A stretch of DNA of 64,000 nucleotides from an uncultured Rhodothermales bacterium (lineage in GTDB: Bacteria; Bacteroidota; Rhodothermia; Rhodothermales; JANQRZ01): NCBI GenBank assembly GCA_964438105.1, contig CAYTJT010000001.1, positions 1,236 to 65,235 on the forward strand, in the 5' to 3' direction. Shown in pieces: positions 1 to 64,000 of the stretch. How positions within the stretch are numbered: position 1 is the stretch's first letter; the number at the start of each line of letters is the position of its first letter. Position numbers and translations under genes: made by a program. The notes under the pieces are model-generated. The model was not told the DNA's origin. It did not search any database and saw only the letters and a program-made list of their open reading frames with translations.

Positions 1-392
1 CCCAGAAGAGCCACATCGTCATCTATCAAGGTGTTGAGCCTAGATCCTTCCTTGTCGACTACCGCCTCTACACGGGAGACAAACAGGTTGCAAACTTGCT
101 CGTCAGCCCTGCCTGCTCCGATGGCAAAGCCTAAGTATGCCAGCGCTGGAATACCGCTGTACGAGATGTCACGCGCTACGGCGTCTGGCTCAAACTGACG
201 CGGGATCGCACCAGCGTAAGGTGCTTGGCGTCCGAGAAGCCTGATTGCGAAGCCGCGGGAGTGCAGCCGGGCATCCTCGAACGTGCGGTCTACGACGGAG
301 CGAAGCAGCCTCCGCCGCTCGCCGACAAGATCGATGGGATGGCTTGATGATTCCGTGTCCTGCTGAGGAGGCTCGTCGGTTGCCTCGCTCAT
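1..392 (-). CDS. hypothetical protein, N-terminal part only (runs off window); translationally coupled to pAgo
   Basis: Own translation from ATG 392..390: MSEATDEPPQQDTESSSHPIDLVGERRRLLRSVVDRTFEDARLH... stays open to position 1. It is absent from the ORF track because it is open-ended. ATGA overlap with the pAgo stop (389-391). No family recognised. Confidence 0.5.
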   Translation of the reverse strand, partial: MSEATDEPPQQDTESSSHPIDLVGERRRLLRSVVDRTFEDARLHSRGFAIRLLGRQAPYAGAIPRQFEPDAVARDISYSGIPALAYLGFAIGAGRADEQVCNLFVSRVEAVVDKEGSRLNTLIDDDVALL

Positions 393-2776
393 AGGAACCA
401 CTTGCTGTTGCGCAGAGCGCCCATCGTGACTGTCGAGCTGTCCCACCCGGACACAGGCCTAAGCTGCGCGAGACGCTGCGCAATCCATCGCGAGTATAGA
501 ATGGTGACGGGTTCACTCGCCGGGAAGAAGCTGCGCCACGAGAGAAAGGAGAAGTGATAAACCTGCCGCACGAGGTAGGACAAGTCAGCCGCATCGGAGT
601 CGTTGTGGATCTCGATCAGCATAGGCTCGGGAGCGCCGTCGAGGTCGGTTTTTACCTCACGAGGCCCGACAAGTTGAAGCAGAGCACTACGGGGGCCGAG
701 CTGATAGCAGACGCCCCTCTCCGGTACTCCCTTCCCTTTCGTAAAACGGCCCCTACGCTCCGGCGGGTAGTAGGGCACGCCGTCCATTGAGGGGTCGAAG
801 AGGCGGTAGGCGTGGGCGGTCGATAGGTCGAGAAACGCGAACTCTACCTCGTACCTGTTTTCAAGCAGCTGGTCTACGACGCCTCGCACCGATTCGATTT
901 CGACCCTTTTCAGCGGCTTGTACACGTGGAAGATGAGGCGAACGCGGTCGCCGGGCTCCCACTCGTTTTCGACCTCAACGTAGCGAATCGTGTTGCGCAG
1001 GCTTTCGAGTAGCGCCGCGGCGTAGTCTTCGAACTCGACTTCACGCGTGACATCCCAGGCGAGATAGCGGCCGTCGCCCTGAAAGAACGTGGTGATCCCC
1101 ACGTAGCGCTTACGCGGTCCAAGTCGATGCTCGTCGAACGACTCGGTATACCCGATACCGATCACGACCTCACGGCTGCTCGGGTTGCGCGTGCTGATAA
1201 CCCAAGGCGTGCCGCCGATCTTGGCGTAGCAGGCCAGTCCGACGTTGTTCAGCACATATGGGGCCTGACTTACATGGGCGTCCACCTTCTCCGCCGTGAC
1301 TGCCTGAACAGGCACGCCCTTCATCATGAACTCCGACTTAACGACGAAGTACGGGTTGTCGTCTCCCTTCAAGCCTCCCTCCTTGTACTCAGCCCGAGTT
1401 TGCACGAGAGCTAGATCGGGGAGTCTGGTGAGCCTTCCGAGAGCGCGCTTGATCCCTCTGCGGTAAGATTCCGGGCTGGGGTCTGAGATTTCCTCGAACT
1501 CGTACTGGATGCGCCTCAAACGGTACTTGTCTACCAACCCTCCTTCGTAGGGATTGGCTTTGGTACCGCGCGAGCCTCGGCTGGCCTGCTTCCACTCCGC
1601 ATCCGGAAACCCGAACCTCAGTTCTTCCGCAAAACGCTCGACTTGTATTCGCTGACTCGCCTCGCATAGCACGAGGATGAGAGGTTCGTTGACCTCCTGG
1701 TGCATATACTGATACGGCCCAAATCGGCTGACCCCTGCATCGGGATATTGTCCTGTTTTACGTCCCTGAGGCCCGAACAGACACGTGGGTCGGGTAGTGG
1801 TGATGGACTGCGGAAATAGTTTGTCCTCTTGCGACATGAAGTCGCCGATTGTTGCAGTGGCTGCACCGAAGCCAAGTCGGACGTAGCCGCGAAGCCCTTT
1901 GAGTGTATTGGTGAGATGACTTCGCTGGCCGTCGGCAGTGACGTAGGACCTACGCGTCTGGTACAGTTGGTCGAGAATCGGTTTTGCGCTGCGCCCGTAG
2001 ATCGCCCGGACGACAGTTGCAAGGTTCTCCGACCGCGGTTCCAAGAGAACTGAGTGTGCGTCGACTCGCAACTCTGGTGCCTCTTGCTCTCGCAATCCTT
2101 TCTGGTCGGTCAGGATGAGTTCACCGCGCTCGATGCTGCGAACCCGGCCAAGCGTTTCGAACTCAGGAAGTAAGAAGTCGTCTCGTTCTTCGGAGCGCCT
2201 GCCGACAAACATTCCCCTGGGATCCACGCCGCTCTCTATTAGATCAGACACGGGAAGGTTTATGTAGTTGGCCGTTCGCAGGTCAATCAGGAAACCGAGA
2301 TAGGGCGTGGGGTCATTTCCTCTGGGATAGAGCAGCCGCGTATCGAGTCTGAACCGGACGAAGACGTCCAGGTCTTCCACCGGCTCGATGTCGCGCTGCT
2401 TTCTCTTAGCAACGCTTCGAATCGCATTTGCGAGAAGTCGATTGCGTCGAGCTGCGGACCAAAAGACGACGGGGTTGAGGTCTCTAAGTACGACGTATCT
2501 GTCCTTGATCTGCTCTACGATCTGCCGTTGGATGACCCGGCTCGCCAGCAACAGGTTCTCTTCGACAGGCTGAACCGAGACCGTACCCAGCGGCGCGGCA
2601 TCTCCGACGCCCACGTTGGCAATCTTTTGAATGCGCGCATCGAAACGAAAGACGTGCGTGTCTTTGTGCCTCTCGCGTAGAGTCTGGTAGGCCTCCTTTC
2701 CCTCGTCGGGGAGATATCCTATCTCGACGGTTTCGCGGTCAAACGAGACCGGAGCTGCATTGAGGAGAACGCTCAT
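389..2776 (-). CDS. prokaryotic Argonaute, long type with inactive PIWI (long-B-like)
   Basis: 795-aa ORF. MID-pocket-like strings NPYFVVK and GVPVQAV; PIWI entry NNVGLACYAKIGGTPWVI; C-terminal PVTILYSRWIAQ. DEDX positions are substituted: VVIGIGYT where IGxD is expected, LIFHVYKP where RDG is expected. GC is visibly lower than in neighbours. Confidence 0.8.
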   Translation of the reverse strand: MSVLLNAAPVSFDRETVEIGYLPDEGKEAYQTLRERHKDTHVFRFDARIQKIANVGVGDAAPLGTVSVQPVEENLLLASRVIQRQIVEQIKDRYVVLRDLNPVVFWSAARRNRLLANAIRSVAKRKQRDIEPVEDLDVFVRFRLDTRLLYPRGNDPTPYLGFLIDLRTANYINLPVSDLIESGVDPRGMFVGRRSEERDDFLLPEFETLGRVRSIERGELILTDQKGLREQEAPELRVDAHSVLLEPRSENLATVVRAIYGRSAKPILDQLYQTRRSYVTADGQRSHLTNTLKGLRGYVRLGFGAATATIGDFMSQEDKLFPQSITTTRPTCLFGPQGRKTGQYPDAGVSRFGPYQYMHQEVNEPLILVLCEASQRIQVERFAEELRFGFPDAEWKQASRGSRGTKANPYEGGLVDKYRLRRIQYEFEEISDPSPESYRRGIKRALGRLTRLPDLALVQTRAEYKEGGLKGDDNPYFVVKSEFMMKGVPVQAVTAEKVDAHVSQAPYVLNNVGLACYAKIGGTPWVISTRNPSSREVVIGIGYTESFDEHRLGPRKRYVGITTFFQGDGRYLAWDVTREVEFEDYAAALLESLRNTIRYVEVENEWEPGDRVRLIFHVYKPLKRVEIESVRGVVDQLLENRYEVEFAFLDLSTAHAYRLFDPSMDGVPYYPPERRGRFTKGKGVPERGVCYQLGPRSALLQLVGPREVKTDLDGAPEPMLIEIHNDSDAADLSYLVRQVYHFSFLSWRSFFPASEPVTILYSRWIAQRLAQLRPVSGWDSSTVTMGALRNSKWFL

Positions 2777-2847
2777 GGGTGAATGGTCTATAATCGATAA
2801 TTACGCATAAACTTTGAGTGACAAGCTATGGATCACCCACAGTTTGA

Positions 2848-5800
2848 CTAAGCTGCGTAGTTGCCTGCGCTATGGCGGAGCAGGCCGAGGCTGGTGAGCG
2901 TGTCGAGGATGGGGGCCACGGTTTTGGGGCCAGCGCCGCGGAAGCGAGAGGCGATGTCGGCGGCAGTGCCGGTGCTCAGCGCGCTGACGGTCTGGCGGAC
3001 GGCTACGAACTGGTCGGCCTGACCGGTGGGCCAGGGGCGCAGCGTGGCGGCTTCGTAGACCGGATACTCCTCGGGGGGCAGCACGAAGCCGACTTGGGCG
3101 GCACCGGGAGACTGGAAGGCGGGGCGTAGGTAGCGAACGTGACCCTCGGACTCCTCGCGGGCGCGCTGGGCGTTGAGGGCGACGAGGCGAGCAAGCAGCT
3201 TCTGCGCGAAGGCGGGCGTCTCAGGGTCGAGGTCTGACCAGGCGTAGGCGTCTAGGACAGCGGCGTCGAGGCGGCGGTGAAGGTCGGCGAGGGTGTGGCC
3301 GTGGCCCTGGGTGGCGTGTTTCTGTTCGCGCTCGGTGAGGACGCGGCCTGCTCGGATGGCGCTGGCGGCGTTGTAGAGGTCGGTGAGGCCGAGTCTAGGC
3401 TGTTCGTGCTGGCGGGCTTTTCGGTGGGCGTCGATGGCGTCGCCGAGGGTGCGGATGGCGGTCTGCTGCTCTGGGGTGGCGGCGGGGAACGGGAAGGGCT
3501 GGAAGCAGCGGGTGGTGTTGTAGACCGAGTCGTTTCCGACGCCGAGGTTGCCGCCTGCGGCGTCGGCCCACGTGGTGTGGATGCGGCTCGACAGCACGCC
3601 GAGGTGGTAGGCGTCGTCCGATCCAAACGCGATGATCTTGTGCTCGGGCAGCACGCTGATCGGCAGAAACTGGAAGAGGCGGTGTTTGGCCGTTTCGGGC
3701 GTGGCGATGTAGCGGTCGAGACCAGCAAGCGCACGCCGCATCGACGGACGCTTCTCGCCATGCAGCCACCAGTAGACTCGGTGGGCTTTGCGACGCTTCT
3801 TGGCTCGCTCGGGCTTCACGTCGCGAAGCAGGCGTTCGTAGACGGCCGGATGCTGCTCGCGTAGCTCATCCTCTTCCAGACCGAACGTGTCGAGGATGAA
3901 CCGCTCTCGGGGTGGGTTCGCTAGGTCCTTTCCGTTGAGCGTGGGACGGATGATCTCTTCGCTGCCCGCGTACGTGCCCAGTCCAAGAGTCTCGGCCTCT
4001 CCCCTGCTACCGACAATGAACGCTCGGCCCGACACCATCACGCCGAAGCTGGACAGATCGGCGTTGGCTGCTAGCTTCTCGGCGGCCGTCACGTCGGCTC
4101 CGGTCGTCAGGTCGGCGTGGATGCGGCCTTGCCTCTCATCCATTTCGACGACGGGTAGTCCCTCGTCCGACGGCATCTCGGCGGTGACGACGGAGAGGGC
4201 GCCTGCGTCGGGGTCGAAGTGGTCGGACGAGGCGCCGACGGTGACGGCCATGCGCACGTCGGCGCCGTCGTCGGCCCACGGGTGATCGGCGAGAGCGTAG
4301 GCGAGGGCGAGGGGTGGTAGGCCCCCCTCCGGCCCTTGCGGGCCACCTCCCCCCGTGGGGGGAGGACGGTCGTGTTGGAAATGTGGGGGGGAGGACGTGG
4401 TTTTGGCGTCCTCGGGGTCGAGGTGGGCGGCGGTGATGCGGCGGTTGAAGGTCTGGGTGATGCTGTTGGTGGTGATCAGGCCGAAGCGCTGGGCTTTGCC
4501 CTCGCGCACGAGGCGGGCGCATCGGTCCCACCAGTACATCACGAAGTCGGCCGAGGCGGGCACGTGCGGGTAGGCTTGGGCGAGCGCGTCGAGGCCGTCC
4601 TGGCCGAGCGAGGCGCGCATGGGTTCGCCCTTACCGACGAAGGGCGGGTTGCCGACGATGAAGTCGCAGTCGGGCCACTCGGCGGCGGAGCCGTCGGGCG
4701 CGAGCAGGGCGTCGCGGTGCTCGACCTGGCCGTAGCCTTTGAGGATCGGTTCGGGAAGCGGCTGGGTGTCGCCGTGCGTGCGCCAGTGCCATTGCAGGTA
4801 GCCGATCCAGAGCACGAGGTCGGCCACGCTGGCGGCGCGGGCGCCCTTTTCGATGCCGAGCATCTGGTGGGGCGTGACGGCGACGCCTTCGAGTTCGAGC
4901 GCCCCCACGCCTCCGGCGCGTCCGATGGCCTGGCGCACCTCGCCTTCGAGCGCTTTCAGGCCCGCGAAGGTGACGTAGAGGAAGTTGCCGCTGCCGCAGG
5001 CGGGGTCGAGCACGCGGACGGTCGCCAGGCGCGTGAGAAAGCCCGAGAGAAGGGCGCGGGCCTCCTCCCTCCTCTTGGCCGCCGTGCGCGGCTTGCCCTG
5101 CTCGTCGGCGTGATCGGCGGCTTGCTCGGCCTGCTCGGCGGCGGCGCGCACGCCGTCCCACTGCTCGCGCAGCGGCTCGATGACGGCCGGTCCGATGACG
5201 CGCTCGACGTAGGCGCGCGGCGTGAAGTGGGCGCCCATGTGGCGCCGCTTGGCGGGATCGAGGGCGCGCTCGACGAGCGTGCCGAAGATGGCCGGTTCGA
5301 CGTGCTGCCAGTCCATTGCGGCGGCCTGGATGAGCGCTTCGAGCTGACTCGCGGTGAGGTCCGGCGCGTAGCGGTCGCGGAAGAGCTGTCCGTTGAAGCG
5401 GCGCACGTCCTCGCGGATCTCGCCGACGTAGCCGCCCTCGTCCATGGCGCGGAAGAAGCCGGAGAGGCCGTGGGGCAGGTGGGTGAGGTCGGCGCGGTAG
5501 GACTCGAGCAGTCGGGAGAAGGCGCGGTCCGGGAGCAGTCCGGCGTCTTCGGCGAAGAAGCAGAACAGGCAGCGCGTGAGAAAGGCGGCGGTCTGTTCTG
5601 ACCGCTCGGCGGCGGTGGCGCCAGAGTCGGCACTGAGCGAGCCGTCAGAGAGGGGGCTGTCGTCGAGCGAGCGGGCGAGACCCGCGAGGCGGGCGGCGAG
5701 GTCCCGGGTGACGCGGGCCTGGTAGCGGGTGGGGTCGAGTGCGAGCGGGTCGTCGACGGCGAGGCGCAGGCGCTCGCGCACGTCCTCGTCGCGCAGGTCG

Positions 5801-6330
5801 TCGAGGTAGACGCGCCTCTTGGAGGCGTCGGGGAAGGGGGCGTAAACGCGGCCCGATCCGCCGAAGTCGGCGTAAAGGTCGATGCAGTAGCCGACGTCGG
5901 CGACGATGACGAGCGGCGGGACGGGTTCGCTGGGTTCGAGGTTTTGGGCGTAGCGGACGGCCTGGGCGCGGGCGGCGTCCATCGCGGATTCCCAGGCGGA
6001 CGAGCCGCGCTTGCCATGCCCTTTGCGGCGGCGGGTGCCTTTGGCCTTCTGCTCCTCGTCGAAACCCTGCTTGGTTTCGAGCACAAAGTGGCCGCGTCGG
6101 TAGAGGTCGATGATGCCTCGGGAGCCGTCGGCGAAGGCGACGGGGCGCTCGAAGACATAGGCGTCGCGCGTGGTGTCGGCGACAGCCGGGTCGGGGGGCG
6201 TGGCGCCGATCAGCTCGAAGAGCGCGAGGACGAACGGTTGGCCGTTGCTCTTCTCGGACGCTTGGGCCTTCTGCCACAGCGCGATAAAGTCGTCGATCTG
6301 ATCTGTGGTAGGCGCAGCTGACATGGGCAA
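2848..6330 (-). CDS. MmeI-like Type IIL restriction-modification enzyme (PD-ExK nuclease + N6-adenine methyltransferase + TRD)
   Basis: 1160-aa ORF. N-terminal IIDLYRRGHFVLETKQG (D..E.K nuclease-like). SAM motif I VLDPACGSGNFLY. Motif IV IVGNPPFVGK. Long C-terminal TRD-like region. Confidence 0.85.
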   Translation of the reverse strand: MPMSAAPTTDQIDDFIALWQKAQASEKSNGQPFVLALFELIGATPPDPAVADTTRDAYVFERPVAFADGSRGIIDLYRRGHFVLETKQGFDEEQKAKGTRRRKGHGKRGSSAWESAMDAARAQAVRYAQNLEPSEPVPPLVIVADVGYCIDLYADFGGSGRVYAPFPDASKRRVYLDDLRDEDVRERLRLAVDDPLALDPTRYQARVTRDLAARLAGLARSLDDSPLSDGSLSADSGATAAERSEQTAAFLTRCLFCFFAEDAGLLPDRAFSRLLESYRADLTHLPHGLSGFFRAMDEGGYVGEIREDVRRFNGQLFRDRYAPDLTASQLEALIQAAAMDWQHVEPAIFGTLVERALDPAKRRHMGAHFTPRAYVERVIGPAVIEPLREQWDGVRAAAEQAEQAADHADEQGKPRTAAKRREEARALLSGFLTRLATVRVLDPACGSGNFLYVTFAGLKALEGEVRQAIGRAGGVGALELEGVAVTPHQMLGIEKGARAASVADLVLWIGYLQWHWRTHGDTQPLPEPILKGYGQVEHRDALLAPDGSAAEWPDCDFIVGNPPFVGKGEPMRASLGQDGLDALAQAYPHVPASADFVMYWWDRCARLVREGKAQRFGLITTNSITQTFNRRITAAHLDPEDAKTTSSPPHFQHDRPPPTGGGGPQGPEGGLPPLALAYALADHPWADDGADVRMAVTVGASSDHFDPDAGALSVVTAEMPSDEGLPVVEMDERQGRIHADLTTGADVTAAEKLAANADLSSFGVMVSGRAFIVGSRGEAETLGLGTYAGSEEIIRPTLNGKDLANPPRERFILDTFGLEEDELREQHPAVYERLLRDVKPERAKKRRKAHRVYWWLHGEKRPSMRRALAGLDRYIATPETAKHRLFQFLPISVLPEHKIIAFGSDDAYHLGVLSSRIHTTWADAAGGNLGVGNDSVYNTTRCFQPFPFPAATPEQQTAIRTLGDAIDAHRKARQHEQPRLGLTDLYNAASAIRAGRVLTEREQKHATQGHGHTLADLHRRLDAAVLDAYAWSDLDPETPAFAQKLLARLVALNAQRAREESEGHVRYLRPAFQSPGAAQVGFVLPPEEYPVYEAATLRPWPTGQADQFVAVRQTVSALSTGTAADIASRFRGAGPKTVAPILDTLTSLGLLRHSAGNYAA
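4320..4400. repeat. GC-rich hairpin repeat copy 1, in frame inside the MmeI-like gene
   Basis: ggcccccctccggcccttgcgggccacctccccccgtggggggaggacgg is about 85% identical by eye to 26500-26549. Perfect 9-bp stem cctcccccc/ggggggagg at 4346-4365. Encodes the SSPP..GGGGPQGPEGG insert. Confidence 0.7.
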
Positions 6331-6386
6331 GGTAGAGCGAAAGCAGCCAAGCTAACGCACCATTCGTAACGAGAGGCGGCGACATT

Positions 6387-6408
6387 TGCACATGTTCTCT
6401 TATGTGTA
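6387..6408. promoter_or_regulatory. imperfect palindrome TGCACAT-N8-ATGTGTA in the divergent RM/umuD intergenic region (possible SOS/LexA-type operator)
   Basis: Read directly. 6 of 7 arm positions are complementary. It lies 31 nt upstream of the umuD start. The operator role is inference only. Confidence 0.3.
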
Positions 6409-6438
6409 TACTCGCGTCGCTCTCTCACCTCCTGTTCT

Positions 6439-6885
6439 ATGCTGCGCGTCTCTGGCGTCGTGCCCTTTCGGCGGGGTGCACCCTTACTCGTTCCGTTTTA
6501 CTCGCACCGGGTGCGTGGGGGCTTCCCCTCGCCAGCTGAGGAGCACGAACAGACGCGCGTCGACCTGAACGATCTGTTTTGTCCGAACCCGGGCGCGACG
6601 TACTTGCTGACGGTCGAGGGTACGAGCGTGACCGGCCTGGGCGTCAAGGAGGGCGATACGGTCGTGGTCGACGGCAGCATCGAGCCGCGAGACGGACACA
6701 TCGTCATCGCGCGGCTCGACGGCGAGCTGACGGTGAAGCGGCTACGCGTGAGCGGGCGAGGCGCGAACCGGGTGGTGCTGCTCGAGGCCGACGACACGCA
6801 CCCGAACATTCCGGTCGAGGGCGAGGTCGAGCTGAGGATTGTCGGCGTCGTGCGAGCTGCGATCACGAACGTGCTGCGCAAGTGA
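6439..6885 (+). CDS. umuD: UmuD-like S24 peptidase (translesion polymerase V accessory subunit)
   Basis: GFPSPAEEH, TVEGTSVTGLGVKEGD (Ser), GELTVKRL (Lys), beta-rich C-terminus. Stop overlaps the umuC GTG (GTGA). Confidence 0.85.
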   Translation: MLRVSGVVPFRRGAPLLVPFYSHRVRGGFPSPAEEHEQTRVDLNDLFCPNPGATYLLTVEGTSVTGLGVKEGDTVVVDGSIEPRDGHIVIARLDGELTVKRLRVSGRGANRVVLLEADDTHPNIPVEGEVELRIVGVVRAAITNVLRK

Positions 6886-8171
6886 GCAGCGCCGGTGCCC
6901 TACCTGCAAACCGCCTGGTGGCTCTGGTGGATTGCTCGGCGTTCTACTGCTCATGCGAGCGGGTTTTCCGGCCCGACCTGGACGGTCGGCCGGTCGTCGT
7001 GCTCTCGAACAACGACGGGTGCGTGATCGCCCGGACAAGCGAGGCCAAGGCGCTGGGCGTGGCGATGGGAACGCCCTACTTCAAGACCGAGCGCGAGCTG
7101 AGGGCGAAGGGCGTAGCGGTGTTTTCGAGCAACTACGCGCTCTACGCCGACATGTCGGCGCGCGTGGTGGCCGCGCTCGAATCGCTGACGGACGAAGTCG
7201 AGCGGTACAGCATCGACGAAGCATTCGTGCTGGTGCCCAGGGTGCGCGAGGCCGACCTGTGGGAGATCGCGCGGGAGACGCGGCGGCGCGTGGCCGCCTG
7301 GACGTCCATTCCGGTTCGGGTGAGCATCGCGCCGACCAAGACGCTGGCCAAGGTGGCGAGCGAGCTGGCGCGGTCGCGAGCCGATCAGACGTACGTGATG
7401 ACCGAGCCGAGCAAGGCGGAGCTGTCGGCGGTGGCCGTGGGCGACGTGTGGGGCATCGGCCCGGCCTACCGCCGGAAGCTCGAAGCGCGGGGCGTGATGA
7501 CGGCGTGGGACCTGGCGGCCGTCGATGCGAGCTGGGCGCGGCGGACTATGACGGTCGTCGGCGAACGGACGGTGCGTGAGCTGCGCGGGCAGGCGTGCAT
7601 CGGCATCGAGCGCGAGCCGCCATCGCCCCGTGGAATCTGCCGGAGCCGGTCGTTCGGGCGTCGGGTGACAACGCTGCGCGAGGTCGAGGAATCCGTCATG
7701 ACGCGGCTGGGCGAGGCCGCGGCGAAGCTGCGGCGGCACGGGCTGACGTGCGGGCACCTGAGCGTGTTCGTCTCGACGGGGCGTCACGCGGAGAAACGGT
7801 ACAGCCGGAGCGTGGGGGCCGGGCTGGGCGAGCAGACAAGCGACACGATGACGCTGGCGCGCGTGGCCGGTGGACTGCTGCGGGCGATCTGGCGGCCGGG
7901 CTTCGACTACAAAAAGGCGGGCGTAATGGTCACCGATCTGGCGAGCGCGTCGGCTCCGCAGGCGATGCTCTTCCAGGAACCGGACCCGAAGCGGGCGGCG
8001 CTCATGGCCGCCGTCGACGTGTGCAACGAGCGGTTCGGGCGCGGCGCGGTGCGGATGGCGTCGGCGGGGCTGGGGTCGGGCCAGGCGTGGCAGATGCAGC
8101 GGCGGTTTCTGTCGCCGGCGTACACGACGGATGCGCGCTCATTGCCAGTTGCAAAGGTCTTTGCACCTTGA
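6882..8171 (+). CDS. umuC: UmuC, Y-family DNA polymerase V catalytic subunit
   Basis: From GTG 6882: VSSAGALPANRLVALVDCSAFYCSCERVFRPDLDGRPVVVLSNNDGCVIARTSEAK... The track ORF 6579..8171 was trimmed to the start that overlaps the umuD stop. Confidence 0.9.
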   Translation: MSSAGALPANRLVALVDCSAFYCSCERVFRPDLDGRPVVVLSNNDGCVIARTSEAKALGVAMGTPYFKTERELRAKGVAVFSSNYALYADMSARVVAALESLTDEVERYSIDEAFVLVPRVREADLWEIARETRRRVAAWTSIPVRVSIAPTKTLAKVASELARSRADQTYVMTEPSKAELSAVAVGDVWGIGPAYRRKLEARGVMTAWDLAAVDASWARRTMTVVGERTVRELRGQACIGIEREPPSPRGICRSRSFGRRVTTLREVEESVMTRLGEAAAKLRRHGLTCGHLSVFVSTGRHAEKRYSRSVGAGLGEQTSDTMTLARVAGGLLRAIWRPGFDYKKAGVMVTDLASASAPQAMLFQEPDPKRAALMAAVDVCNERFGRGAVRMASAGLGSGQAWQMQRRFLSPAYTTDARSLPVAKVFAP

Positions 8172-8416
8172 ACGACAACAAACTCCTGCTCGTAGAGAGC
8201 TGTCGTTCGTCGTAGGCATTGGCCGGGTTGACCGAACCGTCAGCATCGAATGCACGCGCGCCAACCGGGTACGATGATCGACAAGTCCATGATGGATACT
8301 TTCTCGTGTACGAAGGCGGTTTTCGTGAAAACCGCTTCAAGGTTCTAACTACAGTTGACCCAACACCCTCAATCAATCTATGTTATGAATAACCAAACAC
8401 TTAACCCCTTTATCTG

Positions 8417-9280
8417 ATGATAAAATATTTCCTTCTCGTAGCGGTAGCTCTTTTCGGCTTTGCTGCTTGTGATTCGACTACTGAATCCCCTGCCGGCAAC
8501 GATGCTGAGATGCTGGTAGCACCTAGCGAGGTAGGCGTTTACCACAACGCTGGCTTAGACTTCGCACGGTCATACATCGAGTCAGAAACCAAGAGCCTTG
8601 GCAAGACCGGTCGCATGCTCACTGGCAACGTAAGCCGGGACTTGCTGACTATTGTTGAGGAGTCTTGCTTTCAGTTCGCTGAGTCGGTAGTTGCTGAACA
8701 AGCCACGTCCGCCCCCGGAACAGAAGAAGCAATGCGCAGCGCCTGTACTGCTGGTGCTACAGAATCGATGGGCAAAACCGGCAATCAGTACTCGGACAAC
8801 ATGTCAGCCGAGCAAGCGCGCTTCGTTGAACTTATATACGACGTTGTCGAAGATGCTGGTCGCCAGGGGCTAAGCGATATCGATTCTGAAATCAGCGACC
8901 TCCTTGCCGACGCGAAAAAATCACTCCCTTCCGATGAACTTTACTTGGTTGAATCCGCTGCGTCTGTCGCGGCGCACACGTATGTGTATTGGGGAGATGA
9001 GAGCAACGTGCGCGACTGGCTGAATGTAGTCAGCGACTTCAAGGCTCAGTATAGCTTCGTAACTGGCGTTCCTTCCAGTGAGATTGCTTTCGGCAAACAG
9101 AAGGCCCTTGATCTCGACGCAATTAGGAGAGATGACGTGAAAGGTGGTGTTGCGGGTGCATTTACCGGGATAACGATGAGCTTTGGTACCCTGGGCGCTA
9201 GCATCGCAATGGGCGCGCTTATTGGATCGGTCGGAGGTTCTACTGGAGAGCTAATTGCTCAAGGTTGGGATATGCTGTAA
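8417..9280 (+). CDS. lipoprotein with C-terminal glycine-zipper hydrophobic domain
   Basis: Signal peptide and lipobox LFGFAAC. C-terminal GGVAGAFTGITMSFGTLGASIAMGALIGSVGGSTG. GC is clearly lower than in the flanks. Confidence 0.7.
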   Translation: MIKYFLLVAVALFGFAACDSTTESPAGNDAEMLVAPSEVGVYHNAGLDFARSYIESETKSLGKTGRMLTGNVSRDLLTIVEESCFQFAESVVAEQATSAPGTEEAMRSACTAGATESMGKTGNQYSDNMSAEQARFVELIYDVVEDAGRQGLSDIDSEISDLLADAKKSLPSDELYLVESAASVAAHTYVYWGDESNVRDWLNVVSDFKAQYSFVTGVPSSEIAFGKQKALDLDAIRRDDVKGGVAGAFTGITMSFGTLGASIAMGALIGSVGGSTGELIAQGWDML

Positions 9281-9310
9281 CTCAGTCATGTTCGACCTCA
9301 ACAGTTAACA

Positions 9311-9351
9311 GCTCATACGGTCCGGCGAAACTATCGCCGGACCGTATGAGC
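9311..9351 (+). terminator. perfect 18-bp stem / 5-nt loop hairpin downstream of the lipoprotein gene
   Basis: gctcatacggtccggcga-aacta-tcgccggaccgtatgagc. No T-run follows, so a terminator role is probable but not certain. Confidence 0.55.
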
Positions 9352-9367
9352 ACATAATACCGATACC

Positions 9368-9544
9368 ATGAAACCGTTCTTAACATCACTTTTATTCACT
9401 ATAATTTTTTCTACACTTACACTTTACTATAATGATTTTGACATAAGCAGCACATGGCTTTTCAAATCTCTTGTTTCCGGTTTTGTCTTCTATCTACTGA
9501 TGCTTGCTCTTAACAAGACGGGAAGAGGCCAGGCAAAGAGCTGA
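9368..9544 (+). CDS. 58-aa small membrane protein (below ORF-track cutoff)
   Basis: Own translation: MKPFLTSLLFTIIFSTLTLYYNDFDISSTWLFKSLVSGFVFYLLMLALNKTGRGQAKS. Two hydrophobic segments. AT-rich like the adjacent lipoprotein gene. Confidence 0.45.
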   Translation: MKPFLTSLLFTIIFSTLTLYYNDFDISSTWLFKSLVSGFVFYLLMLALNKTGRGQAKS

Positions 9545-9573
9545 CCACTTAGCCATGCAGATGCGTACGATTT

Positions 9574-10365
9574 CTATTTGCCTTCGCGGAGCGCCAGGTA
9601 GTTGACCGCTTTGGCAGCCGTCCAGCCTCGACGCTGCATCAGCCTCTCGACGCGCTCGGCCTCGAAGAACTGCGTGCGCACGCCGACTTCGCTGTGCGAG
9701 TACATGACGTACTCGGACGCCTCGGGGGCGAGGTCGCCCATGTAGGACGTCATTTTGTGCGCGACGGAATCGAGCAGGCCGGGGGGAAACTTACCTCGGG
9801 CGAACACGCGACCCTCGCGGGCGGGGTCGAGCTGCGGCACGGCGCGCACACCCGGCGGCGCGTCGGTCTCCTGGTGCCGGGGCTGATCCGTTAAGGCGCG
9901 CGGTTTCGCGTTCGCGGGTTTGGGCGCTGACTCGGCACGCCGCCACTCGCCCGACTCGAAGTACTCGTCGATGAGCGGCTTGCACGATCCCCAGCCCGCC
10001 GGCCCGGGCCGCTCGGTCAGTGCCTCGGCGAGAGCGTCGCAGTAGCGGTAGCGGATCGCAAAACCCCAGACGCCCATGTCGCCGTCGGCCTGTAACGGTT
10101 CGAGCGTGAGGCCGAAGCGCGGCGCGAGCTGGTCGAAGCGCGAGCGGAAGGCGTTAAAGTCGTCGAGGTCGCGGTCGTCGGTGATGCGCACCGGAATGGC
10201 GATCGTCAGCTTATCGTCCGGCAGAGGCGTTCCGTCAGCGCGCATGACGGCGTCGTCGCTGGGCAGCACCATCCCGGTGCCCGCCTCGTCGCCAGTCGAG
10301 ACGTAGTGGTTGATGGCGAGGAAAAGCCGGTTTAGCGGCGACTCCTGCATGAAGGTAAGTGGCAT
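9574..10365 (-). CDS. hypothetical protein
   Basis: 263-aa ORF with ordinary composition. No family recognised. Confidence 0.55.
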   Translation of the reverse strand: MPLTFMQESPLNRLFLAINHYVSTGDEAGTGMVLPSDDAVMRADGTPLPDDKLTIAIPVRITDDRDLDDFNAFRSRFDQLAPRFGLTLEPLQADGDMGVWGFAIRYRYCDALAEALTERPGPAGWGSCKPLIDEYFESGEWRRAESAPKPANAKPRALTDQPRHQETDAPPGVRAVPQLDPAREGRVFARGKFPPGLLDSVAHKMTSYMGDLAPEASEYVMYSHSEVGVRTQFFEAERVERLMQRRGWTAAKAVNYLALREGK

Positions 10366-10431
10366 TACAATAACGGATTTATTCCGATTGATAGCAGAGC
10401 CAACAACAGACGGCTATGCGACTGCGCTCGT

Positions 10432-10638
10432 CTACTCGGGCCGCCAGTCGTGCGTATGGGCGATGAGATCGAGCAGCCGTTGCATCGTGGGCGTGACGGC
10501 GTGTACCTCGCGTTCGAGATTGGAAACGCCGCTCGGCGAAGACAGGCCGATGCGCTCGGCGAACTCGGTCTGATTCTCCCGCAGGTGCTTGCGGAGCGCT
10601 CGTACAGTGACGCCGGTCCAGTCGATGTTGGTACTCAT
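10432..10638 (-). CDS. XRE-family helix-turn-helix transcriptional regulator
   Basis: 68 aa. VRALRKHLRENQTEFAERIGLSSPSGVSNLERE is a typical HTH_XRE pattern. Confidence 0.75.
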   Translation of the reverse strand: MSTNIDWTGVTVRALRKHLRENQTEFAERIGLSSPSGVSNLEREVHAVTPTMQRLLDLIAHTHDWRPE

Positions 10639-10754
10639 GCTACGTGTGGTGTTTGGGTCGTGTCGGTCACGTCGGGGCTACGCGCAATGTTGCTCTCACC
10701 GCACATTAAAATAATCTGGCATGACAGACGCCGTGTCCGATGTGGTCACTGGCG

Positions 10755-11690
10755 TCAAGGCGGACGGCCGGTGAGCTGGTCGTCGGAGAGCTGCGCGAAC
10801 AGGCCGACGCGCATATCTGCGGCCGTAGCCGTGGCGCGTCGTCCGGCATTGAGCGCGCACCGCTTGGACGCGAAGGGACCGAGGATCGAGGGTTGTTCGG
10901 CGCGCGTGCGGAGCATCCGCCCACGGCTGGCGGTGAAGCGTTCGCCGTCGTCCTGCCCGTCGAGATCGACCCACCATGAGCGCCGATCACCGACCCAGGG
11001 CGAGACGGCAGGCGGAGGCAGGTGGTACGGTTCGCCGTCGAGAAGCCGCTGTGCTCCTCCCCTCGCCTCCCGAAACTGGGCGAGCGAGCGCGTGACGCGC
11101 AGCGGGCGGGCGTACGCGTCGCCCTGGCGCTCGCGGTCGCGCAGGTCTTTGGCGAGCCGGGCCGATGAACTGATGAGGTTCGTAGTCGCCTTGACGTAGT
11201 GCGCCGGCGGTTGGTGGCCGTCGGGCGCAGGCGTCGAGAGGCCGACGTCGTCCGGGTGATACCCCCAGGCTGCGAGCTGGGCTAACAGACGCGGCACGAG
11301 GTCGAGCACCTGGTCGATGTAGCGCCCGCTCTCGTGGCGTTCGAGCGCGCCGATGAGGTCCAGTCCTTTCCGCTTGAAGCTGGCGCGCAAGTCGCCGTCG
11401 AGGTGGACGCGCGTGTACGGTTGCGGCTTGATGGGTGAGCGCTGGTCCGGTGCGGCGCTGCGGCGCTCGTGACGCGTGACGATCTCTTGCAGAAACGACA
11501 GGTCGTTCCGCGTTGCGGACCTTCGGCTGTGGTGGCCGTCGCGCTCGACGGCGAGGCAGACGACGCGGGCCATATCGGGCCGTACGGCGTCGAGACGGCG
11601 AACGAGAGGTTGGTACCGTTCGGGCAAACGGGTGATCTGATCGGCGCGGCTCTGCTCGGTGGCGGTGGTCTGGGTGGCGGGGCCGGTCAT
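10755..11690 (-). CDS. hypothetical protein
   Basis: Track ORF 10755..11768 trimmed to MTGPATQ (ATG 11690), which overlaps the stop of the upstream gene (ATGA). Confidence 0.5.
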   Translation of the reverse strand: MTGPATQTTATEQSRADQITRLPERYQPLVRRLDAVRPDMARVVCLAVERDGHHSRRSATRNDLSFLQEIVTRHERRSAAPDQRSPIKPQPYTRVHLDGDLRASFKRKGLDLIGALERHESGRYIDQVLDLVPRLLAQLAAWGYHPDDVGLSTPAPDGHQPPAHYVKATTNLISSSARLAKDLRDRERQGDAYARPLRVTRSLAQFREARGGAQRLLDGEPYHLPPPAVSPWVGDRRSWWVDLDGQDDGERFTASRGRMLRTRAEQPSILGPFASKRCALNAGRRATATAADMRVGLFAQLSDDQLTGRPP

Positions 11691-11965
11691 GACGCGCGGA
11701 GGGACCGGGCCTTCTCGACGATCTGCTCGACGGTGTCCGTCTCGTACGACGGCGCAACGCCGGTCCATAGCGCGTTTCCGTCGAGGTCGCGGGCGGTGAC
11801 GGTGACGAGTTCGGGCGTCTCGGGCGGTCGGTGCTCTGAGAGCGTCAGCACGTGCTCGATGCCGCCCGCCGGGTGCGACGGTTCGCGGTAGTCGTGCCGA
11901 ACGGCACGGCGGACGTGAGCGAGGGTGAGCGAGCCGACAACGTGGAGGTAGAGGGCGTCATTCAT
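11687..11965 (-). CDS. hypothetical protein
   Basis: 92-aa ORF. Its start overlaps the 3' end of the upstream gene by 8 nt. Confidence 0.5.
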   Translation of the reverse strand: MNDALYLHVVGSLTLAHVRRAVRHDYREPSHPAGGIEHVLTLSEHRPPETPELVTVTARDLDGNALWTGVAPSYETDTVEQIVEKARSLRAS

Positions 11966-12425
11966 CGTGGGCGGGGTTGCGCTTCGCGAACCTTCGGTTG
12001 AGGCAGTCGGTGAGTTCGGCGATGGTGTAGACCTGGGGGCGGAGGTCGTGCATGTGGTCGAGGAAGCCGTGTTTTTCGGCGAGGCGGACGCAGAGGCGGG
12101 CGCGGGCGCGGTCGTAGGCGAAGCAGCCGAGCGCGTCGGCCATCTCGGCGGGCAGGATGCGGTCGAGCACGTCGCACGCCTGGGAGAACGTGAGCGGCTG
12201 GCGGCGCTGGCGGCGGTCGATCCGATGCAGCCATACGAGCGAGTCGCGCACGTCGGAGCCGATGCGCTGGCCGTCCGAGGCGGAGATGGTGAGCCGTGGC
12301 CGCGCGCCTGGTGTGCGGGTGATGATGCAGCCTGCGGCCGTCAGGCGGTGCTCGATGGGGCGCGGATCGGTGCCGGCTGGCGCCGTCGTGCAGCGCGGGC
12401 GCTGGGGCGAGGGTAGGCGGATCAC
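11958..12425 (-). CDS. hypothetical protein ending in NRRFAKRN repeat unit
   Basis: 155-aa ORF. The C-terminus ...CLNRRFAKRNPAHDE is encoded by the 26-nt repeat at 11976-12001. Confidence 0.5.
   Translation of the reverse strand: MIRLPSPQRPRCTTAPAGTDPRPIEHRLTAAGCIITRTPGARPRLTISASDGQRIGSDVRDSLVWLHRIDRRQRRQPLTFSQACDVLDRILPAEMADALGCFAYDRARARLCVRLAEKHGFLDHMHDLRPQVYTIAELTDCLNRRFAKRNPAHDE
11976..12001. repeat. 26-nt GTTGCGCTTCGCGRACCTNCGGTTG repeat (copy outside the nuclease gene)
   Basis: gttgcgcttcgcgaaccttcggttga. Near-identical to the copies at 28270, 28369 and 28657. Confidence 0.7.
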
Positions 12426-12964
12426 GAGACGCGGAGGTGATAGCCTGCCTCGCCGAAACCGGCGACGGCGAGCGCTTCGGAGTCGTCGGCTTTGAGCGCG
12501 TCGGAGAGTTCGCGCCGGTCGACGCGGACGGATCGACGCAAAAACCGCTCGGGTAGCGCGTCCTCCTTGACGTGCAGCTCGACCGGGCGCGCGCTGTTGC
12601 GGCGTACGCTGACGGTGCCGAGCGGCGTGTCGATGCGCTTCTCGTCGCGGGCGAGCATGGCGGCGAGCATTCGCGCCTCGATGCGTTCGGCGGAGCGCTC
12701 GTAGCGCTTGGCGTGGTCTGCGATGCGGTCGGCTTCAGCCTTGGCACCTTCGGCGCTGGTGCGCAGGCGTCGGATGACGGCAACGTATCCGCCCGCCTTA
12801 TCGGCGCGCATGGTGAGCAGGTCGGCGTACTCCGCTTCCATCTCCTCGGTGATCTCTCCGCCGCCGTCGATCATGTCGCGTTCGAGGCTGGCTAGGCGCT
12901 CGTCGATGGCGTGGAGGGCGAGGGGGGCGGGCGCTGGGCCGTGGTCGGTTTTCTTCTTGGGCAT
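12422..12964 (-). CDS. Siphovirus Gp157-like protein
   Basis: 180 aa. N-terminal coiled coil, then TPLGTVSVRRNSARPVELHVKEDALPERFL, which resembles Gp157-family phage proteins. Confidence 0.55.
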   Translation of the reverse strand: MPKKKTDHGPAPAPLALHAIDERLASLERDMIDGGGEITEEMEAEYADLLTMRADKAGGYVAVIRRLRTSAEGAKAEADRIADHAKRYERSAERIEARMLAAMLARDEKRIDTPLGTVSVRRNSARPVELHVKEDALPERFLRRSVRVDRRELSDALKADDSEALAVAGFGEAGYHLRVS

Positions 12965-12971
12965 GGTTATG

Positions 12972-12993
12972 GGCGCTAGTTGAGCGGTTGGTG
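12972..12993 (-). promoter_or_regulatory. conserved CTAG-containing upstream motif (minus strand CACCAACCGCTCAACTAGCGCC)
   Basis: ggcgctagttgagcggttggtg lies 7 nt from ATG 12964. Related copies at 15542-15559 and 33960-33978. Confidence 0.45.
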
Positions 12994-13010
12994 AGAGCTG
13001 GGCCGGGTGG

Positions 13011-13211
13011 TCAGTCCGGGCGCAAGTCTTGCACGTGGGTGACGTCGATGCGCCGGGCGTGGCGCTCGCCCACGAGGACGACGTGAGCCGTACCGTTGGG
13101 CCAGAGCTGCGGGCAGTCGGACGAGACGCCCGAGACGTAGGCGCGGACGGCGTTTCCGTTGAGGGTGAAGCGGACGAGCGAGCCGGTGAGGTCGAGGAAG
13201 CGGTCGAGCAT
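13011..13211 (-). CDS. hypothetical small protein (66 aa)
   Basis: C-terminal part of track ORF 13011..13751, from MLDRFLDLTGSLVRFTLNGNAVRAY... The upstream part of that ORF is low-complexity shadow. Confidence 0.3.
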   Translation of the reverse strand: MLDRFLDLTGSLVRFTLNGNAVRAYVSGVSSDCPQLWPNGTAHVVLVGERHARRIDVTHVQDLRPD

Positions 13212-13320
13212 GGGAGCGGCGGCGAGAAGAGCAGAGAGGTCCGGCAGTGCCCCGACCCTGAGCGCGCGGAAGCGTGCGACGGGCCGGGGCGAAGCGGGCG
13301 CGGAGACGGGCGCTGGGCGG

Positions 13321-13677
13321 CTAGTATTCGCTGGGCAAAAGCAGCGTCGTCGCGTGGCGCTTGCCGTCGTCGTCCTCAGCATCGGTGATGACCCAGACCG
13401 TACCGGCTTCGAGCTTGTAGACCGAGAGCAGCCGGGAGCCGTCGTAGGTGGCGCGTTCGTTGGCGCCGTGGTCCTCGGGGCTGATGTCGCCCCAGTCGCC
13501 TCGGTGGTGGCGCATGACGAGCTGGACGGGGCCGGTACCCGAGAGGATGAGCGTATCCATTGCGCCGGGCGTGGCGACAAGCTGACCCGTACGGAAAGGC
13601 TTGAAGGGCTGGCCGGTGGTGGGGCTGATGGGGTCGGGCGCGTCGAGGATGACGATGGTTTCGTGCCGAGTGGACAT
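13321..13677 (-). CDS. conserved plasmid/ICE-associated small protein (HxxGDWG ... LLPxEY family)
   Basis: 118 aa. MRHHRGDWGDISPEDHGANERA..GSRLLSVY...VWVITDAEDD..TTLLLPSEY matches a widespread plasmid-related family that I recognise by pattern only. Confidence 0.6.
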   Translation of the reverse strand: MSTRHETIVILDAPDPISPTTGQPFKPFRTGQLVATPGAMDTLILSGTGPVQLVMRHHRGDWGDISPEDHGANERATYDGSRLLSVYKLEAGTVWVITDAEDDDGKRHATTLLLPSEY

Positions 13678-13725
13678 GATCGGAGGGAGTTGAGCGGGTT
13701 GGAGAGGCGGCGGCGTGCGAGCTGG

Positions 13726-14382
13726 TCAGGCGCGCATCTGCTGGACGGCATCGAGCGCGGCGCGCGCTTCCTCGACGGTGAGGCGTTCGAGCGAGAGGCG
13801 CAGCGTGAGGCCGCCGCAGTGGTAGAAGCGGGCTTCGGCGTAGAGGTCGGAGTGACCGGCGTAGCTGCCGAGCCGGGCCGTTTCGGGCACTTCGTTGGGG
13901 CGGCGATTGAACGAGTAGGGCGGGCACATCCCGAGCCGGTCGATGGCGGCGAGCGTTTCGCGGTGTTCGCGGTCCTGCTCTGCTGCGCTGCTGGTGACGT
14001 GTTCGGCGCGCTGGGCGTAGCGCTGGGGCCAGTCCGAGAGGCGGCGGGCCAGGTCTGCGGCGGCGCGCTGAGGGTCCCGCAACAGGCTCACGCCTGCTTC
14101 GCTAAACGTGCCCAGCGGCTCGGGCCAGTAGACGCGACCGTGACGGGGCGAGCCGTCCGGGTGCGGCGGAACGGGCGGGCGCGCTTCGCTGAGCACGAAC
14201 CGGCGTCCCGAGCTGCCGCGCTCGGTCTTGGCGTTGACGGTGAAGTCATCCGAGCCGGTGAGGACGAGCGGCGCGAAGTGGCGGGCCGTGCGTGAGACGG
14301 TGAGGCCGAGACGGTCGGCGAGGTGCCCGGCGATGGTGAGGGCGGCGGGGTCGATGGCGAGCGGTGCGGTTTGGGCGTGCAT
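13726..14382 (-). CDS. hypothetical protein
   Basis: Track ORF 13726..15033 trimmed to MHAQTAPLAIDPAAL (ATG 14382). The upstream part is Arg/Pro/Ala-rich shadow. Confidence 0.5.
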   Translation of the reverse strand: MHAQTAPLAIDPAALTIAGHLADRLGLTVSRTARHFAPLVLTGSDDFTVNAKTERGSSGRRFVLSEARPPVPPHPDGSPRHGRVYWPEPLGTFSEAGVSLLRDPQRAAADLARRLSDWPQRYAQRAEHVTSSAAEQDREHRETLAAIDRLGMCPPYSFNRRPNEVPETARLGSYAGHSDLYAEARFYHCGGLTLRLSLERLTVEEARAALDAVQQMRA

Positions 14383-14416
14383 GGTGAGGCGGGGCGCGTG
14401 AGCGAGTGGTGACGGG

Positions 14417-14785
14417 TTAGGCGAGCGGCAGCGGCGCCGGGCGGATGCTGGCGAGCGTGTCGAGGTTGAGCGAGCGCGTTTCGTAGCCGCCCCACGGCGC
14501 CGGGCGTTCGAGGTCGAAGACGCGAACGGTGCCGCCGCTGGGGGCGTCTCCGTCGTAGCGCAGGCGCATCCGGCGGACGCTGCCGTCCGCTTTGACGAAG
14601 CGGGCGAGCAGGACGCGGCCCCGGTGGCGGGCGAGGTAGGCGAGGGCGCGGGCGGAGCGGTGGACGCAGCGCAGCGCGTAGGCGAGCGCGGCGGCGTAGC
14701 TGTCGAAGTGCGGGCGCATCCGGCGGGCGGCCCGGTGGGCGCGGCGCATGATGACGGCGAGACGGGAGCGGCGAGCCTGAGGCAT
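14417..14785 (-). CDS. hypothetical protein, possible SH3-like beta-barrel (DUF2693-like)
   Basis: Trimmed to MPQARRSRLAV (ATG 14785). LLARFVKADGSVRRMRLRY resembles phage SH3-barrel proteins. Confidence 0.4.
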   Translation of the reverse strand: MPQARRSRLAVIMRRAHRAARRMRPHFDSYAAALAYALRCVHRSARALAYLARHRGRVLLARFVKADGSVRRMRLRYDGDAPSGGTVRVFDLERPAPWGGYETRSLNLDTLASIRPAPLPLA

Positions 14786-14843
14786 GACGGCTGAGGGAAG
14801 CGACCCGCCCGGCGCAGCGTGGCCGGGCGGGACGGGTGACGGC

Positions 14844-15539
14844 TTAGGCGGCGAGGCGCAGCGAGGACGGACGGACGACGGCAGAGCGGCGCGGCAGCGT
14901 GACAATGCGGGGCGGCTGGCGGCGCGACCGGCGATAGGCGGCGCGTGCGTGGAGCCGGGCGACGATTTCCGAATGCACCGCCGCTTCTCTGCCGGGCGTG
15001 ATGGTGAGCACGCACGAAGCGAGTTCGTTGCACAGCTCCCAGAGGCGGGTTTCCTTGGGGCTGACGTATTCGACGGTGCCGTCATAGCCGCCGCCGTCGA
15101 TGGTGAGTTCAAAGCCGCCGCAACCGAGGCATTCCACGCCGAGCGAGACGACCGGCCCGATGGGCGGCGCGGGCTGACTGGTGCCGTACGTGCTGGCCGG
15201 TTCGCTGACGACCGGAGAAGCTGGCGGCGCGGGGGTGAGGTGAGCCGCCCGAGCGGGGCCGGGGCTGACCGCTTTACCCAGCTTGACGGCTACCGACTGC
15301 GCGCGTTGCCCGGCGATGGCCCACGCCGCCGAGCGACTACCCGCCGAGATGCCTACTTCCTGAATGCGCGCGAGCGGCTGACCGACCGGCGCAGCCGAGA
15401 GCGTGACGACCCAGCGGCCCGGCTCGTGTTTGTGCGGGCGCACACGTTCGACTGCGCAGACGATGCCGCGCGACTGGTAGGCGGGGGTACCCGCCGAGGT
15501 GAGCTGTGAGACGTTGGCGAGGGGGGCGGGCATGGGCAC
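14844..15539 (-). CDS. hypothetical protein (first gene of a minus-strand operon)
   Basis: 231-aa ORF. Start is GTG 15539 or ATG 15533. Preceded by an AT-rich region and the CTAG motif. Confidence 0.5.
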   Translation of the reverse strand: MPMPAPLANVSQLTSAGTPAYQSRGIVCAVERVRPHKHEPGRWVVTLSAAPVGQPLARIQEVGISAGSRSAAWAIAGQRAQSVAVKLGKAVSPGPARAAHLTPAPPASPVVSEPASTYGTSQPAPPIGPVVSLGVECLGCGGFELTIDGGGYDGTVEYVSPKETRLWELCNELASCVLTITPGREAAVHSEIVARLHARAAYRRSRRQPPRIVTLPRRSAVVRPSSLRLAA

Positions 15540-15541
15540 GG

Positions 15542-15559
15542 GGCGCTAGTTGGTTGGTG
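15542..15559 (-). promoter_or_regulatory. conserved CTAG-containing upstream motif, copy 2
   Basis: ggcgctagttggttggtg lies 8 nt from ATG 15533. Confidence 0.45.
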
Positions 15560-15739
15560 CCTTTTGTATGATGTTACAGCATAAATAGTTTCATGTCACC
15601 TTATATAAATGTATGGTTACCGCATTTTTGTGAACTCGGTGCCCGTCGCCGATTCACGCGCGGAGTACCGCACTCCGGGAACCGCGACCCACCCCGCCGC
15701 CCCCCGGCGCGTAGTAGCCCATCGGTGCGTGGGGGCGGA

Positions 15740-15779
15740 GCGCAAGGGCGGGCGAAGCCCGCTTGCGAAGCCCTTGCGC
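15740..15779. repeat. nested palindrome GCGCAAGGGC-N20-GCCCTTGCGC with inner gggc-gaa-gccc hairpin
   Basis: Read directly. 10-bp perfect outer arms. Inner direct repeat gcgaagccc appears twice. Confidence 0.6.
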
Positions 15780-16937
15780 GCAGCGGCGTCGGCCCACCTT
15801 TGCAGGTGTGCCGGGGGGCGCTAGCTACCGCCGGGCGTAGCCCGCCCTTAGACCAGCGAGCTTGCGAGACACAGCCACCGGCGCATTCCGTCTGCTGCGC
15901 GCAGCGGGCATTGGGGCGTTTGTGTCGCCGAGTTGGTCGATGGCGAGGTTTGCGCTCGATCTAGCGGAGCCGGAGCAATCCGAAGCAGAGCGGCGGAGTG
16001 GGCGCGGCGCGACCGAACGGGAGGGACGCGAGCGGGACAGAGCGGCGCGGAGGTGAGTGCAGGCGCAGCGGGATGGGGCGCTGACCGAGCGGGCCGCGAT
16101 CGTCGAACCGCAGCGGCGACGTGCCGAGCGAGCACGGCGCAGCCGCGCGCAGACGGTACGTGGCTGCCCCTGGATGACTGATCTGTCGCTGGTGCCGCTA
16201 GCAGGTGCGGGGCCGTGCTGCCGAGTCGCCGGCGCGAACGTGTGAGCAGGCGGCGGCGAGGCGAAGCGGCGGCGCAGCGTGCGCACGTCTGTCCGGATCG
16301 CAGCGGCGGGCAGGACCGCGGAGCGGGCGTGACGGCTGCCTCTGGACGATGGGTCGGCCTGGGCGAGTCAACAGGCGCGATGCTGCGCTGCCGAGCCGAA
16401 CCGAGGCGCACGGGAGCAAGCGACCCCTGGGGAGCGCGTGAGCGGGCGACGACGGCGAGGAGAGGCGACGCGGCTGCGCGGCGTGCTGCCGGACGTCGGG
16501 GTTGAAGCGGCTGACGCGGACGCGTTACTGCGTGACCTTCGGTTGCGACGGAGGGCACACGAAGCCCGTGGAGCGACGTAAGAGCGGAGCGGGCGTAGGG
16601 TGCTCCGTAGGAGCGAAGAGGCCGTGACGGGCGCCCTGCGGCGTGGGGGCGGCTTGCGGCGCGTCCCCGGAGAGGCAGGCCGCACGCGGCGAGCACGCGG
16701 ACTGGTGACGCGAGCTGCGGGCGGCGGGCCGAACCGGCTACCGACCCCTCCCCTGCTCTACCGGCTGGGTGCTCGTTCTCCCCTCCCTGAGAGCGGGGGC
16801 GAGGCCGCCGGCGCGGCAGGGAGGGGTAGCCCCGAACGTCCGGTGGTCACCGAATGTGCGCGGGGGTGGGTGTGCCGGGGCGGGGGAGGCTGTGGCGGAC
16901 CGCAGGTACGCAAGAGTCAGCTTGCTGTTTTGCTTAC

Positions 16938-16953
16938 TTGCTGCTTTGCTGCC
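16938..16953. repeat. half-site TTGCTGCTTTGCTGCC of the dispersed par-region inverted repeat
   Basis: Directly abuts the stop of the RHH gene. Preceded by the degenerate copy cttgctgttttgc. Confidence 0.5.
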
Positions 16954-17202
16954 TTATGCGATTTGAGGTAGACCATGCTTCTCGAAAAGCAGGTTCAGGC
17001 CTTCGGCCATGAGGTCCTGCAAGCTGGTGTCGGTGTCGACTTTGAGCTGTTTGAGCTGCCGAGACGCCTCGACGGGGACGCGAACGACCATGCGTTTGAG
17101 TTGGGGGTCGCTGGCTTTGGACGTGTCGGGCTTGGGGGCCGACGCTTTGGGGACACCCGGTTTGGTGACGGCGAAGTCGCTGAGGGCAGAGGGCTTGGGC
17201 AT
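16954..17202 (-). CDS. ribbon-helix-helix (ParG/CopG-like) partition/centromere-binding protein
   Basis: 82 aa, 6 nt downstream of parA. RMVVRVPVEASRQLKQLKVDTDTSLQDLMAEGLNLLFEKHG has a strand-helix-helix pattern. Confidence 0.6.
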   Translation of the reverse strand: MPKPSALSDFAVTKPGVPKASAPKPDTSKASDPQLKRMVVRVPVEASRQLKQLKVDTDTSLQDLMAEGLNLLFEKHGLPQIA

Positions 17203-17208
17203 ATCGGG

Positions 17209-17832
17209 TCAGGAGGAGAGGTGGGAGGCGATCCAGCGCCAGGAGTCGGAGATTTCTTGGGCAGCCTTGCTGTTGGGACGCAGCTCGGCGACGGCGCGAC
17301 CGTCGATGAAGGCGTCTTCGAGCGCAGCGCGGCGCATCACCACGGTGGGGCAGATGGGCAGCTCGTAACCGGCGAGTGCTTGTGCGGCCTGGCCGTTGAT
17401 CGAGCTGCTGTGGCGGCCCCGGTTGAGAACGACGACGCCCGAGGCACCGACGGCGTCGAGAATGGCGACGGTTTCACCGATGGCCTCGATGTCGAGCACG
17501 GACGAGCCGCACGGTACGACGCACAGGTCGGCCAGGCGGGCGGCGTGTGCCGCCGAGGCTTCGGCGTGCGGCGGCGTGTCGACGAACACCAGGTCGACGC
17601 CGTCGGCCCGGCACGCCTCGACGGCGCGGGGGAGCGCATCCGGCTGCGCGGCCAGCATCAACGGATCGTCGGCTTGGCGGCGCGTCGACCATTTGGACGC
17701 GGACCCTTGCGGGTCGGTGTCGATGACGACGACGCGGCCCGCCCCGGAGCGCTGCGCTTCGATGGCATAGTGGAGCGTGAGCGTGGTTTTGCCCACGCCG
17801 CCTTTCTGAGCCAATAGGGTGACGACCTTCAT
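17209..17832 (-). CDS. parA: ParA partition ATPase (small, type Ib)
   Basis: From ATG 17832: MKVVTLLAQKGGVGKTTLTLHYA (deviant Walker A), VVVIDTDPQGS. About 207 aa. Confidence 0.9.
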   Translation of the reverse strand: MKVVTLLAQKGGVGKTTLTLHYAIEAQRSGAGRVVVIDTDPQGSASKWSTRRQADDPLMLAAQPDALPRAVEACRADGVDLVFVDTPPHAEASAAHAARLADLCVVPCGSSVLDIEAIGETVAILDAVGASGVVVLNRGRHSSSINGQAAQALAGYELPICPTVVMRRAALEDAFIDGRAVAELRPNSKAAQEISDSWRWIASHLSS

Positions 17833-17833
17833 A

Positions 17834-17883
17834 CAGCTTGCTTCTTTTATAAAAGGCAGCAAAGCAGCATGGTGCTTTGCTGC
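17834..17883. promoter_or_regulatory. composite inverted repeat upstream of parA (operator / parC-like centromere candidate)
   Basis: agcttgcttc-ttttataaaagg-cagcaaagcagca, plus palindrome gcagcaaagca-gcatgg-tgctttgctgc at 17856-17883. Ends 2 nt from the parA ATG. Confidence 0.6.
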
Positions 17884-17893
17884 ACAGCCCGTT

Positions 17894-19330
17894 TTAAATC
17901 GCCAATAGCTGACGAACCGCTGATATGAGGGGGCGGAGTCCAGCGTCGGTGTGCATTTTGTCAGCCGGACCAGCGAAGGCACGCACCTCCACGAGCAGAT
18001 CCTTCGCCACGGGACTGATTAATTTGGCTTCGACTAGCTCTAAGAGAGCGTCGAACTTTTTTTTGGGCAGCGACCGATCAAGCTTCGAGGAGATTGATGG
18101 GTCAGTGAACGAGAGCAGAGCGCGGGATGCCTGGCGAGGGGTAAACTGTGCGATCAGCTTTTGGTAGATCGGCTCTGCGTAGTAAGCAGTGCCATGCCCA
18201 TTCGTGAGGTATACCTCGACGATCGCTCGAACATACTCAGCCTCAATAGACTCTGGTACAGTCCCCTTACCCCCGACTGCGGTGTCTAGCTGACGTGCAA
18301 ACGTAGGCTCCAGATGGAAATTTTTCATGGGAGCACGATGCGCAGCAAGTAGGTTCTGAATCGCGTCTTGCACCTCGGCAGCGCGTAATGCTTCGGGCAC
18401 GTAACTGGCCGCGTCAACGAGAGTGAGGAGGGCACGGGCACGCTCAGCTTCACCGGTCTCGCCATTGGCGGCATACTGGCCATACTTGACCCCAAACGAC
18501 CGCCTCACGTCCTCGCCAAGCATCACCCATAGTCGGGGGAGCAGATGCCGTACGTTTTGCCGAGCATGTTCCGGTGAGTCTTTGTCTACGTAGATGCCGA
18601 AGAGGCCACTGGCTAGACTCCCCGCTCTATCTCGATCCAACTCGCCGAAGAAAGCCGCCGCTTGGGAAGCTTCGGCTGCGTTCATCTCAGAAGACCGAAC
18701 ATTGGTAAGCAACCTCGCGATGTGAGCAACAATGGTGTTGACTGGTAGAGCGACTACTTCATTTATGCACGTCTCCAACCAAGCTATGAGCTGGAGACCT
18801 GTAAGGTCGTTCTGATTGGGGTGTGCAGCGCTCGCCCAGTTGCGCATGTAGCGAATGCTGTCCAGTTGCTTAAAGCCAACGTCTGAGATCAATCCGATTT
18901 CACGAGCGCCCTGCAAGAGTTCATCATCGGTAATCTTGTCGAGGTCACTGGCGCCCTTCAAGTTCGACCGTTTGTTCGCGCTTTTGACAGCTACGTCGAA
19001 GAAGTAAGACACGTCGTACTGCATAACTCGGTGGCGCAGCTCTTGAATCGTCTCATCCCACAGGTAGTTGAGAGCAGCGTCAAAAAGACCTGCGGCGACC
19101 GCTGCTGTGAACTTGGAGACGTAAAGCGATCGAGCTTTTTGACTCGAATCCAGTTTGCTTAGAGCATCGGAGAGGTTGTTGATCACACGTCTCCGCTGCT
19201 CGGTAGGTGTCAGCACGTCGGACGTAGGCAGCCCACTACTCTGCAAGAACGCCAGTAGTCCATCGTTGAATGGACCTATCTCCTGTATGTCTGATGCTCT
19301 GAGTGTTAAGGCGGTCTCGGAAGCACTCAT
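17894..19330 (-). CDS. HEPN/Abi_C-like protein (abortive-infection candidate)
   Basis: 478-aa ORF with lower GC. Single Rx4-6H-type string IRYMRNWASAAHPNQ. Otherwise helical with no other family recognised. Confidence 0.55.
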   Translation of the reverse strand: MSASETALTLRASDIQEIGPFNDGLLAFLQSSGLPTSDVLTPTEQRRRVINNLSDALSKLDSSQKARSLYVSKFTAAVAAGLFDAALNYLWDETIQELRHRVMQYDVSYFFDVAVKSANKRSNLKGASDLDKITDDELLQGAREIGLISDVGFKQLDSIRYMRNWASAAHPNQNDLTGLQLIAWLETCINEVVALPVNTIVAHIARLLTNVRSSEMNAAEASQAAAFFGELDRDRAGSLASGLFGIYVDKDSPEHARQNVRHLLPRLWVMLGEDVRRSFGVKYGQYAANGETGEAERARALLTLVDAASYVPEALRAAEVQDAIQNLLAAHRAPMKNFHLEPTFARQLDTAVGGKGTVPESIEAEYVRAIVEVYLTNGHGTAYYAEPIYQKLIAQFTPRQASRALLSFTDPSISSKLDRSLPKKKFDALLELVEAKLISPVAKDLLVEVRAFAGPADKMHTDAGLRPLISAVRQLLAI

Positions 19331-19368
19331 GCTGCATTGCTGTTTTTGACAAAAGGCAGCAATGCAGC
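19331..19368. promoter_or_regulatory. inverted repeat GCTGCATTGCTG-N14-CAGCAATGCAGC abutting the HEPN-like start codon
   Basis: Perfect 12-bp arms. Spacer tttttgacaaaagg. The repeat starts at the nucleotide next to ATG 19330. Confidence 0.65.
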
Positions 19369-19445
19369 AGTACGAGTTTGGTTCTCCGAAACGAACCTGG
19401 CCGGACGAGCGCTACCTCTTCGGCAAACGCTGGACCACCTCACCG

Positions 19446-20177
19446 TCAGCGTCGAGAAACACAAGTGATGATAACCCCATCGGCATCCACGGATATTCGG
19501 ATGCGGCTCCTCCCCTGTTTGTCATGGAGCGAGAGCGTCACGTCGTCGCGGTCGCTACGCGGATCGGTGATGGTCCCGGCGAAGAACCTGCGCGTGTGGG
19601 GTCCGGGCGAGAGGCGGGCGATCTGAGCGCGAGCCGAATCGCTTCCGCCTCGGGCCGAGTCGCGGATTGCGATGAGTTCGTTCATCGGTAGTGCAGGCTG
19701 ATCGTTGACGAAGTACCCTGCCGATCGAACGCTACCCTGCTCGGAGTAGGTCATGTTGAGCACTTGATCCTGGTTGATTCGATCAAACGAGAGGTGACCA
19801 GACCCCCAACGCACGGAGTCTCGGTCCTCACCGCCGAAGATGAGGCCGCCCGTCTCCGTCTCTTCGGTATTGTAGAAGATCATTCCCGGATGCGTACTCG
19901 GCCTTTCCCGCAGTTCGTCGCCTTGGAACACGAGACCGGGGATGCGCTCCGCGTTTGCGATCACCATCGCCAACCGCCCGTCGGGTTCGCGCACGTTGAT
20001 GCGCTCGACGTCGATCTCGACGAAGCGTTGGTATGCATAACCGAACGCTCCTAGGACGAGCAGTAGCAACAGGCCGAACTTTGCTGCTTTGCTGCCTTTG
20101 ATAAAAAACAGCAAAGCAGCAGAAACCTCTACAACAGCTCGTGACCTGACAACCGCCGGAACTGCGCGACTGGGCAT
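19446..20177 (-). CDS. membrane-anchored hypothetical protein
   Basis: 243-aa ORF. N-terminal KGSKAAKFGLLLLLVLGAFGYAY signal anchor. The start is uncertain because repeat 20082-20121 lies within the 5' end. Confidence 0.5.
   Translation of the reverse strand: MPSRAVPAVVRSRAVVEVSAALLFFIKGSKAAKFGLLLLLVLGAFGYAYQRFVEIDVERINVREPDGRLAMVIANAERIPGLVFQGDELRERPSTHPGMIFYNTEETETGGLIFGGEDRDSVRWGSGHLSFDRINQDQVLNMTYSEQGSVRSAGYFVNDQPALPMNELIAIRDSARGGSDSARAQIARLSPGPHTRRFFAGTITDPRSDRDDVTLSLHDKQGRSRIRISVDADGVIITCVSRR
20082..20121. repeat. inverted repeat TGCTGCTTTGCTG-N14-CAGCAAAGCAGCA
   Basis: Perfect 13-bp arms. Spacer cctttgataaaaaa is in the opposite orientation to the spacers at 17844 and 19343. Confidence 0.65.
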
Positions 20178-20329
20178 TCCGTGTGCGCCGACAGTTCAGC
20201 TAGGCGCACCTTGGCGTCGCGTGCGAGGGGCGAGCCGATCAGACGATTTTCGGAGTCGGTGAGCATTTGGCCGAACTCCTCGTTGGCAACGGCACGGGCG
20301 ATGCGCTCGCGGGCGGACGTACGGATCAT
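20129..20329 (-). CDS. hypothetical 66-aa protein coupled to the HlyD gene
   Basis: Its ATG shares one nucleotide with the HlyD stop (TGATG). No family recognised. Confidence 0.4.
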   Translation of the reverse strand: MIRTSARERIARAVANEEFGQMLTDSENRLIGSPLARDAKVRLAELSAHTECPVAQFRRLSGHELL

Positions 20330-21549
20330 CAGCTAGCGACGTGGCGAAACGAGCGGAAGAACCCCGCCAGCAGTGTCTCACGCTTCGTCTGCGCCGCGAT
20401 CTCGGCGGAGAAGCCCGAGCGGACAGGCGAAGCGTAGGACCCACCAGACGAGCGGAGAGCGCGCAGGGACGGCGCGTCGACGGCGACCTCGACAACGTAG
20501 CCGCCGCTGCCGTCGGCGCTGGCTGCCGGAGCGATACGCACGACGCGCCCGCCGAGCTGGCGCGGCTGATCGCCGGGGAGGGCCGGAACGGTGATGCGCG
20601 CGGGCAGGCCGGGACGCAGTTTGTGCGCGTCCGACTCGGATGCTCGAGCACGGACGATGAGCGCGACGTGACGCCCGAATTGGAAGCGTTCGAGAGCTGC
20701 GACGTCCATCAGCTTCTCGCCCCGTGCAAGGTGACGGCCGATGGCGTCGGCCAGCTCCTCGGTAATGACGATTCCGCCGTCGGGCAGCGTGGCCGGTACG
20801 ACCATCGAGAGGCGTTCGAGGCGTCCGTCGAGCGCATCGAGGCGAGCGGTGAGCGCGGCACGTTCGGCGTCGCGTACGGCCTGCTCGGCGAGGTGCGACT
20901 GTTCTACGCCGTGTGTGGCTTCGGACAGTAGGGCCTCGGCGACGGCGACGCCGCTGCGGGCCTCGTCGAGCGCGACGTGTACGCCCTCGGGAAGCTGCTC
21001 CGTGTCGTGCTCGGCAAACCCAAACTCGACCGCGGTGCGGCGGTACGCCGCACGGGCCGCCGTCAGGCGGGCCTGAGCGGCTGCGGTTCTCTGCGCGCGA
21101 CGCTGCCGGTCCTCGTAGTGGCGCGTCCTGGCCGCGCGCGTCTCGGCGTCGATGCGGGCGCGCTGCGCGAGAAGCTGGGCGCGCTCGGCCGATAGATCGT
21201 AGCCGTCGAGCAGCGCAAGAAGTTGTCCCGCCTCGACCGTGTCGCCGGCGCTCACGAATACGCCCGCGACCTGGCCGCTGATCTGAGGCCGGATAGGCAC
21301 GACGCGTTCGGCGGCGAAGTAGCCGCTGAGTTCGACCGTTCGCGTGAGCGGCACGGACGCACCGGCGACGAGCGCGGCCACCAGGACGAGACCGGCGATG
21401 CGCAGCACGCGGCGAGTGACGGCGCGGTCGCCGTCGGAACTGGCGCCGATCACCGAGACGTCGGGGACGGCGAAGCCGTGAGCCGGAGGCAGCGCCACGC
21501 GTGAGCCGATTTGCCGCCGGCGCGGCGCTCGGGTTGTGGGAGCAGACAT
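20329..21549 (-). CDS. HlyD-family secretion/membrane-fusion protein
   Basis: N-terminal TM helix, lipoyl-like hairpin ISGQVAGVFVSAGDTVEAGQLLALLD, long Ala/Arg coiled coil, C-terminal barrel. Confidence 0.85.
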   Translation of the reverse strand: MSAPTTRAPRRRQIGSRVALPPAHGFAVPDVSVIGASSDGDRAVTRRVLRIAGLVLVAALVAGASVPLTRTVELSGYFAAERVVPIRPQISGQVAGVFVSAGDTVEAGQLLALLDGYDLSAERAQLLAQRARIDAETRAARTRHYEDRQRRAQRTAAAQARLTAARAAYRRTAVEFGFAEHDTEQLPEGVHVALDEARSGVAVAEALLSEATHGVEQSHLAEQAVRDAERAALTARLDALDGRLERLSMVVPATLPDGGIVITEELADAIGRHLARGEKLMDVAALERFQFGRHVALIVRARASESDAHKLRPGLPARITVPALPGDQPRQLGGRVVRIAPAASADGSGGYVVEVAVDAPSLRALRSSGGSYASPVRSGFSAEIAAQTKRETLLAGFFRSFRHVAS

Positions 21550-21551
21550 AG

Positions 21552-23432
21552 CTAGGCGGGTACGTGAACGGAGACAGACGGCGAAGGCGACGCGTGGCCA
21601 TCGCTGGCGGACGGCACGCCCAGCGTGACGGTGCGCGTGGCGAGGCGGGCGTGTTCGGCCCGGTGCGTGACCAGCACGACGGCGGGCGCATCGGGTAGGG
21701 CGCTCAGAGCGCGCAGGAAGGCCGAGAACACGTCGTGTGCGGTCGAGGCGTCCAGGTTGGCCGCTACCTCGTCGAGCACGACCAGGCGGATTCTGCGGCC
21801 CGTGGGAGCGAGCTGCACGCGCAGCAGCGTCCGGGCGAGCGCGAGCCGCTGACGTTCACCGGCCGACAGAGACGCCGCGCCTTCGGTCAGAACGGTGTCG
21901 AGGCCGTCCGGTAGCTCGTCGACGCGGTGAGCGAGGGCGCAGGTCGAGAGCGCAGCGTAGACCTGCGCGTCCCACCGATCGGGCTGGGCCTCGCCCGCGA
22001 GCTGCGCGTCGGCGTACTCGGCCAGCGGCGCGAGCGCGTTGTCGCGAATGGTGGCCGAGAGCAAGCCCGGCTCTTGCCAGCAGACGGCGAGCTGACGCCG
22101 GTAGTCCTTGACGCCCACGTCGGTGACGGAGCGCCAGCCGGCGGCCGTCTCGCACAGCACGTCGCCGCTATCGGGCGCTTCCATGCGGGCCAGCATTCGG
22201 AGCAGTGTGCTCTTGCCGCAGCCCGACGGGCCGACGAGCGCAACGACTTCGCCGGGCGCGAGGTCGAGGCGCGGCGCGTAGAGTTCTGGGGCGTCTGGGG
22301 CGTAGCGAAAGCGCACGTCCTGAGCGGCGAACCTTCCGGTCATCGTGTGCTCAGGTGCGAGCCGGTCGGGGGCGGGTTTGTACGCCTCGGCGGGGTCAGA
22401 CTCGGGCGTTTCGTCGACGTACTCGAACAGCCGGGCCAGCGAGAGCGACGCCTGTTGGAGCTTGCCGCCGAGGTCGATGAGGCCCGCGATCTGGGGAAGG
22501 AGGATGCCCGAGTAGGCCATGAACGCCACGTACGTGCCCAGCGTGATCGACTCCGACACGACGAACGACCAGCCGAACCACATGACGGCGGCGGTATTGA
22601 CGGCTCTGAAACCGGCGTTGGTGGCGCCCAGGCCGTACCAGAGGCCGGTTGCCCTCGCCGTTCCGGCGTGGGCGGTCGAGACGGCATCACGTGCACGCGC
22701 GATCAACATCGGCTCACAGGCCATGCTCTTGAAGGTTCTGACTTCGCGCAGCGCTTCGGTCTGAAACTGCGACCAGGCGTCGTTGGCGGCGTAGGTCTGG
22801 CGCCAGTAGCGGTTGGCGCGCCTGCTTACAGCCGTCGTGAGCAGCGCGGTGAGCGGCACGGACGCGAGCGCGACGAGGGCTAGGCGCGCGTCGAGCAGCA
22901 GCAGGATGGGCGGGATGAGCAGCAGGTAGACGCCCTTGCTGACGAGCTGCATAACCGCGTCGGCTCCGGTCTCGATGACGGTGCGGACGTCGCCGAAGCG
23001 GGCCGAGGTTTTACCTGAGCCGTGCGCCTCGATAGTGCGCGCGGGCAGGTGCAATACGTGATTGAAGAGCGCAATCCGGGCGAGGCTGCGCATCCGGATG
23101 CGGCTGGCGAACCCGGCGTAGCTTCCGAGCGCGTGGATGCCGTGCTGAGCGAAGCGGACGGCGAGCAGCCCGGCGACGAGAAAGCCGAGCAGAGACAGGT
23201 TGCCGCTCGGATAGACCTTGTCGAACATGGCCTTGACTATTAGCGGCGCGGCGGTCGCGCAGGCGGCGACGGCGAGCATCAGCGCGGCGGCGCGGGCGAG
23301 GGCGGGCCACTCGGAGCGGAAGAGCCGGGCGAGGCGGCGGGCGTGGGCCAGGCTGACGCTCAGCGGTGGGGTAGCGCCCACCTGTGGCGTATCGGCCATC
23401 GGAGCGGAGGTGTTGGCGGACGAGAGAACCAT
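21552..23432 (-). CDS. ABC exporter, fused permease/ATPase (no C39 peptidase domain)
   Basis: Six-TM N-half. Walker A GPSGCGKSTLL, signature LSAGERQRLALAR, Walker B LVVLDEVAANLD. Confidence 0.9.
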   Translation of the reverse strand: MVLSSANTSAPMADTPQVGATPPLSVSLAHARRLARLFRSEWPALARAAALMLAVAACATAAPLIVKAMFDKVYPSGNLSLLGFLVAGLLAVRFAQHGIHALGSYAGFASRIRMRSLARIALFNHVLHLPARTIEAHGSGKTSARFGDVRTVIETGADAVMQLVSKGVYLLLIPPILLLLDARLALVALASVPLTALLTTAVSRRANRYWRQTYAANDAWSQFQTEALREVRTFKSMACEPMLIARARDAVSTAHAGTARATGLWYGLGATNAGFRAVNTAAVMWFGWSFVVSESITLGTYVAFMAYSGILLPQIAGLIDLGGKLQQASLSLARLFEYVDETPESDPAEAYKPAPDRLAPEHTMTGRFAAQDVRFRYAPDAPELYAPRLDLAPGEVVALVGPSGCGKSTLLRMLARMEAPDSGDVLCETAAGWRSVTDVGVKDYRRQLAVCWQEPGLLSATIRDNALAPLAEYADAQLAGEAQPDRWDAQVYAALSTCALAHRVDELPDGLDTVLTEGAASLSAGERQRLALARTLLRVQLAPTGRRIRLVVLDEVAANLDASTAHDVFSAFLRALSALPDAPAVVLVTHRAEHARLATRTVTLGVPSASDGHASPSPSVSVHVPA

Positions 23433-23492
23433 CCCGCCCCGAGGGCGCGACGGAGCGCAGCGTCGAGGCGGGATGCCGGTGTGTCGTGCGGG

Positions 23493-23597
23493 CTAGCGGC
23501 CCGACACGAGGTCGTCGGGCGGCGGGCTTGCCGGTTGATCGTTGCCGCCGCCGTGGAGGATGAGGCGGATCGCCTCGCAGAGCTGAAGGGTCAGCAT
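23493..23597 (-). CDS. mini-ORF A, 34 aa, HGGGN..PPPDD family
   Basis: Own codon-by-codon translation: MLTLQLCEAIRLILHGGGNDQPASPPPDDLVSGR. 60 nt upstream of the ABC gene. Confidence 0.4.
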   Translation of the reverse strand: MLTLQLCEAIRLILHGGGNDQPASPPPDDLVSGR

Positions 23598-23664
23598 GGC
23601 GTTGGGGGTTGTCGCGGGTTCGTTGAGCGGATGATTTGCCGGCTGGTCAGGCCGAGCGTGCGGA

Positions 23665-23796
23665 TCAGTAGGTCGACGGCGGCGACCCGGCGAGGTCGTC
23701 GGGCGGCGGGCTTGCCGGCTCGTCGTTGCCCCTTCCGTGGTCGTCGGCGCGGAGGGCACCGGTGATCGGTGCTAGCGCGGCCTGGTGGCTGTCCAC
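23665..23796 (-). CDS. mini-ORF B, 43 aa (GTG start), HGRGN..PPPDD family
   Basis: Own translation: (V)DSHQAALAPITGALRADDHGRGNDEPASPPPDDLAGSPPSTY. Paralogous to A and C. Confidence 0.35.
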   Translation of the reverse strand: MDSHQAALAPITGALRADDHGRGNDEPASPPPDDLAGSPPSTY

Positions 23797-23868
23797 GAGG
23801 GTTGGGGTATGCGTCTCGCGTGGAGACTGGTGAAGCCGCCCGCCGGAGTGGCGAGCGGTAGCTGTTCG

Positions 23869-25299
23869 CTACCGGATGACGGTGAGCGTGCGCGTCTGCG
23901 AAGCTGCGCGGATGAGGTAGAGGCCGGGCGAGAGGGCGGACACGTCGAGGCGGTCGGTGCTGGGCGCGAGCGTGGCGACGTGCTGGCCGAGCAGGTCGTA
24001 GACCGTGGCCGCCGTGCCTTCAGGTCGGTCGATGCGGACGGATGCGCGCGCTGGGTTGGGATAGGCGGCGAGCGCGCGAGCGGGAATCGTCAGCTCGACG
24101 ACGGGCGAAAGCTCTTGGCTGCCGTCGAGGTCGACCTGTCGCAACCGGAAGCGGTGCGTGCCGGGAGCGAGCGCGGCCGTGGTGAAGCGGTAGTGCTGGG
24201 CTTCGAGCGTCGTTCCGTGACCCGTCGCAAAGCTGATCGACACGAAGCCGCCGTCACGGTCGTGCTCGACGTGGAAGCCGCTGTTGCCTGTCTCGCTGGC
24301 TGTCGTCCAGTCGAGGCGCGCGCGCTTCCCGTCGAGCGTGGCCGTAAAGGCGACAAGTTCGACGGGGAGCGCGCCGGTCGCGTAAGCGCGATCCGCGAGC
24401 GTGGCGTCGATCACGAACGGGTTGTCGTTGCCCTGGTGACCCTTCACGCGGGCGGAGCGGTCGCGCTCGGCCTGATCGGGTGGATCGGTTCGATGCCAGG
24501 CGATGAGCGTAGCGAGTTGGCCGTCGAACCAATCGTGGCGGTCTTGCGACTCGTCGACTTCGTTCTGATAGATCGAGCGGAAGTAGAAGAGGGCGCGCGC
24601 GACGTCGCCGCGCACCGATGCGCGCGGCATGAAGTGGGTCGAACTGACGGCCGAGAAGAGCAGCGTGTCGGCTCCGGCCTGAGCGAAGGTGTAGTTGGTC
24701 GTGTCGGCGTAGAGTCGCGTCGCGGCCGAGTAGGCGAACTGTCCGAACGGCTTGTTGCCTCGGGCCGAGTTGACGTCGCCTCGCGCGGGCCAGAGGTGGT
24801 GCAGGTCGGTCTTGGCGCTGCCGTAGCGCGCGCCGTACGACTGCGGCCAGAGGTGTTCGGTGTTGATGGTGCGGCTGTTGGAGCACGACGACGAGGAGCC
24901 GTCGCGGTCGCCGTCGCAGCCCGCCGAGGTCGGGTCCTGGCCGGGGGCGATGGGGAGGACGCGCCCGGTGTAGATGTCGGTGATGCGGGTGCGGTCGGCG
25001 TCGTCGACGAAGGCGAACAACGTGTCGCGGGCGCGGGCGTACGAGTAGGTCGACATGGGTGTGTGGCTCGCCTGGATGCACTTGATGAGCGCAGCGCCGG
25101 ACTGGCCGGGGCAGATCGTCTGGGCGCGAACGGCGGAAGTGGGAGCGACGAGCAGGACGAGCAGAATCGCGGCGCAATACCACGGCTTCCAGCTCCGCTG
25201 CGCTCGGATGCCGGAAGAGGGGATCGCCGAACGAGAGGAGTCGCCACTTGTCGGGAACGCCTGCGCGTTTGGCGGATTGGGCTGGGAAACACGACGCAC
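23869..25299 (-). CDS. secreted endonuclease I family nuclease with T9SS C-terminal sorting domain
   Basis: NTEHLWPQSYGA, DLHHLWPARGDVNSARGN. Signal peptide AAILLVLLVAPTSAVRAQ. CTD AYPNPARASVRIDRP...GLYLIRAASQTRTLTVIR. Start is uncertain; GTG 25299 is the first in-frame start not antisense to the Xre/RES genes. Confidence 0.8.
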   Translation of the reverse strand: MRRVSQPNPPNAQAFPTSGDSSRSAIPSSGIRAQRSWKPWYCAAILLVLLVAPTSAVRAQTICPGQSGAALIKCIQASHTPMSTYSYARARDTLFAFVDDADRTRITDIYTGRVLPIAPGQDPTSAGCDGDRDGSSSSCSNSRTINTEHLWPQSYGARYGSAKTDLHHLWPARGDVNSARGNKPFGQFAYSAATRLYADTTNYTFAQAGADTLLFSAVSSTHFMPRASVRGDVARALFYFRSIYQNEVDESQDRHDWFDGQLATLIAWHRTDPPDQAERDRSARVKGHQGNDNPFVIDATLADRAYATGALPVELVAFTATLDGKRARLDWTTASETGNSGFHVEHDRDGGFVSISFATGHGTTLEAQHYRFTTAALAPGTHRFRLRQVDLDGSQELSPVVELTIPARALAAYPNPARASVRIDRPEGTAATVYDLLGQHVATLAPSTDRLDVSALSPGLYLIRAASQTRTLTVIR

Positions 25300-25305
25300 A
25301 ATCGG

Positions 25306-25780
25306 TATGACGGACACGGCAGGCATCAGGGAGTGGAAAGGAGGAACAGTCGATTCAGGGGGCGGCGTGCCGTTCCACCGGCTCGACGGGTCGGGCGTGA
25401 TCGGGCTGGCGCACGGCGAGGGTCCGAAGCGGCTGCATGTGGGGCTGACGGTTCGCGCCGTCGACGCGCTGCGGGCGTGGCTGGGCGTGAGCGCCAAAGA
25501 GCTGGCGTCGGTGCTGTGCATCAGCGACCGCACGCTGAGCCGGCGGCGCAAGTCGGGCGAGCGGCTGGGCCTGGACGAGGGCGACCGGGTGCTGCGCCTG
25601 GCGCGGCTGTGCGAGATGGCCGAGAGCGCGCTGAGCGGGGCCGAGCGGGGCGCGCGCTGGATGCGCGAGCCGCACCCGCTTCTCGAGGGCGAAGCCCCGA
25701 TGCGGCTGGCGCGCACCGAGCCGGGCGTGCGGCAGGTGGAGTCGCTGCTAGCGAGCATCGAGTACTCGATGCCGGTATAG
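25306..25780 (+). CDS. Xre/MbcA/ParS-like antitoxin (HTH + DUF2384-type C-terminal domain)
   Basis: From ATG 25306. LASVLCISDRTLSRRRK (HTH). WMREPHPLLEGEAPMRLARTEPGVRQVESLLASIEY. Confidence 0.8.
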
Positions 25781-26257
25781 GTGGGCGAGCTGCTCACGCT
25801 GCACCGCTTGACGCTGGCGAAGTATGCCGGGACCGCGCTGAGCGGCATCGGCGGGCTGCACGCCGCGGGCCGGTGGCACCGCGCCGGGCATCCGGTCGTG
25901 TACGCGTCGGAGTCGACGGCGCTGGCCGTGCTCGAAGTGCTGGCGGGCACGCGCGACCGAACGGTGCTGAGGGACGCTTCGTACGTGCGCCTGACGGTCG
26001 ACGTGCCGGCCGAAGGGATCGTTCGCCTGAGCGGCGCAGAGCTTCCCCCGGACTGGCAGGCGTGGCCGCACGGCGAGTCGGCGCAGGAGCTGGGCAGCCG
26101 GTGGCTGGCGAGCCGCGCCTCGCTGGGGCTGTCGGTGCCGTCGACGCTCATCCCGACCGAGCGCAACGTGCTGCTCAACCCGCTGCACCCGGACTGGGGG
26201 CGAGTGGAGGCGAGCGGGCCGGAAGCGTTCGTCTTCGACGCGCGGCTGGGCGAGTAG
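25781..26257 (+). CDS. RES-domain toxin
   Basis: GTG abuts the antitoxin stop. GRWHRAGHPVVYASESTALAVLE ... SVPSTLIPTERNVLLNP. Confidence 0.85.
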   Translation: MGELLTLHRLTLAKYAGTALSGIGGLHAAGRWHRAGHPVVYASESTALAVLEVLAGTRDRTVLRDASYVRLTVDVPAEGIVRLSGAELPPDWQAWPHGESAQELGSRWLASRASLGLSVPSTLIPTERNVLLNPLHPDWGRVEASGPEAFVFDARLGE

Positions 26258-26267
26258 CGGAGCGGTT

Positions 26268-28109
26268 TCATCGGACGACGGTGAAGGAGCGGACGGCGGA
26301 GGATGGGCCGCCGGTGAAGCGGGCGAGGTAGAGGCCGGGCGGGAGGTGGGAGACGTCGAGGGTGCGCGGTCCCGTGCGGTGGGTCGGGACGGGGCGTCCG
26401 AGGGCATCATAGAGGTCGACGCGGGTGCCGGGCGGGGCGGTGAAGCGGACGACGGAGCGGGCGGGGTTGGGGTGGAGCAGGAGCGAGAGGCCCCCCACCG
26501 GCCCCCCTCCGCCCTGACGGGCACCTCCCCCCGAAGGGGGGGAGGATGGGTGAGAGGTGGAGTTGCCGAATGCGCCGGTGTGGCTTTGGTGAGTGTTGAT
26601 CGCGCCGGGACTGGTCGAGGCGAGCGACCACGTGAAGTTGTCGTAGCTCGCGCCTGCGCCGGTCAGTTGGAGCGACTGACCGGCGGGGAGCTTGCCCCAC
26701 TCCTGAGCGCTCCACCGGCCGGGCGCGGTGACGGCGTCCGACCAGACGAGCGAGTCGGGGTGCGACGGCGCGTCCGCGCCGAGAGACAGGGCGCGTTCGT
26801 AGACCGGGCCGCTGAGCGCGTTGAAGCGGCAGCCGCCGTAGCTGAGAAACTGGACCGGCACGCCGTCGGGATCGACCAAAGCGACGCCGTTACATCCGCC
26901 GCGCACCTTGGCGGCAGGGACCCAGAGAACCGACAGGCCGACCTGACCGGCGAGCGTGCCGGTGAAGATGGTGAAGCGCTGGCGCTCGTCGAAACCGGGC
27001 AGCTCGGCGGCGTAGGGATGACCGGAGCGCGAGTAGAACCAGAGCGCAAAGCCGTAGAGGTCGGCGCCTGCGAGACCGGCGATCTCGACGCCCTCACCGG
27101 TATCCGGGCCGTCGTTCTCGGCATGGATCTCGTTGATCCAGACGTTTCGAGGACGCGGCGGCGCCTGGCCGCGGCGGTTGAACACGCGGTCAAAGAGGGT
27201 TGGGTCGTCGACGAACGGGTTGCGGTTGCCCTGGATGCGCTCGACGTGCGCGTTGCGGTCGTCCTCAGCCTGGGTGGGCATCCACTGAGGATTGTGGCCC
27301 CAGTCGGCCCATGCCTGGATTTCATCAAGCATGGCGCCGATGAACGCGAAGCCTTCGCCCGCGCTGCGCGCCTCGGCGCCGTACATGACGAGGAAGTAAG
27401 CGGCGGCGCGGGCGGCTGGTCCTCGGGCGGCGTAGCGCGGCACGAAGCGGCCTTGCTCGGCGACGCTCTCATAGCTGTTGCCGTCGTCCGGTGCGCGCTG
27501 AAAATCGCTCTCGGTACCCGAGGAGAGATCGCGCCGCGCCGGGTTGCCATCCGAGTTGACGTAGCGCGTCGTGCGCCCCTTGTGCCACTTGTAAATGTGG
27601 CGCCAGTTGTCGGTAAAGGCGCGGTTCGAGCGGGCGCTGTTGAACGGCCCGAAGGTGGGGGCGAGGTGGTGGAGGTCGCTGCGGGCGGCGCCGCGGCTGG
27701 CGCCTCGGCTCTGCGGCCAGATGTGCTCGGTGTTGAAGTTGTAGAGGTCCTGGGCCTGCCGGCGCGGCGAGCCTGCACTATCGGGATCGAAGAAGGCGCG
27801 AGCGCCGCCGTAGAGACCTTCGACGAAGCGCAGCGTGTCGGCGGTGATGGTGGTGTCGCGCACCAAGTTGTTTACGGCGATGGTCGTGTCACGGACGACT
27901 TCGGTCTGGCGCCAGACGACGGCGAACATGGAATCGCGCGCTGCATCGTAGTCGAGCACGTTGGCGGGCGCGTAGTTCAGGCGGACGCAGCGCTCGGCCT
28001 GCCAGCCGTAGAGGCCGGGGCATATGGGACCGCCGACGGTCCCTCCCTGAGCCGCCGACGTGGACGCCGCAGCCGAGAGTAGGAGCAGGACGAGTAGAGC
28101 GCGCATCAT
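26268..28109 (-). CDS. secreted endonuclease I - lamin-tail domain - T9SS CTD nuclease
   Basis: NTEHIWPQSRGA, DLHHLAPTFGPFNSARSN. LTD-like VWINEIHAENDGPDTGEGVEIAG. CTD LLLHPNPARSVVRFTAPPGTRVDLYD..GLYLARF. Start set at the MMRALLVLLLLSAAAS signal peptide. Confidence 0.8.
   Translation of the reverse strand: MMRALLVLLLLSAAASTSAAQGGTVGGPICPGLYGWQAERCVRLNYAPANVLDYDAARDSMFAVVWRQTEVVRDTTIAVNNLVRDTTITADTLRFVEGLYGGARAFFDPDSAGSPRRQAQDLYNFNTEHIWPQSRGASRGAARSDLHHLAPTFGPFNSARSNRAFTDNWRHIYKWHKGRTTRYVNSDGNPARRDLSSGTESDFQRAPDDGNSYESVAEQGRFVPRYAARGPAARAAAYFLVMYGAEARSAGEGFAFIGAMLDEIQAWADWGHNPQWMPTQAEDDRNAHVERIQGNRNPFVDDPTLFDRVFNRRGQAPPRPRNVWINEIHAENDGPDTGEGVEIAGLAGADLYGFALWFYSRSGHPYAAELPGFDERQRFTIFTGTLAGQVGLSVLWVPAAKVRGGCNGVALVDPDGVPVQFLSYGGCRFNALSGPVYERALSLGADAPSHPDSLVWSDAVTAPGRWSAQEWGKLPAGQSLQLTGAGASYDNFTWSLASTSPGAINTHQSHTGAFGNSTSHPSSPPSGGGARQGGGGPVGGLSLLLHPNPARSVVRFTAPPGTRVDLYDALGRPVPTHRTGPRTLDVSHLPPGLYLARFTGGPSSAVRSFTVVR
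26489..26549. repeat. GC-rich hairpin repeat copy 2, in frame inside the endonuclease gene
   Basis: ggcccccctccgccctgacgggcacctccccccgaagggggggaggatgg. Stem cctcccccc/ggggggagg at 26524-26545. Encodes SSPPSGGGARQGGGGPVGG just before the T9SS CTD. Confidence 0.7.
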
Positions 28110-28110
28110 T

Positions 28111-28812
28111 TCAGTCGCCGAGAGATGCGAGAGAAGCCGACGTGCCGGGGTCACCCGCCCACAGACCCGCCGACGTGGCGCGCGCCTGCCGTTCGCTTCG
28201 CGGTCCCCTGCGGGGTTCGAGCTGGTCGTAGTACTGCTCGCGCTCGTGGGGAAATCGACCGCCGCCGTCGTTGCGCTTCGCGGACCTACGGTTGCTGTGC
28301 GCGAAGCCGCGCTCGATCATGCGCGCGCCGAAGTCAAACGGAGCGCCGGTGTCGACGCCGCCCTCGGCGTTGCGCTTTGCGGACCTGCGGTTGCCGACGA
28401 GGCGGCCGTACTTGCCGCGCGTCGATCCGACGACGCGCACGGCCGATTCGACGGGAAGGAGCTGCTGGGCCTGCTCGGTGGCCGCGACGCCGAGTGCCTT
28501 GATGGCGGCGGCGAGGCGCGAGCGTTCGGCGTCGCGCCTCATCTTCGAGCTGCCGTGCTTCTCAGGCGTGTCGATGCCCTGAATGCGGACGGTTTCGGTG
28601 GCGCCGCTCGCATCGGTCAGCTCGACCGTGTCTCCGTCGACGATGCGCTCGACGGTGTTGCGCTGCGCGGACCTTCGGTTGAGCGTGCCGGGTGCGCCCG
28701 CCTGCGTGAGTTGACCGCACGAGGGCGCCATGCCGGCCAGCGAGAGCAGGACGATTGCAAGCGATGAGAGCGAGTTTAGCGGAGCGCGCATCGTAGTCGA
28801 GTGCTTCATCAT
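28111..28812 (-). CDS. staphylococcal-nuclease-fold (thermonuclease) exported protein carrying four NRRSAKRN-type inserts
   Basis: From MMKHSTT (ATG 28812, ATGA overlap with the ATPase stop). Signal and lipobox-like LAGMAPSC. VDGDTVEL, IQGIDTPE, KYGRL, AGLWAG. Confidence 0.75.
   Translation of the reverse strand: MMKHSTTMRAPLNSLSSLAIVLLSLAGMAPSCGQLTQAGAPGTLNRRSAQRNTVERIVDGDTVELTDASGATETVRIQGIDTPEKHGSSKMRRDAERSRLAAAIKALGVAATEQAQQLLPVESAVRVVGSTRGKYGRLVGNRRSAKRNAEGGVDTGAPFDFGARMIERGFAHSNRRSAKRNDGGGRFPHEREQYYDQLEPRRGPRSERQARATSAGLWAGDPGTSASLASLGD
28191..28682. repeat. four copies of the 26-nt GTTGCGCTTCGCGGACCTNCGGTTG repeat within the SNase gene
   Basis: Copies at 28270-28295, 28369-28394 and 28657-28682, plus a degenerate copy at 28191-28220. 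They encode NRRSAKRN, NRRSAKRN, NRRSAQRN and PRRGPRSERQ. Confidence 0.75.
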
Positions 28813-29927
28813 TTGGTGTCGGGTCGCGGTTGGAACATGAACAGCACCCGAAACACCCTGAAAATCAGGAAGCCCATGATGGTGACGATGGTGAGCACGA
28901 CGTACAAATCCGCGTTGCCGCCGCCGCCCGACATGACGCGAAGCGCGCCCAGCCCGATGAGGAAGAACACGTAGATCAACCCCAGATTGAAGAAGGGGCT
29001 GTCGTCGCGCGCTTGCAGGTCGCGCACGTCCTGGTCGGTGACGAGGCGGCTTTGGGCGCCGTCGTGCATCATGGCGCGCAGGACCGCCGGGTTGCCGCTG
29101 GCGCGTCTGAGCACTTCGCGCCGGTAGTGGCGCCGGTCGGCCGGGGTGATGTCGTAGGAGTTGACGAAGTACTCGAACAGCGCGTCGATGTGGTGATCGG
29201 GCAGGCGCTCGACGCGGATCTGACCGAACGTGGCGAAGAACATGCGCAGCGACTTGCTCGGCGGGATGGTGCGGCAGGCGCCGATGACGGTGACGCGCTG
29301 TTGCAGCTCGCGCAGAAACAAGCCCTGAGCGGGACTGCATCGGTCGAGGCTGTCGAGCGCGACGATGAGGCGGGGTGCACGTCCGCCCTCGGCCAGCTCG
29401 GACAGGCTGGTGAGAACGGCGCGCTGCCGCTCGTCGACGGTGCGCATGAGCCTCTTAGTCTCGGCCCAGCTGTACTCGGCGCACGCGGCGGCGCGCATGG
29501 CGGCGGGCACGTCGGGAATGGCGAGGATGCCGAGCTGGTGAAACGCCTGGGCGAGCGTGTCGACGAGGCGGCCCTGTGGCGCCGCTTCGGCGACGTAGAC
29601 GAGCGTGTACGCCTCACCCGGTTTCTGCGGCATGGCGACGTACTTGCGCCGCGTCTGCCGCTGGGCGTCGGGGCCTAGGCGCACGCGCCGCCCACCGACG
29701 ATGCGGGCGAACTCCTCGATGATGCGGCTCTTGCCGACGCCTTCGCTGCCAATCAGAAGCGTGTGGCGCCCCTGTCGTGAGCGGCGGGCGAGTTCGTCGA
29801 GCTGCGCGCCGTGACCGATCAAGATCGGGTCGGTGAGGACCGTGCACGTCGGCGTGCCCGGAATCTGCATCTGGGGCAGCGGACCGACGACGGGCGCGAG
29901 CTGAGCGGTGACGGGGGCAGCCTGCAT
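28809..29927 (-). CDS. AAA-type ATPase with two C-terminal transmembrane helices
   Basis: Walker A LLIGSEGVGKSRI. Walker B-like RLIVALDSLD. C-terminal FFNLGLIYVFFLIGLGALRV and LYVVLTIVTIMGFLIFRVF. Confidence 0.7.
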   Translation of the reverse strand: MQAAPVTAQLAPVVGPLPQMQIPGTPTCTVLTDPILIGHGAQLDELARRSRQGRHTLLIGSEGVGKSRIIEEFARIVGGRRVRLGPDAQRQTRRKYVAMPQKPGEAYTLVYVAEAAPQGRLVDTLAQAFHQLGILAIPDVPAAMRAAACAEYSWAETKRLMRTVDERQRAVLTSLSELAEGGRAPRLIVALDSLDRCSPAQGLFLRELQQRVTVIGACRTIPPSKSLRMFFATFGQIRVERLPDHHIDALFEYFVNSYDITPADRRHYRREVLRRASGNPAVLRAMMHDGAQSRLVTDQDVRDLQARDDSPFFNLGLIYVFFLIGLGALRVMSGGGGNADLYVVLTIVTIMGFLIFRVFRVLFMFQPRPDTK

Positions 29928-31511
29928 CTATTTGTGGAGTCTGGCCCAGAGGCGCGACGCCTCCTCAATGCACGGGTCTTCGCTGGCCGAGTGCGCCGAC
30001 GCGAAGGCCATCAGCTTGCCGCACACGTCGGGCGTGATCTTGCCGCGCTGGCGTCCGAAGAGCATCCACCGTTTGGGCGGCTTCTCGACCATGAGGTAGC
30101 GCAGGTAGGCGACGGCGTGAGTGGGAGGTACAGTCTCGCCGGTGACGCCCAGTTCGCTCAGCGCGTGCGCGTGAAGCGCTTGAGCCTTGTCGCTGCCGCT
30201 CGCGTCGGCGAGCAGGTCGTAGACGCCCCGGCGCAGCGTTTCGAGTTCGGCGGCGTGCGGGTGCGGCGCCGCATCGGCGCCAGGCGTGGCGGCTGGATGA
30301 GCGGCGGCTGTCGGAGGTGCGAAGCGCTCGCCTGGTGCCTGCTCCGGCTCGGGCGGTGCGAGGCTCGCGGCGGCGGCCGACGGCTCGACGTGCGGTGCCG
30401 GTGCGATGTGCTCGGCCGACTCGATGGGCTTCTCGGCGCCGCTCGCCCGGTCTGCCGCGCCGCTGCTTTCGTCGACGACGGGCGGCTCGTCGTCGCTTTG
30501 CTCGATTGGCGAGAAAAACGGCAGCGGGTCGCTGCCTACGGGTGGGCCGCCCTGCATTTCGAGTACGAGCGCGGCCAGTCCGGTTGCGACGGGGTGTGAC
30601 GGCTCGACGGCGCGTGGCCGTTCGGCACGCTCTTTCAGGTACGTCTCGACCTGCTCAGCCTGCTCGCTGCTGGGCGGAGCCGACGCGCGCAGCTCGGTTT
30701 CGGCCTGAGCCAGCGCCGCCGCCGCGTCGCCGCCGCGCCGCGCCTGGGCCAGCCGGTTGGCTTCGCGGATGGCGGCCATGAGGTCGAACGGTGTGCCGCC
30801 CTTATCCGGCAAGACAGCTTTATTCTTGGCGCGGTCGTAGAGGAGCACGCGGCCGACGAATCCGGCCATGTGGCCGGATAGCACGGCGGCGAGACCGGCG
30901 GGGTCGATGGTGCCGCCTGGGATGAGCGGGTGGCTGTGGTCGGGCACGACACCGACGCTGGATGACAGCTCGTGCAGGTCGACCAGGCGCAGGCGCGGGC
31001 GCTTGGCGTCGGTGAAATCATTGAGTTCGAGCACGCCGTTGCCGCAGCCTGAGCGGACGAGCTGATCGGCGACGAGCTGAGCGTCGGGGACATGCGTGCC
31101 GGAATGGAAACTCGGCTGGCCGTCCCCCGAAGCCTCGCCGATCATCAGCTTCATGCATTCGGAGTAGAACACCGTTTCGATAAAGCGGGCACACTCGGTC
31201 TCGGATAGTTCGTAGACCGAGAGGAAAGCGGGCCGACCGGCGTCGCGGTGCTCGATGAAGCGCCGAAGCGCGACGGCGGGCATAACGGGAAACCGGTAGT
31301 CGGGCGTATTGCGCGCGACGGTTAGAAGCTGTCCGGAGACGCAGACGAACGCGTCGTATACGCCGCCGAGCACGGCCAGCGACTCTTCGGTCTCGGCGTA
31401 GCGCACGACGATGAGCGCGACGACGCCCTCGGCCTGCTGGTCGGCCAGACCGACGGGGTCCGCGAACGTCGCGGGCACGTTCTCGAAGATGGGCTTGGCT
31501 GTGGTGAGCAT
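29928..31511 (-). CDS. hypothetical 527-aa protein (Pro/Ala-rich central linker)
   Basis: Long ORF with no recognisable family. Junctions to both neighbours are 0-1 nt. Confidence 0.6.
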   Translation of the reverse strand: MLTTAKPIFENVPATFADPVGLADQQAEGVVALIVVRYAETEESLAVLGGVYDAFVCVSGQLLTVARNTPDYRFPVMPAVALRRFIEHRDAGRPAFLSVYELSETECARFIETVFYSECMKLMIGEASGDGQPSFHSGTHVPDAQLVADQLVRSGCGNGVLELNDFTDAKRPRLRLVDLHELSSSVGVVPDHSHPLIPGGTIDPAGLAAVLSGHMAGFVGRVLLYDRAKNKAVLPDKGGTPFDLMAAIREANRLAQARRGGDAAAALAQAETELRASAPPSSEQAEQVETYLKERAERPRAVEPSHPVATGLAALVLEMQGGPPVGSDPLPFFSPIEQSDDEPPVVDESSGAADRASGAEKPIESAEHIAPAPHVEPSAAAASLAPPEPEQAPGERFAPPTAAAHPAATPGADAAPHPHAAELETLRRGVYDLLADASGSDKAQALHAHALSELGVTGETVPPTHAVAYLRYLMVEKPPKRWMLFGRQRGKITPDVCGKLMAFASAHSASEDPCIEEASRLWARLHK

Positions 31512-32308
31512 CAGCGGCCTCCGGTGGCTGATGCTGTAGCGGCTCCGACGAGTTCGTTGGGCGAAGCGCCTGCGCCGAGCGCGGCGAGCTGCGCGGCCGT
31601 CGTGGCGGCGGCGTGCTCAGCCGAGAGGACGGCTAGGCGGGCGGCGGCGAGCTGGGCGTATTCCATCTCGCCCTGCTCGTACTGCATCTCGGCCAGCGCC
31701 AGAAGCTCTCGTACAGCCGTGAGACGGCGGGCTTCGTACTCCTGCTGAATGCGTAGCTGCGTGGCTACAAGCCGGGCACGGCGCTGCTCATCGGCCTGGC
31801 GCTTCTCGGCTGCGAGGCGGCGGTCGCGCTCGGCCCTCGTCTGCTGCTCGCGGCGGGCGGCGGCCAGCTCGATGCGCGCCTGGGCAACGCGCACGTCGGC
31901 CCTTGCGCGGTGCAGCGGGCGGCGGTCGAGGAGCTGGTCGAGCGACCAACTGATGGTGACGCCCCAGGTGTCACCGGGCCACTGCGCAATGGCGGCATAG
32001 GCGGGGTCGTAGCCCTGAGACGAGATCGCGGGAAAGGCGAAGCCGCGCGCCGAGACCGAGCCGAAGAAGTCGACTTTGGGGCGCCAGCGACGGTGCCAGG
32101 CGACGGCGCGCAGCTCGGACCTAGCCAGGTCGAGGCGGGCCGTCTCGACAGCGAGACCGGCGGCAAGGGCGGCAGCCGACGTGTCCGCGGACAAGCCACC
32201 CGTGGCGTAGCCGATGGCGAACGAATCGAGCACGCCGCTTGCGGGCTGTGCCCAGGCGGCGTGCACCGGTGCGAGTGCGAGAAGCAATATGGTCGCTGCC
32301 CGGATCAT
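31511..32308 (-). CDS. half-length TolC-like outer-membrane protein
   Basis: Signal peptide MIRAATILLLALAPVHAAWAQ. One Ala/Arg/Gln-rich helical hairpin plus short beta segments. About half the usual TolC length. Confidence 0.45.
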   Translation of the reverse strand: MIRAATILLLALAPVHAAWAQPASGVLDSFAIGYATGGLSADTSAAALAAGLAVETARLDLARSELRAVAWHRRWRPKVDFFGSVSARGFAFPAISSQGYDPAYAAIAQWPGDTWGVTISWSLDQLLDRRPLHRARADVRVAQARIELAAARREQQTRAERDRRLAAEKRQADEQRRARLVATQLRIQQEYEARRLTAVRELLALAEMQYEQGEMEYAQLAAARLAVLSAEHAAATTAAQLAALGAGASPNELVGAATASATGGR

Positions 32309-32706
32309 GCGCCGGCGTGCGACCAGCTGTGAGGGATGGGAAGGAGCGCGCCGGTCGCTGCGCCGTCGCCGGTAGCTGTGGTCTCGGCTTCGATACCGGC
32401 CGCTTGTGCGAGTGCGTCGAGGTCGTCGCAGTCGAGGTAGGAAGCGAACAGCGAGAGCGTGTGCCCCGTCACGTCTGCGCGCGCGCCGGGCGGCATGTCG
32501 TCGTAGCGGATGGTGTGCCAGAGCCGGAGCGAAAGGAAAGTGAGATCGTCGTCCGGGCGAGCGCGCGGCTGAGCGGCGGTGAGGCTGCTGCGGACGGTGC
32601 TGATCGAGTACGTCTCGCCGGAGAGCATTCGGTGGAGCGCAGCGGCGATACTGCCGCGCTGGAAGTCGGTGAGACCGTGCATGGTGCCGTGGGTCTGTGG
32701 CCGCAC
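32305..32706 (-). CDS. hypothetical protein
   Basis: 133-aa ORF. ATGA overlap with the TolC-like start. Confidence 0.45.
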   Translation of the reverse strand: MRPQTHGTMHGLTDFQRGSIAAALHRMLSGETYSISTVRSSLTAAQPRARPDDDLTFLSLRLWHTIRYDDMPPGARADVTGHTLSLFASYLDCDDLDALAQAAGIEAETTATGDGAATGALLPIPHSWSHAGA

Positions 32707-32871
32707 GCCGACGCGTGGCGTGGCAGCCGTCGAGAGAAGAGGCGCATCGTCCCCCGGCCCGTCAGCTTGTCGCTGGTGGGACGAGCCGGGGGAGTGCGAG
32801 CGCCTGAGCGGGGCGCCAGTGGCCCCGTGAGCACCGGTTCAGTAGGAGAGGGACCGGCGGAGCGCAGGCGC

Positions 32872-33819
32872 TTAGCCCTCGCTGTTCTCGCGCACGACAA
32901 CACCATCGCCGCCGCGCTGCTTGGTCTGGCGGAAGTCGCCGTTCGGAAACTCGGTGCGGCTGATGACCGAACCCGACGAGTTCTCGCCCGAGCTGAGCAG
33001 CGTACGGAGCAGCGTCCCGGTGAAACTACCATCGGCGTTGACGGTGAAGCCCGCTTCGTAGTAGCGCGTGCGGACAGCTCCGTTCGCCCCGCCGTCGCGG
33101 ACGGAGCCTGTGCCGTTGGCGTTGAGCGTCACGACCGGCTCGCGGATGGTGTACGACTCACGCGCTTCGGCGTTGGCGTAGGTGACGACGGCGCCGCCCG
33201 TCGTGGGCGAATAGACCTGCCCGACGCGCCACGTGTCGTAGCTGGTGTTGTCGAAGCTGGCCGCCGCCGATCCGGTGCCTTTGAGGTAGTTCACCGTTCC
33301 GCCTTTGAGCGCCGCGACGAACGCATCGAGTTGGGCCGCCGTGGTGAACGTGAGGTTGACCGACTCGACGCCGTTGAGAGCCGCCGTGTTCGCGTCGCCA
33401 TCGTGATCGACGGCGAGGCCGTGCTGAACGCGCGTGCCCCACACGCTGACGCCTTGGGGCTGGCGGTGGGTGAGCTGCACCAGGTAGCCTTTGCCGAGCG
33501 TGCTGTTGTAGACGCCGGTGTACGTGGTGGTGTCGGCCTGCATGGCGCTGGCCTGGGCCAGACCGAGGCGGGCGGCCTCGTAGCCGGTGTTGCCGGTCTT
33601 GCCGAAGCCGTTATCGAAGCCGAGATCGAAGAGCGATTCGACCTCCTCAAACACTTCGACGACGAGGTGTTCGGCGTTCGACGGCAGTGGCGCCAGGTCC
33701 GGCGGCGTGTCGGCAGCGCTCAGGTCGGCGGAGTCGCAGGCGGCGAAGCCGAGCGCGCACAACGCGACGGCGGCGGAGAGGAGGCCGCGCGAAGCGGCGA
33801 GGGTACGCGGAGAGCGCAT
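32872..33819 (-). CDS. lipoprotein, beta-rich, unknown function
   Basis: Track ORF 32872..33924 trimmed to MRSPRTLAASRGLLSAAVALCALGFAAC (lipobox). Confidence 0.55.
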   Translation of the reverse strand: MRSPRTLAASRGLLSAAVALCALGFAACDSADLSAADTPPDLAPLPSNAEHLVVEVFEEVESLFDLGFDNGFGKTGNTGYEAARLGLAQASAMQADTTTYTGVYNSTLGKGYLVQLTHRQPQGVSVWGTRVQHGLAVDHDGDANTAALNGVESVNLTFTTAAQLDAFVAALKGGTVNYLKGTGSAAASFDNTSYDTWRVGQVYSPTTGGAVVTYANAEARESYTIREPVVTLNANGTGSVRDGGANGAVRTRYYEAGFTVNADGSFTGTLLRTLLSSGENSSGSVISRTEFPNGDFRQTKQRGGDGVVVRENSEG

Positions 33820-33959
33820 GACGGTAGGGGATGTTGCCCAGGACGCGTTGGAGTTGGAGCGTCGAAAGGACGGGCGCACCGCGGACGGTGCTGTGTGAAC
33901 CCCTGCCGGATCTGGTGGTAACACAGACCGGACAGCGGCATTGTTGGGATTTCGATCCT

Positions 33960-33978
33960 GGCGCTAGTTGAGCGGCTG
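33960..33978 (-). promoter_or_regulatory. conserved CTAG-containing upstream motif, copy 3
   Basis: ggcgctagttgagcggctg lies upstream of the lipoprotein operon. Confidence 0.4.
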
Positions 33979-34007
33979 ATCTACGCGAGGGTGGTTCCTC
34001 GCACGGG

Positions 34008-34039
34008 CCGCCGGGTGCCTCCGCACTCGGCGGTTTTTT
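34008..34039 (+). terminator. canonical intrinsic terminator on the plus strand (orphan)
   Basis: ccgccgggtgc-ctcc-gcactcggcgg followed by tttttt. 11-bp stem including one G-U pair. All neighbouring genes are on the minus strand. Confidence 0.6.
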
Positions 34040-34089
34040 GCGTTCGGCCGGGACGCGCAGGGCGTCCGGGTGTGGCCGGGCAAGCGTGC

Positions 34090-34173
34090 CTACGCGTTGT
34101 CGGGCGGAGGCTGGTTGCCGCCGCCGTGGTCAGCGCGAAGCGGACCGAACGGCCCGTAGGGGTTAATCAGCAT
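34090..34173 (-). CDS. mini-ORF C, 27 aa, HGGGN..PPPDN family
   Basis: Own codon-by-codon translation: MLINPYGPFGPLRADHGGGNQPPPDNA. 66 nt downstream of the YdjM-HlyD fusion gene. Confidence 0.35.
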   Translation of the reverse strand: MLINPYGPFGPLRADHGGGNQPPPDNA

Positions 34174-34239
34174 GATGCTGGGGGTGTGTGCTCTTTCGAG
34201 CGATTTGGGGTTGAATCGGTGCGGGGCGGTCCGAGCGCG

Positions 34240-35973
34240 TCAGCGGTTCGGACCGGACGGCTCACCGGCGCCGTCCGTAGGAGAAGGGGAAGACGAGCGC
34301 GCGCGCGTCGCCTGCTCGACCAGGACGACGCGCACCTCGGTGCGGTCGGGGCCGTGCGGGTGGCGCTCGATGCGCGCGACGACGCCGCGAGCAGGCGAGA
34401 CGACGTACGTGTCGCTCTGCGCCTGAACGGCCTTGATCTGCGCCCGGGTGACGCGGGCGCGGGCTTTGCGCTCGCGCTCGGCGTGGCCGCGCTGCCAGTC
34501 GGAGAGGCGAAGAGCGGCTTGGTCGAGAGCAGCGTCGGCGTCGGCCGACACGCGTTCGGCGCGCTCGACGGCTGCCGCCGACGCGAAGCCGCCGGCGTGC
34601 TGCTGCCGTTTGCGCTGGGCAGCGTCGCGTGCCGCGTCGGCGCGGGCGCGCAGCGAGACCGGATCGGCGGCGGGCGCGCGCTCGGAGAGCACGGCGGAAA
34701 GATCGGCCTGAGCGTCGGTCAGGTCGAGGCGCGCATCCTGGACGCTGGCCGGGGAGAGGACGGCGACGGTGTCGCCCTGAGCGACCGTGTCGCCTTCGGC
34801 GATGAGCAGCCGGGGCGGCTCGCTGGGCTTGTGCGCGAACGGCACGCGGCGCACGCTGCCGGTTTCGAGAGCGGCCGGATCGTAGTTCTCGACCTCACCC
34901 TCGGGCAAGTAGACGCGGACCGATACGACGCCGGTTTCGACGATGCGGTCGAGCAGTCCCAGGCGGCGTAGATCGTCGAGCGTGGCGAACTGCAAGCTGA
35001 GATTGGTACCCGACCCGGTGACGGTGTTGAAGTGGAACGCGTCAGGCGTGATGGCCTCGCCGTCGGTCGTGGTGAGCTGGCCGTCGAGCAGGTGACGGGC
35101 GCGCGAGCCGTCGGAGCGCAGCGGGACGAGGTTCTCGAGGTCGGCGATGACCCGGCCCGCTAGGTCGGCGCGGCGGCGCGAGACGGTGACGGCTTCGCCC
35201 TTGTGCGCGTTGACCTTGTCGGGCTGGAAGTTGGCCGAGTAGGCTTCCCCGAGGGAAAAGGTCTCGCCGGTCTCAGGGTCGCGCACGAGCAGCGTCGAGA
35301 TACCTGTCGTGCCGATGGCGTCGTACGTGCCTTCGAGGCGGCGCATATGCTCGGGGTCGCTAGCCGAGACGCTGACGCTGACGAGGTGGCCGTCGCCGCT
35401 CCAATCCAAGAAGTCCCTGACTGCGGCCGATGCGTCGGCCTGAACGGAGCGCACGAGGCGGTGGTAGCCCTGCATCTGGACGACCGCAAACGGGATGGTC
35501 AGAGCCAAGAACAGCACGCCGAAGAAAGTGTCTACCCGGCTGCCGGTGACGGTGCGGTATGCCGTCTCCTGGCGGTTGTAGTAGGGAAAGACGCCGCGCA
35601 CGTCGGACCACGGCCAGAATACCCAGACGCCTTGAACCGTCCAGGTGTCGAGGAAGCAGTGAGACAGGTAGCCCGCGACGACGGCGGCGTAGAGGTGCGG
35701 CCAGTCCCACCAGAGCAGGGGCAGGCAGGCGACGACGACGACGGCCTGAGCGGCGTAGCAGTGCGTGATGGTGCGGTGTCCCCAGCGCCGTTCGATGCGG
35801 CGCGCAATCGGCTTGAACGTGCGGCCGACGGTCGAGCCGAGCGTGTCGACGTCGGGCGCGGCGGAGGCGGCACCGGCCAGCACCAGCCCGGCGGGCGTCA
35901 GGGGGATCTGAAAGAGTGTGGCGCTCAGGGTGTAGGCGAGGATGCCGCCGGTGAGGTGCGTTCCGAGCTGCAT
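34240..35973 (-). CDS. fusion protein: YdjM/DUF457-like membrane metal-hydrolase + HlyD/MFP-like adaptor
   Basis: From MQLGTHLTGG (ATG 35973; alternative start 36009). His strings WGHRTITH and GYLSHCFLD in the TM region. C-terminal LLIAEGDTVAQGDTVAVLSP hairpin, coiled coil, VVSPARGVVARIE. Confidence 0.6.
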   Translation of the reverse strand: MQLGTHLTGGILAYTLSATLFQIPLTPAGLVLAGAASAAPDVDTLGSTVGRTFKPIARRIERRWGHRTITHCYAAQAVVVVACLPLLWWDWPHLYAAVVAGYLSHCFLDTWTVQGVWVFWPWSDVRGVFPYYNRQETAYRTVTGSRVDTFFGVLFLALTIPFAVVQMQGYHRLVRSVQADASAAVRDFLDWSGDGHLVSVSVSASDPEHMRRLEGTYDAIGTTGISTLLVRDPETGETFSLGEAYSANFQPDKVNAHKGEAVTVSRRRADLAGRVIADLENLVPLRSDGSRARHLLDGQLTTTDGEAITPDAFHFNTVTGSGTNLSLQFATLDDLRRLGLLDRIVETGVVSVRVYLPEGEVENYDPAALETGSVRRVPFAHKPSEPPRLLIAEGDTVAQGDTVAVLSPASVQDARLDLTDAQADLSAVLSERAPAADPVSLRARADAARDAAQRKRQQHAGGFASAAAVERAERVSADADAALDQAALRLSDWQRGHAERERKARARVTRAQIKAVQAQSDTYVVSPARGVVARIERHPHGPDRTEVRVVLVEQATRARSSSPSPTDGAGEPSGPNR

Positions 35974-35975
35974 CG

Positions 35976-36386
35976 CTACGACCGGTACATGATCGTGGTC
36001 AGCTCCCACGACTCGGTGACCGCGCCGGGCGCGTCGGGCGTGACGTATAGCTCGACGACGTATTCGCCCTGTGGAGCGAAGAGGCTATTGGGACCGATGC
36101 CGCGCCAGTGCGCTTCGCGCTGCCCCGCCGTCTCGCGGCGCGGGCGGGTGATGTCGCGCACGAGCGAGCGCGTTCCGTCGGCCCCTACGGCGGTGATGCG
36201 GATTTGGACCTCGCCGCTGATTTCGAGCCGGTACCGGATGACGCACGGCTCCTCGAACGCGTTGAACGTAGGGCTGACGCGAAAGCTGCTGACCGACTCG
36301 ACGGCGGAGGAGACGCCGACAGGCGGCGTGCATCCGGCCAGAACGAGAAGAGCCGAAGAGGCGAGCAGGTACGGGAGAACGGTCAT
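35976..36386 (-). CDS. small lipoprotein, beta-sandwich-like
   Basis: MTVLPYLLASSALLVLAGC lipobox. The start forms an ATGA overlap with the integrase stop. Confidence 0.6.
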   Translation of the reverse strand: MTVLPYLLASSALLVLAGCTPPVGVSSAVESVSSFRVSPTFNAFEEPCVIRYRLEISGEVQIRITAVGADGTRSLVRDITRPRRETAGQREAHWRGIGPNSLFAPQGEYVVELYVTPDAPGAVTESWELTTIMYRS

Positions 36387-37480
36387 GCGACCCCCTGCAC
36401 GATAGGACCGCGCAGGTGCTCGCGCTGTCCGATGCCACTGGCCAGTCCGGCCGACTCGACGAGCTTGCGCAAGCTCTCCTCGTCGACGTGCGTGTACAGC
36501 TCGGTCGTCTGGATCGAGGCGTGGCCCAGCAGCTCCTGGACGGATCGGATGTCCCCCGATGCTTTGAGGCTGAGCGTGGCGAAGGTGCGGCGCAGCACAT
36601 GGGGCGTCAGGCGCACACGCGCTTTGATCTGCCGGCCGAGACGCGCGCACGAGCGCTCGAGCTGGGCGTATTGCACGCCGCGTCCGGTGATGGTGATGAA
36701 GACCTCGTCGGCCGACGTAGGCACGAGGCGCCGAACGGTGAGCCAGTCGAACATGGCCGGATAGGCGAAGCCGACCAGAGGCACGGTGCGCGTCTTGTTG
36801 CCCTTGCCAGAGAAGGTGAGCGACATTCCGTCGCGCTGCTGCTTGAACGCTCGACGAGGCAGCGTCATCACCTCCTCGACGCGCAGACCGGCAAACGCCA
36901 TCAGGGTGAGACAGGCACGGCGGCGAGCCGCCACGAGCAGGAGCGCGAAGGCGCGGGTCCTCTTTTCTCGGCTGACCGTTTCGAATCGCCGAGTGGCCGA
37001 CGACACGTCGGCGGAGAGGCGCGCGGCCAGGCGCTCGAGTTCGCTATCGGTGAGCACCTTGTGCGTCTCGCTTTTGCGGTCGAAGCCGGGAAGGTCCAGC
37101 AGCTCGAACGGCGAAGCGCTGACCTCCTCGATGCCTCGTAAGAACTTGAAGAAGCTGCGCAAGGTCGAGATGTGCCGCTTGACCGTTCGGGCGTGTACCT
37201 GAGACGAGAGCAGCGTCGTGTACGCCTCAGCGTCCCGGCGGCGCACTTGGTGAAGGGCCAGGGTTCGATCGGTCAGAAAGTCGCGGAAGTGGCGCAGGTC
37301 TCCGCGGTAAGCCCGCTCGGTATGGCGGCTGCCGCTCCGGGTGCGCCGCGTTCGGCCGATGAACATCTCGACGGCCTCGTCGAAGCTCAGTCGCTTGGTT
37401 GCAGCGCCGCCCGCCGGGCGAGCGGCTGGGAGAACCAGCGGGGTCGGCGGCAGGGCGTGAGGGGGAGAGAAGCGCTGCAT
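36383..37480 (-). CDS. tyrosine recombinase/integrase (XerC/D-like)
   Basis: From MQRFSPP (ATG 37480). Core-binding YRGDLRHFRDFL. Catalytic GLRVEEV, HVLRRTFAT, LLGHASIQTTELYTHV. Confidence 0.9.
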   Translation of the reverse strand: MQRFSPPHALPPTPLVLPAARPAGGAATKRLSFDEAVEMFIGRTRRTRSGSRHTERAYRGDLRHFRDFLTDRTLALHQVRRRDAEAYTTLLSSQVHARTVKRHISTLRSFFKFLRGIEEVSASPFELLDLPGFDRKSETHKVLTDSELERLAARLSADVSSATRRFETVSREKRTRAFALLLVAARRRACLTLMAFAGLRVEEVMTLPRRAFKQQRDGMSLTFSGKGNKTRTVPLVGFAYPAMFDWLTVRRLVPTSADEVFITITGRGVQYAQLERSCARLGRQIKARVRLTPHVLRRTFATLSLKASGDIRSVQELLGHASIQTTELYTHVDEESLRKLVESAGLASGIGQREHLRGPIVQGVA

Positions 37481-37504
37481 AGATCTGAAGGACCGTTGAC
37501 GGGG

Positions 37505-37533
37505 AGATACCCAGATGCAACAATGTCTGTCAA
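37505..37533 (-). promoter_or_regulatory. sigma70-like promoter for the integrase (TTGACA-N17-GTATCT)
   Basis: Minus strand reads acTTGACAgacattgttgcatctggGTATCT, 24 nt upstream of ATG 37480. Confidence 0.4.
37514..37532 (+). repeat. 19-nt direct repeat GATGCAA(C/G)AATGTCTGTCA, copy 1 (upstream of int)
   Basis: 18 of 19 identical to 39783-39801. Confidence 0.65.
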
Positions 37534-37694
37534 GTCCATGCATGCAGAATCATAGCTAGCGCGCGTTATGTGAGACCCGTATTGACGGGCACATCGCGTG
37601 CCAATCGCGGCATAGGCATACGGGAATGCCGATTCGGCGGTGCGTCTTATAAGGCCGCACGCGGCACGAGCGAGGACAACTTTTCTGGGGGGTG

Positions 37695-37718
37695 TAGTGA
37701 TAATGTTGGTTATCACTA
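37695..37718. repeat. perfect palindrome TAGTGATAA-N6-TTATCACTA
   Basis: Read directly in the int/ori intergenic region. Confidence 0.6.
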
Positions 37719-38333
37719 TCGCTTTGCGCCGCGGAATCGGCGACGTATGTGCGGTCGTCTTGCGGCAGTCGTCGTCGGCTTTTGGTGTGTTGGTCCTGAC
37801 CGGCGCCGCGTGTTCGGGTATGGGAGGTCGCGGCGGAAAGAGCCGTCCGGTGGTTCGGCAGGGGTGGTGGGTCGACCGATAGGTAGCGAACAGCATTTGA
37901 AGCGGCCTCCTGCGGGGCGATGCGTCAAAGCGGGTAGGGGATGGTCGGGGGTCACCCGCGCGCCGTCCCGTCAGCGATCAGTTCGGGCTTGGGTGGCCTA
38001 GGTTGCTCGGCGCCGCGCCGCGCGCCGTCCCGTCGATGCCGCGGTCTACCTCGGCAGCTGGTCGAGGGGAGAAACGATCAGCGGTCGAGCGACCGGCCGG
38101 ATTCGGCTCGGCGCATCGGTCAGCGCTCGGTTTCCCCACCCGGCTACCCCTTGGTAGCCGGAGCGCGCAGCGCTCCAGCAAATCCGGCGGACGCGAAGCG
38201 TTCGACCAAACGGGAATGCGCGTCAGCGCCAGCCAATCAGCCAGGCCCGAAGGGACTGCCGTTATTGTAAGCCCTGTTTTCCCCAACAGCGCTCGAACCC
38301 CTTACTAGAACCTTAAAGGAGATCTTAGAAGAT

Positions 38334-38494
38334 GGTGGGGTACTTATTCGTGGGACGAGACACTGAACCTTAGAAGATGGTGGGGTACTTATTCGTAGAT
38401 GCGTGACCGGCCTCTGACTGTTCTATTAGTAGATGGTGGGGTACTTATTCGTAGGTGGGGTACTTATTCGTCACAAGGTGGGGTACTTATTCGT
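38334..38494 (+). repeat. five 18-bp iterons GGTGGGGTACTTATTCGT (oriV candidate)
   Basis: Exact copies at 38334, 38379, 38435, 38454 and 38477. The first two carry the prefix cttagaagat. They lie immediately 3' of the rep gene. Confidence 0.85.
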
Positions 38495-38537
38495 GGACAA
38501 CTCTGGGCAGCCCTAGCGGCACGCCGGGTTGTCCACA
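38493..38537. promoter_or_regulatory. inverted pair of DnaA-box-like 9-mers (GTGGACAAC ... TTGTCCACA)
   Basis: 9-bp perfect inverted repeat. TTGTCCACA matches TTATCCACA at 8 of 9 positions. Adjacent to the iterons. Confidence 0.4.
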
Positions 38538-38593
38538 GCGCAAGAGGGTCTGGCATGTCCAGTGCAGGCATCGGTAGCAGTGGCTTTGGTGTG

Positions 38594-39691
38594 CTACCCG
38601 ATCGTCGCCTCCCGGCGCTTCTTCGCGGCGACGTGGTGCACGTCGGGTCCACAGGCGTGAAAGCGAACGCGGCCTCGGGGCGTGTCATAGGACAGAGCAG
38701 GCCACACCGCGCTGACGGCCTTGAGCGCTTCGCGAATCTCTCGGCCGTAGTCCTTCTTGGTCTTAGGTAGCAAGTCGCCGCTTTCGTCGGTGGCGTAGTG
38801 GCTTCCGAGCTGGGCGTGGATTTGGTCGTAGTTGACCGTGAAGGAGGACTTGCCGGAGCGTTCGAGCGCAGCCATGCGGTAGGTGAGCCAGAGGTACAGA
38901 TCGTACGCCGTCGGCCGGCCGCGGAAGTACTGTGCTTTGCGGAAGTCCATCGGAAAGCACTGCGCGACGGCCTCCTGGTAGAAGCGTTCACTAATCGTTA
39001 TCGAGCCGCCCTGATGGGTGCCATCGTCGTGCTCCCGGTGCCAGAAGTGGTAGGAGTCGATCATCAGGATGTTCTCTCCTCGCACGTCGCGGCGCCCAGG
39101 TCGAATGATCTCCCACTCCCATGTGATTAGGCACTTGGAGAGGCGTTCGAGCTGCTCGTACACGTAGCGAAGGCGACCGAACTCCCCGCCGCTCGGAGTA
39201 ATGTCGAGCGCGCTGCAAAAGCCGCCGATCGTGTCGCCTAAGTCGATCTCCCGAGACTCCCGCTTACGGCTCTGAGTGACGATGTAGGCGAGTAGTAGTC
39301 GGGCGAGTCCGCCGTAGGGAATACCCCGCGACACGACCGGTCTGTGCCGGTTAGGCCCGCGCATAGATCCGGCCGTTATCGACAGGGTCATCTCGCCGTT
39401 GGTCGTCGAGTAGTGCGACGCGCGTTCCTTCTCAAGCTCGTTCGAACCGTCGGGGTTCTTGCGTCCGGTCGGCGTGAGGATGAACCGGCCTTCGGCGTCG
39501 AGCGCGTAGACCTCTTTGTGCGGCAGCATCGCCTGCACCAGGATTACCGGGTTCATGGCGACCGCCTTGGCCTCGATGGCATCCTTGCCCAGGATGGCTT
39601 CGAGCTGACGGGTGCGGTTGCGCTTGCGCGTCTTGGCGGCGAGGCTGGCCGGGGCGGCCTGCTCGTCGGCCCCAGAGGAATGATCGGGCAA
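38594..39691 (-). CDS. repA: plasmid replication initiator, RepA (RepA_C family-like)
   Basis: GIPYGGLARLLLAYIVTQSRKRESREIDLGDTIGGFCSALDITPSGGEFGRLRYVYEQLERLSKC follows the PYG..RL.LAY....REI.LGD....F.....G.RY....Q...L..C pattern of this family. Confidence 0.75.
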   Translation of the reverse strand: MPDHSSGADEQAAPASLAAKTRKRNRTRQLEAILGKDAIEAKAVAMNPVILVQAMLPHKEVYALDAEGRFILTPTGRKNPDGSNELEKERASHYSTTNGEMTLSITAGSMRGPNRHRPVVSRGIPYGGLARLLLAYIVTQSRKRESREIDLGDTIGGFCSALDITPSGGEFGRLRYVYEQLERLSKCLITWEWEIIRPGRRDVRGENILMIDSYHFWHREHDDGTHQGGSITISERFYQEAVAQCFPMDFRKAQYFRGRPTAYDLYLWLTYRMAALERSGKSSFTVNYDQIHAQLGSHYATDESGDLLPKTKKDYGREIREALKAVSAVWPALSYDTPRGRVRFHACGPDVHHVAAKKRREATIG

Positions 39692-39782
39692 CGAAGCGTA
39701 GGGGGTGAGGAGGACACGCTCGGATCGAGGCGCGTCGAAAGCAAAAGCGGCTCCGGCTACCGCGTCAGATTATGAGTGACCG

Positions 39783-39801
39783 GATGCAAGAATGTCTGTC
39801 A
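39783..39801 (+). repeat. 19-nt direct repeat, copy 2 (upstream of repA)
   Basis: gatgcaagaatgtctgtca, 92-110 nt upstream of the repA ATG. Confidence 0.65.
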
Positions 39802-39883
39802 TTCGCCGGGCAAAGTCAAGTCGGCGTCACCGGCGTCGGAGCGCGGCGACCTGAGCAGCAGGCAGGCAGCAGGCTATCGGCGG

Positions 39884-40123
39884 TTACGTGGCCGCCGCCC
39901 GTTCTCGGAGCTGGCGATGCAGCGTTTTGAGCTGGGCGATTCGGGCATGGAGAGCATCGGCCATACGGGCGGCCTCTTCGGGTCGGATGGCGGCGTCGCG
40001 GGAGACGCGCGAATGCCACGCAGCCCGGCCGATCCCGCCTTCGACGGCGAGTTCGGAACCGAGAGCACTAGCGAGTTCGCGCACCTGACCCGCCGTTACC
40101 GCCGCTCGCTTAAGGCGGGGCAT
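39884..40123 (-). CDS. hypothetical small helical protein
   Basis: 79-aa ORF. Several overlapping alternative-frame ORFs exist, so support is weak. Confidence 0.3.
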   Translation of the reverse strand: MPRLKRAAVTAGQVRELASALGSELAVEGGIGRAAWHSRVSRDAAIRPEEAARMADALHARIAQLKTLHRQLRERAAAT

Positions 40124-40310
40124 TGTGAGACACGGGAGATAGGTGGGACCTGCTCATATTACGCCCGCCGGTGCAAGGAAGTCTTGCTCTGAGCGTGACG
40201 ACTTTGTCAGGGCAGGGCAGCCCGCCGGCTTTTCCAAAGCGGTCTACGGACGCTGCGCGAGCAGGTCGGCGGCAAAGGCGGCAGCTCGGCGGTCAGTGAA
40301 TGGAGCCTCC

Positions 40311-40889
40311 CTAACGCTCCGGCATCCTTCGTACCTCACCTTTGGGACTGACGTAGGCGTAGAGCGTCGACTTGGAGACGCCGAGCGTTTCGCAGAGCGC
40401 GCCGATGTCGGTTGCCGGGTCGGCGAGCAGCACCGACGCTTGCCGCACTTTTGCACGCGTCATCTTCGAGGGCCTGCCGCCCTTGCGGCCGCGCGCCCTT
40501 GCCGCCGCCAGCCCGGCGAGCGTACGCTCGCGGATGAGTTCGCGCTCGAACTCGGCGAGCGCGCCGAAGAGGTGGAAGACGAGCTGGCCTCCGGCCGTTG
40601 TGGTGTCGATCGATTCGGCGAGCGAGCGAAAGCCGACGCCGCGCTCTTTGAGCAACGCCACGTTAGCGATGAGGTCTTTGAGCGAGCGGCCGAGCCGGTC
40701 AAGCCGCCACACCACGACGACGTCTCCTTCGCGGGCGTACGCTATCGCCTCGGCGAGGACGGGCCGGTCGCTCTTGGCGCCGGATGCGCGCTCCTCGAAG
40801 ACGCGTTCGCACCCGGCGGCGGAGAGCGCGTCGAGTTGGAGGGAGAGATCTTGGTCGGCCGTCGAGACGCGGGCATAGCCGATGAGCAT
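40311..40889 (-). CDS. serine recombinase (resolvase/invertase)
   Basis: MLIGYARVSTADQDLSLQ, VVWRLDRLGRS, C-terminal HTH IGALCETLGVSKSTLYAYV. Confidence 0.9.
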   Translation of the reverse strand: MLIGYARVSTADQDLSLQLDALSAAGCERVFEERASGAKSDRPVLAEAIAYAREGDVVVVWRLDRLGRSLKDLIANVALLKERGVGFRSLAESIDTTTAGGQLVFHLFGALAEFERELIRERTLAGLAAARARGRKGGRPSKMTRAKVRQASVLLADPATDIGALCETLGVSKSTLYAYVSPKGEVRRMPER

Positions 40890-40907
40890 GGACAGGGGCG
40901 GTGGTTG

Positions 40908-41090
40908 TTCGGAAAGATAGGGAGCGCGGGTTTGTCAGCCCTAGTTTTCCGGACGGGTTTCCGAACACGCGAGGTGCTTGAAGGCGGTTTTGTCGAGTGC
41001 CTCTGGTACCATTCGGAAAACGGTCGTTTTCTGCACAGCGCTCAGACCGGTGTAAGGGGTTCGCTAGCAGTATCCGGTTCTTCTCCGAAA
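40908..41090. promoter_or_regulatory. res-like region with repeated TTCGGAAA / TTTCCGAA half-sites
   Basis: ttcggaaa at 40908 and 41012. tttccgaa at 40958. ttttccgg at 40945. tccgaaa at 41084. Immediately upstream of the resolvase gene. Confidence 0.35.
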
Positions 41091-41178
41091 TTGAGATCCG
41101 GCACTTTCGCTTGGTCGCGTGTGATGGGACCATCCCACGCATCATATAGTTATTGCACACGCACCATATATAATCGTC

Positions 41179-41460
41179 ATGGCTTCTCTCTCTACCTACA
41201 CCACGCGGCCGGACGCTAAGCGTCGCGTCGTGCTGCGCGCTGCCGATGGCCCGCTCTACGATCAGTATCTGGTACGGCACCGCGACGACGGCGTGATCGA
41301 GCTGCGGCCCCAGGTGGCCGTCGACGTGGCGTCGATCTCGAAGCGCACGCTGGGCGTGATCGAAGAGTCGATGGCCGCGCTGGCGCGCGGTGAGGCGTCG
41401 GCGCCGGTCGACCTGGACGAGACGTTTCCTGGGTTGGACGATGAGGATGCGGACGCGTGA
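41179..41460 (+). CDS. AbrB/MazE/SpoVT-like antitoxin
   Basis: KRRVVLRAADGPLYDQYLVRHRDDGVIELRPQ swapped-hairpin pattern. Acidic tail. TATAAT lies 5 nt upstream of the ATG. Confidence 0.55.
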   Translation: MASLSTYTTRPDAKRRVVLRAADGPLYDQYLVRHRDDGVIELRPQVAVDVASISKRTLGVIEESMAALARGEASAPVDLDETFPGLDDEDADA

Positions 41461-41822
41461 GGTTTACGATCCGGATGGGCGTGCCCCATATGGCCGAGTT
41501 CAACGACGCGATCACGGCGAGGGCGCGGGCGGGTACGCTGGATAAGGGCGAGACGCGGCTGTTCAAGCAGTGGCGAAAGGCGCTCGGCTTGCTGGCGCAA
41601 AATCCACGGCATCCGGGGTTGCGGACGCACGAGATCGAGCCGCTGACCGGACGGTTCGGACAGAAGGTGTTTCAGTCGTACCTGAACCAGGGCGCAACGG
41701 CGGACCGCTTCTACTGGGTCTACGGACCGGGGCAGGGCGAGATCACAGTCGTGGGGTTGGAACCGCATCCCGAAGACCGCAAGCGGGGTGGGTACGACAA
41801 GGTGACGCTGTCGGATCTGTGA
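41457..41822 (+). CDS. RelE/ParE-superfamily-like toxin
   Basis: GTGA overlap with the antitoxin. ...DRFYWVYGPGQGEITVVGLEPHPED is a typical C-terminal pattern. Confidence 0.6.
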   Translation: MRFTIRMGVPHMAEFNDAITARARAGTLDKGETRLFKQWRKALGLLAQNPRHPGLRTHEIEPLTGRFGQKVFQSYLNQGATADRFYWVYGPGQGEITVVGLEPHPEDRKRGGYDKVTLSDL

Positions 41823-41861
41823 CGCAGCTGCCGGATGCTGCTAGTTATATGTGGCTGTCCG

Positions 41862-41886
41862 GCGCACGTCGGATCGAGACGTGCGC
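41862..41886. terminator. hairpin GCGCACGTC-N7-GACGTGCGC between convergent genes
   Basis: Perfect 9-bp stem between the toxin gene (+) and the RND gene (-). The T-tract is weak. Confidence 0.45.
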
Positions 41887-41933
41887 AATGATTTGCGTTG
41901 CAATAACAGATAAATACGTGTGTTTCCGTTGGT

Positions 41934-44900
41934 TCACTGCGCCACATGAGAATCGTGGGATTCTGCGTCGGGCGCAAGTGGGGCGAACGCCAGGTCGGAG
42001 GTGGTACCGTCTTCGGCGAGAGTGCGGCGCAGGCGTCGGCCCTGGATGACGGCGTAGAGGGCGGGGATCATGACGAGCGTGTGGACGGTCGACGTGACCA
42101 GCCCGCCGACCATCGGCGTGGCGATGCGCTGCATGACCTCGGCGCCGGTGCCGGCGCCGATCATGATCGGTATCAGACCGATGATGGTGGTGAAGACGGT
42201 CATCAGCTTGGGGCGGACGCGGTCGACGGCGCCCTCTTCGAGCGCGGCTTTGAGCTGGGCTACGCTGGTCAGCCGCCCCTCGCGCTTCCAACGGGCGACG
42301 GCTTCGTCGAGGTAGACGTGCATCACCACGCCGGTTTCTGCGGCCAAACCGGCAACGGCGATCAGGCCGACGCCGACGGCAATCGAGAAGTTGTAGTCCA
42401 GCGCCAGCATCAGCCAGACCGCGCCGACGACGGCGAAGGGCAACGGGATCATCAGCAGCAGAGCTTCCTCGGCGCTGCGAAAGTGCAGGAAGAGCAGCAG
42501 GAAGATGAGTGCCAGCGTGATCGGAATGAGCAGGGACAGCCGCGCGTTGGCGCGTTCGAGGTACTCGTACTGCCCGCTCCACTTTAAGGAATAGCCGGGC
42601 GGCATCTCGACGGCGGCCGACACGGCCTCGCGCGCGCGATCGACGTAGCTGCCCACGTCGGCGCCCTCGTCGAGGTCGAGGTAGACCCAGGCGTTGGGGC
42701 GCGCGTTCTCGCTCTTGATCATGGGCGGGCCGGTCTCGAATGAGAAGTCGGCCACGTCGCCCAGCCGCACCTGAGCGCCTGACCCTGAGGGAATGAGAAC
42801 CTGGCGCAGCGCGGGCACGTCGTCGCGCAGCGCGCGCGGATAGCGCACGAGCACGTCGTAGCGCTCCAAGCCCTCGACCGTCGTCGTGGCGACCGTTCCG
42901 CCGACGGCGGCGGCGATCACGTCTTGCACGTCGCCCGACGTGAGGCCGTAGCGAGCGGCGCGGGCGCGGTCGACCGTGATGTCGAGAAAGCTGCCGCCCA
43001 TGACGCGCTCGGCGTAGGCGCTGCGCGTGCCTTCGAGCGAGCGCGTGGCCGCCTCGACCTCGCGCGCCAAGCGTTCGAGAACGGCGAGGTCGGGTCCGGC
43101 GATCTTGACGCCGACGGGCGTGCGGATGCCGGTCGCGAGCATGTCGATGCGCGTCTTGATCGGACTCGTCCACGCATTGGTCAGGCCCGGAAACTGGACG
43201 GCGCGGTCCAACTCGGCGATCAGGTCCTGGCGCGTCAGCCCGTCGCGCCACTCGGATTCGGGTTTGAGAATGATCGTGGTTTCGAGCATCGAGAGCGGCG
43301 CGGGGTCGGTCGCCGTATTGGCGCGTCCGCTCTTGCCGAAGACGCGCTCTACTTCGGGAAACGAGGCGATGATGCGGTCGGTGCGCTGCAAGATCTGTGC
43401 GGCCTCGCGCGGGCTGACGCCGGGGAGCGTCGTCGGCATGTAGAGCAAATCGCCCTCCCAGAGCGGCGGCATGAACTCGCTTCCGATTTGGGGGAACGGC
43501 ACATATTCATCGTCGAGCAGCAGGCGCTGGACCGGCAGAATCGTGAAAGCGAGCAGTCCGAAGCCAATCGCCAGTACCCAAATTGGGCGCCGCAGCGTGC
43601 TTCGGATGATCGGCCGGTAGGCTCGGATGAAGAAGCGTGCGATGGGGTTTTGCTGCTCACTCCGGATCTTGCCCTTGACGAAGATCGCCATGAGCGCGGG
43701 CACGAGTGTGACGGCGAGGATCGACGCGGCGGCCATCGCGAACGTCTTGGTGAGCGCGAGTGGGCGGAACAGGCGCCCCTCGACCTCGCCCAGCGTGAAG
43801 ACCGGTAAAAAGCTAACGGTCACGATGAGCAGCGAGAAGAACAGGCTTGGGCCGACCTCCTTGGCCGCTTCGATGACGGCGTGCAGGCGTTCGGATTCGG
43901 TCAGGTCTGCCGCCTCGCCATCGCCCTGGGCCTTGTCCGCCCTAGCACGTTCGATGTGCTTGTGGGCGTTCTCGACCATTACGAGGCTCGCATCGACCAT
44001 CACGCCGATGGCGATGGCGAGTCCCCCCAGGCTCATGATGTTGGCGTTGATGCCGAGCATCCGCATCACGCCCAGTGACATCAGCAGGCCGACGGGAATC
44101 GTGATGACGGCGACGAACGCGCTCCTCACGTGGAGCAGGAAGACGAGCACGATGAGCGCGACGACGAGCAGCTCCTCCCAGATCCGCGTCGTGAGCGTGT
44201 CAACGGCCCGGCCGATGAGCGCGCTGCGGTCGTACTCGGTCACGACATCGACGCCCGGCGGCAGGCCCGGCGCGATCTCGGCTAGCCTCGTTTTGACGCG
44301 GTCGATGGTGGCCTGGGCGTTCTCGCCGTAGCGCATCACGACGATGCCGCCGACGACTTCGCCCTCGCCGTTCACGTCGGCGATGCCTCTGCGCAGCTCG
44401 GGTCCGAGCTGGACCGTCGCCACGTCGCCGACCGTGATCGGCACGCCGCCCTCGGCGCGCACGACGACTTCGCGGATGTCGTCCATGCCGCGCAGGTAGC
44501 CCTTGCCCCGGACGACGAACTCACGCTCGCCCAGCTCGACGATGCGCCCGCCCACGTCGCGATTCGAGCGGCGCAGCGCGGCTGTCACCTGACCGATCGA
44601 CACGCCATAGCCCGCCATCCGCTGCGGGTCAGCGACGACCTGGTACTGCTTCTCGAACCCGCCGACCGTCGCCACCTCGGCCACGCCGCCGACGGCTTGC
44701 AGCTCGAATTTGAGGTAGAAATCCTGGATCGAGCGCAGCTGGGCGAGGTCGTAGGTGCCCGTCGTGTCGCGCAGGCTGTACTGGTAGACCCAGCCGACGC
44801 CGGTCGCGTCGGGGCCGAGCGCGGGCGTGGCGCCTGGGGGCAGGCGGTCCTGGATCTGGCTGAGGTACTCGAGCACCCGGCTGCGCGCCCAGTACATGTC

Positions 44901-45203
44901 CGTTCCGTCCTCGAAGATGACGTAGACGAAGCTGGTGCCGAACATCGAGTAGCCGCGCACGGTCTTGGCGTAGGGGACCGATAGCAGCGCCGACGTGAGC
45001 GGATAGGTCACCTGCTCCTCGACGATCTGCGGCCCCTGCCCCGCGTATTCGGTGCGCACGATCACCTGCACGTCCGACAGGTCGGGCAGTGCGTCGACGG
45101 GCGTCGTGAGCGTGGCCCAGGTGCCCAGCGCCGCCACCATCAGCGTGACGAGGATGACGAGCAGCCGGTTGCGAGCGCTCCAATCAATCAGACGTTCTAG
45201 CAT
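41934..45203 (-). CDS. heavy-metal efflux RND transporter (CusA/CzcA family)
   Basis: 1089 aa with 12-TM RND architecture and two large periplasmic loops. Lies in an operon with an MFP and an OMP. Confidence 0.95.
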   Translation of the reverse strand: MLERLIDWSARNRLLVILVTLMVAALGTWATLTTPVDALPDLSDVQVIVRTEYAGQGPQIVEEQVTYPLTSALLSVPYAKTVRGYSMFGTSFVYVIFEDGTDMYWARSRVLEYLSQIQDRLPPGATPALGPDATGVGWVYQYSLRDTTGTYDLAQLRSIQDFYLKFELQAVGGVAEVATVGGFEKQYQVVADPQRMAGYGVSIGQVTAALRRSNRDVGGRIVELGEREFVVRGKGYLRGMDDIREVVVRAEGGVPITVGDVATVQLGPELRRGIADVNGEGEVVGGIVVMRYGENAQATIDRVKTRLAEIAPGLPPGVDVVTEYDRSALIGRAVDTLTTRIWEELLVVALIVLVFLLHVRSAFVAVITIPVGLLMSLGVMRMLGINANIMSLGGLAIAIGVMVDASLVMVENAHKHIERARADKAQGDGEAADLTESERLHAVIEAAKEVGPSLFFSLLIVTVSFLPVFTLGEVEGRLFRPLALTKTFAMAAASILAVTLVPALMAIFVKGKIRSEQQNPIARFFIRAYRPIIRSTLRRPIWVLAIGFGLLAFTILPVQRLLLDDEYVPFPQIGSEFMPPLWEGDLLYMPTTLPGVSPREAAQILQRTDRIIASFPEVERVFGKSGRANTATDPAPLSMLETTIILKPESEWRDGLTRQDLIAELDRAVQFPGLTNAWTSPIKTRIDMLATGIRTPVGVKIAGPDLAVLERLAREVEAATRSLEGTRSAYAERVMGGSFLDITVDRARAARYGLTSGDVQDVIAAAVGGTVATTTVEGLERYDVLVRYPRALRDDVPALRQVLIPSGSGAQVRLGDVADFSFETGPPMIKSENARPNAWVYLDLDEGADVGSYVDRAREAVSAAVEMPPGYSLKWSGQYEYLERANARLSLLIPITLALIFLLLFLHFRSAEEALLLMIPLPFAVVGAVWLMLALDYNFSIAVGVGLIAVAGLAAETGVVMHVYLDEAVARWKREGRLTSVAQLKAALEEGAVDRVRPKLMTVFTTIIGLIPIMIGAGTGAEVMQRIATPMVGGLVTSTVHTLVMIPALYAVIQGRRLRRTLAEDGTTSDLAFAPLAPDAESHDSHVAQ

Positions 45204-45207
45204 CGGC

Positions 45208-46596
45208 TTAACGGTCTGTCGTGACTGGGGAAGCGGCAGGCGCGGGCGCGCTGGACATCGCGCCGATGGACGCGGCGAGGCGGGCCTCGGAGTCGATCAG
45301 GAACTGAGCGCTCGTCACGATCTCATCGCCTTCGGCAAGACCGGACAGGATCTGGATCATGCCGTCGGCTTCCTGGCCGAGCGTGACCGGCTGCGGCTCG
45401 AACCTTCCTTCTCCGAGCGCGCGGATGACGACGGCGTCGGTGCCGGTGCGGATGACCGCTTCGGCTGGGACGACGAGTGCGGGGTCGGACGGGCGACCGT
45501 TGAGCGTGGCCGTCGCGAACATGCCGGGTTTGAGGCGTCCGTTCGGGTTGGGCACGACTATGCGCGCCGTGCCGGTTCGCGTCATCGGGTCGAGCGTGTC
45601 GTAGACGTACTCGACGCGTCCGCGCAGGTCGTCGCCGGGGCGACTGTCGACCTCGACGACGGCGCGCGTTTGGGTGTCGACCCATCCCAAGTCGCTCTCG
45701 GGCACGTCGACTTGGAGCCACAAGCTGGACAGGTCGGCGATCTGCATGAGCGTCCGTCCAGCCTGCGCCTGCATCCCCTCGACTACGCTCAGTTCGGTGA
45801 CGGTGCCCGAGGCAGGATTATATATGGTCACCGTGCGCGATGGCTCGCCCCCTTGGGCCAACCGCTCGATCTGATCGGGGGTGACGCCGAAGAGTTCGAG
45901 CCTGCGCCGGGCCGACTCGGCGACGCGGTCGCCGTCGCCTCCCATCATGTCTGCGGTGCGGAGCGCGAGCAGGTACTCTTGCTGCGTCGCCACGAGTTCT
46001 GGGCTGTACAGGTCGAGCAGCGGCTGACCGGCCCGAACGCGGTCGCCCGTCGCGTTGACGTAGAGGCGTTCGACCCATCCGCCCGCGCGCAGGCTCACGA
46101 CGGTCTGGCCGCGCTCGCTGGCCTCGAACTGGCCCGTCGTGCGCACGCTGCGCGAGAGCCGCTCGGTCTGGACGACATCGGTCCGCACGCCGATGGTTTG
46201 CAGCGTGACCGGGTCGATCTCGACCGTTCCGCCCGTGGCGGCACCGCTGACCGACACGGGTTGCAGATCCATGCCGCAGATGGGGCACTGTCCGGGTTCG
46301 TCCTGGACGATCCACGGGTGCATGCCGCTCTGGTAGACGATGCCGTCGCCGTCGAGGTCTTGGGCCGCGAGGCCGCCCTCGGCCGTGGCGTCGGCGGCAG
46401 GCGCAGTAGCGACAGCGTCCGCATCGGCGTCCTCGCCCCGCGTGAGTGCCCACGTCAGACCGGCGACGGCGAGCAGGAGCAGCAGCCCGATCGCGGCGAA
46501 GAGCGCGGTTCTGGATCGGGGCGACTGCGATTCGGGAGAGCGTGACGCCTCGGCGCCAGGTTGAACCGGAGGCGGGTTGTCGGAAGGAGCAGTCAT
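45208..46596 (-). CDS. heavy-metal efflux membrane-fusion protein (CusB/CzcB-like) with N-terminal metal-binding domain
   Basis: GMHPWIVQDEPGQCPICGMDL. Beta-barrel/lipoyl strings of the efflux RND periplasmic adaptor family. Confidence 0.9.
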   Translation of the reverse strand: MTAPSDNPPPVQPGAEASRSPESQSPRSRTALFAAIGLLLLLAVAGLTWALTRGEDADADAVATAPAADATAEGGLAAQDLDGDGIVYQSGMHPWIVQDEPGQCPICGMDLQPVSVSGAATGGTVEIDPVTLQTIGVRTDVVQTERLSRSVRTTGQFEASERGQTVVSLRAGGWVERLYVNATGDRVRAGQPLLDLYSPELVATQQEYLLALRTADMMGGDGDRVAESARRRLELFGVTPDQIERLAQGGEPSRTVTIYNPASGTVTELSVVEGMQAQAGRTLMQIADLSSLWLQVDVPESDLGWVDTQTRAVVEVDSRPGDDLRGRVEYVYDTLDPMTRTGTARIVVPNPNGRLKPGMFATATLNGRPSDPALVVPAEAVIRTGTDAVVIRALGEGRFEPQPVTLGQEADGMIQILSGLAEGDEIVTSAQFLIDSEARLAASIGAMSSAPAPAASPVTTDR

Positions 46597-47921
46597 CGGA
46601 GGTTGGAAATCAGAGTCGGCAGGGGCGTACCCAAGGCGCGGTCGAGCCGGGCGCGGGCGTCGAGTAGGCGGGCGGCGGCTTCCTCGGCGGCGACGAGCAG
46701 GTCGAAGCGCGTGCGCTCGGCGTCGAGGAAGGCGAGGTAGTCGACCTGGCCCGTCGTGTAGGCAGCGAGCAGCGACTCGACGGTGAGATCGGCTTGGGGA
46801 ATCAAGCGCTCGCGGTAGAGCGCGACGGTCTCGGCGCGGCGCTCGGCGACGTAGGCGAGTTCGGCGATCTGCGTGGCGATCTCGGTTTCGAGAGCGTCGC
46901 GACGGGCGGCGGCTTCGCGCCGGCGGGCCTGAGCTTCCTGAGCAGCGGCGCGCAGTCGCTCGCGTTGTAGCGGTACGCGAGCCATGACGGTCAGCCCGAG
47001 CGCGTCGCGCCCGTCGGCCGTAGGCGGCATGTCGCGCTCGGTGACGAGCGAGTACATCAGCCCGAACCCCAGGTCGGGGTAAAAGGCCTTGCGCGCCAGT
47101 TCGGCGCCGGCAGCGGCTCGGGCCTCGGCTAGCCGCGCCGCCTGGACCTCGGCGCGATCTGCCAAGGCGGCGGCGGCGAGAGAGTCGGCTAGCGGAGCGG
47201 GCGGCGCGACATCAACCGCTGAGAGCAGCACCAGATTAGGGCGGTCGGTCAGGCGGGCAAGCGATTGCAGCGCCGACTGCCGCTCGGCGTCGAGCATGAG
47301 CAGGCGCGCGCGCAGGCGTTCGCGTTGCAGGTCCAGTTGGAGGATCGCGCCTTGTGGTCCTCTGCCGACCTCGTAGCGAGCCGCTGCGGCGTCGGTGAAC
47401 GCGTCGAGACGCTGAGCGAAGGACTCGACCAGATCGCGCGTGCGGTCGACTTCGTACAGGCGATGGTAGGCGAGCCGGACGGCGAGTGCGAGGTCGAGCC
47501 GGAACGCCTCGGCGTCGAGGTAGGCGGCTTGGGACGCCAGATCGGCCCGGCGGGCGCGCAGGCCGAGCGTGCCCGGCCAGGGCATCATCTGTTCGGCGCG
47601 CAGCTGGGCGACCTGCGCGCCCCGCGCGGTCAGGATGGGCAGCGGAAAGCCAGTCAACGCGACCGTAGGATCGGGCAGCGCGCCGTCCTGAGCCGCGCGC
47701 GTGGCGAGCGCGTCGGCACCTGCGAGGCGAGCGGCCAGAGCCGGGTTGGCGGACGCGGCCTGCCCTATCAGGTCAGACAGACGAAGCGTCGCGGTGTCAG
47801 GAGCACCAACGTCGGCGACAGCAAGGTCGGGGACACTGGTGTCGGGGACCTGAGCGCGTAGCGGTGCGGCGAGGGCGAGGGCGGCCAAGAAGGCCGCGCC
47901 CCGGAGGGAGAACAGAGACAT
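46593..47921 (-). CDS. TolC-family outer-membrane efflux protein (CusC/CzcC-like)
   Basis: 442 aa, signal peptide, two helical-hairpin repeats. The stop overlaps the MFP start. Confidence 0.85.
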   Translation of the reverse strand: MSLFSLRGAAFLAALALAAPLRAQVPDTSVPDLAVADVGAPDTATLRLSDLIGQAASANPALAARLAGADALATRAAQDGALPDPTVALTGFPLPILTARGAQVAQLRAEQMMPWPGTLGLRARRADLASQAAYLDAEAFRLDLALAVRLAYHRLYEVDRTRDLVESFAQRLDAFTDAAAARYEVGRGPQGAILQLDLQRERLRARLLMLDAERQSALQSLARLTDRPNLVLLSAVDVAPPAPLADSLAAAALADRAEVQAARLAEARAAAGAELARKAFYPDLGFGLMYSLVTERDMPPTADGRDALGLTVMARVPLQRERLRAAAQEAQARRREAAARRDALETEIATQIAELAYVAERRAETVALYRERLIPQADLTVESLLAAYTTGQVDYLAFLDAERTRFDLLVAAEEAAARLLDARARLDRALGTPLPTLISNLR

Positions 47922-47984
47922 GGAGATCGAATCGGCGCGAGCGGACGGGTAAGCCGCGCCCAGGCGCGGCGGCGGCGCGGCGGA

Positions 47985-48356
47985 TCAGATCAGCAGTCGA
48001 GTGGTCAGGTGAAGGGTCTGACCGGGCGGGGGCGCAGAACCCGCGTTCGACGCGGCATGCCGCGTCGCTACGGGCGGGGTCGGTACGTCGACACATGCGG
48101 CGGCGAGCGTAGACGCTGGCGCTTCGGGCGTGACCGACGGGGCGAGCGTCGTCGCGGCGTCGGTGGGTGCTGCGAGGCAGCACAGCATCGGCGCTTTGAC
48201 GGGCGCTTCGTCTGGGTCGCCGTGGCAGGGCGGTGTGGACTGCTCGGCCGGTGTCGCCATCGGGCACGCCAGAGCCACGAGCGGTGCCGTGCTCACCGCT
48301 CCAAAGGCGAGGAGCAGCGCTGCGGCGGCGAGTGGTGAGCGGAGGGCGGCGAACAT
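47985..48356 (-). CDS. small secreted protein, unknown (Cys/His/Pro-rich)
   Basis: From MFAALRSPLAAAALLLAFGAVS (ATG 48356). PPCHGDPDE and MLCC strings. Heads the RND operon. Confidence 0.45.
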   Translation of the reverse strand: MFAALRSPLAAAALLLAFGAVSTAPLVALACPMATPAEQSTPPCHGDPDEAPVKAPMLCCLAAPTDAATTLAPSVTPEAPASTLAAACVDVPTPPVATRHAASNAGSAPPPGQTLHLTTRLLI

Positions 48357-48484
48357 GGAGAGGCGTACGGCTCCTCGGGAGTTCGGCTCCCCCGCACACC
48401 TTAGAACTCGTTCAGGTTGGGCAAACGCAGCAGCGGCACCGCCCTTGAAAAGGCGGTGCCGCTGAGGACCGAGGTCAAGCAGGT

Positions 48485-48883
48485 TCAGGCCATCGCTGAG
48501 AGCAGGTCCGCGCACGCTTTGGAGCACGTGCGGCAGCATTCGGCGCAGACCTTGCAGTGCTCGTGCATGCCGGCGTGCTCGGCGCAGCTGCGGGCGCAGG
48601 CGTCGCAGGCGACTTTGCACGCTTCGAGCTGCGCGCGCAGCAGAGCCGTGTCCGGCTTGGTCTGGCGCGAGAAGAGGCGCGCCGTGGTGGCGCACACGTC
48701 GGCGCAGTCGAGGTCGGTGCGGATGCAGTGGGATAGGTCCATGTCGCCGCTCTCGGCGAGGCAGGCGTCGGCGCACGCGGTGCAGCACTGGACGCAGTCG
48801 AGCGAGGCATTGATGAGCGCCACGATCTGGTCGAGGTGGGCCGAGGGGTTGGGGTGGGCGGAGAGGATGTCGCGCGTGCGCAT
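48485..48883 (-). CDS. four-helix-bundle cysteine-rich copper-binding protein (DUF326-like)
   Basis: CVQCCTACADAC, CADVC, CKVACDACARSC, CKVCAECCRTCSKAC. Confidence 0.8.
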   Translation of the reverse strand: MRTRDILSAHPNPSAHLDQIVALINASLDCVQCCTACADACLAESGDMDLSHCIRTDLDCADVCATTARLFSRQTKPDTALLRAQLEACKVACDACARSCAEHAGMHEHCKVCAECCRTCSKACADLLSAMA

Positions 48884-49011
48884 GGCAGTATCGGGTGGGT
48901 TGGTGACAGAGTGAGCGAGTGTCACCGGGCGCACTGGAAGCGGTTCGGGCGCGCATCCTTAAAGGGCGCAAAGGAACGTGCCGGATCGGTTGAGCCTGCT
49001 GGTTGAGCGTG

Positions 49012-51117
49012 TCAGTTGATGGTCAACCGGCGTGCGTTAACGGCCACAACGACGGTCGACAGGCTCATCAGGACGGCGCCGACGGCTGGCGAGAGCACGA
49101 TGCCCCACGGTGCCAGCACGCCTGCCGCGAGCGGGATCGCGATGATGTTGTATCCGGCGGCCCACCAGAGATTCTGCACCATCTTGCGATAGGTCGCCTG
49201 GGCAAGCGCGATCACGCGGACGGCAGCGCGCGGATCGGACTGGACGAGCACGATGTCGGCGGTCTCGACGGCCACATCGGTTCCGGCACCGACGGCGAGT
49301 CCGACGTCGGCCACGGCCAGCGCAGGCGCGTCGTTGACGCCGTCGCCCGTCATCGCGACGACGTGCCGCTCGGCCTGCAACGCGCGGATGACGTCGCTCT
49401 TTCCGTCGGGCAAGACTTCGGCGATGACCCGGTCGATGCCCAGCGTCCGGGCGACAGATTCCGCCACCTCGCGTTTATCGCCCGTGAGCATGACGGCCTG
49501 GAGTCCCAGCTCGTGCAGGCGGTCGATGGCCCCGCGCGACTCGGGCCGAACGACATCGGCCAGCGCCAGCGCGCCCAGCAGTTCGCTCCTCTCTCCCACC
49601 TGCTCGGCCACGTAAACGACCGTGCGTCCCTCGCGGCCCAGCGCATCGGCATGGCGCTGCATCTCGTCCGGCACGACGGCGCCCGACTCCTCGACGGCGC
49701 GTGGACTGAGGACGGCGACGGTGCGCTCGCCGATGCGGGCCTGGACGCCGCGCCCGACCAGTGCCTCGAAGTCGTGCGGCTCGGGCGTACGCAGGCCGCG
49801 CTGCTCGGCCGAGCGGACGATTCCTGCCGCGATGGGATGTTCGCTACCCCGCTCGACAGCAGCGGCGAAGGACACGATCTCGTCGTCCGAGACGCCCGGC
49901 ACGGCCAGCACGTCGGTCACGCCGAAGCGTCCTTCCGTCAGCGTGCCGGTCTTGTCGAAGACGAGGGTATCGAGCATCCGAGCGCGCTCGAATGCGACGC
50001 GGTCGCGGATGAGTAGCCCGTTGCGTGCCGAGAGCGACGTAGAGACCGCTACGACGAGCGGCACGGCCAGACCGAGCGCGTGCGGGCACGCGATGACCAT
50101 GACCGTGACGGCGCGCTCGATGGCGAACGCGAGCGGCTGAGCCGTGAGCAGCCACCAGGCCAGGAACGTGAGCGCGCCTACGGAAATGGCGGTGAGCGTG
50201 AGGTAGAACGCGGCTCGGTTCGCCAGGTCTTGGGTTTGTGAGCGCGACGCCTGCGCCTCGCGCACGAGCGTGACGACCTGGCTGAGGTAGGCGTCGGCGC
50301 CGGTGCGCGTGACCTCGACGGTCAGCGCGCCGCTTCCGTTGACGGCCCCGGCGATCACATCGTCGCCCTCGCCCTTATCGACGGGGACGGACTCCCCGGT
50401 AAGGGCGGCCTGATTGACCGATGAGCTGCCCTGTACGACCGTCCCGTCGGCAGGGATTTTCTCGCTGGCACGCACGAGAACGCGGTCGCCGGGGCGCAGG
50501 TCGGCCGTCGGCACGTCCTCGATCTCTCCGCCAGCAGCGACGCGGTGTGCGTGGTCGGGCATTAGGCGGGCCAGTTCTTCGAGCGCGCGGCTCGCGCCCA
50601 TCACGCTGCGCATCTCGATCCAGTGGCCGACCAGCATCAGATCGACGAGCGTGGCCGTCTCCCAGAAGAACAGGTTGCCGTCGAGTCCCAGCACGACGGC
50701 AAGCGAGTAGACGAACGCGACCGTGATGGCGAGCGCGACGAGCGTCATCATGCCGGGCCGCAGGCGACGCAGCTCCTCAGCCGCGCCCTTCAAGAACGGC
50801 GTACCGCCGTAGAAGAAGACGACGCCCGAGAGTGCGGCCAGCAGCCAAACCGATCCAGAGAATGAGAAGTCGACGCCCACCCACGCTTGGAGCATCGGGC
50901 TGAGCGCCAGGATGGGTATGGTAAGCGCGATACACACCCAGAAGCGCCGACGGAAATCAGCGACCATCATGGCGTGGTGATCGTGATGCCCACCGCCGCC
51001 AGCGTGGCCGTCGTGCTTTTCGACGGGACCCGGATGTCCGTCGTGGTGGGAGCCATGCGGCCCCTCGCGAGCAGCGTCGGTCAGTTCCGCTTGTTCGAGT
51101 CCGGGGCGTTCGGTCAT
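49012..51117 (-). CDS. P1B-type ATPase, CopB-like (His-rich N-terminus, CPH motif)
   Basis: HGSHHDGHPGPVEKHDGHAGGGGHHDHH; IACPHALGLAVP; DKTGTLT; SEHPIA; GDGVNDAPAL. Confidence 0.9.
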   Translation of the reverse strand: MTERPGLEQAELTDAAREGPHGSHHDGHPGPVEKHDGHAGGGGHHDHHAMMVADFRRRFWVCIALTIPILALSPMLQAWVGVDFSFSGSVWLLAALSGVVFFYGGTPFLKGAAEELRRLRPGMMTLVALAITVAFVYSLAVVLGLDGNLFFWETATLVDLMLVGHWIEMRSVMGASRALEELARLMPDHAHRVAAGGEIEDVPTADLRPGDRVLVRASEKIPADGTVVQGSSSVNQAALTGESVPVDKGEGDDVIAGAVNGSGALTVEVTRTGADAYLSQVVTLVREAQASRSQTQDLANRAAFYLTLTAISVGALTFLAWWLLTAQPLAFAIERAVTVMVIACPHALGLAVPLVVAVSTSLSARNGLLIRDRVAFERARMLDTLVFDKTGTLTEGRFGVTDVLAVPGVSDDEIVSFAAAVERGSEHPIAAGIVRSAEQRGLRTPEPHDFEALVGRGVQARIGERTVAVLSPRAVEESGAVVPDEMQRHADALGREGRTVVYVAEQVGERSELLGALALADVVRPESRGAIDRLHELGLQAVMLTGDKREVAESVARTLGIDRVIAEVLPDGKSDVIRALQAERHVVAMTGDGVNDAPALAVADVGLAVGAGTDVAVETADIVLVQSDPRAAVRVIALAQATYRKMVQNLWWAAGYNIIAIPLAAGVLAPWGIVLSPAVGAVLMSLSTVVVAVNARRLTIN

Positions 51118-52151
51118 GGCGAGGTGTGTTGAAGCAATGGATCGACAGCGGGCCAGTCGCGCCCGTGCTCACGGACATAGCCGAGTAGCAGAGCGCGGTC
51201 GTGGGCCTCAAAAGTGGCGCTCGCGTCGACGTGCGGTATGCCGGATGCTACGAGCGATGCTAGATCGGGCAGCGGAGGCACGTCGTCTGCGGGGTCGACA
51301 AGGCTGCGCAGCGTGCCGATCAGAGCGATCATCGCCGAACGGGTCGATACGAGCGTGGCGGGAGCGGGCCGCGCGTGGGGCACAACGACCGATTCCCAGA
51401 TGTGGAGAGCGTCGTTCAGACGAGCGAGTTGAACGGAGAGCGCGGCCGACGGGTCGCCTTCCCGGAAGAAATGCACGACGGGATACGCGTAGTGGTAGCG
51501 GTCGAGCTGAACGATGCCGCTACCGATCTGCCCCAGCAGCACGTCCAGCCCAGAGAATCCGTTGCCGTCCCACGTTCCGCACACCATGTCGGCAGGCGAA
51601 CAGCCCAGCCCATCGATCTGCTCGGCCAACTGTTGCTTCTCGACGACGGCGCTCAGCACCGACCCATAGTAGGTGACGCCGAGCGTGAGCAGCACTAGCC
51701 CAGAAGCCGCCGCACCAACGGTCAGCACGCGCCAGAGTGGTCCGCCTGGCACGACATCACCCAATCCAAGTGTGACGACGGTGTAGCCCGCAAAGTAGAG
51801 CCGTCCCCACGCATCGGCGGAAGCACCGGTGCTGGCCCGCACGACGGCTTCGGGAGCCGATAGGAAGACGAGCGTCCAGCCGGCCCACAGTCCGACCACC
51901 CATAGGACGGCTGTAGAGAGCAGCACGACCGGCCCCGCCCACGCAGCTCTGCCCGAAATCCGCCAGATGGAACGGCCCACGGCGTCCGTGAGCGCACCAG
52001 CGCCTGCGGCGGAGAGCGTCGTCCGAATCACGTCATAGACGATCCCGATCAGGACGATGGCTCCCATAACTCCGACCCACGGCGACGTCATAGGCTCCTC
52101 CTCGAGTCGAAGCGGGTACGATGGGAGGTGAGATTCGCCGCCTGTGAACAC
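51114..52151 (-). CDS. ion-channel-like membrane protein (K+-channel-type pore loop)
   Basis: YFAGYTVVTLGLGDVVP pore-like string flanked by TM helices. ATGA overlap with the ATPase start. Confidence 0.6.
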   Translation of the reverse strand: MFTGGESHLPSYPLRLEEEPMTSPWVGVMGAIVLIGIVYDVIRTTLSAAGAGALTDAVGRSIWRISGRAAWAGPVVLLSTAVLWVVGLWAGWTLVFLSAPEAVVRASTGASADAWGRLYFAGYTVVTLGLGDVVPGGPLWRVLTVGAAASGLVLLTLGVTYYGSVLSAVVEKQQLAEQIDGLGCSPADMVCGTWDGNGFSGLDVLLGQIGSGIVQLDRYHYAYPVVHFFREGDPSAALSVQLARLNDALHIWESVVVPHARPAPATLVSTRSAMIALIGTLRSLVDPADDVPPLPDLASLVASGIPHVDASATFEAHDRALLLGYVREHGRDWPAVDPLLQHTSP

Positions 52152-52218
52152 GGGGGCCGCACGCCGAAGTAGAGGATAAGTAGCAAAACCCGCAGAAGAT
52201 GGCGCATGGGCGAGACCA

Positions 52219-52674
52219 TCAGTGTCGAGAGGAAACGGTGCGGGCGCGTCCGGCGAGCCACGCTGAAAGAGCGGGGAGCAGCGTGACCTGCACGACGGGC
52301 GAGAGGCCGACGCGGTGCCCGGCCACGTCGAGCGTCGGCATGGCCGGGCCGTAGCCCCACAAGCCCAGCGCCTGAGCGGCCCATTCGAGCGCGACGCTCG
52401 CGACGAAACCGATGACTAGCAGAGCCATCCAGCCGCGCGCGTCGGGCGGGACGACGCGAGCAGCCAAGTGCCCCGCCATCCAGACGACGCCCAGCACGAT
52501 GCCGACGTCGCCCAGTGTGGCCGCCCACATGTAGAGCGTCGCCTTCCAAAAGGGCCAGTCCCACATGTCGAAGAGAAACACGCACTGGGTAAACTCCCAG
52601 ACGGCGTTGAGCGCGAAGCCCCACGCCGCCGTGCGAGCCAGATGGGAGCGCCGCAGAGGTCTGGCCAAAGCCAT
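52219..52674 (-). CDS. integral membrane protein, unknown
   Basis: Trimmed to MALARPLRR. Four hydrophobic helices. Confidence 0.45.
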   Translation of the reverse strand: MALARPLRRSHLARTAAWGFALNAVWEFTQCVFLFDMWDWPFWKATLYMWAATLGDVGIVLGVVWMAGHLAARVVPPDARGWMALLVIGFVASVALEWAAQALGLWGYGPAMPTLDVAGHRVGLSPVVQVTLLPALSAWLAGRARTVSSRH

Positions 52675-52678
52675 CGGG

Positions 52679-53128
52679 CTAGGAGCGAACGACCAGGCTT
52701 CCGCGCTGCATGTCCATGCCGCAGACGAACTCGAACTCGCCGCTCTCGGTCGGCGTGAACTCCACGGCGACCGGCTCATTCATCGGCAGATCGGTCACGG
52801 GCACGCCGAAAGCCGGAATCTGGATCTGCGACGAGCAGGCGCTCTCGACGGTTCGGGTGAAGACGAGGCGGGCCGGGACGCCAGCGGTCAGCTCGAGCGC
52901 ACCGGGCGCGTAGCCCATGCGTCCCGCTTCGATGTCGGCGACCTGGACGCCCTCGACCATCCTGACGTTGGCGGCATCGGCGGTCGTAGCACCGTCCATT
53001 GCATCGTGGTTCATGTCCTCCATGGCCTCTTCGGCGGGCGGAGTGGTCTGGGTGACGCCGTCGGGCGCGTCACCGCAGGCGGCGAGCAGCAGGAGAGCGA
53101 ATAGGGGCAGGGCAAGGAGTCGGTTCAT
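52679..53128 (-). CDS. cupredoxin-like lipoprotein
   Basis: From MNRLLALPLFALLLLAAC. C-terminal FEFVCGMDMQRGSLVV. Confidence 0.6.
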   Translation of the reverse strand: MNRLLALPLFALLLLAACGDAPDGVTQTTPPAEEAMEDMNHDAMDGATTADAANVRMVEGVQVADIEAGRMGYAPGALELTAGVPARLVFTRTVESACSSQIQIPAFGVPVTDLPMNEPVAVEFTPTESGEFEFVCGMDMQRGSLVVRS

Positions 53129-53171
53129 GGAGAGGGGGTTAGCGGATAGAAGCAGAGTGAAGGGATGAGGA

Positions 53172-53657
53172 CTAATGGGAGGCGAAGACCGAGGTGCGTC
53201 CGTCGCGGCCGACGAGCAGCACGTCGTAGTTGTCGGGCGCGCGACCCGGCACTTCCATGCCGGGCGAGCCGATGGGCATTCCGGGCACAGACAAACCAGC
53301 GGCGTCGGGCTGCTCGGCGAGCAAGCGCCGCACGTCTGAGGCGGGCACGTGGCCTTCGATGGCGTAGCCGCCAACGGTCGCGGTGTGGCACGAGGCGACG
53401 CCGGGGGGAATGCCCAAATCGCGCTTGATTGCGGATAGGTCGGGCAGATCGACGGTCTCGACCTCGAAACCGGCATCGACCATTCGCTCGGCCCATGCCG
53501 TGCAGCAGCCGCACGTGGGCGTCTTGTAGACGGTCATCACAGGCCGCTCGGCGGCAGCGGTGAGGGCGGCGCGTACTCCGTCTGCGGTGGGAGCCGAGTC
53601 GCCTCCCGAGCAACCGGCTAAGATCAGCAGGGCGGCGAGTGCGATACGTCGGGGCAT
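53172..53657 (-). CDS. DUF411 (CopG-like) metal-binding lipoprotein
   Basis: LILAGC lipobox. KTPTCGCCTAWAERM, SCHTATVGGYAIEGHVP. Confidence 0.8.
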   Translation of the reverse strand: MPRRIALAALLILAGCSGGDSAPTADGVRAALTAAAERPVMTVYKTPTCGCCTAWAERMVDAGFEVETVDLPDLSAIKRDLGIPPGVASCHTATVGGYAIEGHVPASDVRRLLAEQPDAAGLSVPGMPIGSPGMEVPGRAPDNYDVLLVGRDGRTSVFASH

Positions 53658-53812
53658 GATTCGGGTGCGGGTTGGAGCGGATGCACTCTCTCGACAGGCA
53701 GGGCGTTCGCGCCCGAACCTGAAAACTCGCTCAGGCCCGGGCGCGAAGGGCGCAACGTCCTTTCCCTATGGTGTTGGGACGGGTTGGAGTGGCAAGTGAG
53801 ATTGGAGGGCTG

Positions 53813-54745
53813 TCAGTTGCGGGCCGAAGACCAGTGGACGGCAGCGACGCGCCAGCCGTCCGGCTCGCGGCGCAGCACGAGCAGTTCGGCCATCTCGACC
53901 TCGCCGACGCGACTCCTCGAAGCCGTCCACGCCGCCGATCCAGCTACTGTGGTCCGACGGAAGAGGGGTTCGGAAGTCTTACCGGCGAGGAATGCGGCGT
54001 CTCGGGCGAAGTGGTGAGACAGGTACTCGGCGCGCGACTCGGCCGCGCCGCCTTCGAGGACGACGGCATCGGCGGTGAGCAGAGACTCGACGGCGGCCCG
54101 GTCGCCCGAAGCGAGTGCGGCGTGGAATCGGTCGGTCACAGCCGATACATCAAACGCATCGGGGTTGACGGGAGGCAGTTCGGCGCTCTGCTCGCTCATC
54201 CGGCTGTGGTCCATCTGAGTCATCGAGCCGTGGTCCATGCCGGTCATGTCGCCACTCATACCGCTCATCGAGCCGTGGTCCATACCCTGCATTCCATCCG
54301 AGCTTTGCATCGCCGAATGATCCATATCCGGCATCGTCCGCATCATGAGCACGTGTATGTCCGGGTCGTCCATCATGCGAGTGTGCGCGTCGGGATCGCT
54401 CATCAGCCGCGCGTGTGCGGCTCGCATTCGCGCCACCAGCGCATCCCGGTCGGCAGGCGAGAGACCGGCGACGTGTCCGCTCAGCCCACCAGCTTGATTC
54501 ATGCGAGGCATCGTTTGGGACATCAGCGCGCGCGTCTGAGGGTCGGCCGCCATGCGGGCATGGATGACGTCGTCGGCCATGAGCCGCTGGTGCAGCGCGA
54601 CTACGGCGGCACGCTCCCCGGCACCGGACGTGTCAGCCGCCTGGGCGTGGTGCATTCCGGCGTGGTCCTGAGCGAGTGCGGTGGGTGCAGCGAACGGCGC
54701 GGCGAGAGCTGCGACCAGAAAGAGCGAGCGAGGGAAAGAAATCAT
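53813..54745 (-). CDS. periplasmic Met/His-rich protein with NTF2/SnoaL-like C-terminal domain
   Basis: Signal peptide. MDH/MxM repeats (GMDHGSMSGMSGDMTGMDHGSM). C-terminal DUF4440-like region. Confidence 0.6.
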   Translation of the reverse strand: MISFPRSLFLVAALAAPFAAPTALAQDHAGMHHAQAADTSGAGERAAVVALHQRLMADDVIHARMAADPQTRALMSQTMPRMNQAGGLSGHVAGLSPADRDALVARMRAAHARLMSDPDAHTRMMDDPDIHVLMMRTMPDMDHSAMQSSDGMQGMDHGSMSGMSGDMTGMDHGSMTQMDHSRMSEQSAELPPVNPDAFDVSAVTDRFHAALASGDRAAVESLLTADAVVLEGGAAESRAEYLSHHFARDAAFLAGKTSEPLFRRTTVAGSAAWTASRSRVGEVEMAELLVLRREPDGWRVAAVHWSSARN

Positions 54746-54787
54746 TGAGTCGGAAAGGTCTGAGGAAGGGCAACGAGCGAACGCTCG

Positions 54788-55645
54788 TCAGGAGGCGGCA
54801 CGAACGGCGCGGTACAGCGGTAGGTCAATCAGCATGGGCAGTCCTTGAATCGCGGCGGCGATGAGAAACGCCGCCGCTTCGATGGGTGGGTAGGTAAACA
54901 GGAGCACGACCATTAGCGCGTTGAGCGCCGATGCTGCGCCGTAGAGCAGCTTGCGCGACGTGCCTTCTGCCTTGAAGGCGCTGTACGCGAAGCCGACGGC
55001 TGCGACGGCGAACCATACCTGGCGGAAGCTGACGTGCTGCGCGTCGGCGCTGACGAGCGCATCGCCGCCTGCCTCGCGCCCGCCGGAAGGTTCGTGCCCG
55101 TGCGAACCGTTCGCGTCAGAGTGGCCCAGGCTGTCCGAGTCGTGCTGGCCCGAGCGGGTTTGGGAGGAGGTCTGATCGGCTGAGTGGACGTGACCAGCCG
55201 AGGTGTCGTCTGGGTGGAGGTGTTCGCTGTCGCCTGCCTGGTCGGCTCCCGCGTGCGCGTGGTCTTCCCGATGCGTATGCGAACCGGCGTTCGCTTCGTC
55301 CTTACCGCCCCCGTCACGGCTCTGGCGGTCCTCATGCGGTGCACCGCCCTCGCTGCTGCCGTGCCCGCCTCCGCCGTGCGAGTGGTCGCCGCCTCCGGCC
55401 ACGACAACGAACGCGTTCTCGGCCATACCGAGCGCGACGAGACCGGCCCAGGCGGCTCCGTGCCGGTCCGAGGCCCTTCGCGCCAACCGGGCGAGCGTTA
55501 GCCCGATGGGCCACGCCATGAGCAGGGTCCAGGCGAGCACGATGGTACCCAACAGGGACGCCTGAGAGGCGCCCAGCAGGTGCGTGAGCACCCATCCGGC
55601 CGTCGTGGTGACGCCCCAGGCGGCGAGCAAGGATTGGTCGTTCAT
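54788..55645 (-). CDS. membrane protein with His-rich central loop
   Basis: TM helices at both ends. Central DHSHGGGGHGSSEGGAPHED...HTHREDHAHAG. Confidence 0.5.
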   Translation of the reverse strand: MNDQSLLAAWGVTTTAGWVLTHLLGASQASLLGTIVLAWTLLMAWPIGLTLARLARRASDRHGAAWAGLVALGMAENAFVVVAGGGDHSHGGGGHGSSEGGAPHEDRQSRDGGGKDEANAGSHTHREDHAHAGADQAGDSEHLHPDDTSAGHVHSADQTSSQTRSGQHDSDSLGHSDANGSHGHEPSGGREAGGDALVSADAQHVSFRQVWFAVAAVGFAYSAFKAEGTSRKLLYGAASALNALMVVLLFTYPPIEAAAFLIAAAIQGLPMLIDLPLYRAVRAAS

Positions 55646-55664
55646 GAGGACAGAGCGGGTGGAG

Positions 55665-56411
55665 TCAGCGCCACAGGCGAACGCCGAAGACGATCCGGGC
55701 GTCGGGACCCGGCTCGGCCTCGGCGGTGACGGCGCGCGTCCACTCGACGCCGACGTAAGGCGCGACTTCGCGGCGGATTTCGTAGCGCAGCCGTAGGCCC
55801 AGCTCGACGCTGCTCAGTCCGCTGCCGATGCCCCACTCGTCGACTTCTTGCAAGCCGAACACGACTTCGGTTTCGGGTTGGAGCACGAGCCGCTGCGTCA
55901 CGAGCAGGTCGTACGACGCTTCGAGCCGCGCCGAGACGTCGCCCCGGTACGAAACGAACAGAGCAGGCTCGACCTCGAACCAGTAGGGCGCCAGCCCTTC
56001 CAGTCCGACGGCCAGTTGCGGGCGGGCGCGGACCGGGCCGCCTTCGAACGCCAGGTCGGTGCGGACGCCGACTTGCGCCTCGAAGTACGACGTGATGAGG
56101 CGACTGTACAGCGCCTGAAACTCGGCTTCGCCCTCGCCTTCGGCCAGCAGTCCTTCGGCCTCGCCGCGCAGGTAGAGTCTGGTGTAATCGTTTCCGATCC
56201 GGTAGAGCGCGTCCACGCGTGCGGGCACGCCGCCGACGGCCGGGGCGATCTCGAACAGGTCGACGAGCGCCAGCGAGTAGAGCATCTGGTCGCCCGCGGG
56301 TCCCTGCGAGGGGCGGAAGGCCGGATACTCAGGGAACGGCGGGTCGTCCTGGGCGCGCGCCAGTGGGGCGAAGGCGAGCAGGAGCAGAACGAGCAGGAGA
56401 AAGCGGGGCAT
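55665..56411 (-). CDS. pcoB: copper resistance protein B (PcoB/CopB outer-membrane family)
   Basis: 248 aa, signal peptide, beta-barrel-like alternation. Directly downstream of the multicopper oxidase. Confidence 0.75.
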   Translation of the reverse strand: MPRFLLLVLLLLAFAPLARAQDDPPFPEYPAFRPSQGPAGDQMLYSLALVDLFEIAPAVGGVPARVDALYRIGNDYTRLYLRGEAEGLLAEGEGEAEFQALYSRLITSYFEAQVGVRTDLAFEGGPVRARPQLAVGLEGLAPYWFEVEPALFVSYRGDVSARLEASYDLLVTQRLVLQPETEVVFGLQEVDEWGIGSGLSSVELGLRLRYEIRREVAPYVGVEWTRAVTAEAEPGPDARIVFGVRLWR

Positions 56412-56462
56412 CGAAACGAGGATCGAAGGGGTCAGAGGCGAGCGGCAGGTCGGTTTGCCGGG

Positions 56463-58439
56463 TCAGTAGCTGGCGGCGAGGTGGGCCGGAATCGGCTCGC
56501 CGGGGCGCTGCACCATCGCGACCCTGAACATGCCCAGTTCCATGTGATAGAGCACGTGGCAGTGGAAAGCCCACGGACCGAGCGCGTCGACTTCGACGAG
56601 CAGCGACAGGCGTTCGGCGGGCTTGACGACGACCGTGTGGACGCGCGGGATGTAGTCGCCCTGTCCGTTTTCCAGCTCCATCCACATGCCGTGGAGGTGC
56701 ATCGGGTGGTTCATCATGGTGTCGTTGACCATCGTCAGGCGCAGGCGCTCGCCGTAGACCATCGGGATGAGCGGCTCCTCGGCGTACGTCTTGCCGTTGA
56801 TGCCCCACATATAGCGCTCCATGTTGCCCGTGAGGTGGAGTTCGATTTCGCGGTCGGGGGCGCGGCGCGCTTCGGGGCGGAGCGAGCGCAGATCGGTGTA
56901 GACGAGCACGCGGCGGCCGTCGCCGCCCAGTCCGACGCCCGGCTCGTGGAGGCGGCTGCGCGTCGTCATCGGAGCCATCGCGTTGGCGGGGCCGTGCTCG
57001 TCGGGGCCGTGCGGCGTCGGGTCGGGCAGCGTGCCGGGCGGGCGCAGGCCGGTGCGGTCGACGCCGGGAGAGGCGACGGCGCCGCTCATCGGCGCGCCTC
57101 CCATCGCCATCGACGAGTGGTCCATGCCGTCCATCTGACTCTGGTTCGCGGCGTTCGTGCCCGCCATCGACGAATCGGCGGCGCTGTGGTCCATGCCGCT
57201 CATTGCGCCATGATCCATCCCCTCCATCGCGCCGTGGTCCATGCCGCCCATTGCGCTATGATCCATTCCCATGTCCATCATGGTGAGCATGGGGCGCTCG
57301 CGGCGCTCGGGGACGGGCGCCGTCATGCCGGGACGCGGGGCGAGCGTGCCTCTGGCGTAGCCCGAGCGGTCCATCGCCTCGGCGAAGAGGGTGTAGGCGC
57401 GGTCGCCCGGCTCGACGACGACGTCGTAGGTCTCGGCGATACCGATGCGAAACTCCTCGACGGCGACGGGCTGCACGTGCTGGCCGCTCACCTGGACGAC
57501 GGTCAGGTCGAGGCCGGGAATCCGCACGTCGTAGAACGTACCCGCACTCGCGTTGACGAACCGAATGCGGACCCGCTCACCCGGACGAAACTGCGCGTTC
57601 CAGCCGGGATCGGGCGCCTGGCCGTTCATCAGGTAGGTGTAGGTTGCGCCGGTGATGTCCGAGATGTCGGTCGCGTCCATGCGCATCCGGTCCCAGTCGA
57701 GGCGGCTGCCCAGGTCCATGCCCTCGCCCGCGATCAGCCCCGCGAGCGTTTGCCGCTGGAAGTTGTAGTAGTTGGGCCGGTTGCGGAGGTTGTCGAGCAG
57801 GTCGTGCGGGTTCTCGAACGTCCAGTCGGAGAGCACGACGACGAGTTCGCGGTCGAAGGCGTAGGGTTCGCTGCCTGCCGGGTCGATCACGAGCGGGGCG
57901 TAGTGGCCCAGCTGCTCCTGGAACGCCGAGTGGCTGTGGCACCAGTACGTGCCGAACTGCCGGATCGGGAAGCGATATTCGAACGTCGAGCGCGCGGGGA
58001 TGCCGGGGAAGTTGACGTGGGGCACGCCGTCCATGTCGTTGGGCAGGATGAGGCCGTGCCAGTGGATCGACGTGTCCTCGTCGATCCGGTTGTGGACGCG
58101 GATGACGGCCTCGTCGCCTTCGGTGAAGCGCAGCAGAGGTCCGGGGACGGTCCCGTTCATCGTGACGGCCGATCCGGTCTTGCCGCCGAATGCCAAGCGC
58201 GTGCGGTCGATGGTCAAATCGTACTCGACCAGGCCGCCCGCGCGCCGCGTAGGCGCCAAACCGGGAGCGCGCGCCGGACCCATCAGGGAAGAGCGCGCCC
58301 ACGCCGGAGTCAGCGCGGTCAGTCCGGCGAGAGCGCCGAAGGCGGAAGCGTTGCGAAGAAAGAGGCGGCGGTCCATCGGGAGGTCGGGTGGTATTGCCTT
58401 CTCCAACGAGGCAGCGCGGGTGCGGGTGCGAGCCGTCAC
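56463..58439 (-). CDS. pcoA: multicopper oxidase (PcoA/CopA-type) with Tat signal and Met-rich insert
   Basis: RRLFLRNASAFGALAGL; IHWHG; WCHSH; HCHVLYHMELGM; MMDMGMDHSAMGGMDHGAMEGMDH. Confidence 0.9.
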   Translation of the reverse strand: MTARTRTRAASLEKAIPPDLPMDRRLFLRNASAFGALAGLTALTPAWARSSLMGPARAPGLAPTRRAGGLVEYDLTIDRTRLAFGGKTGSAVTMNGTVPGPLLRFTEGDEAVIRVHNRIDEDTSIHWHGLILPNDMDGVPHVNFPGIPARSTFEYRFPIRQFGTYWCHSHSAFQEQLGHYAPLVIDPAGSEPYAFDRELVVVLSDWTFENPHDLLDNLRNRPNYYNFQRQTLAGLIAGEGMDLGSRLDWDRMRMDATDISDITGATYTYLMNGQAPDPGWNAQFRPGERVRIRFVNASAGTFYDVRIPGLDLTVVQVSGQHVQPVAVEEFRIGIAETYDVVVEPGDRAYTLFAEAMDRSGYARGTLAPRPGMTAPVPERRERPMLTMMDMGMDHSAMGGMDHGAMEGMDHGAMSGMDHSAADSSMAGTNAANQSQMDGMDHSSMAMGGAPMSGAVASPGVDRTGLRPPGTLPDPTPHGPDEHGPANAMAPMTTRSRLHEPGVGLGGDGRRVLVYTDLRSLRPEARRAPDREIELHLTGNMERYMWGINGKTYAEEPLIPMVYGERLRLTMVNDTMMNHPMHLHGMWMELENGQGDYIPRVHTVVVKPAERLSLLVEVDALGPWAFHCHVLYHMELGMFRVAMVQRPGEPIPAHLAASY

Positions 58440-58488
58440 CTTAAATGCCGCTCAGGAAGCACGCAGCGTCTTTTGACGCAGACTGCGG

Positions 58489-59472
58489 TTATTCGGCTGC
58501 CGTAGCGCCGAGCGCGAGCACGCGTACGACTCCGCGCCCGTCGAATCGCAGGCCGACCGGACCGGCAGGCGCCGCGTCGCCGTGGCCGTGCGTCACCTGC
58601 TCGCCGCCGACGTAGCCGCGGAAATGGGTGCCGACGGCATATGCGCGCACGTCGACCGGATTGCCGAGCCTAGCCGTCCCACTATCGAATATCTCTTCGG
58701 CATCGCCGCGCACCCGGCCCAGGCGTACCTGAGCCGGACCGCCTGGGGAGACGGTGAGCGCGAGGAAGTCGTAGTTCTGCGCGTCGGCGACGTGGTGGAC
58801 GAGCATGGCCGTGCCTTCGAAGCCGGACAGGTCAAGGCGGGCGCGCGCTTCCAAATCGCCGACGGCGTCGCCCCGCACCACGAACGCCGGTTGCCCTTGT
58901 CGTACAATCAGCGTGTCCCCTCTGACTGGGCTTCCCGCCAGCGATCGGATGCCGGCCAGAGCCGGAGTAGCGGGCAGCGGCGCATCCTCGGCAGCGGAGG
59001 CGTCGGCCCCGCCCGGTGCTGCCGCCGCGACGCCAACACCGTAGCGGTACACCAGCTCGCCGCCGCGCTCGGCCGTCTGCGCCACGAGCAGCAGGCTCAC
59101 TAACCCCAGCAGGGCTAGCGGCGCGTCGACGCGCAGCGTCGGCAGAGGCACGCGCCACAGCACGGCGACGCGGGCGGCGGTGTAGAGAGAGGCGAACCAG
59201 ACGAGGTAGAGTGCCCAGTCGGCGTGCGCGTTGAGCGTCGTCGCGGCCGCGAGGGGCAGCGCCACGTGGTCGGACGCGTCGCGTCCCGTCACCAGAGCCG
59301 CCGCCGCGCCCAGCGCCGCTAGCGCGTAGAGGCCCGTCGCAGACGCGCGCATCCAGGCGTGCCGCTGGCGCAGTACGAGCGCGATGCCGTCGACCAACGC
59401 CGCGACAAAGAGCAGCGCGATGGGGAAGTGAACGATCAGCGGGTGGACGTTGGGGGACCAGTCGGGCAGCAT
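58489..59472 (-). CDS. DUF2231-like membrane protein with extracytoplasmic beta-rich domain
   Basis: Trimmed to MLPDWSPNVHPLIVHFPIALLF. Confidence 0.55.
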   Translation of the reverse strand: MLPDWSPNVHPLIVHFPIALLFVAALVDGIALVLRQRHAWMRASATGLYALAALGAAAALVTGRDASDHVALPLAAATTLNAHADWALYLVWFASLYTAARVAVLWRVPLPTLRVDAPLALLGLVSLLLVAQTAERGGELVYRYGVGVAAAAPGGADASAAEDAPLPATPALAGIRSLAGSPVRGDTLIVRQGQPAFVVRGDAVGDLEARARLDLSGFEGTAMLVHHVADAQNYDFLALTVSPGGPAQVRLGRVRGDAEEIFDSGTARLGNPVDVRAYAVGTHFRGYVGGEQVTHGHGDAAPAGPVGLRFDGRGVVRVLALGATAAE

Positions 59473-59660
59473 GGCGGGAGGAGCAGGCGTCAGAGAGCCG
59501 AGCGAACCGCAGGTGAGGGCGCGCGGTAGTCGGCGGGGGATGCGCGTCAACATCCGCACGCGTGGGTGCCGGCGCACCTGAAAAGGTGCTCAGGTAGGAA
59601 AGCAGCGCGAGCGGCGGGGTACTCCGCCTCCGCCCTTCTACCGCCCTCTCCCCTGCTCCC

Positions 59661-60368
59661 ATGTGGATCCTGCTCATCGAAGACGAACCGCGCTTGGCTG
59701 CGACGATCCGGCGGGGACTGGAAGAAGAGGGCTACCGCGTAGACGTGGCGGCGGACGCGGTGAGCGGCGAGCGGGCGGCGCTGGCGAGGGCGTACGACGC
59801 GTTCGTGCTGGACCGCCGGTTGCCGGGCGGCGACGGGTTGGACGTGGCCCGGCGGCTGCGCAGCGCAGGCCGCGCCGAGCCGATCCTGATGCTGACGGCG
59901 CTGGCCGACGTGGACGACCGCGTGGCGGGGCTGGACGCCGGAGCCGACGACTACCTCGCCAAGCCGTTCGCGTTCGAGGAGCTGCTGGCCCGGCTGCGCG
60001 CGCTGCTGCGCCGCCCGCCGATGGCCGAGCACGAGCGCCTCGTACGCGTCGGCGCGCTTACGATCGACGCCGAGCGGCAGCGGGCGACGATGGACGGGCC
60101 GGGCGGCGAGACGGTCCTCAACCTGCGTCCCAAGGAATACGCCTTGCTGGTCGCGCTGGCGCGGAGTGCGGGCGAGGCGCTGAGCCGAACCGTTTTGGCC
60201 GACCGGGTGTGGGGCGACGCGCCCTACGTGACCGACAACGCGCTGGACGTGACGGTGAGCGGACTGCGGCAGCGCCTAGGCGACGCGCGCGACGCGTCCG
60301 GCGCTCCGGCACCGGGCATCGAGACCGTTCGCGGCGTGGGCTACCGGCTGACCGAGGCTGCGCGATGA
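59661..60368 (+). CDS. OmpR-family response regulator (CusR/CopR-like)
   Basis: Receiver ILLIEDEP...VLDRRLPGGDG. Winged helix ETVRGVGYRL. Confidence 0.9.
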   Translation: MWILLIEDEPRLAATIRRGLEEEGYRVDVAADAVSGERAALARAYDAFVLDRRLPGGDGLDVARRLRSAGRAEPILMLTALADVDDRVAGLDAGADDYLAKPFAFEELLARLRALLRRPPMAEHERLVRVGALTIDAERQRATMDGPGGETVLNLRPKEYALLVALARSAGEALSRTVLADRVWGDAPYVTDNALDVTVSGLRQRLGDARDASGAPAPGIETVRGVGYRLTEAAR

Positions 60369-61780
60369 AACGATACGCTCTCCCCCTCTCGGTCCGGCTG
60401 GCGCTGTGGTACGCGCTCACGCTGGGCCTGCTGCTGGGCGCGTTCGCCCTGTTCTGCTTCGCCGGCTTCCGCGCGTCGAGTCAGCGGGCGTTCGACCGGC
60501 ACCTGGCGCACGAGCTGGGTACGATTGCGCCGCTGGTGCGGTGGCAACCGGACGGGACACTCGACGTGGCCCATCTGAATACCTCGGCTCCCCCCGCGAC
60601 GCGGATTACGGGCGGCGGTGCCACGTTTGCGCGCGTGCTGACCGCTGGCGGCGACGTGCTGTGGGCGTCGGACAACTTCTCGGGCCGCGACGGGCTTGCG
60701 GTCCTCACGTCGGACGGTGCCGAGAGCCGAGCGTGGGGCGGCACGTCGGTGCGCTCGCTCGCCCGATCACTCTCTAACGCTCTCGGCACCCGCGTCGAAG
60801 TCACCGGATACGAGTGGACGGGGCCGGGTGCGCTGCGAGGGCTGGCGGGTATGCTGGCGATCGGCGTGCTGCTGGGTGTGCTGGTGGCGCTGGCGGCGGG
60901 GTGGTGGCTGGCTCAGCGGGCATTGCGGCCGGTTGCCGTACTGACCGAGTCGGCGGCGTCGCTGGCGGAAGAGGGTGCCCGGGTGGGCGGGCGGCTGCCC
61001 GCGACGTTCGCCTACCGCGATGAGCTGACCGACCTGGCCGGCACGTTCAACGAGCTACTGGGGCGGCTGGAAGCGTCGGTGGCGCGTGAGCGGCGGTTTA
61101 CGGCCAACGCAGCGCACGAGCTGATGAACCCGCTGGCGTCGCTGCGCAGCGACGCCGAAGTCGCGCTGCGCCGTCCGCGCACGGCTCCCGAGTACCGCGA
61201 GGTGCTGGGTCGCGTAGTCGAGGAGTCCGAGCGGATGGCGTCGAGCGTCGAGGGCCTGCTCCACCTGGCGCGCGCCGAAGCGCTGGGACGGACGCCCGAC
61301 GCCCGGTTGGACCTGAGCGCGCTGGTGCGCCAGCGCGTCGACCGGCTCGGTGCGCGGGCGCAGGCGGCGGGTCTGACGCTGGCGGCGGACGTGGAGCCGG
61401 GCATTCGGCTGGCCGCTCAGGCGGCTCCGCTGGTGCAGATCATCGACAACCTGGTCGAGAACGCGATCAAGTACACGCCGAGCGGCGGGAGCGTGCGCGT
61501 CGCGCTGACGCACAGGCACGGGGGCGGCACGTGCAGCGGAACGGCCCGGCTGATCGTCGAAGATACCGGCATCGGATTTGGCGGCGAGGCGGACCGGCTG
61601 TTCGACCGCTTCTACCGATCCGACGCGCCGGACGTGCAGGCGCGCCCGGGAACGGGACTGGGATTGGCCGTCGTCAAGGCCGTCGCCGAAGCCTATGGCG
61701 GGCGCGTCGGATGCGCGAGCGAGGGACCGGGTGCGGGCGCGCGGTTTTGGGCCGAACTGCCGTGCGTGGGCGACGGGTGA
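60365..61780 (+). CDS. sensor histidine kinase (CusS/CopS-like)
   Basis: ATGA overlap with the regulator. Two TM helices. H-box NAAHELMNPLASL. ENAIKYTP, DTGIGF, GTGLGLAVV. Confidence 0.9.
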   Translation: MKRYALPLSVRLALWYALTLGLLLGAFALFCFAGFRASSQRAFDRHLAHELGTIAPLVRWQPDGTLDVAHLNTSAPPATRITGGGATFARVLTAGGDVLWASDNFSGRDGLAVLTSDGAESRAWGGTSVRSLARSLSNALGTRVEVTGYEWTGPGALRGLAGMLAIGVLLGVLVALAAGWWLAQRALRPVAVLTESAASLAEEGARVGGRLPATFAYRDELTDLAGTFNELLGRLEASVARERRFTANAAHELMNPLASLRSDAEVALRRPRTAPEYREVLGRVVEESERMASSVEGLLHLARAEALGRTPDARLDLSALVRQRVDRLGARAQAAGLTLAADVEPGIRLAAQAAPLVQIIDNLVENAIKYTPSGGSVRVALTHRHGGGTCSGTARLIVEDTGIGFGGEADRLFDRFYRSDAPDVQARPGTGLGLAVVKAVAEAYGGRVGCASEGPGAGARFWAELPCVGDG

Positions 61781-61863
61781 GGAGGGCGAGCTTCGCGCCC
61801 TCTACCTGAGCGCGTTTTAAGGTGGCCGCAGAGTCCGCCGCGCGGACGGAGCGTTTGGCCGGT

Positions 61864-64000
61864 ATGACCGACACGCTCGCCGCCCCTGCCCTGTCCCAAG
61901 CTACGCTGGCCGTGGGTGGTATGACGTGCGCTTCGTGCGTGGGGCGCGTAGAGAGCGCGCTCAGCCGAGTCGAAGGTGTCGTGGACGCAAGCGTCAACCT
62001 GGCGACCGAGCGGGCGCACGTCACATTTGACGCAGGTCGGACCTCGCCGCTGCTGATCGCTCGGGCCGTAGCCGAGGCGGGCTACGAGGTGCGGACCGAA
62101 GAGGTGACGATGACTGTGGGCGGCATGACGTGCGCGTCGTGCGTGGGTAGGGTCGAGCGCGCGCTGGCCGCTGTGCCGGGCGTGACCGAGGCCCGGGTCA
62201 ACCTGGCGACGGAGCGGGCGAGCGTCCGCGTCGCGGCAGGCACGGCGACAGCTGACGACCTGCGCGCGGCCATCGAGGGCGCGGGTTACGACGTGATCGA
62301 CACGCCCCAAGGTGCCTCGCGAGCAGACGCAGAGCGCGATGCGAGAGAGCAAGACCAAACCGCGCTGCGCAGGCGGCTGCTGATCTCGGCTGCGCTGACG
62401 CTGCCCATCGTGCTGCTCGACATGGGCGCGATGGTGATTCCGGGCGCGATGGATTGGCTGAACGGATGGATGCCGGTGCAGGCGCGCTGGCTGCTCTTCT
62501 TCGCGCTCGGAACGGCGATCCAGTTCGGGCCGGGTCTGCGCTTCTACCGGACCGGCTGGGCCGCGCTGCGGCATGGGTCTCCCGACATGAACACCCTCGT
62601 CGCGCTGGGCACGACGGCGGCGTGGGGCTACTCGGTCGTCGCGACGTTTCTGCCCGGCGTGCTGCCCCAAGGCGCCGTCCACGTCTACTACGAGGCCGCC
62701 GCCGTCGTGATCACGCTGATCCTGCTGGGCAAGTACCTCGAGGCCGTCGCCAAGGGGCGTACGAGTGAGGCGCTGGGCGCGCTGACGGCGCTGCGACCCG
62801 CGACGGCGCGCGTCGTGCGGGGGGGCGAGGAAGCTGAGGTCCCGGTCGATGCGGTGGAAGTGGGCGACATGGTGCGCATTCGTCCGGGCGAGTCGATTCC
62901 CGTCGACGGCGTGGTGCACGAGGGCGCGAGCTACGTCGACGAGTCGCTCGTAACGGGCGAACCGGTCGCCGTATCCAAGGCGCCCGGCGAGCGCGTCGTG
63001 GGCGGTACGGTCAACCAGTCGGGCAGCCTGCTCGTGCGGGTCGATCAGGTGGGCGAAGGCACCGTGCTTTCTCAGATCATGCGGCTCGTCGAGGAGGCGC
63101 AGGCGTCGCGCCCGGCGATTCAGGCCGCCGCCGACCGCGTGGTGGCGTACTTCGTGCCCGCCGTGCTCGTGCTGGCCGCCCTCACGTTCGTCGTCTGGAT
63201 GCTCGTCGGACCCGACCCCGCCGTGACGTACGCGCTCGTGGCCGCCGTGAGCGTGCTGATCATCGCGTGTCCGTGCGCGATGGGACTGGCGACGCCCGTT
63301 TCGGTCATGGTCGGAACGGGCAAGGCGGCGCAGATGGGCGTGCTGTTCCGCCGAGGCGAGGCGCTGCAAACGCTGAGCGAAGTCACGACCGTTGCGCTCG
63401 ACAAAACCGGCACGCTGACGCAGGGCAAGCCGACGCTGACCGATCTGATCACCGCCGACGGAGCGACGCCGGAAGGCGATGCGCTGCTCGCCCTGATCGC
63501 GTCGGTCGAGAGGCCGAGCGAGCACCCCATCGCGCGTGCGCTCGTCGAAGCGGCCGAAGCCAAAGCGTTGGACGTGCCGGCGGTAACCGGCTTCGAGTCC
63601 ATCGCCGGGATGGGCGTGCTAGGGCACGCGGGCGGGCACGCGGTTTCCGTCGGCGCCGACCGGTTCATGACGTCGCTCGGCCTAGACGTGTCGCCGTTTG
63701 CGGCAGAGGCGGCGCGTTTGGGCGACGAGGGCAAAACGCCGCTCTACGCCGCCGTCGGCGGTAGCCTGGCCGCCGTCCTCGCCGTATCCGATCCCCTCAA
63801 AGCCGACACGCCCGCCGCCATCGACGCGCTCCACCGGCAGGGCCTGCGCGTGGCGATGATCACGGGCGACAATGAACGCACTGCACGCGCCGTTGCCCGC
63901 AGGCTGGGCATCGACGACGTATACGCCGAGGTGCTTCCCGGGCAGAAGGCCGAGACGGTCCAGCAGATGCAGCGGGCCGCGCAGGTGGCGTTCGTGGGCG
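61864..64000 (+). CDS. copA: Cu+-exporting P1B-1 ATPase, partial (runs off window)
   Basis: Own translation from ATG 61864. Two HMA domains ([12 protein letters not shown] twice). [13 protein letters not shown]; DKTGTLT; SEHPIA. Absent from the track because it is open-ended. Confidence 0.9.

Follow-up and report, generated by a model that had tools for sequence, protein, structure and literature searches.

The stretch of DNA analysed here (the window) is 64,000 nt long and has a GC content of 67%; T9SS sorting domains were noted, and an Rfam search of the window returned no match. Three co-directional genes occupy the minus strand at its beginning, namely an MmeI-family RM enzyme of 1158 aa (2848..6324), a long-B pAgo of 795 aa (389..2776) and a third gene, of which the first 130 codons lie within the window (1..392). 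A 71-nt AT-rich gap (2777..2847, minus strand) separates the RM gene from pAgo and, as read directly from the sequence, the pAgo stop codon TGA (391..389) overlaps the next ATG (392..390) as ATGA (389..392, minus strand). All of these features had been described in a first-pass annotation and were confirmed. PADLOC detected no additional defence genes in 10 nearby ORFs. The complete third gene (429 aa; L001:12385-13674), which runs off the start of the window, was obtained by recovering the 76-kb parent contig from a JGI metagenome (locus L001). The surrounding element is a plasmid/ICE-like defence island, and a plasmid collection yielded only distant relatives of the pAgo, with at most 33% identity.

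The RM open reading frame (2848..6330, minus strand) encodes 1160 aa if translation begins at a TTG and 1158 aa if it begins at the ATG at 6324. The Pfam domains MmeI_N, MmeI_hel, MmeI_Mtase and MmeI_TRD all scored above their gathering thresholds in this one polypeptide, which also matched PADLOC REase_MTase_IIG with 1190.8 bits and the PDB entry of MmeI (5hr4) at 1.9e-43. The N-terminal PD-ExK nuclease motif D73-x9-E83-x-K85 aligned to D70/E80/K82 of MmeI, and motifs I and IV of gamma-class methyltransferases were located at aa 440-449 (DPACGSGNFL) and 558-565 (GNPPFVGK). With MmeI (PDB 5hr4) the protein thus has in common the four domains, an identical D-x9-E-x-K spacing, DPACGxGNFL and GNPPFVGK, while it differs in its size (1158 versus 919 aa), in a Pro/Gly-rich insertion (aa 644-671) and in a longer C-terminus. 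On these features, the gene is predicted to encode an intact single-chain Type IIL/IIG restriction-methyltransferase that is independent of the BPAN system described below. As a member of the MmeI family, it would cut at a fixed distance from its recognition site and methylate only one strand. An assignment as a BREX or DISARM methyltransferase (PglX/DrmMI) was rejected, given that matches were far weaker than that to IIG and that the partner genes are absent; neither PglZ/BrxC nor DrmA/B/C was found beside the RM gene, whose neighbours are UmuD/UmuC and pAgo.

The pAgo matched the PADLOC pAgo_II profile (3.7e-213; aa 4-795 against positions 2-724 of 724), Pfam Piwi (4e-10, aa 478-771) and two PDB entries, EcAgo (23wq; 2.3e-78), with residues 1-795 aligned to 1-731, and RsAgo (5awh; 9e-78). 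The 795-aa protein has the full-length N-L1-reduced PAZ-L2-MID-PIWI organisation of the long-B clade, and the motifs YFVVK, VPVQAV, AKIGGTPW and VVIGIGYT, listed in the first-pass annotation, were each found in it. The catalytic tetrad was located through the EcAgo alignment and the published EcAgo positions (G492/E532/Q568/D700), not by direct alignment with an active pAgo; mapped in this way, DEDD is replaced by G542 (1151-1153), E583 (1028-1030), Y619 (920-922) and R763 (488-490), all on the minus strand within a PIWI stretch spanning 488..1153, so that only one of the four acidic residues remains. The corresponding columns in a family alignment of 16 members contained an invariant G, mostly E, Y/H/F and R/K/E/Q, respectively, with Asp absent at positions 1, 3 and 4. 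The earlier proposal of a catalytically dead long pAgo with no DEDX tetrad is borne out by this EcAgo-based mapping, and the protein is, as judged from these residues, a predicted catalytically inactive long-B pAgo in which the glutamate-finger residue E583 is kept.

The guide-binding region, on the other hand, is intact (1220..1351, minus strand, by correspondence to EcAgo residues). In the MID pocket, Y476, K480, Q491 and K519 correspond to EcAgo Y426/K430/Q441/K469, and N510 and the C-terminal L795 to N460 and L731; none of these six residues varies among the 16 aligned sequences (A1). Both the X-K-Q-K signature of a 5'-phosphate guide pocket and the C-terminal carboxylate are therefore present.

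With regard to the third gene, the 130-aa fragment in the window gave no Pfam or PADLOC match on its own, which agrees with the earlier remark that it resembled no recognisable family. The complete 429-aa protein matched PADLOC Aga_Helical-REase (2e-81, aa 39-418) and Pfam DpnII-MboI (1.5e-26, aa 270-414), and it matched the solved EcbAgaN chain in the PDB at 4.6e-25 in a phmmer alignment that spans only aa 182-418, the N-terminal domain being covered by the PADLOC profile alone. The D-EVK active site is intact (D331, E342-V343-K344). By homology, the effector is a bAgaN PD-(D/E)XK nuclease, with a predicted helical N-terminal domain followed by a PD-(D/E)XK domain. Since the complete downstream gene is a bAgaN, the pair corresponds to the described BPAN system (Song 2023; Liu 2026). 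The suggestion that the coupled downstream gene is the pAgo effector therefore stands, but its placement in an unrecognised family does not.

A survey of homologous neighbourhoods, as proposed in the first-pass annotation, revealed which of these genes belong together. Of 80 related genome loci, 72 encode a bAgaN homologue directly downstream of pAgo and in the same orientation, as do all nine metagenomic loci of close relatives (9/9); in relatives L084, L086, L087 and L090, the two genes likewise overlap by 4 nt or are at most 10 nt apart. By contrast, the gene upstream of pAgo fell into 58 clusters across 65 loci. None of the 80 genome loci carried an MmeI-like gene within 10 kb of pAgo, the examined loci of five out of seven distinct close metagenomic neighbourhoods lacked one as well, and only in the present contig does such a gene adjoin pAgo. 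What is conserved as a unit is pAgo together with bAgaN; the adjacent RM gene does not belong to it. In other words, the two-gene core recurs and the three-gene set does not; as the first-pass annotation had made its three-gene architecture depend on recurrent synteny in related genomes, that architecture is refuted on its own terms. Rather than a novel three-gene architecture, the locus represents a new example of the described BPAN system. Both pAgo and bAgaN are already recognised by standard defence-finder profiles (PADLOC), and no new question is opened.

One functional unit of three genes, in which the MmeI-like enzyme would be co-transcribed and cooperate with pAgo-bAgaN, was nevertheless weighed as an alternative. 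Such a unit might, for example, be subject to shared regulation, with RM providing the first line of defence and BPAN an abortive second one; alternatively, cleavage by the RM enzyme might feed pAgo activation. The three genes are indeed co-directional, the first two lying merely 71 nt apart, and a scan for a minus-strand terminator-like hairpin between the RM gene and pAgo found none, so transcription of the RM gene may read through into pAgo. Moreover, the island of the closest relative (L084/L085; 69% pAgo identity) also contains an MmeI-like gene upstream of pAgo in the same orientation, the only such case among the close relatives; this gene has 73% nucleotide identity to the present one at its 3' end and 46% protein identity in its C-terminal half. 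It lies, however, 6.5 kb from pAgo, separated from it in L084 by seven further defence genes (TIR/SEFIR, AbiEi/AbiEii), which shows that MmeI-pAgo adjacency is not required. Alignment of the present locus to L084 was confined to the 3' end of the RM gene and the 5' end of pAgo, and no remnants of abiE or other genes were found in the 71-nt gap.

Base composition also speaks against this three-gene unit. GC content was 58% in pAgo and 57% in bAgaN, compared to 70% in the MmeI-like gene and 72-74% in the flanks, and the contrast was equally sharp for GC3 (69 and 61 versus 86); the atypical GC suggests a recent foreign arrival. The gap itself has 39% GC, compared to 67% for the window, and harbors a sigma-70-like match (TTGTCA-16-AATTAT, 2824->2797, minus strand; a consensus match only), which makes it likely the putative BPAN promoter. 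In addition, EcBPAN functions without an RM partner, and a literature search retrieved no paper linking MmeI-type RM with BPAN. Taken with the empty 80 loci, the GC contrast and the promoter-like site leave the earlier idea of a functionally linked MmeI-like enzyme unsupported, and we consider a cooperating three-gene unit unlikely. Equally improbable is its more specific form, a lineage-specific coupled MmeI-BPAN pair, co-transcribed by read-through as a layered RM-then-abortive-infection unit, whose framework would be common to the closest relative through selection and not just descent.

A second alternative holds that the pAgo works alone, like classical RsAgo, by RNA-guided binding or silencing of plasmid DNA, with the downstream nuclease dispensable or inactive. 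The RsAgo match is as strong as that to EcAgo, and the retained glutamate finger would fit. The ATGA coupling, the recurrence of bAgaN downstream of pAgo and the intact D-EVK site argue against it, as does the finding that the EcBPAN nuclease is essential for defence, and this reading is accordingly very unlikely. It is hardly credible that the locus is decaying and no longer functional, despite its atypical GC and the lack of an obvious Shine-Dalgarno sequence upstream of the pAgo ATG on visual reading, because the three ORFs are full length relative to their homologues, all motifs checked are intact and the identical sequence was retrieved from three metagenome samples.

Hence, the locus very probably comprises two separate defence systems side by side, a BPAN operon and a stand-alone MmeI-family RM enzyme. 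In BPAN, as known from EcBPAN only, DNA recognition by the RNA-guided pAgo switches on the nuclease, with non-specific DNA degradation and abortive infection as the outcome (PMC10620215; PMC13535254). By analogy, pAgo and the translationally coupled bAgaN would form a two-gene operon, probably driven from the AT-rich gap. The pAgo would load 5'-phosphorylated small RNA guides in its MID pocket and recognise complementary invader DNA without cutting it, both by homology with EcBPAN, and would recruit an autoinhibited bAgaN dimer through the helical N-terminal domain of the latter. In the resulting oligomer, the PD-(D/E)XK domains (D331/E342/K344) would degrade DNA indiscriminately, leading to cell death or arrest, i.e., abortive infection, while the MmeI-family enzyme (2848..6324) would act on its own. 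Guide type, activation steps, stoichiometry and the abortive-infection outcome are thus all carried over from the known system. With regard to stoichiometry, the hand-mapped equivalent of the EcAgo MID/PIWI interface residue D559 is the invariant D610, the only one of the mapped interface residues that is kept; R552 and N554 are not conserved, their equivalents being E603 and E605, and an 8:8 assembly cannot therefore be assumed. The bAgaN-pAgo interfaces may co-vary with the partner.

The closest known counterpart is EcBPAN of E. coli (PMC10620215; PMC13535254; PDB 23wq), with which the present locus shares the upstream pAgo and the tightly coupled downstream nuclease, a pAgo that aligns end to end, the Gly at the first tetrad position, the Y-K-Q-K pocket and the C-terminal Leu, as well as an effector whose N-terminal domain is helical and whose C-terminal PD-(D/E)XK domain carries D-EVK. 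However, the two proteins are only about 30% identical to EcAgo and EcbAgaN, the present pAgo is 64 aa longer, and it has lost three tetrad positions (G/E/Y/R) versus two in EcAgo (G/E/Q/D). Furthermore, the present system resides in a high-GC environmental bacterium, on a plasmid- or ICE-like element. The locus thus adds a divergent, high-GC, mobile-element-borne example of BPAN that is about 30% identical to the sole characterised member, and it could be used to probe the generality of the 8:8 activation mechanism of EcBPAN.

RsAgo uses RNA guides against DNA targets, and most work on it has addressed binding by the protein on its own. Both RsAgo (Rhodobacter sphaeroides, PDB 5awh/6d8p) and the present protein are inactive long-B pAgos of the same clade, but in the present locus the unit clearly includes the coupled nuclease. 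The logic of an inactive long-B pAgo sensor combined with a toxic downstream effector is common to BPAS and BPAM, in which the effectors are SIR2 or membrane proteins instead of the nuclease (og_15/bAgaN) encoded here. SPARDA and other short pAgo-nuclease systems would, by analogy, share a pAgo sensor that activates a collateral nuclease and brings about abortive infection; they rely, however, on short pAgos, APAZ-DREN effectors and filaments, whereas the present system combines a long pAgo with a different nuclease family.

Two large minus-strand open reading frames were found in the ORF table, at the coordinates given in the first-pass annotation: 389..2776 (795 aa), encoding a long-B prokaryotic Argonaute (pAgo), and 2848..6330 (1160 aa from TTG), encoding an MmeI-family restriction-methyltransferase (RM), whose start in the metagenome gene call is an ATG at 6324 (1158 aa). 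The gap between them (2777-2847) spans 71 nt with a GC content of 39%, against a window average of 67%. Read on the reverse strand, an ATG one base before the pAgo stop (...TTC CTA TGA) creates an ATGA overlap at 389-392, and the frame after that stop is open as far as the window edge, that is, for 130 codons. The three-gene layout, the overlap, the AT-rich gap and the pAgo motifs quoted in that annotation were all borne out by sequence and translation.

The pAgo matched Pfam Piwi at residues 478-771 and the PADLOC profile pAgo_II across its entire length (E 3.7e-213). Its best solved relatives were Escherichia coli EcAgo (PDB 23wq, 2.3e-78, residues 1-795 aligned to 1-731) and RsAgo (5awh/6d8x, ~9e-78), both of them long-B pAgos. 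EcAgo carries G492, E532, Q568 and D700 at the DEDD positions (Liu et al. 2026, PMC13535254); these were carried over via a phmmer alignment and then verified on the translated sequence. The corresponding residues in the window are G542, E583, Y619 and R763, with the glutamate-finger residue (E583) as the sole survivor, in agreement with the earlier proposal of a catalytically dead long-B pAgo. In a family alignment of 16 members (32-100% identity), the first tetrad column is invariantly G, the second mostly E, the third Y/H/F and the fourth R/K/E/Q, and Asp is absent from positions 1, 3 and 4 in all 16. Residues Y476, K480, Q491, K519, N510 and the C-terminal L795, equivalent to Y426/K430/Q441/K469/N460/L731 of the EcAgo 5'-phosphate guide pocket, are all invariant across the same alignment. 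Because the pocket is conserved and the tetrad lost, the protein looks like a working guide-binding sensor devoid of slicing ability.

With regard to the coupled downstream gene, the 130-aa in-window fragment alone gave no Pfam or PADLOC match. An exact-sequence look-up with the pAgo retrieved the parent contig (JGI 3300040801 Ga0450804_3683823, 76 kb; L001) and two shorter sister-sample contigs, and on the former the gene is complete (L001:12385-13674), encoding 429 aa. This protein matched the Pfam DpnII-MboI REase family (residues 270-414, 1.5e-26), the PADLOC Aga_Helical-REase 'Class II' profile (residues 39-418 of 429, E 2e-81) and the solved EcbAgaN chain of PDB 23wq (4.6e-25), and its D331, E342 and K344 align with D298, E309 and K311 of the D-EVK catalytic motif published for EcbAgaN. 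Taken together, these matches and the aligned motif identify the gene, as judged from its sequence, as bAgaN, the nuclease associated with long-B pAgos. The effector role proposed for it in the first-pass annotation was thus upheld, but not its membership of an unrecognised family, since the complete gene is a known bAgaN nuclease. RecB2-type nucleases (og_15) had already been listed as the partners of inactive long-B pAgos (Ryazansky et al. 2018). On these alignments, we assign the pAgo-bAgaN pair to the BPAN systems that Song et al. 2023 (PMC10620215) defined and for which a structure is available (Liu et al. 2026, PMC13535254).

The RM protein exceeded the curated cut-offs of all four MmeI Pfam domains, scored 1190.8 bits on the PADLOC Type IIG profile and matched MmeI at 1.9e-43. 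Its nuclease motif, D73-x9-E83-x-K85, has the spacing of MmeI D70/E80/K82, and methyltransferase motifs I (DPACGSGNFL, 440-449) and IV (GNPPFVGK, 558-565) are present, so that the enzyme appears to be intact and of the single-chain Type IIL/IIG kind. Between its methyltransferase and target-recognition domains it carries a Pro/Gly-rich low-complexity insertion, SSPPHFQHDRPPPTGGGGPQGPEGGLPP (residues 644-671; window 4312-4395, minus strand), a stretch which the MmeI alignment does not span.

That this enzyme might be a functional partner of the pAgo was examined by tblastn with the three proteins in 80 genome loci bearing pAgo relatives (29-59% identity; ±10 kb where the contig allowed). In 72 of the 80 loci a bAgaN homologue, encoded on the same strand, lay directly downstream of pAgo; an MmeI-like homologue (E ≤ 1e-5) was present in none of the 80. 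Among the closest metagenomic relatives (seven distinct neighbourhoods, pAgo 53-69% identity), bAgaN was immediately downstream in all seven, with the 4-nt overlap repeated in several, and an MmeI-like gene was found in only one (L084/L085, pAgo 69% identity). There it lies 6.5 kb upstream, separated from BPAN by five TIR/SEFIR-type genes and an AbiEi/AbiEii pair. That RM gene and the one in the window are 73% identical in DNA at the 3' end, and their proteins 46% identical over the C-terminal half; a framework inherited from a common ancestor is therefore probable for the two islands, one that accepts further defence genes between RM and BPAN while leaving both undisturbed. The ORFs immediately preceding pAgo fell, on crude clustering, into 58 clusters over 65 loci, of which the largest, AbiEii, had three members.

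Base composition points the same way as synteny and sets the RM gene (GC 70%, GC3 86%) apart from pAgo (58%, 69%) and bAgaN (57%, 61%); the flanking genes on the bAgaN side (a 129-aa ORF and a czcA-like gene) have 72-74% and 92-94%. The gap holds a sigma-70-like match, TTGTCA-16-AATTAT (2824->2797, minus strand), which is a consensus match only and one of two in 7 kb. A minus-strand scan for terminator-like hairpins downstream of the RM gene was negative, and some read-through into pAgo is therefore conceivable. The literature searched yielded no functional link between an MmeI-type enzyme and a pAgo. The RM enzyme is a neighbour of BPAN, not a partner, and a functional coupling specific to this lineage is very improbable.

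Other genes recur beside BPAN in relatives. An AbiEi/AbiEii pair, absent from the window, lies directly upstream of pAgo in five diverged loci (pAgo 36-69% identical to that of the window; L084:6059-8004, L088:2459-4398, L091:327-2338, L004:5925-7786 and L029:7943-9887), the AbiEii stop overlapping the pAgo start by 4 nt in L084 and L088; AbiE-BPAN may be a recurrent four-gene arrangement. The interval between the MmeI-like gene and AbiE in L084 (L084:1566-6021) holds an LD_cluster3 gene and a run of four TIR/ThsB/SEFIR-domain genes. A DinG/XPD-like helicase of ~830-880 aa (DEAD, ResIII, Helicase_C_2) adjoins bAgaN in either orientation (L086:11644-14133, L084:11675-14206(-), L089:6159-8765(-), L091:6338-8980, L029:13930-16374(-)), often with an integrase beyond it; none was found in the window or the recovered part of the parent contig. 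Two pAgo matches (L032 and L033) were located on the 52-kb plasmid pTA3_3 of Tundrisphaera sp. TA3; no bAgaN homologue was detectable downstream of either, and both have the helicase ~1.5 kb upstream of pAgo (5996-8488(-)); these identical helicase coordinates suggest a large duplication.

The 76-kb contig itself looks like a plasmid or integrative element (ICE), because genes for a RepA_C plasmid replication protein (38594-39691, minus strand) and a tyrosine integrase (36383-37543, minus strand) lie side by side, UmuD/UmuC adjoin the RM gene, and heavy-metal efflux genes flank the defence genes on both sides (RND pump with membrane-fusion protein, cation-efflux protein and P-type ATPase beyond the window start; RND/MFP/OEP and a second P-type ATPase inside the window). 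Mu Gam-like proteins guard linear DNA ends, and a Mu Gam-like/Sipho_Gp157 gene (12422-12964, minus strand) is located 6 kb away from the RM gene. No further PADLOC defence genes were detected among ten nearby ORFs. Tandem proteins of 800 and 628 aa (23869-28154, minus strand), in each of which an Endonuclease I domain is joined to a T9SS C-terminal sorting domain, appear to be secreted nucleases; they hint at a host with a type IX secretion system. Low-GC patches at 8417-9280 (plus strand) and 17894-20177 (minus strand), with 52-56% GC against ~69%, are probably further foreign insertions; their products comprise 287 aa (with, by our own reading, a hydrophobic, signal-peptide-like N-terminus; no family match), 478 aa (phrog_27609, unknown function, 7e-55) and 243 aa (no match). 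Rfam reported no RNA family within the window, including no tRNA at gathering score, and an 84-nt ARAGORN call of tRNA-Gly(TCC) at 31061-31144 (minus strand) is likely a false positive.

By homology with EcBPAN, the E. coli EcAgo-EcbAgaN system, the pAgo would load 5'-phosphorylated small RNAs and, once guide-loaded, pair with invader DNA but leave it uncut. An autoinhibited bAgaN dimer would then be recruited to this ternary complex via the bAgaN N-terminal domain, a loop of which inserts between MID and PIWI in the 23wq structure, and oligomerisation would switch on the PD-(D/E)XK domains for non-specific DNA degradation, with abortive infection as the predicted outcome. The MmeI-family enzyme is expected to work independently, as a classical RM barrier, and the two would simply be stacked side by side, as is usual for defence islands. 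For those published interface residues of the EcAgo 8:8 assembly that were mapped by hand, D559 is conserved (D610), but the equivalents of R552 and N554 are both Glu. The catalytically dead long-B pAgo and the effector translationally coupled to it thus add a divergent example to the already described BPAN systems.

Follow-up and report, generated by a model that had tools for sequence, protein, structure and literature searches.

Three mini-ORFs of 27 to 43 codons with similar C-terminal ends lie within a plasmid-like gene cluster of an uncultured Rhodothermales bacterium, and the question they raise is whether they encode substrates of neighboring transporters or serve the cluster in some other way. 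The initial annotation favored the former, proposing that the peptides are signals, toxins, or RiPP-like products exported by adjacent HlyD/ABC-type systems. The window, which is the whole 64,000-nucleotide stretch of DNA analyzed here (67.5% G+C), contains the following mini-ORFs and conserved cores.

23493 to 23597, minus strand: mini-ORF A, 34 aa, MLTLQLCEAIRLILHGGGNDQPASPPPDDLVSGR (JGI protein P0001)
23665 to 23796, minus strand: mini-ORF B, 43 aa with a GTG start, MDSHQAALAPITGALRADDHGRGNDEPASPPPDDLAGSPPSTY (JGI protein P0002, "hypothetical protein")
34090 to 34173, minus strand: mini-ORF C, 27 aa, MLINPYGPFGPLRADHGGGNQPPPDNA
23511 to 23555, minus strand: core of A, HGGGNDQPASPPPDD
23695 to 23739, minus strand: core of B, HGRGNDEPASPPPDD
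34096 to 34128, minus strand: core of C, HGGGNQPPPDN, in which an in-frame deletion removes 12 nt found in A and B

Three mini-ORFs with a common C-terminal motif

Independent translation and a six-frame scan bear out the three minus-strand ORFs, with the positions and translations that the initial annotation gave them. They have the motif HG(G/R)GN...PPPD(D/N) in common. In the six frames of the 64-kb window, HG.GN and PPPD[DN] occur three times each, always paired and confined to A, B, and C, and PPP is present 3 times in the 104 mini-ORF residues versus once in 6,891 residues of 16 large window proteins. The motif is real, and its occurrence is beyond chance. The conserved part comprises the last 12 to 16 residues, HGxGN(DxPAS)PPPD(D/N), and the N-terminal half of A is nearly unrelated to those of B and C. 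Both A and C are weakly acidic, with net charges of −2 and −1, respectively.

Several details of the first description are confirmed, including the 12-nt in-frame deletion in C and the 66-nt spacing between C and the stop of the YdjM-domain fusion gene (34240), and others are revised here. B starts with GTG and not ATG, and the A and B cores, reported to differ by two changes (GAT/GAC and Q/E), differ at four codons: GGC/GGA (synonymous), GGC/AGG (G/R), GAT/GAC (synonymous), and CAA/GAG (Q/E). The description of the mini-ORFs as unannotated does not hold for A and B, which JGI lists, both as "hypothetical protein", on three metagenome contigs of the same strain.

A repeated cassette of about 200 nt

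Nucleotide similarity among the copies extends beyond the ORFs in both the 5' and 3' directions, from ~85 nt 5' of the start codon to ~30 nt past the stop, so the repeated unit is a cassette of ~200 nt composed of a leader and a mini-ORF. The units, as defined by pairwise alignments and nhmmer, and the RNA structures that follow them are as follows.

23655 to 23880 (approximate), minus strand: repeat unit B, starting ~85 nt 5' of the start codon and overlapping the stop of the upstream Endonuclease_1 gene
23460 to 23675 (approximate), minus strand: repeat unit A, starting at the B stop codon and including the 9-mer CGCTCGGCC
34045 to 34260 (approximate), minus strand: repeat unit C, starting within the last codons of the YdjM fusion
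23430 to 23475, minus strand: stable 13-bp hairpin between the A stop and the ABC gene, CAUCCCGCCUCGA...UCGGGGCGGGAUG then GUUCUCUCGU (MFE fold of 23380 to 23640, z = −2.7)
34005 to 34046, no strand assigned: A6 tract and GC-rich hairpin 3' of C, reading as an intrinsic terminator on the plus strand only

These alignments show one ~200-nt cassette in three copies, each with a ~85-nt upstream leader and a translated-looking ORF of 27 to 43 codons. All three units overlap the stop of the preceding ORF (Endonuclease_1 for B, B for A, and the YdjM fusion for C), and no fourth copy was found by nhmmer in the window or in the related loci described below. The terminator scan does not call the hairpin after A, which is without a U-tract and leaves the likely ABC start (23399) uncovered. 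On the 3' side of C, small hairpins are followed by the A6 tract and its hairpin, and the RNA is structured (z = −4.2).

The reach of the similarity, ~85 nt upstream and ~30 nt downstream of the ORFs, is also consistent with a non-coding repeat, either an RNA element or a protein-binding DNA site, that is reused in two intergenic regions and in which the ORFs are incidental; GGC GGC GGC and CCG CCG CCC runs in the units are able to pair. However, the Gly-Pro codon stem is broken in B, the alifold covariation term is unfavorable, with no conserved RNA structure or alternative pairing found among the copies, and there are no Rfam matches at gathering score in the window. Substitutions at third codon positions, in-frame indels, and a frame-specific codon bias argue further against a non-coding element, which is a very improbable explanation.

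Coding potential of the mini-ORFs

Codon usage favors the proposed frames. On a codon log-likelihood scale trained on 13 window genes, in which real genes score 0.46 ± 0.20 per codon in frame and about −0.6 off frame, A, B, and C score 0.42, 0.30, and 0.36 per codon, respectively, each the best of its six frames, and the other five frames of each mini-ORF have scores of zero or below (all five negative for B). The G+C contents of A at the first, second, and third codon positions are 0.76/0.47/0.88, compared with 0.70/0.52/0.83 for genes. A start box, A(A/T)CCCC(C)-N4-7-C-ATG/GTG, precedes all three mini-ORF starts (the contexts are AACCCCCAACGCCATG for A and ACCCCCAGCATCATG for C), and a C-rich start box is also present at bona fide genes, including those for a 315-aa lipoprotein (33819), a 149-aa protein (53128), and the ABC protein of related locus L027. 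Among 119 called gene starts, 19% have CCCC at −18 to −5, a 2.3-fold enrichment over controls (7 to 8%), and 65% have C at −1.

The differences among the copies also respect the reading frame. The distances from the start codon to the His codon (42, 57, and 45 nt in A, B, and C) are all multiples of three, as is the 12-nt change in core length in C, and substitutions favor third codon positions. Nei-Gojobori dN/dS values, proposed earlier as a check on frame-specific conservation, are 0.18 for the A-B core (16 codons) and 0.07 for the B-C segment preceding the core (7 codons), and 0.65 to 0.9 over all alignable codons for A-B and A-C, all resting on 7 to 23 codons, a sample too small for significance. 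Codon usage, start context, in-frame indels, and the substitution pattern thus support the earlier proposal of a translated frame; A, B, and C look translated, or were until very recently, and are probably coding.

The host gene cluster

The cassettes lie among the following genes.

34240 to 36009, minus strand: YdjM-domain protein, 589 aa, with a coiled-coil/barrel-sandwich-like C-terminal half, upstream of C (Pfam YdjM; weak HlyD and DevB matches)
32872 to 33819, minus strand: lipoprotein-like protein, 315 aa (JGI call), first gene of a long co-directional cluster, start context ATCCCCTACCGTCATG; its signal sequence ends in Cys
23869 to 25056, minus strand: Endonuclease_1 protein with a T9SS sorting tail, directly upstream of unit B
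21552 to 23432, minus strand: ABC exporter with fused transmembrane and ATPase domains (Pfam; the best NCBIfam match, type_I_sec_HlyB, is below its cut-off)
20329 to 21498, minus strand: HlyD-family membrane-fusion protein (MFP), 389 aa (Pfam HlyD_D23 and HlyD_3 pass)

The cluster is organized with the YdjM fusion first, then C, the lipoprotein gene, genes coding for proteins of 125 aa, 265 aa, and 527 aa, an AAA_16 gene, and an SNase gene, which are followed by Endonuclease_1 with a T9SS tail, a RES/Xre pair, a second Endonuclease_1, B, A, the ABC exporter, and the HlyD-type adaptor. The RES/Xre pair is on the opposite strand to the cluster and is an example of other recent insertions in the same element, which also has an integrase, a ParA-like gene, and an RHH gene. 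Alignment of the ABC N terminus with homologues places the probable true start at the ATG at 23399, and A lies 93 nt upstream of this position, with B preceding A. The lipoprotein gene (33819) starts 270 nt downstream of C.

The ABC protein contains only ABC_membrane and ABC_tran domains by Pfam, with the transmembrane region starting at residue 53, and its NCBIfam alignments begin at profile position ~127 to 165, past the peptidase domain. The lack of a C39 domain noted in the initial annotation is confirmed by both databases. The nearest family matches of the ABC protein are type I secretion system (T1SS) HlyB and NHLP bacteriocin exporters, far below the cut-offs; the NCBIfam scores of the ABC protein and the adaptor are, respectively, 198 bits against a cut-off of 726 for TIGR01846 and 56 bits against 209 for TIGR01843. 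The adaptor matches NCBIfam type_I_hlyD (E = 3.6e-15), also below cut-off, and carries Beta-barrel_AprE in the precomputed JGI Pfam assignments. An outer-membrane partner for the ABC-MFP pair was not identified. Of the YdjM-HlyD fusion described previously, the YdjM part is matched by Pfam, but the HlyD half is seen only in sub-threshold matches (NCBIfam PRK03598, E = 0.006; Pfam barrel-sandwich, E of about 0.1), and a single-sequence AlphaFold model (pLDDT 44) is too poor to test it.

Comparison with related loci

Members of the ABC family with 47 to 79% identity are present in Rhodothermales, Rubricoccus marinus, and other MAGs, and about eight related loci (L026, L027, L028, and L061 to L066) were compared with the window. 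These have the same gene order and are on Rep3/ParA plasmid-like contigs, but the HGxGN/PPPD motif is absent from every frame of all of them. The gap between Endonuclease_1 and the ABC gene is typically 1 to 2 nt in the relatives (by gene calls) versus about 470 nt in the window, the exceptions being L061 (up to about 230 nt) and L027 (about 100 nt after correction of the ABC start). In L063, an A6 hairpin lies 3 nt past the stop of the YdjM fusion, and the window has ~190 extra nucleotides at this position, which contain C. Because the relatives keep synteny without the motif, A/B and C are strain-specific insertions, of roughly 440 nt and 190 nt, respectively. The comparison shows that, in this Rhodothermales-like bacterium, copies of the cassette have entered intergenic gaps of a conserved plasmid-like cluster. 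The search of relatives and their neighboring genes that the initial annotation called for yields no further copies, and the association with an exporter is not kept across the approximately eight loci.

Wider searches similarly return little beyond the strain itself. The only peptide homologues among 5.8 billion proteins (word index) and 1.84 billion representatives (full HMMER) are A and B themselves, from the same strain, and the peptides match no Pfam or NCBIfam family. An origin as a fragment of a larger conserved protein was considered and rejected, with Pfam and NCBIfam empty and no protein having enough 5-mers in common. A combined degenerate DNA pattern has no matches in a viral-contig collection and 32 in a metagenome collection, none of which is a small-ORF homologue; the spacer in these is mostly not a multiple of three, and four are in frame. 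The metagenome collection does not include the JGI contigs carrying A and B, so absence from it is weak evidence. The ABC protein finds only distant ABCs (≤28% identity) and no close genome in a genome collection, and an ABC alignment finds nothing among the viral contigs.

The strain-specific nature of the copies and the absence of homologues elsewhere would fit functionless decaying duplicates, in which a small-gene-derived cassette was duplicated as the element rearranged, alongside the RES/Xre insertion, and is coding-like only because it is young. B has lost its ATG and uses GTG, the stops of A and C are misaligned (the TAG of C is opposite TCG in A, and the TAG of A is opposite TTG in C), the N-terminal halves are nearly unrelated, and the overall dN/dS (A-B and A-C) is high; the other recent insertions in the element point the same way. 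However, all three copies are open throughout, start in the preferred context, and contain the full core, the indels are all in frame, the dN/dS values are low in the A-B core and in the B-C segment preceding it, and the codon scores of all three equal those of real genes, making decay an unlikely explanation.

Proposed export of the mini-ORF peptides

The proposal that the peptides are secreted by the ABC-HlyD pump or by the YdjM-MFP-like partner, with an uncleaved C-terminal secretion signal, draws on several features. A and B are directly upstream of the ABC gene, whose best matches are T1SS HlyB and NHLP bacteriocin exporters, and of the HlyD-type adaptor gene, with its AprE-type beta-barrel assignment; the conserved C terminus fits the C-terminal position of T1SS signals; HGGGND and HGRGND resemble one RTX GGxGxD unit; and several paralogues are typical of bacteriocin loci. 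The earlier statement that each mini-ORF is next to export genes is correct for A and B, but C is 10 kb from the ABC/HlyD exporter, just upstream of the lipoprotein gene, and its YdjM neighbor is HlyD-like only at sub-threshold level.

The comparison with related loci weighs against export. The same ABC-MFP pair is present in about eight syntenic relatives without the peptides, leaving the proposal that A, B, and C are its cargo unsupported; since the pump is conserved without them, its purpose is not their export, and it has another role. As none of the related clusters carries these insertions, A, B, and C are probably not exporter cargo. In addition, the ABC and adaptor matches are far under curated cut-offs, the Asp of the RTX-like unit is missing from C, and no homologue lies beside any exporter in the 5.8 billion proteins. 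No RiPP maturation enzyme is recognized by Pfam, PADLOC, or NCBIfam, and the neighbors of 125, 265, 315, and 527 aa are without an assignable family. Export is possible from adjacency, which is not conserved, and is doubtful overall.

Two specific substrate classes were considered and rejected. The leaders of double-glycine substrates are N-terminal, terminate in GG (or GA/GS), and carry hydrophobic residues at positions −4, −7, and −12. Such a leader, and thus a substrate of a peptidase-containing ABC transporter (PCAT), is excluded by the Gly-Arg in B (H-G-R-G) and by conservation that is C-terminal, downstream of the Gly run, and the ABC lacks C39; the system is not a classical double-glycine bacteriocin system, in agreement with the initial annotation. 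RTX proteins have tandem GGxGxDxUx nonapeptide repeats. A (HGGGND) and B (HGRGND) each contain one partial unit, C has HGGGNQ, and there is no second unit.

A distinct small-ORF family in related plasmids

Four related loci (L028, L061, L067, and L068, the last from the same metagenome as the window strain) carry a distinct family of small ORFs of 45 to 60 aa, with 13 members in the database (P0123 to P0135) and represented by P0129 (56 aa), MLTCIPQDPTGPSTDSADADLRTALGPVAMDDRLMEAVDSYIPTPDATDNPPPSGG. These NPPP-family ORFs are very acidic, flank the SNase gene, and have an invariant NPPP 3 to 4 codons before the stop. A hairpin follows each of the four ORFs whose downstream regions were examined (L028 and L061), although the distance from stop to hairpin varies. 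The conserved center, RLMEAVDSYIPTPD, is identical over 13 residues to a segment of EF-Tu (P0136), and the top PDB match is EF-Tu (E = 0.67).

The resemblance of the window cassette to this family is partial. Both are in the same cluster and on the same strand, with a C-rich start context, an ATGCT start, and the upstream 9-mer CGCTCGGCC; both are proline-rich, have N(x)PPP within a few codons of the stop and a hairpin after it, and occur in 2 to 3 copies per element. Only C has GPL(R/Q)AD and N.PPP..-stop in common with the family, and the window copies lack the conserved center and are placed elsewhere, not flanking SNase. A profile of the NPPP-family upstream regions has its two best window matches exactly at the starts of C and A, with E values of 0.4 and 0.87, although the start box is generic for genes here. 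Against the NPPP family, C scores above shuffled versions of itself (z = 2.3; 41 of 2,000 shuffles reach the score), and only C exceeds its shuffles; hhalign gives no alignment between the window mini-ORFs and the family, and phmmer E values are above 0.7. DNA homology over the whole unit was rejected, as nhmmer matched the start-box region only, and the best other nhmmer match (3719 to 3686) is a chance RPPPTGGGG stretch in a 1,160-aa methyltransferase-like ORF. On these comparisons, a common origin of the window cassette and the NPPP family is plausible and perhaps marginally favored, but unproven.

The family raises the alternative that A, B, and C are free-standing, trans-acting small acidic proline-rich proteins that, for example, bind or inhibit the nucleases of the cluster, as diverged members of the small-ORF component of the relatives. 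Consistent with this, the mini-ORFs are coding-like and each has its own upstream leader, the very acidic 45- to 60-aa ORFs of the relatives flank a nuclease gene (SNase), the hairpins after A, C, and the relatives' ORFs could simply be their own terminators, and C has an ML- start as well as GPL(R/Q)AD and N.PPP..-stop in common with the family. However, A and C are only weakly acidic, the family center is missing from the window copies and the profile comparison is empty, A and B are not beside the SNase gene, and peptides of 27 to 43 aa suggest neither a partner nor a fold; a trans-acting role is possible but not likely.

Candidate cis-acting polyproline leaders

The most likely role of A, B, and C, albeit a low-confidence best guess with a probability of roughly 0.35, is as cis-acting polyproline upstream ORFs, by analogy with known leader peptides. 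A and C are short ORFs in a 5' leader and co-directional with the next gene, and B precedes A. Each cassette would sit in the leader of the next transcription unit, with A (after B) serving ABC-HlyD and C serving the lipoprotein operon. The PPPD/PPPN stretch would be prone to stalling and dependent on EF-P and proline supply, and ribosome transit through PPP would set how much transcription or translation passes into the downstream genes. Stable hairpins follow A and C, and the conserved residues would be those within the exit tunnel at a PPPD stall, whereas the N termini vary. In engineered Escherichia coli reporters, polyproline upstream of a terminator hairpin alters read-through in an EF-P-dependent manner (PMC5021804). 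The cassette itself may derive, with a probability near or a little above even, from the acidic NPPP-ending small ORFs in the same cluster of the relatives.

Several observations weigh against cis-acting leaders. The cassettes are absent from the relatives, and there is no conservation of leader with operon, the usual hallmark of an attenuator. Downstream of B comes A instead of a structural gene, 270 nt separate C from its downstream neighbor, and there is neither a definable terminator/antiterminator pair nor a conserved RNA structure; the hairpin after A has no U-tract and misses the start at 23399. The variable distance from stop to hairpin in the NPPP family is as for ordinary terminators, PPPD stalling here is extrapolated from E. 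coli, the dN/dS values come from 7 to 23 codons, and the protein homology to the NPPP family is not significant.

A broader proposal is that Rhodothermales plasmids carry an undescribed class of polyproline-terminated mini-gene cassettes, some with an exact EF-Tu segment, that would act as translation-state sensors (of EF-P, proline, or elongation capacity) gating secreted nucleases and an ABC-MFP pump, with the window copies a rewritten and re-deployed version; this is improbable on present evidence.

Significance

Together, A, B, and C make up a genuine mini-gene cassette, probably coding and an orphan specific to this strain, that probably belongs in the broad class of small or leader ORFs. 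The general importance of the family is limited because it is a strain-specific orphan, and its main present value is corrective, as the reading of these ORFs as peptides beside their exporter fails comparison with related loci. If they do act as cis-acting polyproline leaders, they would represent a translation-sensing module spreading as a small cassette in a mobile element of a poorly studied phylum, and the wider NPPP small-ORF family of the relatives would become a testable system. The EF-Tu-like, NPPP-ending small ORFs in related plasmids are the more interesting lead.

Comparison with known systems

The arrangement of A and B superficially resembles PCAT bacteriocin and RiPP systems, in which small tandem paralogous ORFs lie beside an ABC exporter and an HlyD-family protein, and A and C have Gly-Gly. 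It differs in that the ABC here is without C39, a leader of the LSxxELxxIxGG type is missing, Gly-Arg takes the place of Gly-Gly in B, conservation is at the C terminus and not in an N-terminal leader, and the exporters of the relatives have no such precursors. With the substrates of HlyB/PrtD-type T1SSs (RTX proteins and HasA), the likenesses are that the nearest matches of the ABC and adaptor are to T1SS, that the peptide C terminus is conserved, and that HG(G/R)GND is similar to one RTX nonapeptide. However, the repeat is single and partial (and absent in C), the peptides fall short of known substrates by an order of magnitude in length, the transporters score far below family cut-offs and have no identified outer-membrane partner, and the association is not conserved.

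Leader ORFs and arrest peptides (Salmonella mgtL/mgtP, SecM, TnaC, and polyproline stalling that depends on EF-P) provide the third comparison. The mini-ORFs have no sequence similarity to these, include two tandem copies, lack a terminator/antiterminator alternative, and are not conserved with the downstream operon, and stalling is putative in this lineage. Arrest peptides such as SecM, TnaC, and MgtL/MgtP have a variable N terminus and a conserved C-terminal segment that occupies the tunnel. Like them, the mini-ORFs are short and in the leader of co-directional genes, with conservation in the 12 to 16 positions up to and including PPP(D/N), a variable N terminus, and stable hairpins following.

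Conserved gene cluster

A cluster of about 15 genes is conserved between the window (about 17200-37543, - strand) and the related loci L026-L028 and L061-L066; Rhodothermales and relatives carry it on Rep3/ParA plasmid-like elements. It codes for a YdjM/coiled-coil fusion, a lipoprotein, proteins of 115-125, 265-307, and 527-586 aa, AAA_16 and SNase proteins, Endonuclease_1 proteins with T9SS tails, a C39-less ABC protein, and an HlyD-type adaptor; no system in PADLOC matches this arrangement. The related clusters lack a RES toxin/Xre-type antitoxin pair (window 25055-26257, +) that in the window is inserted, on the opposite strand, between the two Endonuclease_1 genes.

The YdjM-fusion gene is closely followed by a conserved A6 tract with a GC-rich hairpin (window 34005-34046; L063 about 333-375), which has an intrinsic-terminator score only for the + strand, opposite to the YdjM-fusion gene; no gene is evident on the + strand at this site.

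Small ORFs of the related loci

In the syntenic cluster, the SNase gene is flanked by very acidic small ORFs of 45-60 aa. Next to the small ORFs and nucleases, the relatives also encode small proteins (about 95-120 aa) that look secreted. These combine a stretch rich in His and Asp with a Cys-rich C-terminus (YICGDCNLPSDDGCQCVCWSGNPRPGDCD), and proteins of this kind are absent from the window. L067 and L068, the latter from the same metagenome as the window's strain, are further loci with such small ORFs.

L028 4960-5127 and 5228-5374, acidic small ORFs
L061 6492-6656 and 7656-7793, acidic small ORFs
L067 647-820, acidic small ORF
L068 526-708 and 1535-1678, acidic small ORFs
L028 4527-4895, secreted-looking protein
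L061 6049-6411, secreted-looking protein
L067 924-1283, secreted-looking protein
L066 4088-4375, secreted-looking protein

The acidic small-ORF family has 13 members in the database (P0123-P0135), in all of which an NPPP motif is invariant, 3-4 codons ahead of the stop. Their centre, RLMEAVDSYIPTPD, contains 13 residues identical to a segment of EF-Tu (P0136), and the top PDB match is EF-Tu 6gfu. The family could represent a fragment captured from tuf, or it could mimic EF-Tu.

In L067, L068, L061, and L028, the stretch from ~50 nt to 20 nt ahead of the small-ORF start codons contains a conserved hairpin, CGGrGAG-[CGCTCGGCCGG...]-CTCyCCG. One change in it looks compensatory (A:T in L068a versus G:C in L067 and L068b). 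The 9-mer of its loop, CGCTCGGCC, is found again upstream of the proline-rich window mini-ORFs A (exact) and C (one mismatch).

Start context

Gene starts at window 33819, 53128, 23597 (mini-ORF A), and 34173 (mini-ORF C), and many in L026-L066, are preceded, at a distance of about 6-10 nt from the ATG, by A(A/T)CCCC(C), a C-rich context that is not of the Shine-Dalgarno type. CCCC at -18 to -5 is enriched 2.3-fold at called gene starts, and C occupies -1 in 65% of starts. This context may be a translation-initiation signature of the lineage or of its plasmids.

Other features of the window

ARAGORN reports an 84-nt tRNA-Gly(TCC) at 31061-31144 (-), within the 527-aa ORF of the cluster, which is probably a false positive. 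There are two low-G+C islands (0.55-0.56 versus about 0.69):

8001-10000, first island
18001-20000, second island, spanning a 478-aa gene downstream of ABC-HlyD that has no family assignment

The only other PPP stretch among the 16 large window proteins examined is in a 1,160-aa ORF (2848-6330, -), which has an N6-adenine methyltransferase-like GNPPF motif and is, tentatively, a type IIG or BREX PglX-like enzyme.

Follow-up and report, generated by a model that had tools for sequence, protein, structure and literature searches.

The array described here is a conserved backbone operon set of RepA_C/iteron plasmids in the Rubricoccaceae (Rhodothermales), with a core that is found again on Thermus, cyanobacterial and gammaproteobacterial plasmids. 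The core consists of a membrane-anchored ATPase, a YdjM metal-hydrolase/adaptor protein and a half-size TolC-like protein, usually with secreted nucleases. Our reading of its function is tentative: an envelope-spanning conduit of the TolC/adaptor type, assembled or powered by the ATPase, may act together with extracytoplasmic nucleases on DNA at the envelope, to the benefit of the plasmid. This action would most probably be the destruction or restriction of incoming or extracellular DNA, such as competitor plasmids or transforming DNA.

Gene order and plasmid setting

The ten array genes all lie on the minus strand of the window, the 64-kb stretch of DNA analysed here (Table 1). When the open reading frames, coordinates and seven gene junctions claimed in a preliminary description are re-read from the sequence on that strand, all of them match exactly, and domain searches confirm the domains named there (Phage_integrase, YdjM, a Walker A/B ATPase with two C-terminal transmembrane (TM) helices, an SNase lipoprotein, and Endonuclease_1 with a T9SS domain). 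Only two junctions are wide, 315 nt from the YdjM gene to that of the 350-aa lipoprotein and 165 nt from there to the 133-aa gene. The conserved array is longer than the 26268-37480 first outlined: its downstream end is at 20329, and the additions are a second endonuclease I, an ABC exporter and a HlyD adaptor. A RES/Xre toxin-antitoxin pair on the plus strand (25055-26257) is an insertion limited to the lineage of the window.

Table 1. Features of the array and its surroundings (positions in the window)
Feature	Position	Strand	Evidence
RepA_C-family plasmid replication initiator	38594..39691	-	Pfam RepA_C E 1.6e-19
Five iterons, core GGTGGGGTACTTATTCGT, putative replication origin	38325..38499	.	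five copies of repeat family D1 at spacings of 19-56 nt
Tyrosine recombinase, XerC/D-like, at the head of the array	36383..37543	-	Phage_integrase E 4.8e-24; SAM_1 (SAM-like domain)
Recombinase/lipoprotein junction	36383-36386	-	ATGA overlap
136-aa lipoprotein, FlgD-type Ig-like beta-sandwich	35976..36386	-	lipobox LAGC; family profile vs PDB: FlgD E 0.006
Lipoprotein/YdjM junction		-	gap 2 nt
577-aa inner-membrane YdjM-type metal-hydrolase, conserved middle domain, C-terminal adaptor-like lipoyl/coiled-coil hairpin	34240..35973	-	YdjM E 3.5e-24
~315-350-aa lipoprotein (likely start 33819)	32872..33924	-	signal peptide; lipobox AAC
133-aa soluble protein	32305..32706	-	ATGA overlap with 265-aa gene
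133-aa/265-aa junction	32305-32308	-	ATGA overlap
265-aa secreted protein (p265), single TolC/OEP repeat, putative half-size outer-membrane factor	31511..32308	-	signal peptide; a single stretch matching Pfam OEP at E 0.01
265-aa/527-aa junction		-	TGATG
527-aa cytoplasmic protein	29928..31511	-	N-terminal alpha/beta domain (1-230), then helices, a disordered linker rich in Pro/Ala (326-413) and a C-terminal domain of five helices
527-aa/ATPase junction		-	TAGATG
372-aa AAA_16 (ORC/STAND-like) ATPase, C-terminal two-helix membrane hairpin	28809..29927	-	AAA_16 E 1.7e-9
ATPase/SNase junction		-	ATGA
233-aa staphylococcal-nuclease-fold lipoprotein	28111..28812	-	SNase E 4.5e-5, 24.3 bits vs cut-off 21; signal peptide, then Cys
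SNase/endonuclease I junction		-	TGAAATG, gap 1 nt
613-aa endonuclease I, T9SS C-terminal sorting domain	26268..28109	-	Endonuclease_1 E 2.3e-16; TIGR04183 27.5 bits vs cut-off 23
Second endonuclease I, T9SS sorting domain	23869..25056	-	Endonuclease_1 E 1.2e-33; Por_Secre_tail E 1.8e-8
ABC exporter (transmembrane domain and ATPase), accessory member	21552..23432	-	ABC_membrane E 1.1e-26; ABC_tran E 1.5e-22
Periplasmic adaptor of the HlyD family, pairing with the ABC exporter	20329..21549	-	HlyD_D23 E 2.3e-11; HlyD_3 E 3.3e-8; Biotin_lipoyl_2

The array had been called integrase-led, as a mobile cassette would be. Its first gene product matches the XerC model TIGR02224 at E 2.6e-52, yet falls under the equivalog cut-off (the earlier description began it at the alternative start 37480). 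Because this XerC/D-like recombinase stands beside the RepA_C gene and the five iterons, which adjoin the upstream edge, the array belongs to the plasmid backbone; the repeat search finds no att-type repeats flanking it, and the integrative cassette reading is dropped. Relatives L005, L010, L012, L023 and L025 share this layout, with RepA_C upstream, and the window encodes a ParA with an RHH protein at 16954-17982. No relaxase or T4SS is seen in the window, and no relative is found in IMG/VR viral contigs. Defence genes are plentiful in the window (pAgo, an MmeI-type enzyme, RES/Xre).

Conservation among Rhodothermales

About 16 independent plasmid-like contigs of Rubricoccaceae/Rhodothermales preserve the gene order and its tight coupling at 36-70% amino-acid identity, and the recurring junctions are mostly overlapping or abutting. 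This recurrence is far above chance, and the co-occurrence is strong where the preliminary description had allowed that the genes might never be found together elsewhere. Most of these loci belong to one plasmid family, and shared descent inflates their synteny. The larger lipoprotein is present in all relatives and the 136-aa lipoprotein in every locus with sufficient upstream flank, the distant variant L026 included in both cases; most relatives have an orthologue of the 133-aa protein. L026 combines the lipoproteins with p265-like and p527-like genes, without ATPase or YdjM, and carries a T9SS-tagged metallo-beta-lactamase-fold hydrolase inside the array. The other distant variant, L015, has seven core genes, the larger lipoprotein among its products, and no nuclease within 10 kb.

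The array proteins

The ATPase has a Walker A motif GSEGVGKS, a Walker B motif LDSLD and TM helices at residues 315-333 and 341-359, and is 61-69% identical among relatives. The 577-aa protein aligns over its full length with a 544-aa protein of Thermus pL4C (hhalign prob 99.9, E 1.8e-34), and the residues of its metal site (H6, D41, D43, E61, H66, H71, D109) do not vary in four phyla; the Thermus protein weakly resembles zinc phospholipase C (E 5e-4). The C-terminus is adaptor-like, of the membrane fusion protein (MFP) kind, with a lipoyl motif split around a coiled coil. It matches HlyD PRK03598 at E 0.0059 and aligns (hhalign prob 90.8) with a cyanobacterial MFP-like lipoprotein that itself matches DevB/HlyD/EmrA models.

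Weak scores, from sequence and predicted structure, suggest that p265 is TolC-like. Its AF2 model (pLDDT 78) has a helix-strand-strand-long helix-helix topology, and the best Foldseek matches in the PDB are CmeC, OprM, OprN, SilC, MtrE and TolC, all weak (E 0.25-5). Thermus has a counterpart of 225-236 aa at the corresponding place inside the ATPase/YdjM operon, and this matches OEP at E 1.7e-9 over one entire repeat; hhalign comparisons of p265 with this half-TolC and with the window's own OEP protein are both non-significant.

For the 527-aa protein, sequence and fold searches bear out the earlier statement that it has no recognisable family, giving no relative outside its own. None of its 79 homologues has a name, and a Pfam domain is found in none of the 77 family representatives among 1.84 billion proteins. 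The AF2 model (pLDDT 72, both domains >85) has no Foldseek match in the PDB or BFVD, and the family profile none among PDB sequences. Domain searches with the 133-aa protein, and Pfam and PDB searches with the larger lipoprotein, give no match.

Nucleases

The SNase motifs DGDT and GIDTPE are seen directly in the sequence, and the protein matches the PADLOC candidate family SNc+LTD. It is a variable member, found among Rhodothermales loci only in the window and in Rubricoccus marinus. An endonuclease I gene follows the ATPase gene in 16 of 17 assessable Rhodothermales loci; in the window the two are start/stop-overlapped via the SNase gene, and the nuclease genes of relatives are coupled more loosely, with gaps of 100-300 nt. 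The lamin-tail domain (LTD) once assigned to the 613-aa nuclease has no Pfam match at E<0.01, and is on record solely in the second nuclease of L023 and L012. Paired nucleases also occur in L004-L006, L008, L009, L012 and L023, and the ABC exporter in the window and five relatives.

It had been suggested that the machine might deliver these nucleases. Both endonucleases I carry their own signal peptide and T9SS domain and the SNase is a lipoprotein, so a TolC-like duct is unnecessary for their delivery, and this part of the suggestion is not supported. Since unrelated families of secreted nuclease or hydrolase are swapped at a kept position, selection appears to act on the activity and not on a particular gene.

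The core module in other phyla

Thermus plasmids carry the ATPase, a single-repeat TolC, a lipoprotein and the full-length YdjM-adaptor fusion. On cyanobacterial plasmids the ATPase and YdjM are accompanied by a VirB4/CedD/coupling-protein-like ATPase, by an adaptor with its own gene and, nearby, by a thermonuclease. The additional ATPase, of the HerA/FtsK clade (TrwB_AAD_bind E 2.3e-10; NCBIfam CedD E 1.1e-12, VirB4, CedB), is encoded between YdjM and the next gene, whose adaptor-like character is demonstrated in S. elongatus only. The window ATPase aligns with that of a Thermus plasmid (hhalign prob 82.6, E 9.7e-6) and, by tblastn, with those of Nitrosococcus and Allochromatium plasmids (E 8e-16 to 2e-8); the window, Thermus and Synechococcus proteins all have two C-terminal TM helices after AAA_16, and the homology extends past the P-loop. 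In each of the ten PLSDB plasmids inspected the ATPase gene neighbours the YdjM gene, except that a small toxin-antitoxin pair separates them in Nitrosococcus, and overlapping stop/start codons recur in the Thermus and cyanobacterial versions. The replication proteins of the core-bearing plasmids differ (RepA_C, TrfA/IncFII-type and CyRepA1 where annotated; none as such on Thermus pL4C). The Thermus and cyanobacterial plasmids described above are all typed non-mobilizable, as are 53 of 54 PLSDB plasmids with a relative of the 577-aa YdjM protein.

Thermus sp. 4C pL4C and Synechococcus have an adjacent SNase, and in Synechocystis the distance is about 4 kb; Methylobacter has a NUC endonuclease in the vicinity, and Stanieria a GIY-YIG nuclease. 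No nuclease lies within 9 kb on the Allochromatium and Nitrosococcus plasmids, and the ATPase/TolC/YdjM operon of T. brockianus pTbrSNM4-1c has no annotated nuclease in the ~10 kb inspected. A CHAP peptidoglycan hydrolase follows the ATPase/YdjM pair in Allochromatium.

A model of the apparatus and its alternatives

We infer a physical complex. The YdjM-type domain of the 577-aa protein would sit in the inner membrane, and its lipoyl and alpha-hairpin C-terminus would extend through the periplasm like an efflux-pump adaptor and contact the single-repeat p265 tip to tip at the outer membrane. On the cytoplasmic face, the AAA_16 ATPase on its membrane hairpin and the coupled 527-aa partner may assemble, gate or energise the complex, and the two lipoproteins (136 aa, Ig-like; ~320 aa) would complete an apparatus that works alongside the T9SS-exported endonuclease I and the lipoprotein SNase. 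The earlier notion of an envelope-spanning machine with nucleases is supported in part, nuclease delivery apart, by the MFP-like YdjM C-terminus, the OEP repeat in p265 and the cross-phylum nuclease link. Counting against our reading, the nucleases need no duct, the TolC likeness of p265 has weak scores, the MFP-like part departs from canonical adaptors, nuclease genes are common on plasmids, and L015, Allochromatium, Nitrosococcus and pTbrSNM4-1c show none in the 9-10 kb around the core that were inspected.

The main rival, rather doubtful in our judgement, is a non-canonical conduit for export or donation (or import) of plasmid DNA, in which the TolC/adaptor duct and membrane ATPases move the DNA; the nucleases would process it (nicking, removing one strand) or clear competing DNA. 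In cyanobacteria, the VirB4/CedD/coupling-protein-like ATPase encoded between YdjM and the adaptor is easier to reconcile with translocation of DNA than with its destruction, but this HerA-like protein also matches defence proteins (mad8 E 3e-21, DndH), and a HerA/VirB4-like ATPase is missing from the versions in Rhodothermales, Thermus and gammaproteobacteria. The non-mobilizable typing, the lack of a recognised relaxase or T4SS in the window, the adjoining origin and site-specific recombinase and the CHAP hydrolase of Allochromatium also favour export, as do nuclease genes such as nuc of R64, which are listed among the contents of known conjugation regions (PMC6112013). Against it, relaxase, oriT and pilus genes are not found, and abundant secreted nucleases would destroy donated DNA. 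Nor is a TolC-type lumen known to pass DNA. If export were true, it would offer plasmids typed non-mobilizable a transfer route, such as donation to naturally competent neighbours; Thermus, Synechocystis and S. elongatus are naturally transformable, which also speaks for it.

A DNA-independent exporter like type 1 secretion, whose substrate would be a toxin, bacteriocin, surface factor or other protein, peptide or small molecule, is unlikely. It would account for the TolC-like and MFP-like parts, for the canonical ABC exporter and HlyD adaptor within the array in six lineages, and for nucleases that travel as T9SS cargo; these would be neighbours with an independent nutritional (phosphate/nucleotide scavenging) or biofilm role, in keeping with marine hosts (Tara and JGI marine samples) and with DNA as a phosphorus source in marine settings. 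However, the core has no recognisable transporter domain, no candidate for a cargo gene is shared by the different phyla, many relatives lack the ABC/HlyD pair, as do Thermus, cyanobacteria and gammaproteobacteria, and confinement to plasmids beside replication and partition genes fits a backbone function better than a cargo trait. We give as little credence to a set of separate backbone functions (dimer resolution, an efflux-like pump, nucleases) that simply lie in a row and are held together by plasmid inheritance, not by a joint mechanism. The two wide gaps, the looser nuclease genes of relatives, the composition of L026 and the inflated synteny would suit them, but plasmids of different phyla, with differing replication proteins and no other synteny, retain the ATPase/YdjM-adaptor pair, joined in Thermus by half-TolC and lipoprotein, and stop/start overlaps are seen again in the Thermus and cyanobacterial versions. 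Least probable is an abortive-infection or defence module in which a STAND/ORC-like NTPase senses invasion and activates a phospholipase-like membrane metal-hydrolase that damages the envelope, with nucleases as extra effectors. The ATPase relatives weakly match nSTAND1/3/6 and Avs2, and the phospholipase likeness, the SNc+LTD match and the defence-rich window point the same way; yet PADLOC gives no system-level match, these ATPase matches stay at the level of the P-loop (E 1e-3 to 1e-7), the ATPase, at 300-370 aa, is short and lacks sensor repeats, the position of the module is fixed beside the origin and not in variable defence islands, and a periplasmic adaptor, outer-membrane duct and lipoproteins are unexpected for such an effector.

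Comparison with known systems

The preliminary description could map the array onto no known system, and our searches agree: Pfam, NCBIfam, PADLOC, PDB-sequence and Foldseek comparisons yield no matching secretion, conjugation or defence system, and no published description of the module was found in the literature. Canonical adaptors possess beta-barrel and membrane-proximal domains, whereas the MFP-like part of the 577-aa protein is without both. For the conduit that we tentatively favour, six copies of p265 would rebuild the 12-strand, 12-helix duct of TolC, and this number would fit a hexameric adaptor.

Organization of the array

We begin by considering the layout of the array, whose genes lie on the minus strand (coordinates are collected in the table). 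The seven junctions claimed in the preliminary description are reproduced exactly by an ORF map and by direct reading of the sequence. The recombinase and 136-aa lipoprotein genes overlap in ATGA (36383-36386), and a 2-nt gap separates the lipoprotein gene from that of YdjM577, a 577-aa YdjM-adaptor fusion. Further on, the gene of the 133-aa protein overlaps that of p265, a half-size TolC-like protein, in ATGA (32305-32308); p265 is joined to p527, a 527-aa protein, by TGATG and p527 to the ATPase by TAGATG, the ATPase and SNase genes meet in ATGA, and the SNase and EndoI613 (endonuclease I) genes in TGAAATG. Only two gaps are wide, one of 315 nt from YdjM577 to p350 (a 350-aa protein) and one of 165 nt from p350 to the 133-aa gene. 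The domains named earlier are likewise found by Pfam and NCBIfam (tyrosine recombinase, AAA_16, SNase, and Endonuclease_1 with a T9SS sorting domain), and in a hydropathy scan the ATPase shows its two TM helices at the C-terminus, the signal or lipoprotein N-termini of the array proteins being borne out as well. The lamin-tail domain (LTD) that had been attributed to EndoI613, on the other hand, is not detected by Pfam. The conserved array also reaches beyond the stretch first delimited, to a second endonuclease I-T9SS gene (EndoI395), an ABC exporter (ABC626) and a HlyD adaptor (p406).

Positions of the features discussed (window coordinates unless another replicon or locus is named)
Feature	Replicon or locus	Position	Strand
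Piwi-domain and MmeI-type genes	window	389-2776, 2848-6330	-
Gp157-family gene	window	12422-12964	-
Gp157-family gene	L027	3673-4173	
Gp157-family gene	L028	1065-1565	
Segment bracketed by inverted repeat	window	17845-20106	
HlyD adaptor gene (p406)	window	20329-21549	-
ABC exporter gene (ABC626)	window	21552-23432	-
63-nt direct repeats	window	23507-23569, 23691-23753	
Second endonuclease I-T9SS gene (EndoI395)	window	23869-25056	-
Xre-like antitoxin and RES toxin pair	window	25055-26257	+
EndoI613	window	26268-28109	-
SNase	window	28111-28812	-
AAA_16 ATPase	window	28809-29927	-
p527	window	29928-31511	-
tRNA-Gly(TCC) call	window	31061-31144	-
p265 (half-TolC)	window	31511-32308	-
133-aa protein	window	32305-32706	-
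p350	window	32872-33924	-
YdjM577	window	34240-35973	-
136-aa lipoprotein	window	35976-36386	-
XerC/D-like recombinase	window	36383-37543	-
Five iterons	window	38325-38499	
RepA_C initiator	window	38594-39691	
Cargo region (CusCBA-type RND efflux system, likely P-type ATPase, likely multicopper oxidase)	window	41934-47921, 49012-51117, 56463-58439	-
Metallo-beta-lactamase-fold hydrolase	L026	8696-9985	
Operon with ATPase-YdjM pair	Thermus sp. 4C pL4C (NC_010878.1)	5804-6715 to 2406-4040	
Operon with ATPase-YdjM pair	Synechocystis PCC 6803 pSYSX	4346-7470	

The array is not peculiar to the window. We find 79 homologues of p527, all of them unnamed, in Rubricoccus marinus, Rubrivirga and metagenome-assembled genomes; their contexts were obtained by exact look-up and pattern scans, and compared by tblastn and by profile HMMs built from orthologues. 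The co-occurrence proposed as a check of the preliminary description is borne out: the order recombinase, lipoprotein, YdjM fusion, ~350, ~120, ~265 and ~500 aa proteins, ATPase recurs at every Rhodothermales locus with enough flank, the proteins being 36-70% identical. The junctions of the 133-aa, p265, p527 and ATPase genes are again overlapping or at most ~50 nt wide (one junction in the relative L023 is 83 nt), and the gaps from ATPase to nuclease are often 100-300 nt. An endonuclease I gene follows 3' of the ATPase in 16 of the 17 assessable loci, which, like the other nuclease co-occurrences given here, is a raw count at inspected loci. The ABC and HlyD pair comes next in six lineages, and among the Rhodothermales loci the SNase gene of the window recurs in R. 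marinus alone.

Two divergent relatives show how the composition can vary. One, L015, keeps seven core genes in a rearranged order and is free of nucleases within 10 kb. The other, L026, a low-GC relative recovered by an exhaustive HMMER search, has recombinase, lipoprotein, p350-like, p265-like and p527-like genes and is without ATPase or YdjM. In L026 endonuclease I is replaced by a hydrolase of metallo-beta-lactamase fold that carries a T9SS sorting domain and is weakly similar to the Anti-Pycsar protein Apyc1; the hydrolase gene sits between the p265-like and p527-like genes.

The plasmid setting

The next question is what kind of element carries the array. The idea of an integrase-led cassette is not upheld: a repeat search finds no att-like direct repeat pair flanking 26-38 kb, and five iterons followed by a RepA_C initiator gene lie directly upstream of the recombinase. 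We reject an integrative element (genomic island, ICE or IME) on both grounds. RepA_C is present upstream of the array wherever the relatives' sequence extends that far, except that the initiator of one relative, L024, is Rep_3; the position of the recombinase beside RepA is also kept. The recombinase contains Phage_int_SAM_1 and Phage_integrase, its best models being XerC and XerD (E 1e-52 to 1e-47, below the equivalog cut-offs). A SAM-like N-domain and a catalytic domain encoded near the origin are the features of Xer-type plasmid multimer resolution, and judged by its sequence the protein would belong to that class.

The window, which is part of a plasmid, shows no relaxase, coupling protein or VirB4-type ATPase among its scanned ORFs. 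A conjugative or mobilizable module (MOB/T4SS) is rejected, since neither a relaxase nor a T4SS was found among these ORFs and the PLSDB relatives are typed as non-mobilizable (53 of the 54 PLSDB plasmids with a YdjM577 relative). An ATPase resembling VirB4 or a coupling protein is confined to the cyanobacterial versions. IMG/VR holds no relatives, and an origin as phage or phage-plasmid is rejected accordingly. The array region itself has no match in PLSDB by megablast. Two array-bearing contigs come from one sample (ENA ERZ25070591), L023 (ctg147039_13x_c, 89128 bp) and L024 (ctg147048_15x_c, 80312 bp); the suffix _c probably flags circular assemblies, that is, two related 80-89 kb plasmids in one community.

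The window also holds ParA with an RHH protein, a serine resolvase, UmuDC and copper/metal-resistance cargo. The cargo includes a CusCBA-type RND efflux system with a heavy-metal-binding adaptor, and, judged by ORF size and composition only, probably also a P-type ATPase and a multicopper oxidase; metal-resistance loads of this kind are typical of environmental plasmids. The gene of a 795-aa Piwi-domain protein, or prokaryotic Argonaute (Pfam Piwi E 4.2e-10), lies in a stretch of low GC (58-60%), with that of a 1160-aa MmeI-type restriction-modification enzyme directly upstream, and the two look like a plasmid-borne defence pair. Directly downstream of the HlyD gene, a 25-nt inverted repeat (TTTTATAAAAGGCAGCAAAGCAGCA / TGCTGCTTTGCTGCCTTTGATAAAA, 96% complementary) brackets a 2.2-kb low-GC segment (55-58%), whose 478-aa and 243-aa ORFs have no Pfam match; the segment is a candidate for an insertion element, as yet unclassified. 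A gene of the Siphovirus Gp157 family is present in the window and at L027 and L028, loci of Allochromatium and Nitrosococcus plasmids with the ATPase-YdjM pair, where it adjoins an AAA ATPase gene and, in Allochromatium, SSB too; this hints at a second backbone module common to several phyla.

Proteins of the array

The YdjM domain of YdjM577 (PF04307, DUF457) scores E 3.5e-24 and 85.7 bits against a cut-off of 29, and the likely metal ligands H6, D41, D43, E61, H66, H71 and D109 are invariant in all four phyla, which places the protein, as predicted from its residues, among the YdjM/DUF457 membrane metal-dependent hydrolases. (A literature match of DUF457 to DUF4579 was discarded as unrelated.) At the C-terminus a split lipoyl motif flanks a coiled coil (HlyD E 0.0059); no beta-barrel or membrane-proximal adaptor domain was found in YdjM577.

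The p265 family is confined to the Rhodothermales clade of the array. In its AF2 model (pLDDT 78) a long helix is followed by two strands and long helices, a predicted topology that is that of one TolC repeat. Searched against the PDB with Foldseek, the leading matches are all TolC-family channels, with weak E values of 0.25-5, and Pfam gives a single OEP stretch (E 0.01, residues 47-177), while the canonical, CusC-like OEP protein of the window has two. The family profile aligned non-significantly with that protein, with the Thermus half-TolC (hhalign) and with PDB sequences.

The preliminary description had called p527 a protein without recognisable family, and structural and remote-homology searches leave it without known relatives outside its own family; the ATPase is like solved structures at P-loop level only. 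The AF2 model of p527 (pLDDT 72) places a disordered Pro/Ala linker between an alpha/beta N-domain, modelled with confidence, and a C-domain of five helices. Foldseek finds no relatives in the PDB or BFVD, PDB sequences give no match to the family profile, and the distant homologues of p527 among 1.84 billion representatives carry no Pfam domains. An actin-like (ASKHA) fold of the N-domain, suspected from the order of strands and helices and from a Hydantoinase_A match (E 0.093), is rejected, Foldseek against the PDB and BFVD returning noise only. An apparent 816-aa fusion with the p527 N-domain (P0208) is not real, because its contig, L025, is ridden with frameshifts. ARAGORN places its sole tRNA call, an 84-nt tRNA-Gly(TCC), inside the p527 coding sequence; it is most likely a false positive because Rfam shows no tRNA at the gathering threshold.

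The profiles of the ATPase, YdjM, p350 and p265 families give no match to PDB sequences or P-loop-level matches only. The 136-aa lipoprotein is weakly FlgD-Ig-like, and its alignment with the 138-aa lipoprotein of Thermus (hhalign) is non-significant, the lipobox alone being aligned.

Turning to the nucleases, the SNase domain scores above its curated cut-off (E 4.5e-5). At residues ~140-185 of this protein, after the catalytic DGDT...GIDTPE motifs, an internally duplicated peptide (GNRRSAKRNAEGG / SNRRSAKRNDGGG) interrupts the nuclease fold. Both endonucleases belong with T9SS cargo, which has a C-terminal type A sorting domain and an N-terminal signal peptide: EndoI613 reaches 27.5 bits with TIGR04183 (cut-off 23) and has a hydrophobic N-terminus, and EndoI395 matches Por_Secre_tail (E 1.8e-8), the start used for it being probably too short to show the signal peptide. 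Between the two endonuclease genes, on the opposite strand, lies a pair encoding an Xre-like antitoxin and a RES toxin, a lineage-specific insertion since the two nuclease genes of the relatives adjoin. Two 63-nt direct repeats, 81% identical and 184 nt apart, between the EndoI395 and ABC genes could be a regulatory or binding site.

The core on plasmids of other phyla

When the ATPase and YdjM577 are used as tblastn queries against PLSDB, distant homologues of the two are found side by side on plasmids. In Thermus (Thermus sp. 4C pL4C and, likewise, T. brockianus pTbrSNM4-1c) they belong to an operon whose stops and starts overlap. Its AAA_16 ATPase gene is followed, in pL4C only, by a small ORF; then come the genes of a 225-236-aa protein annotated as TolC family protein, a ~140-aa lipoprotein, a coiled-coil protein of 85 aa and a ~545-aa protein annotated as metal-dependent hydrolase. 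ParA lies beside both operons, and pL4C has a tyrosine recombinase and, adjoining the operon, an SNase gene. Over its full length the Thermus protein of 544 aa can be aligned with the YdjM family of the window (hhalign probability 99.9, E 1.8e-34, 529 columns), so that the fusion with the adaptor-like part is common to both, and it matches DevB (2e-4) and Biotin_lipoyl_2, all adaptor scores being below curated cut-offs. The ATPases align beyond the P-loop (probability 82.6, E 9.7e-6), and that of Thermus also ends in two TM helices. The Thermus TolC-like protein matches exactly one complete OEP repeat (E 1.7e-9). The operon nevertheless differs from the array: counterparts of p527, the ~350-aa and the 133-aa proteins were not detected, the half-TolC and small lipoprotein have no detectable sequence similarity to those of the window, and there is no endonuclease I or T9SS. 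Thermus is not known to have a T9SS.

Cyanobacterial plasmids with the pair come from S. elongatus UTEX 3055 (pMAL) and IITB3, Synechocystis PCC 6803 (pSYSX), Nostoc and Stanieria. Their common order is a hypothetical protein, the ATPase with its C-terminal TM hairpin, and a YdjM protein that shares its middle domain with YdjM577. The YdjM and adaptor parts are split, however: in four of the five plasmids a DUF87/TrwB-like ATPase follows YdjM and a further ORF comes after it, while Stanieria has instead a hypothetical protein and a GIY-YIG nuclease gene. The inserted ATPase resembles HerA, VirB4, CedD and coupling proteins (best NCBIfam models CedD, VirB4 and CedB; PADLOC models mad8 and DndH). 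In S. elongatus the further ORF encodes a lipoprotein of 256 aa, the counterpart of the C-terminal third of YdjM577 (hmmsearch E 3e-7; hhalign probability 90.8); this lipoprotein matches the DevB, HlyD, MdtN and EmrA adaptor models. A half-TolC is not recognised, and the protein upstream of the ATPase is unrelated to p527 (family comparison by hhalign non-significant). In S. elongatus and Synechocystis a thermonuclease gene lies next door or at most ~4 kb away. On gammaproteobacterial plasmids (Allochromatium, Nitrosococcus, Methylobacter) the order hypothetical protein, ATPase, YdjM lies near replication genes.

These comparisons show a plasmid-restricted, cross-phylum module made of a membrane-tethered AAA_16 ATPase and a YdjM-type membrane protein with a conserved periplasmic middle domain and an adaptor-like lipoyl/hairpin part, fused or split. 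The versions of Thermus and Rhodothermales also include an OEP protein of one repeat and a small lipoprotein, and secreted nucleases of changing families adjoin the module. It occurs on plasmids of four phyla and takes up 20% of a 21-kb Thermus plasmid.

A possible function

We consider a mechanism in which half-TolC would form a hexameric duct as the docking site for the hairpin of the YdjM-adaptor. The ATPase, joined by p527 in the Rhodothermales lineage, would assemble, gate or power this duct, and DNA at the envelope would be what the machine acts on. We put forward the reading, tentatively and at clearly less than an even chance, that the module serves the plasmid as a barrier or in processing, in concert with the nucleases. 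The nucleases have export signals of their own, which speaks against it, as do the lack of nearby nucleases in L015, the Chromatiales plasmids and T. brockianus pTbrSNM4-1c and the weak scores behind the half-TolC assignment in the window. That the genes have independent functions and are merely collinear is improbable.

The main rival to a barrier or processing role is export or donation of DNA, which the VirB4/CedD-like ATPase of the cyanobacteria favors and which we consider unlikely all the same; an exporter unrelated to DNA would be improbable to the same degree as mere collinearity. A defence or abortive-infection module we hold to be very improbable. In PADLOC-DB 2.0 the ATPase of the window array matches mad8 through its P-loop (E 0.0011) and the SNase a candidate SNc+LTD model, its other eight proteins having no match; no PADLOC system is matched by the array or by the Thermus and cyanobacterial pairs.

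It is possible, if doubtful, that the module is an unrecognised ancient plasmid-encoded envelope machine, in which a hexameric single-repeat TolC, an adaptor-metallo-hydrolase and a membrane-tethered AAA+ ATPase move or process DNA. Such a TolC would be the living form of the pre-duplication ancestor of TolC, and an apparently unduplicated repeat bears on the evolution of outer-membrane ducts. If this is true, plasmids of Thermus, cyanobacteria, Chromatiales and Rhodothermales that are typed as non-mobilizable would have a transfer route or a barrier to DNA entry. Known transfer and exclusion machinery is absent from most sequenced plasmids, and the module is a strong candidate for a missing plasmid function. 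It also sets the YdjM/DUF457 family in a context that, for the first time, points to a role, and its p527 family combines a confidently predicted structure with a lack of detectable relatives. Because plasmids of tractable hosts (Synechocystis PCC 6803 pSYSX, S. elongatus UTEX 3055, Thermus) carry versions of the module, the hypotheses are directly testable.

Comparison with known systems

The ATPase may be compared with GspA/ExeA of type II secretion, a small, inner-membrane-tethered ATPase of AAA_22/AAA_16 type, which helps to build the envelope machine and is not a substrate pump. GspA has one TM segment and a periplasmic peptidoglycan-binding domain, whereas the window ATPase has two C-terminal helices and no periplasmic domain; it matches weakly a PEP-CTERM ATPase model related to GspA, with no significant sequence relationship to GspA itself. 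The parCBA region of RK2/RP4 places a site-specific recombinase and a staphylococcal-nuclease homologue on a plasmid backbone. The nuc gene of the IncI1 plasmid R64 is given among the transfer-system genes (PMC6112013). Both modules are without TolC-like, adaptor-like, YdjM and AAA_16 parts, and the likeness of their nucleases is at the level of the SNase fold. The Endonuclease_1 catalytic domain of the array nucleases is common to E. coli EndA and Vibrio Dns, and the endonuclease I enzymes of Vibrio limit natural transformation; those of the array differ in being plasmid-borne, duplicated, T9SS-sorted and syntenic with an envelope module.

The closest likeness is to tripartite efflux and type 1 secretion (AcrAB-TolC, MacAB-TolC, HlyBD-TolC, DevBCA-HgdD), where an OEP/TolC-fold protein and a lipoyl/alpha-hairpin adaptor are co-encoded, as their putative counterparts are in the array; the adaptor-like part of the array has weak, sub-threshold DevB, HlyD and EmrA matches, and the same array holds a canonical ABC and HlyD pair. 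TolC-family protomers are internally duplicated, the only form given in a standard review (PMC8277102, section 6.2). With two OEP repeats each, the outer-membrane protomers of these systems trimerize into a 12-strand barrel, whereas p265 has one repeat and two strands in its model. The putative array adaptor differs from a tripartite adaptor in having no beta-barrel or membrane-proximal domains and in its fusion to a YdjM metal-hydrolase membrane domain. Tripartite and type 1 systems use an ABC, RND or MFS transporter, and the array core, with YdjM and AAA_16, has none; ABC626/p406 are canonical, yet missing in many relatives and in all the other phyla, and the energy source would have to be the AAA_16 ATPase with its membrane hairpin.

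Public annotation of the module is generic (ATP-binding protein, metal-dependent hydrolase, TolC family protein, hypothetical), and a description of it was not found in the literature on Rubricoccus plasmids, YdjM, pSYSX/pANL, Thermus plasmids or half-size TolC. Since it also falls outside the known systems, we regard the module as new in kind. The array would function most like a tripartite TolC-dependent conduit, yet one that departs from that class in protomer and transporter, and perhaps in an adaptor reduced to lipoyl and hairpin.
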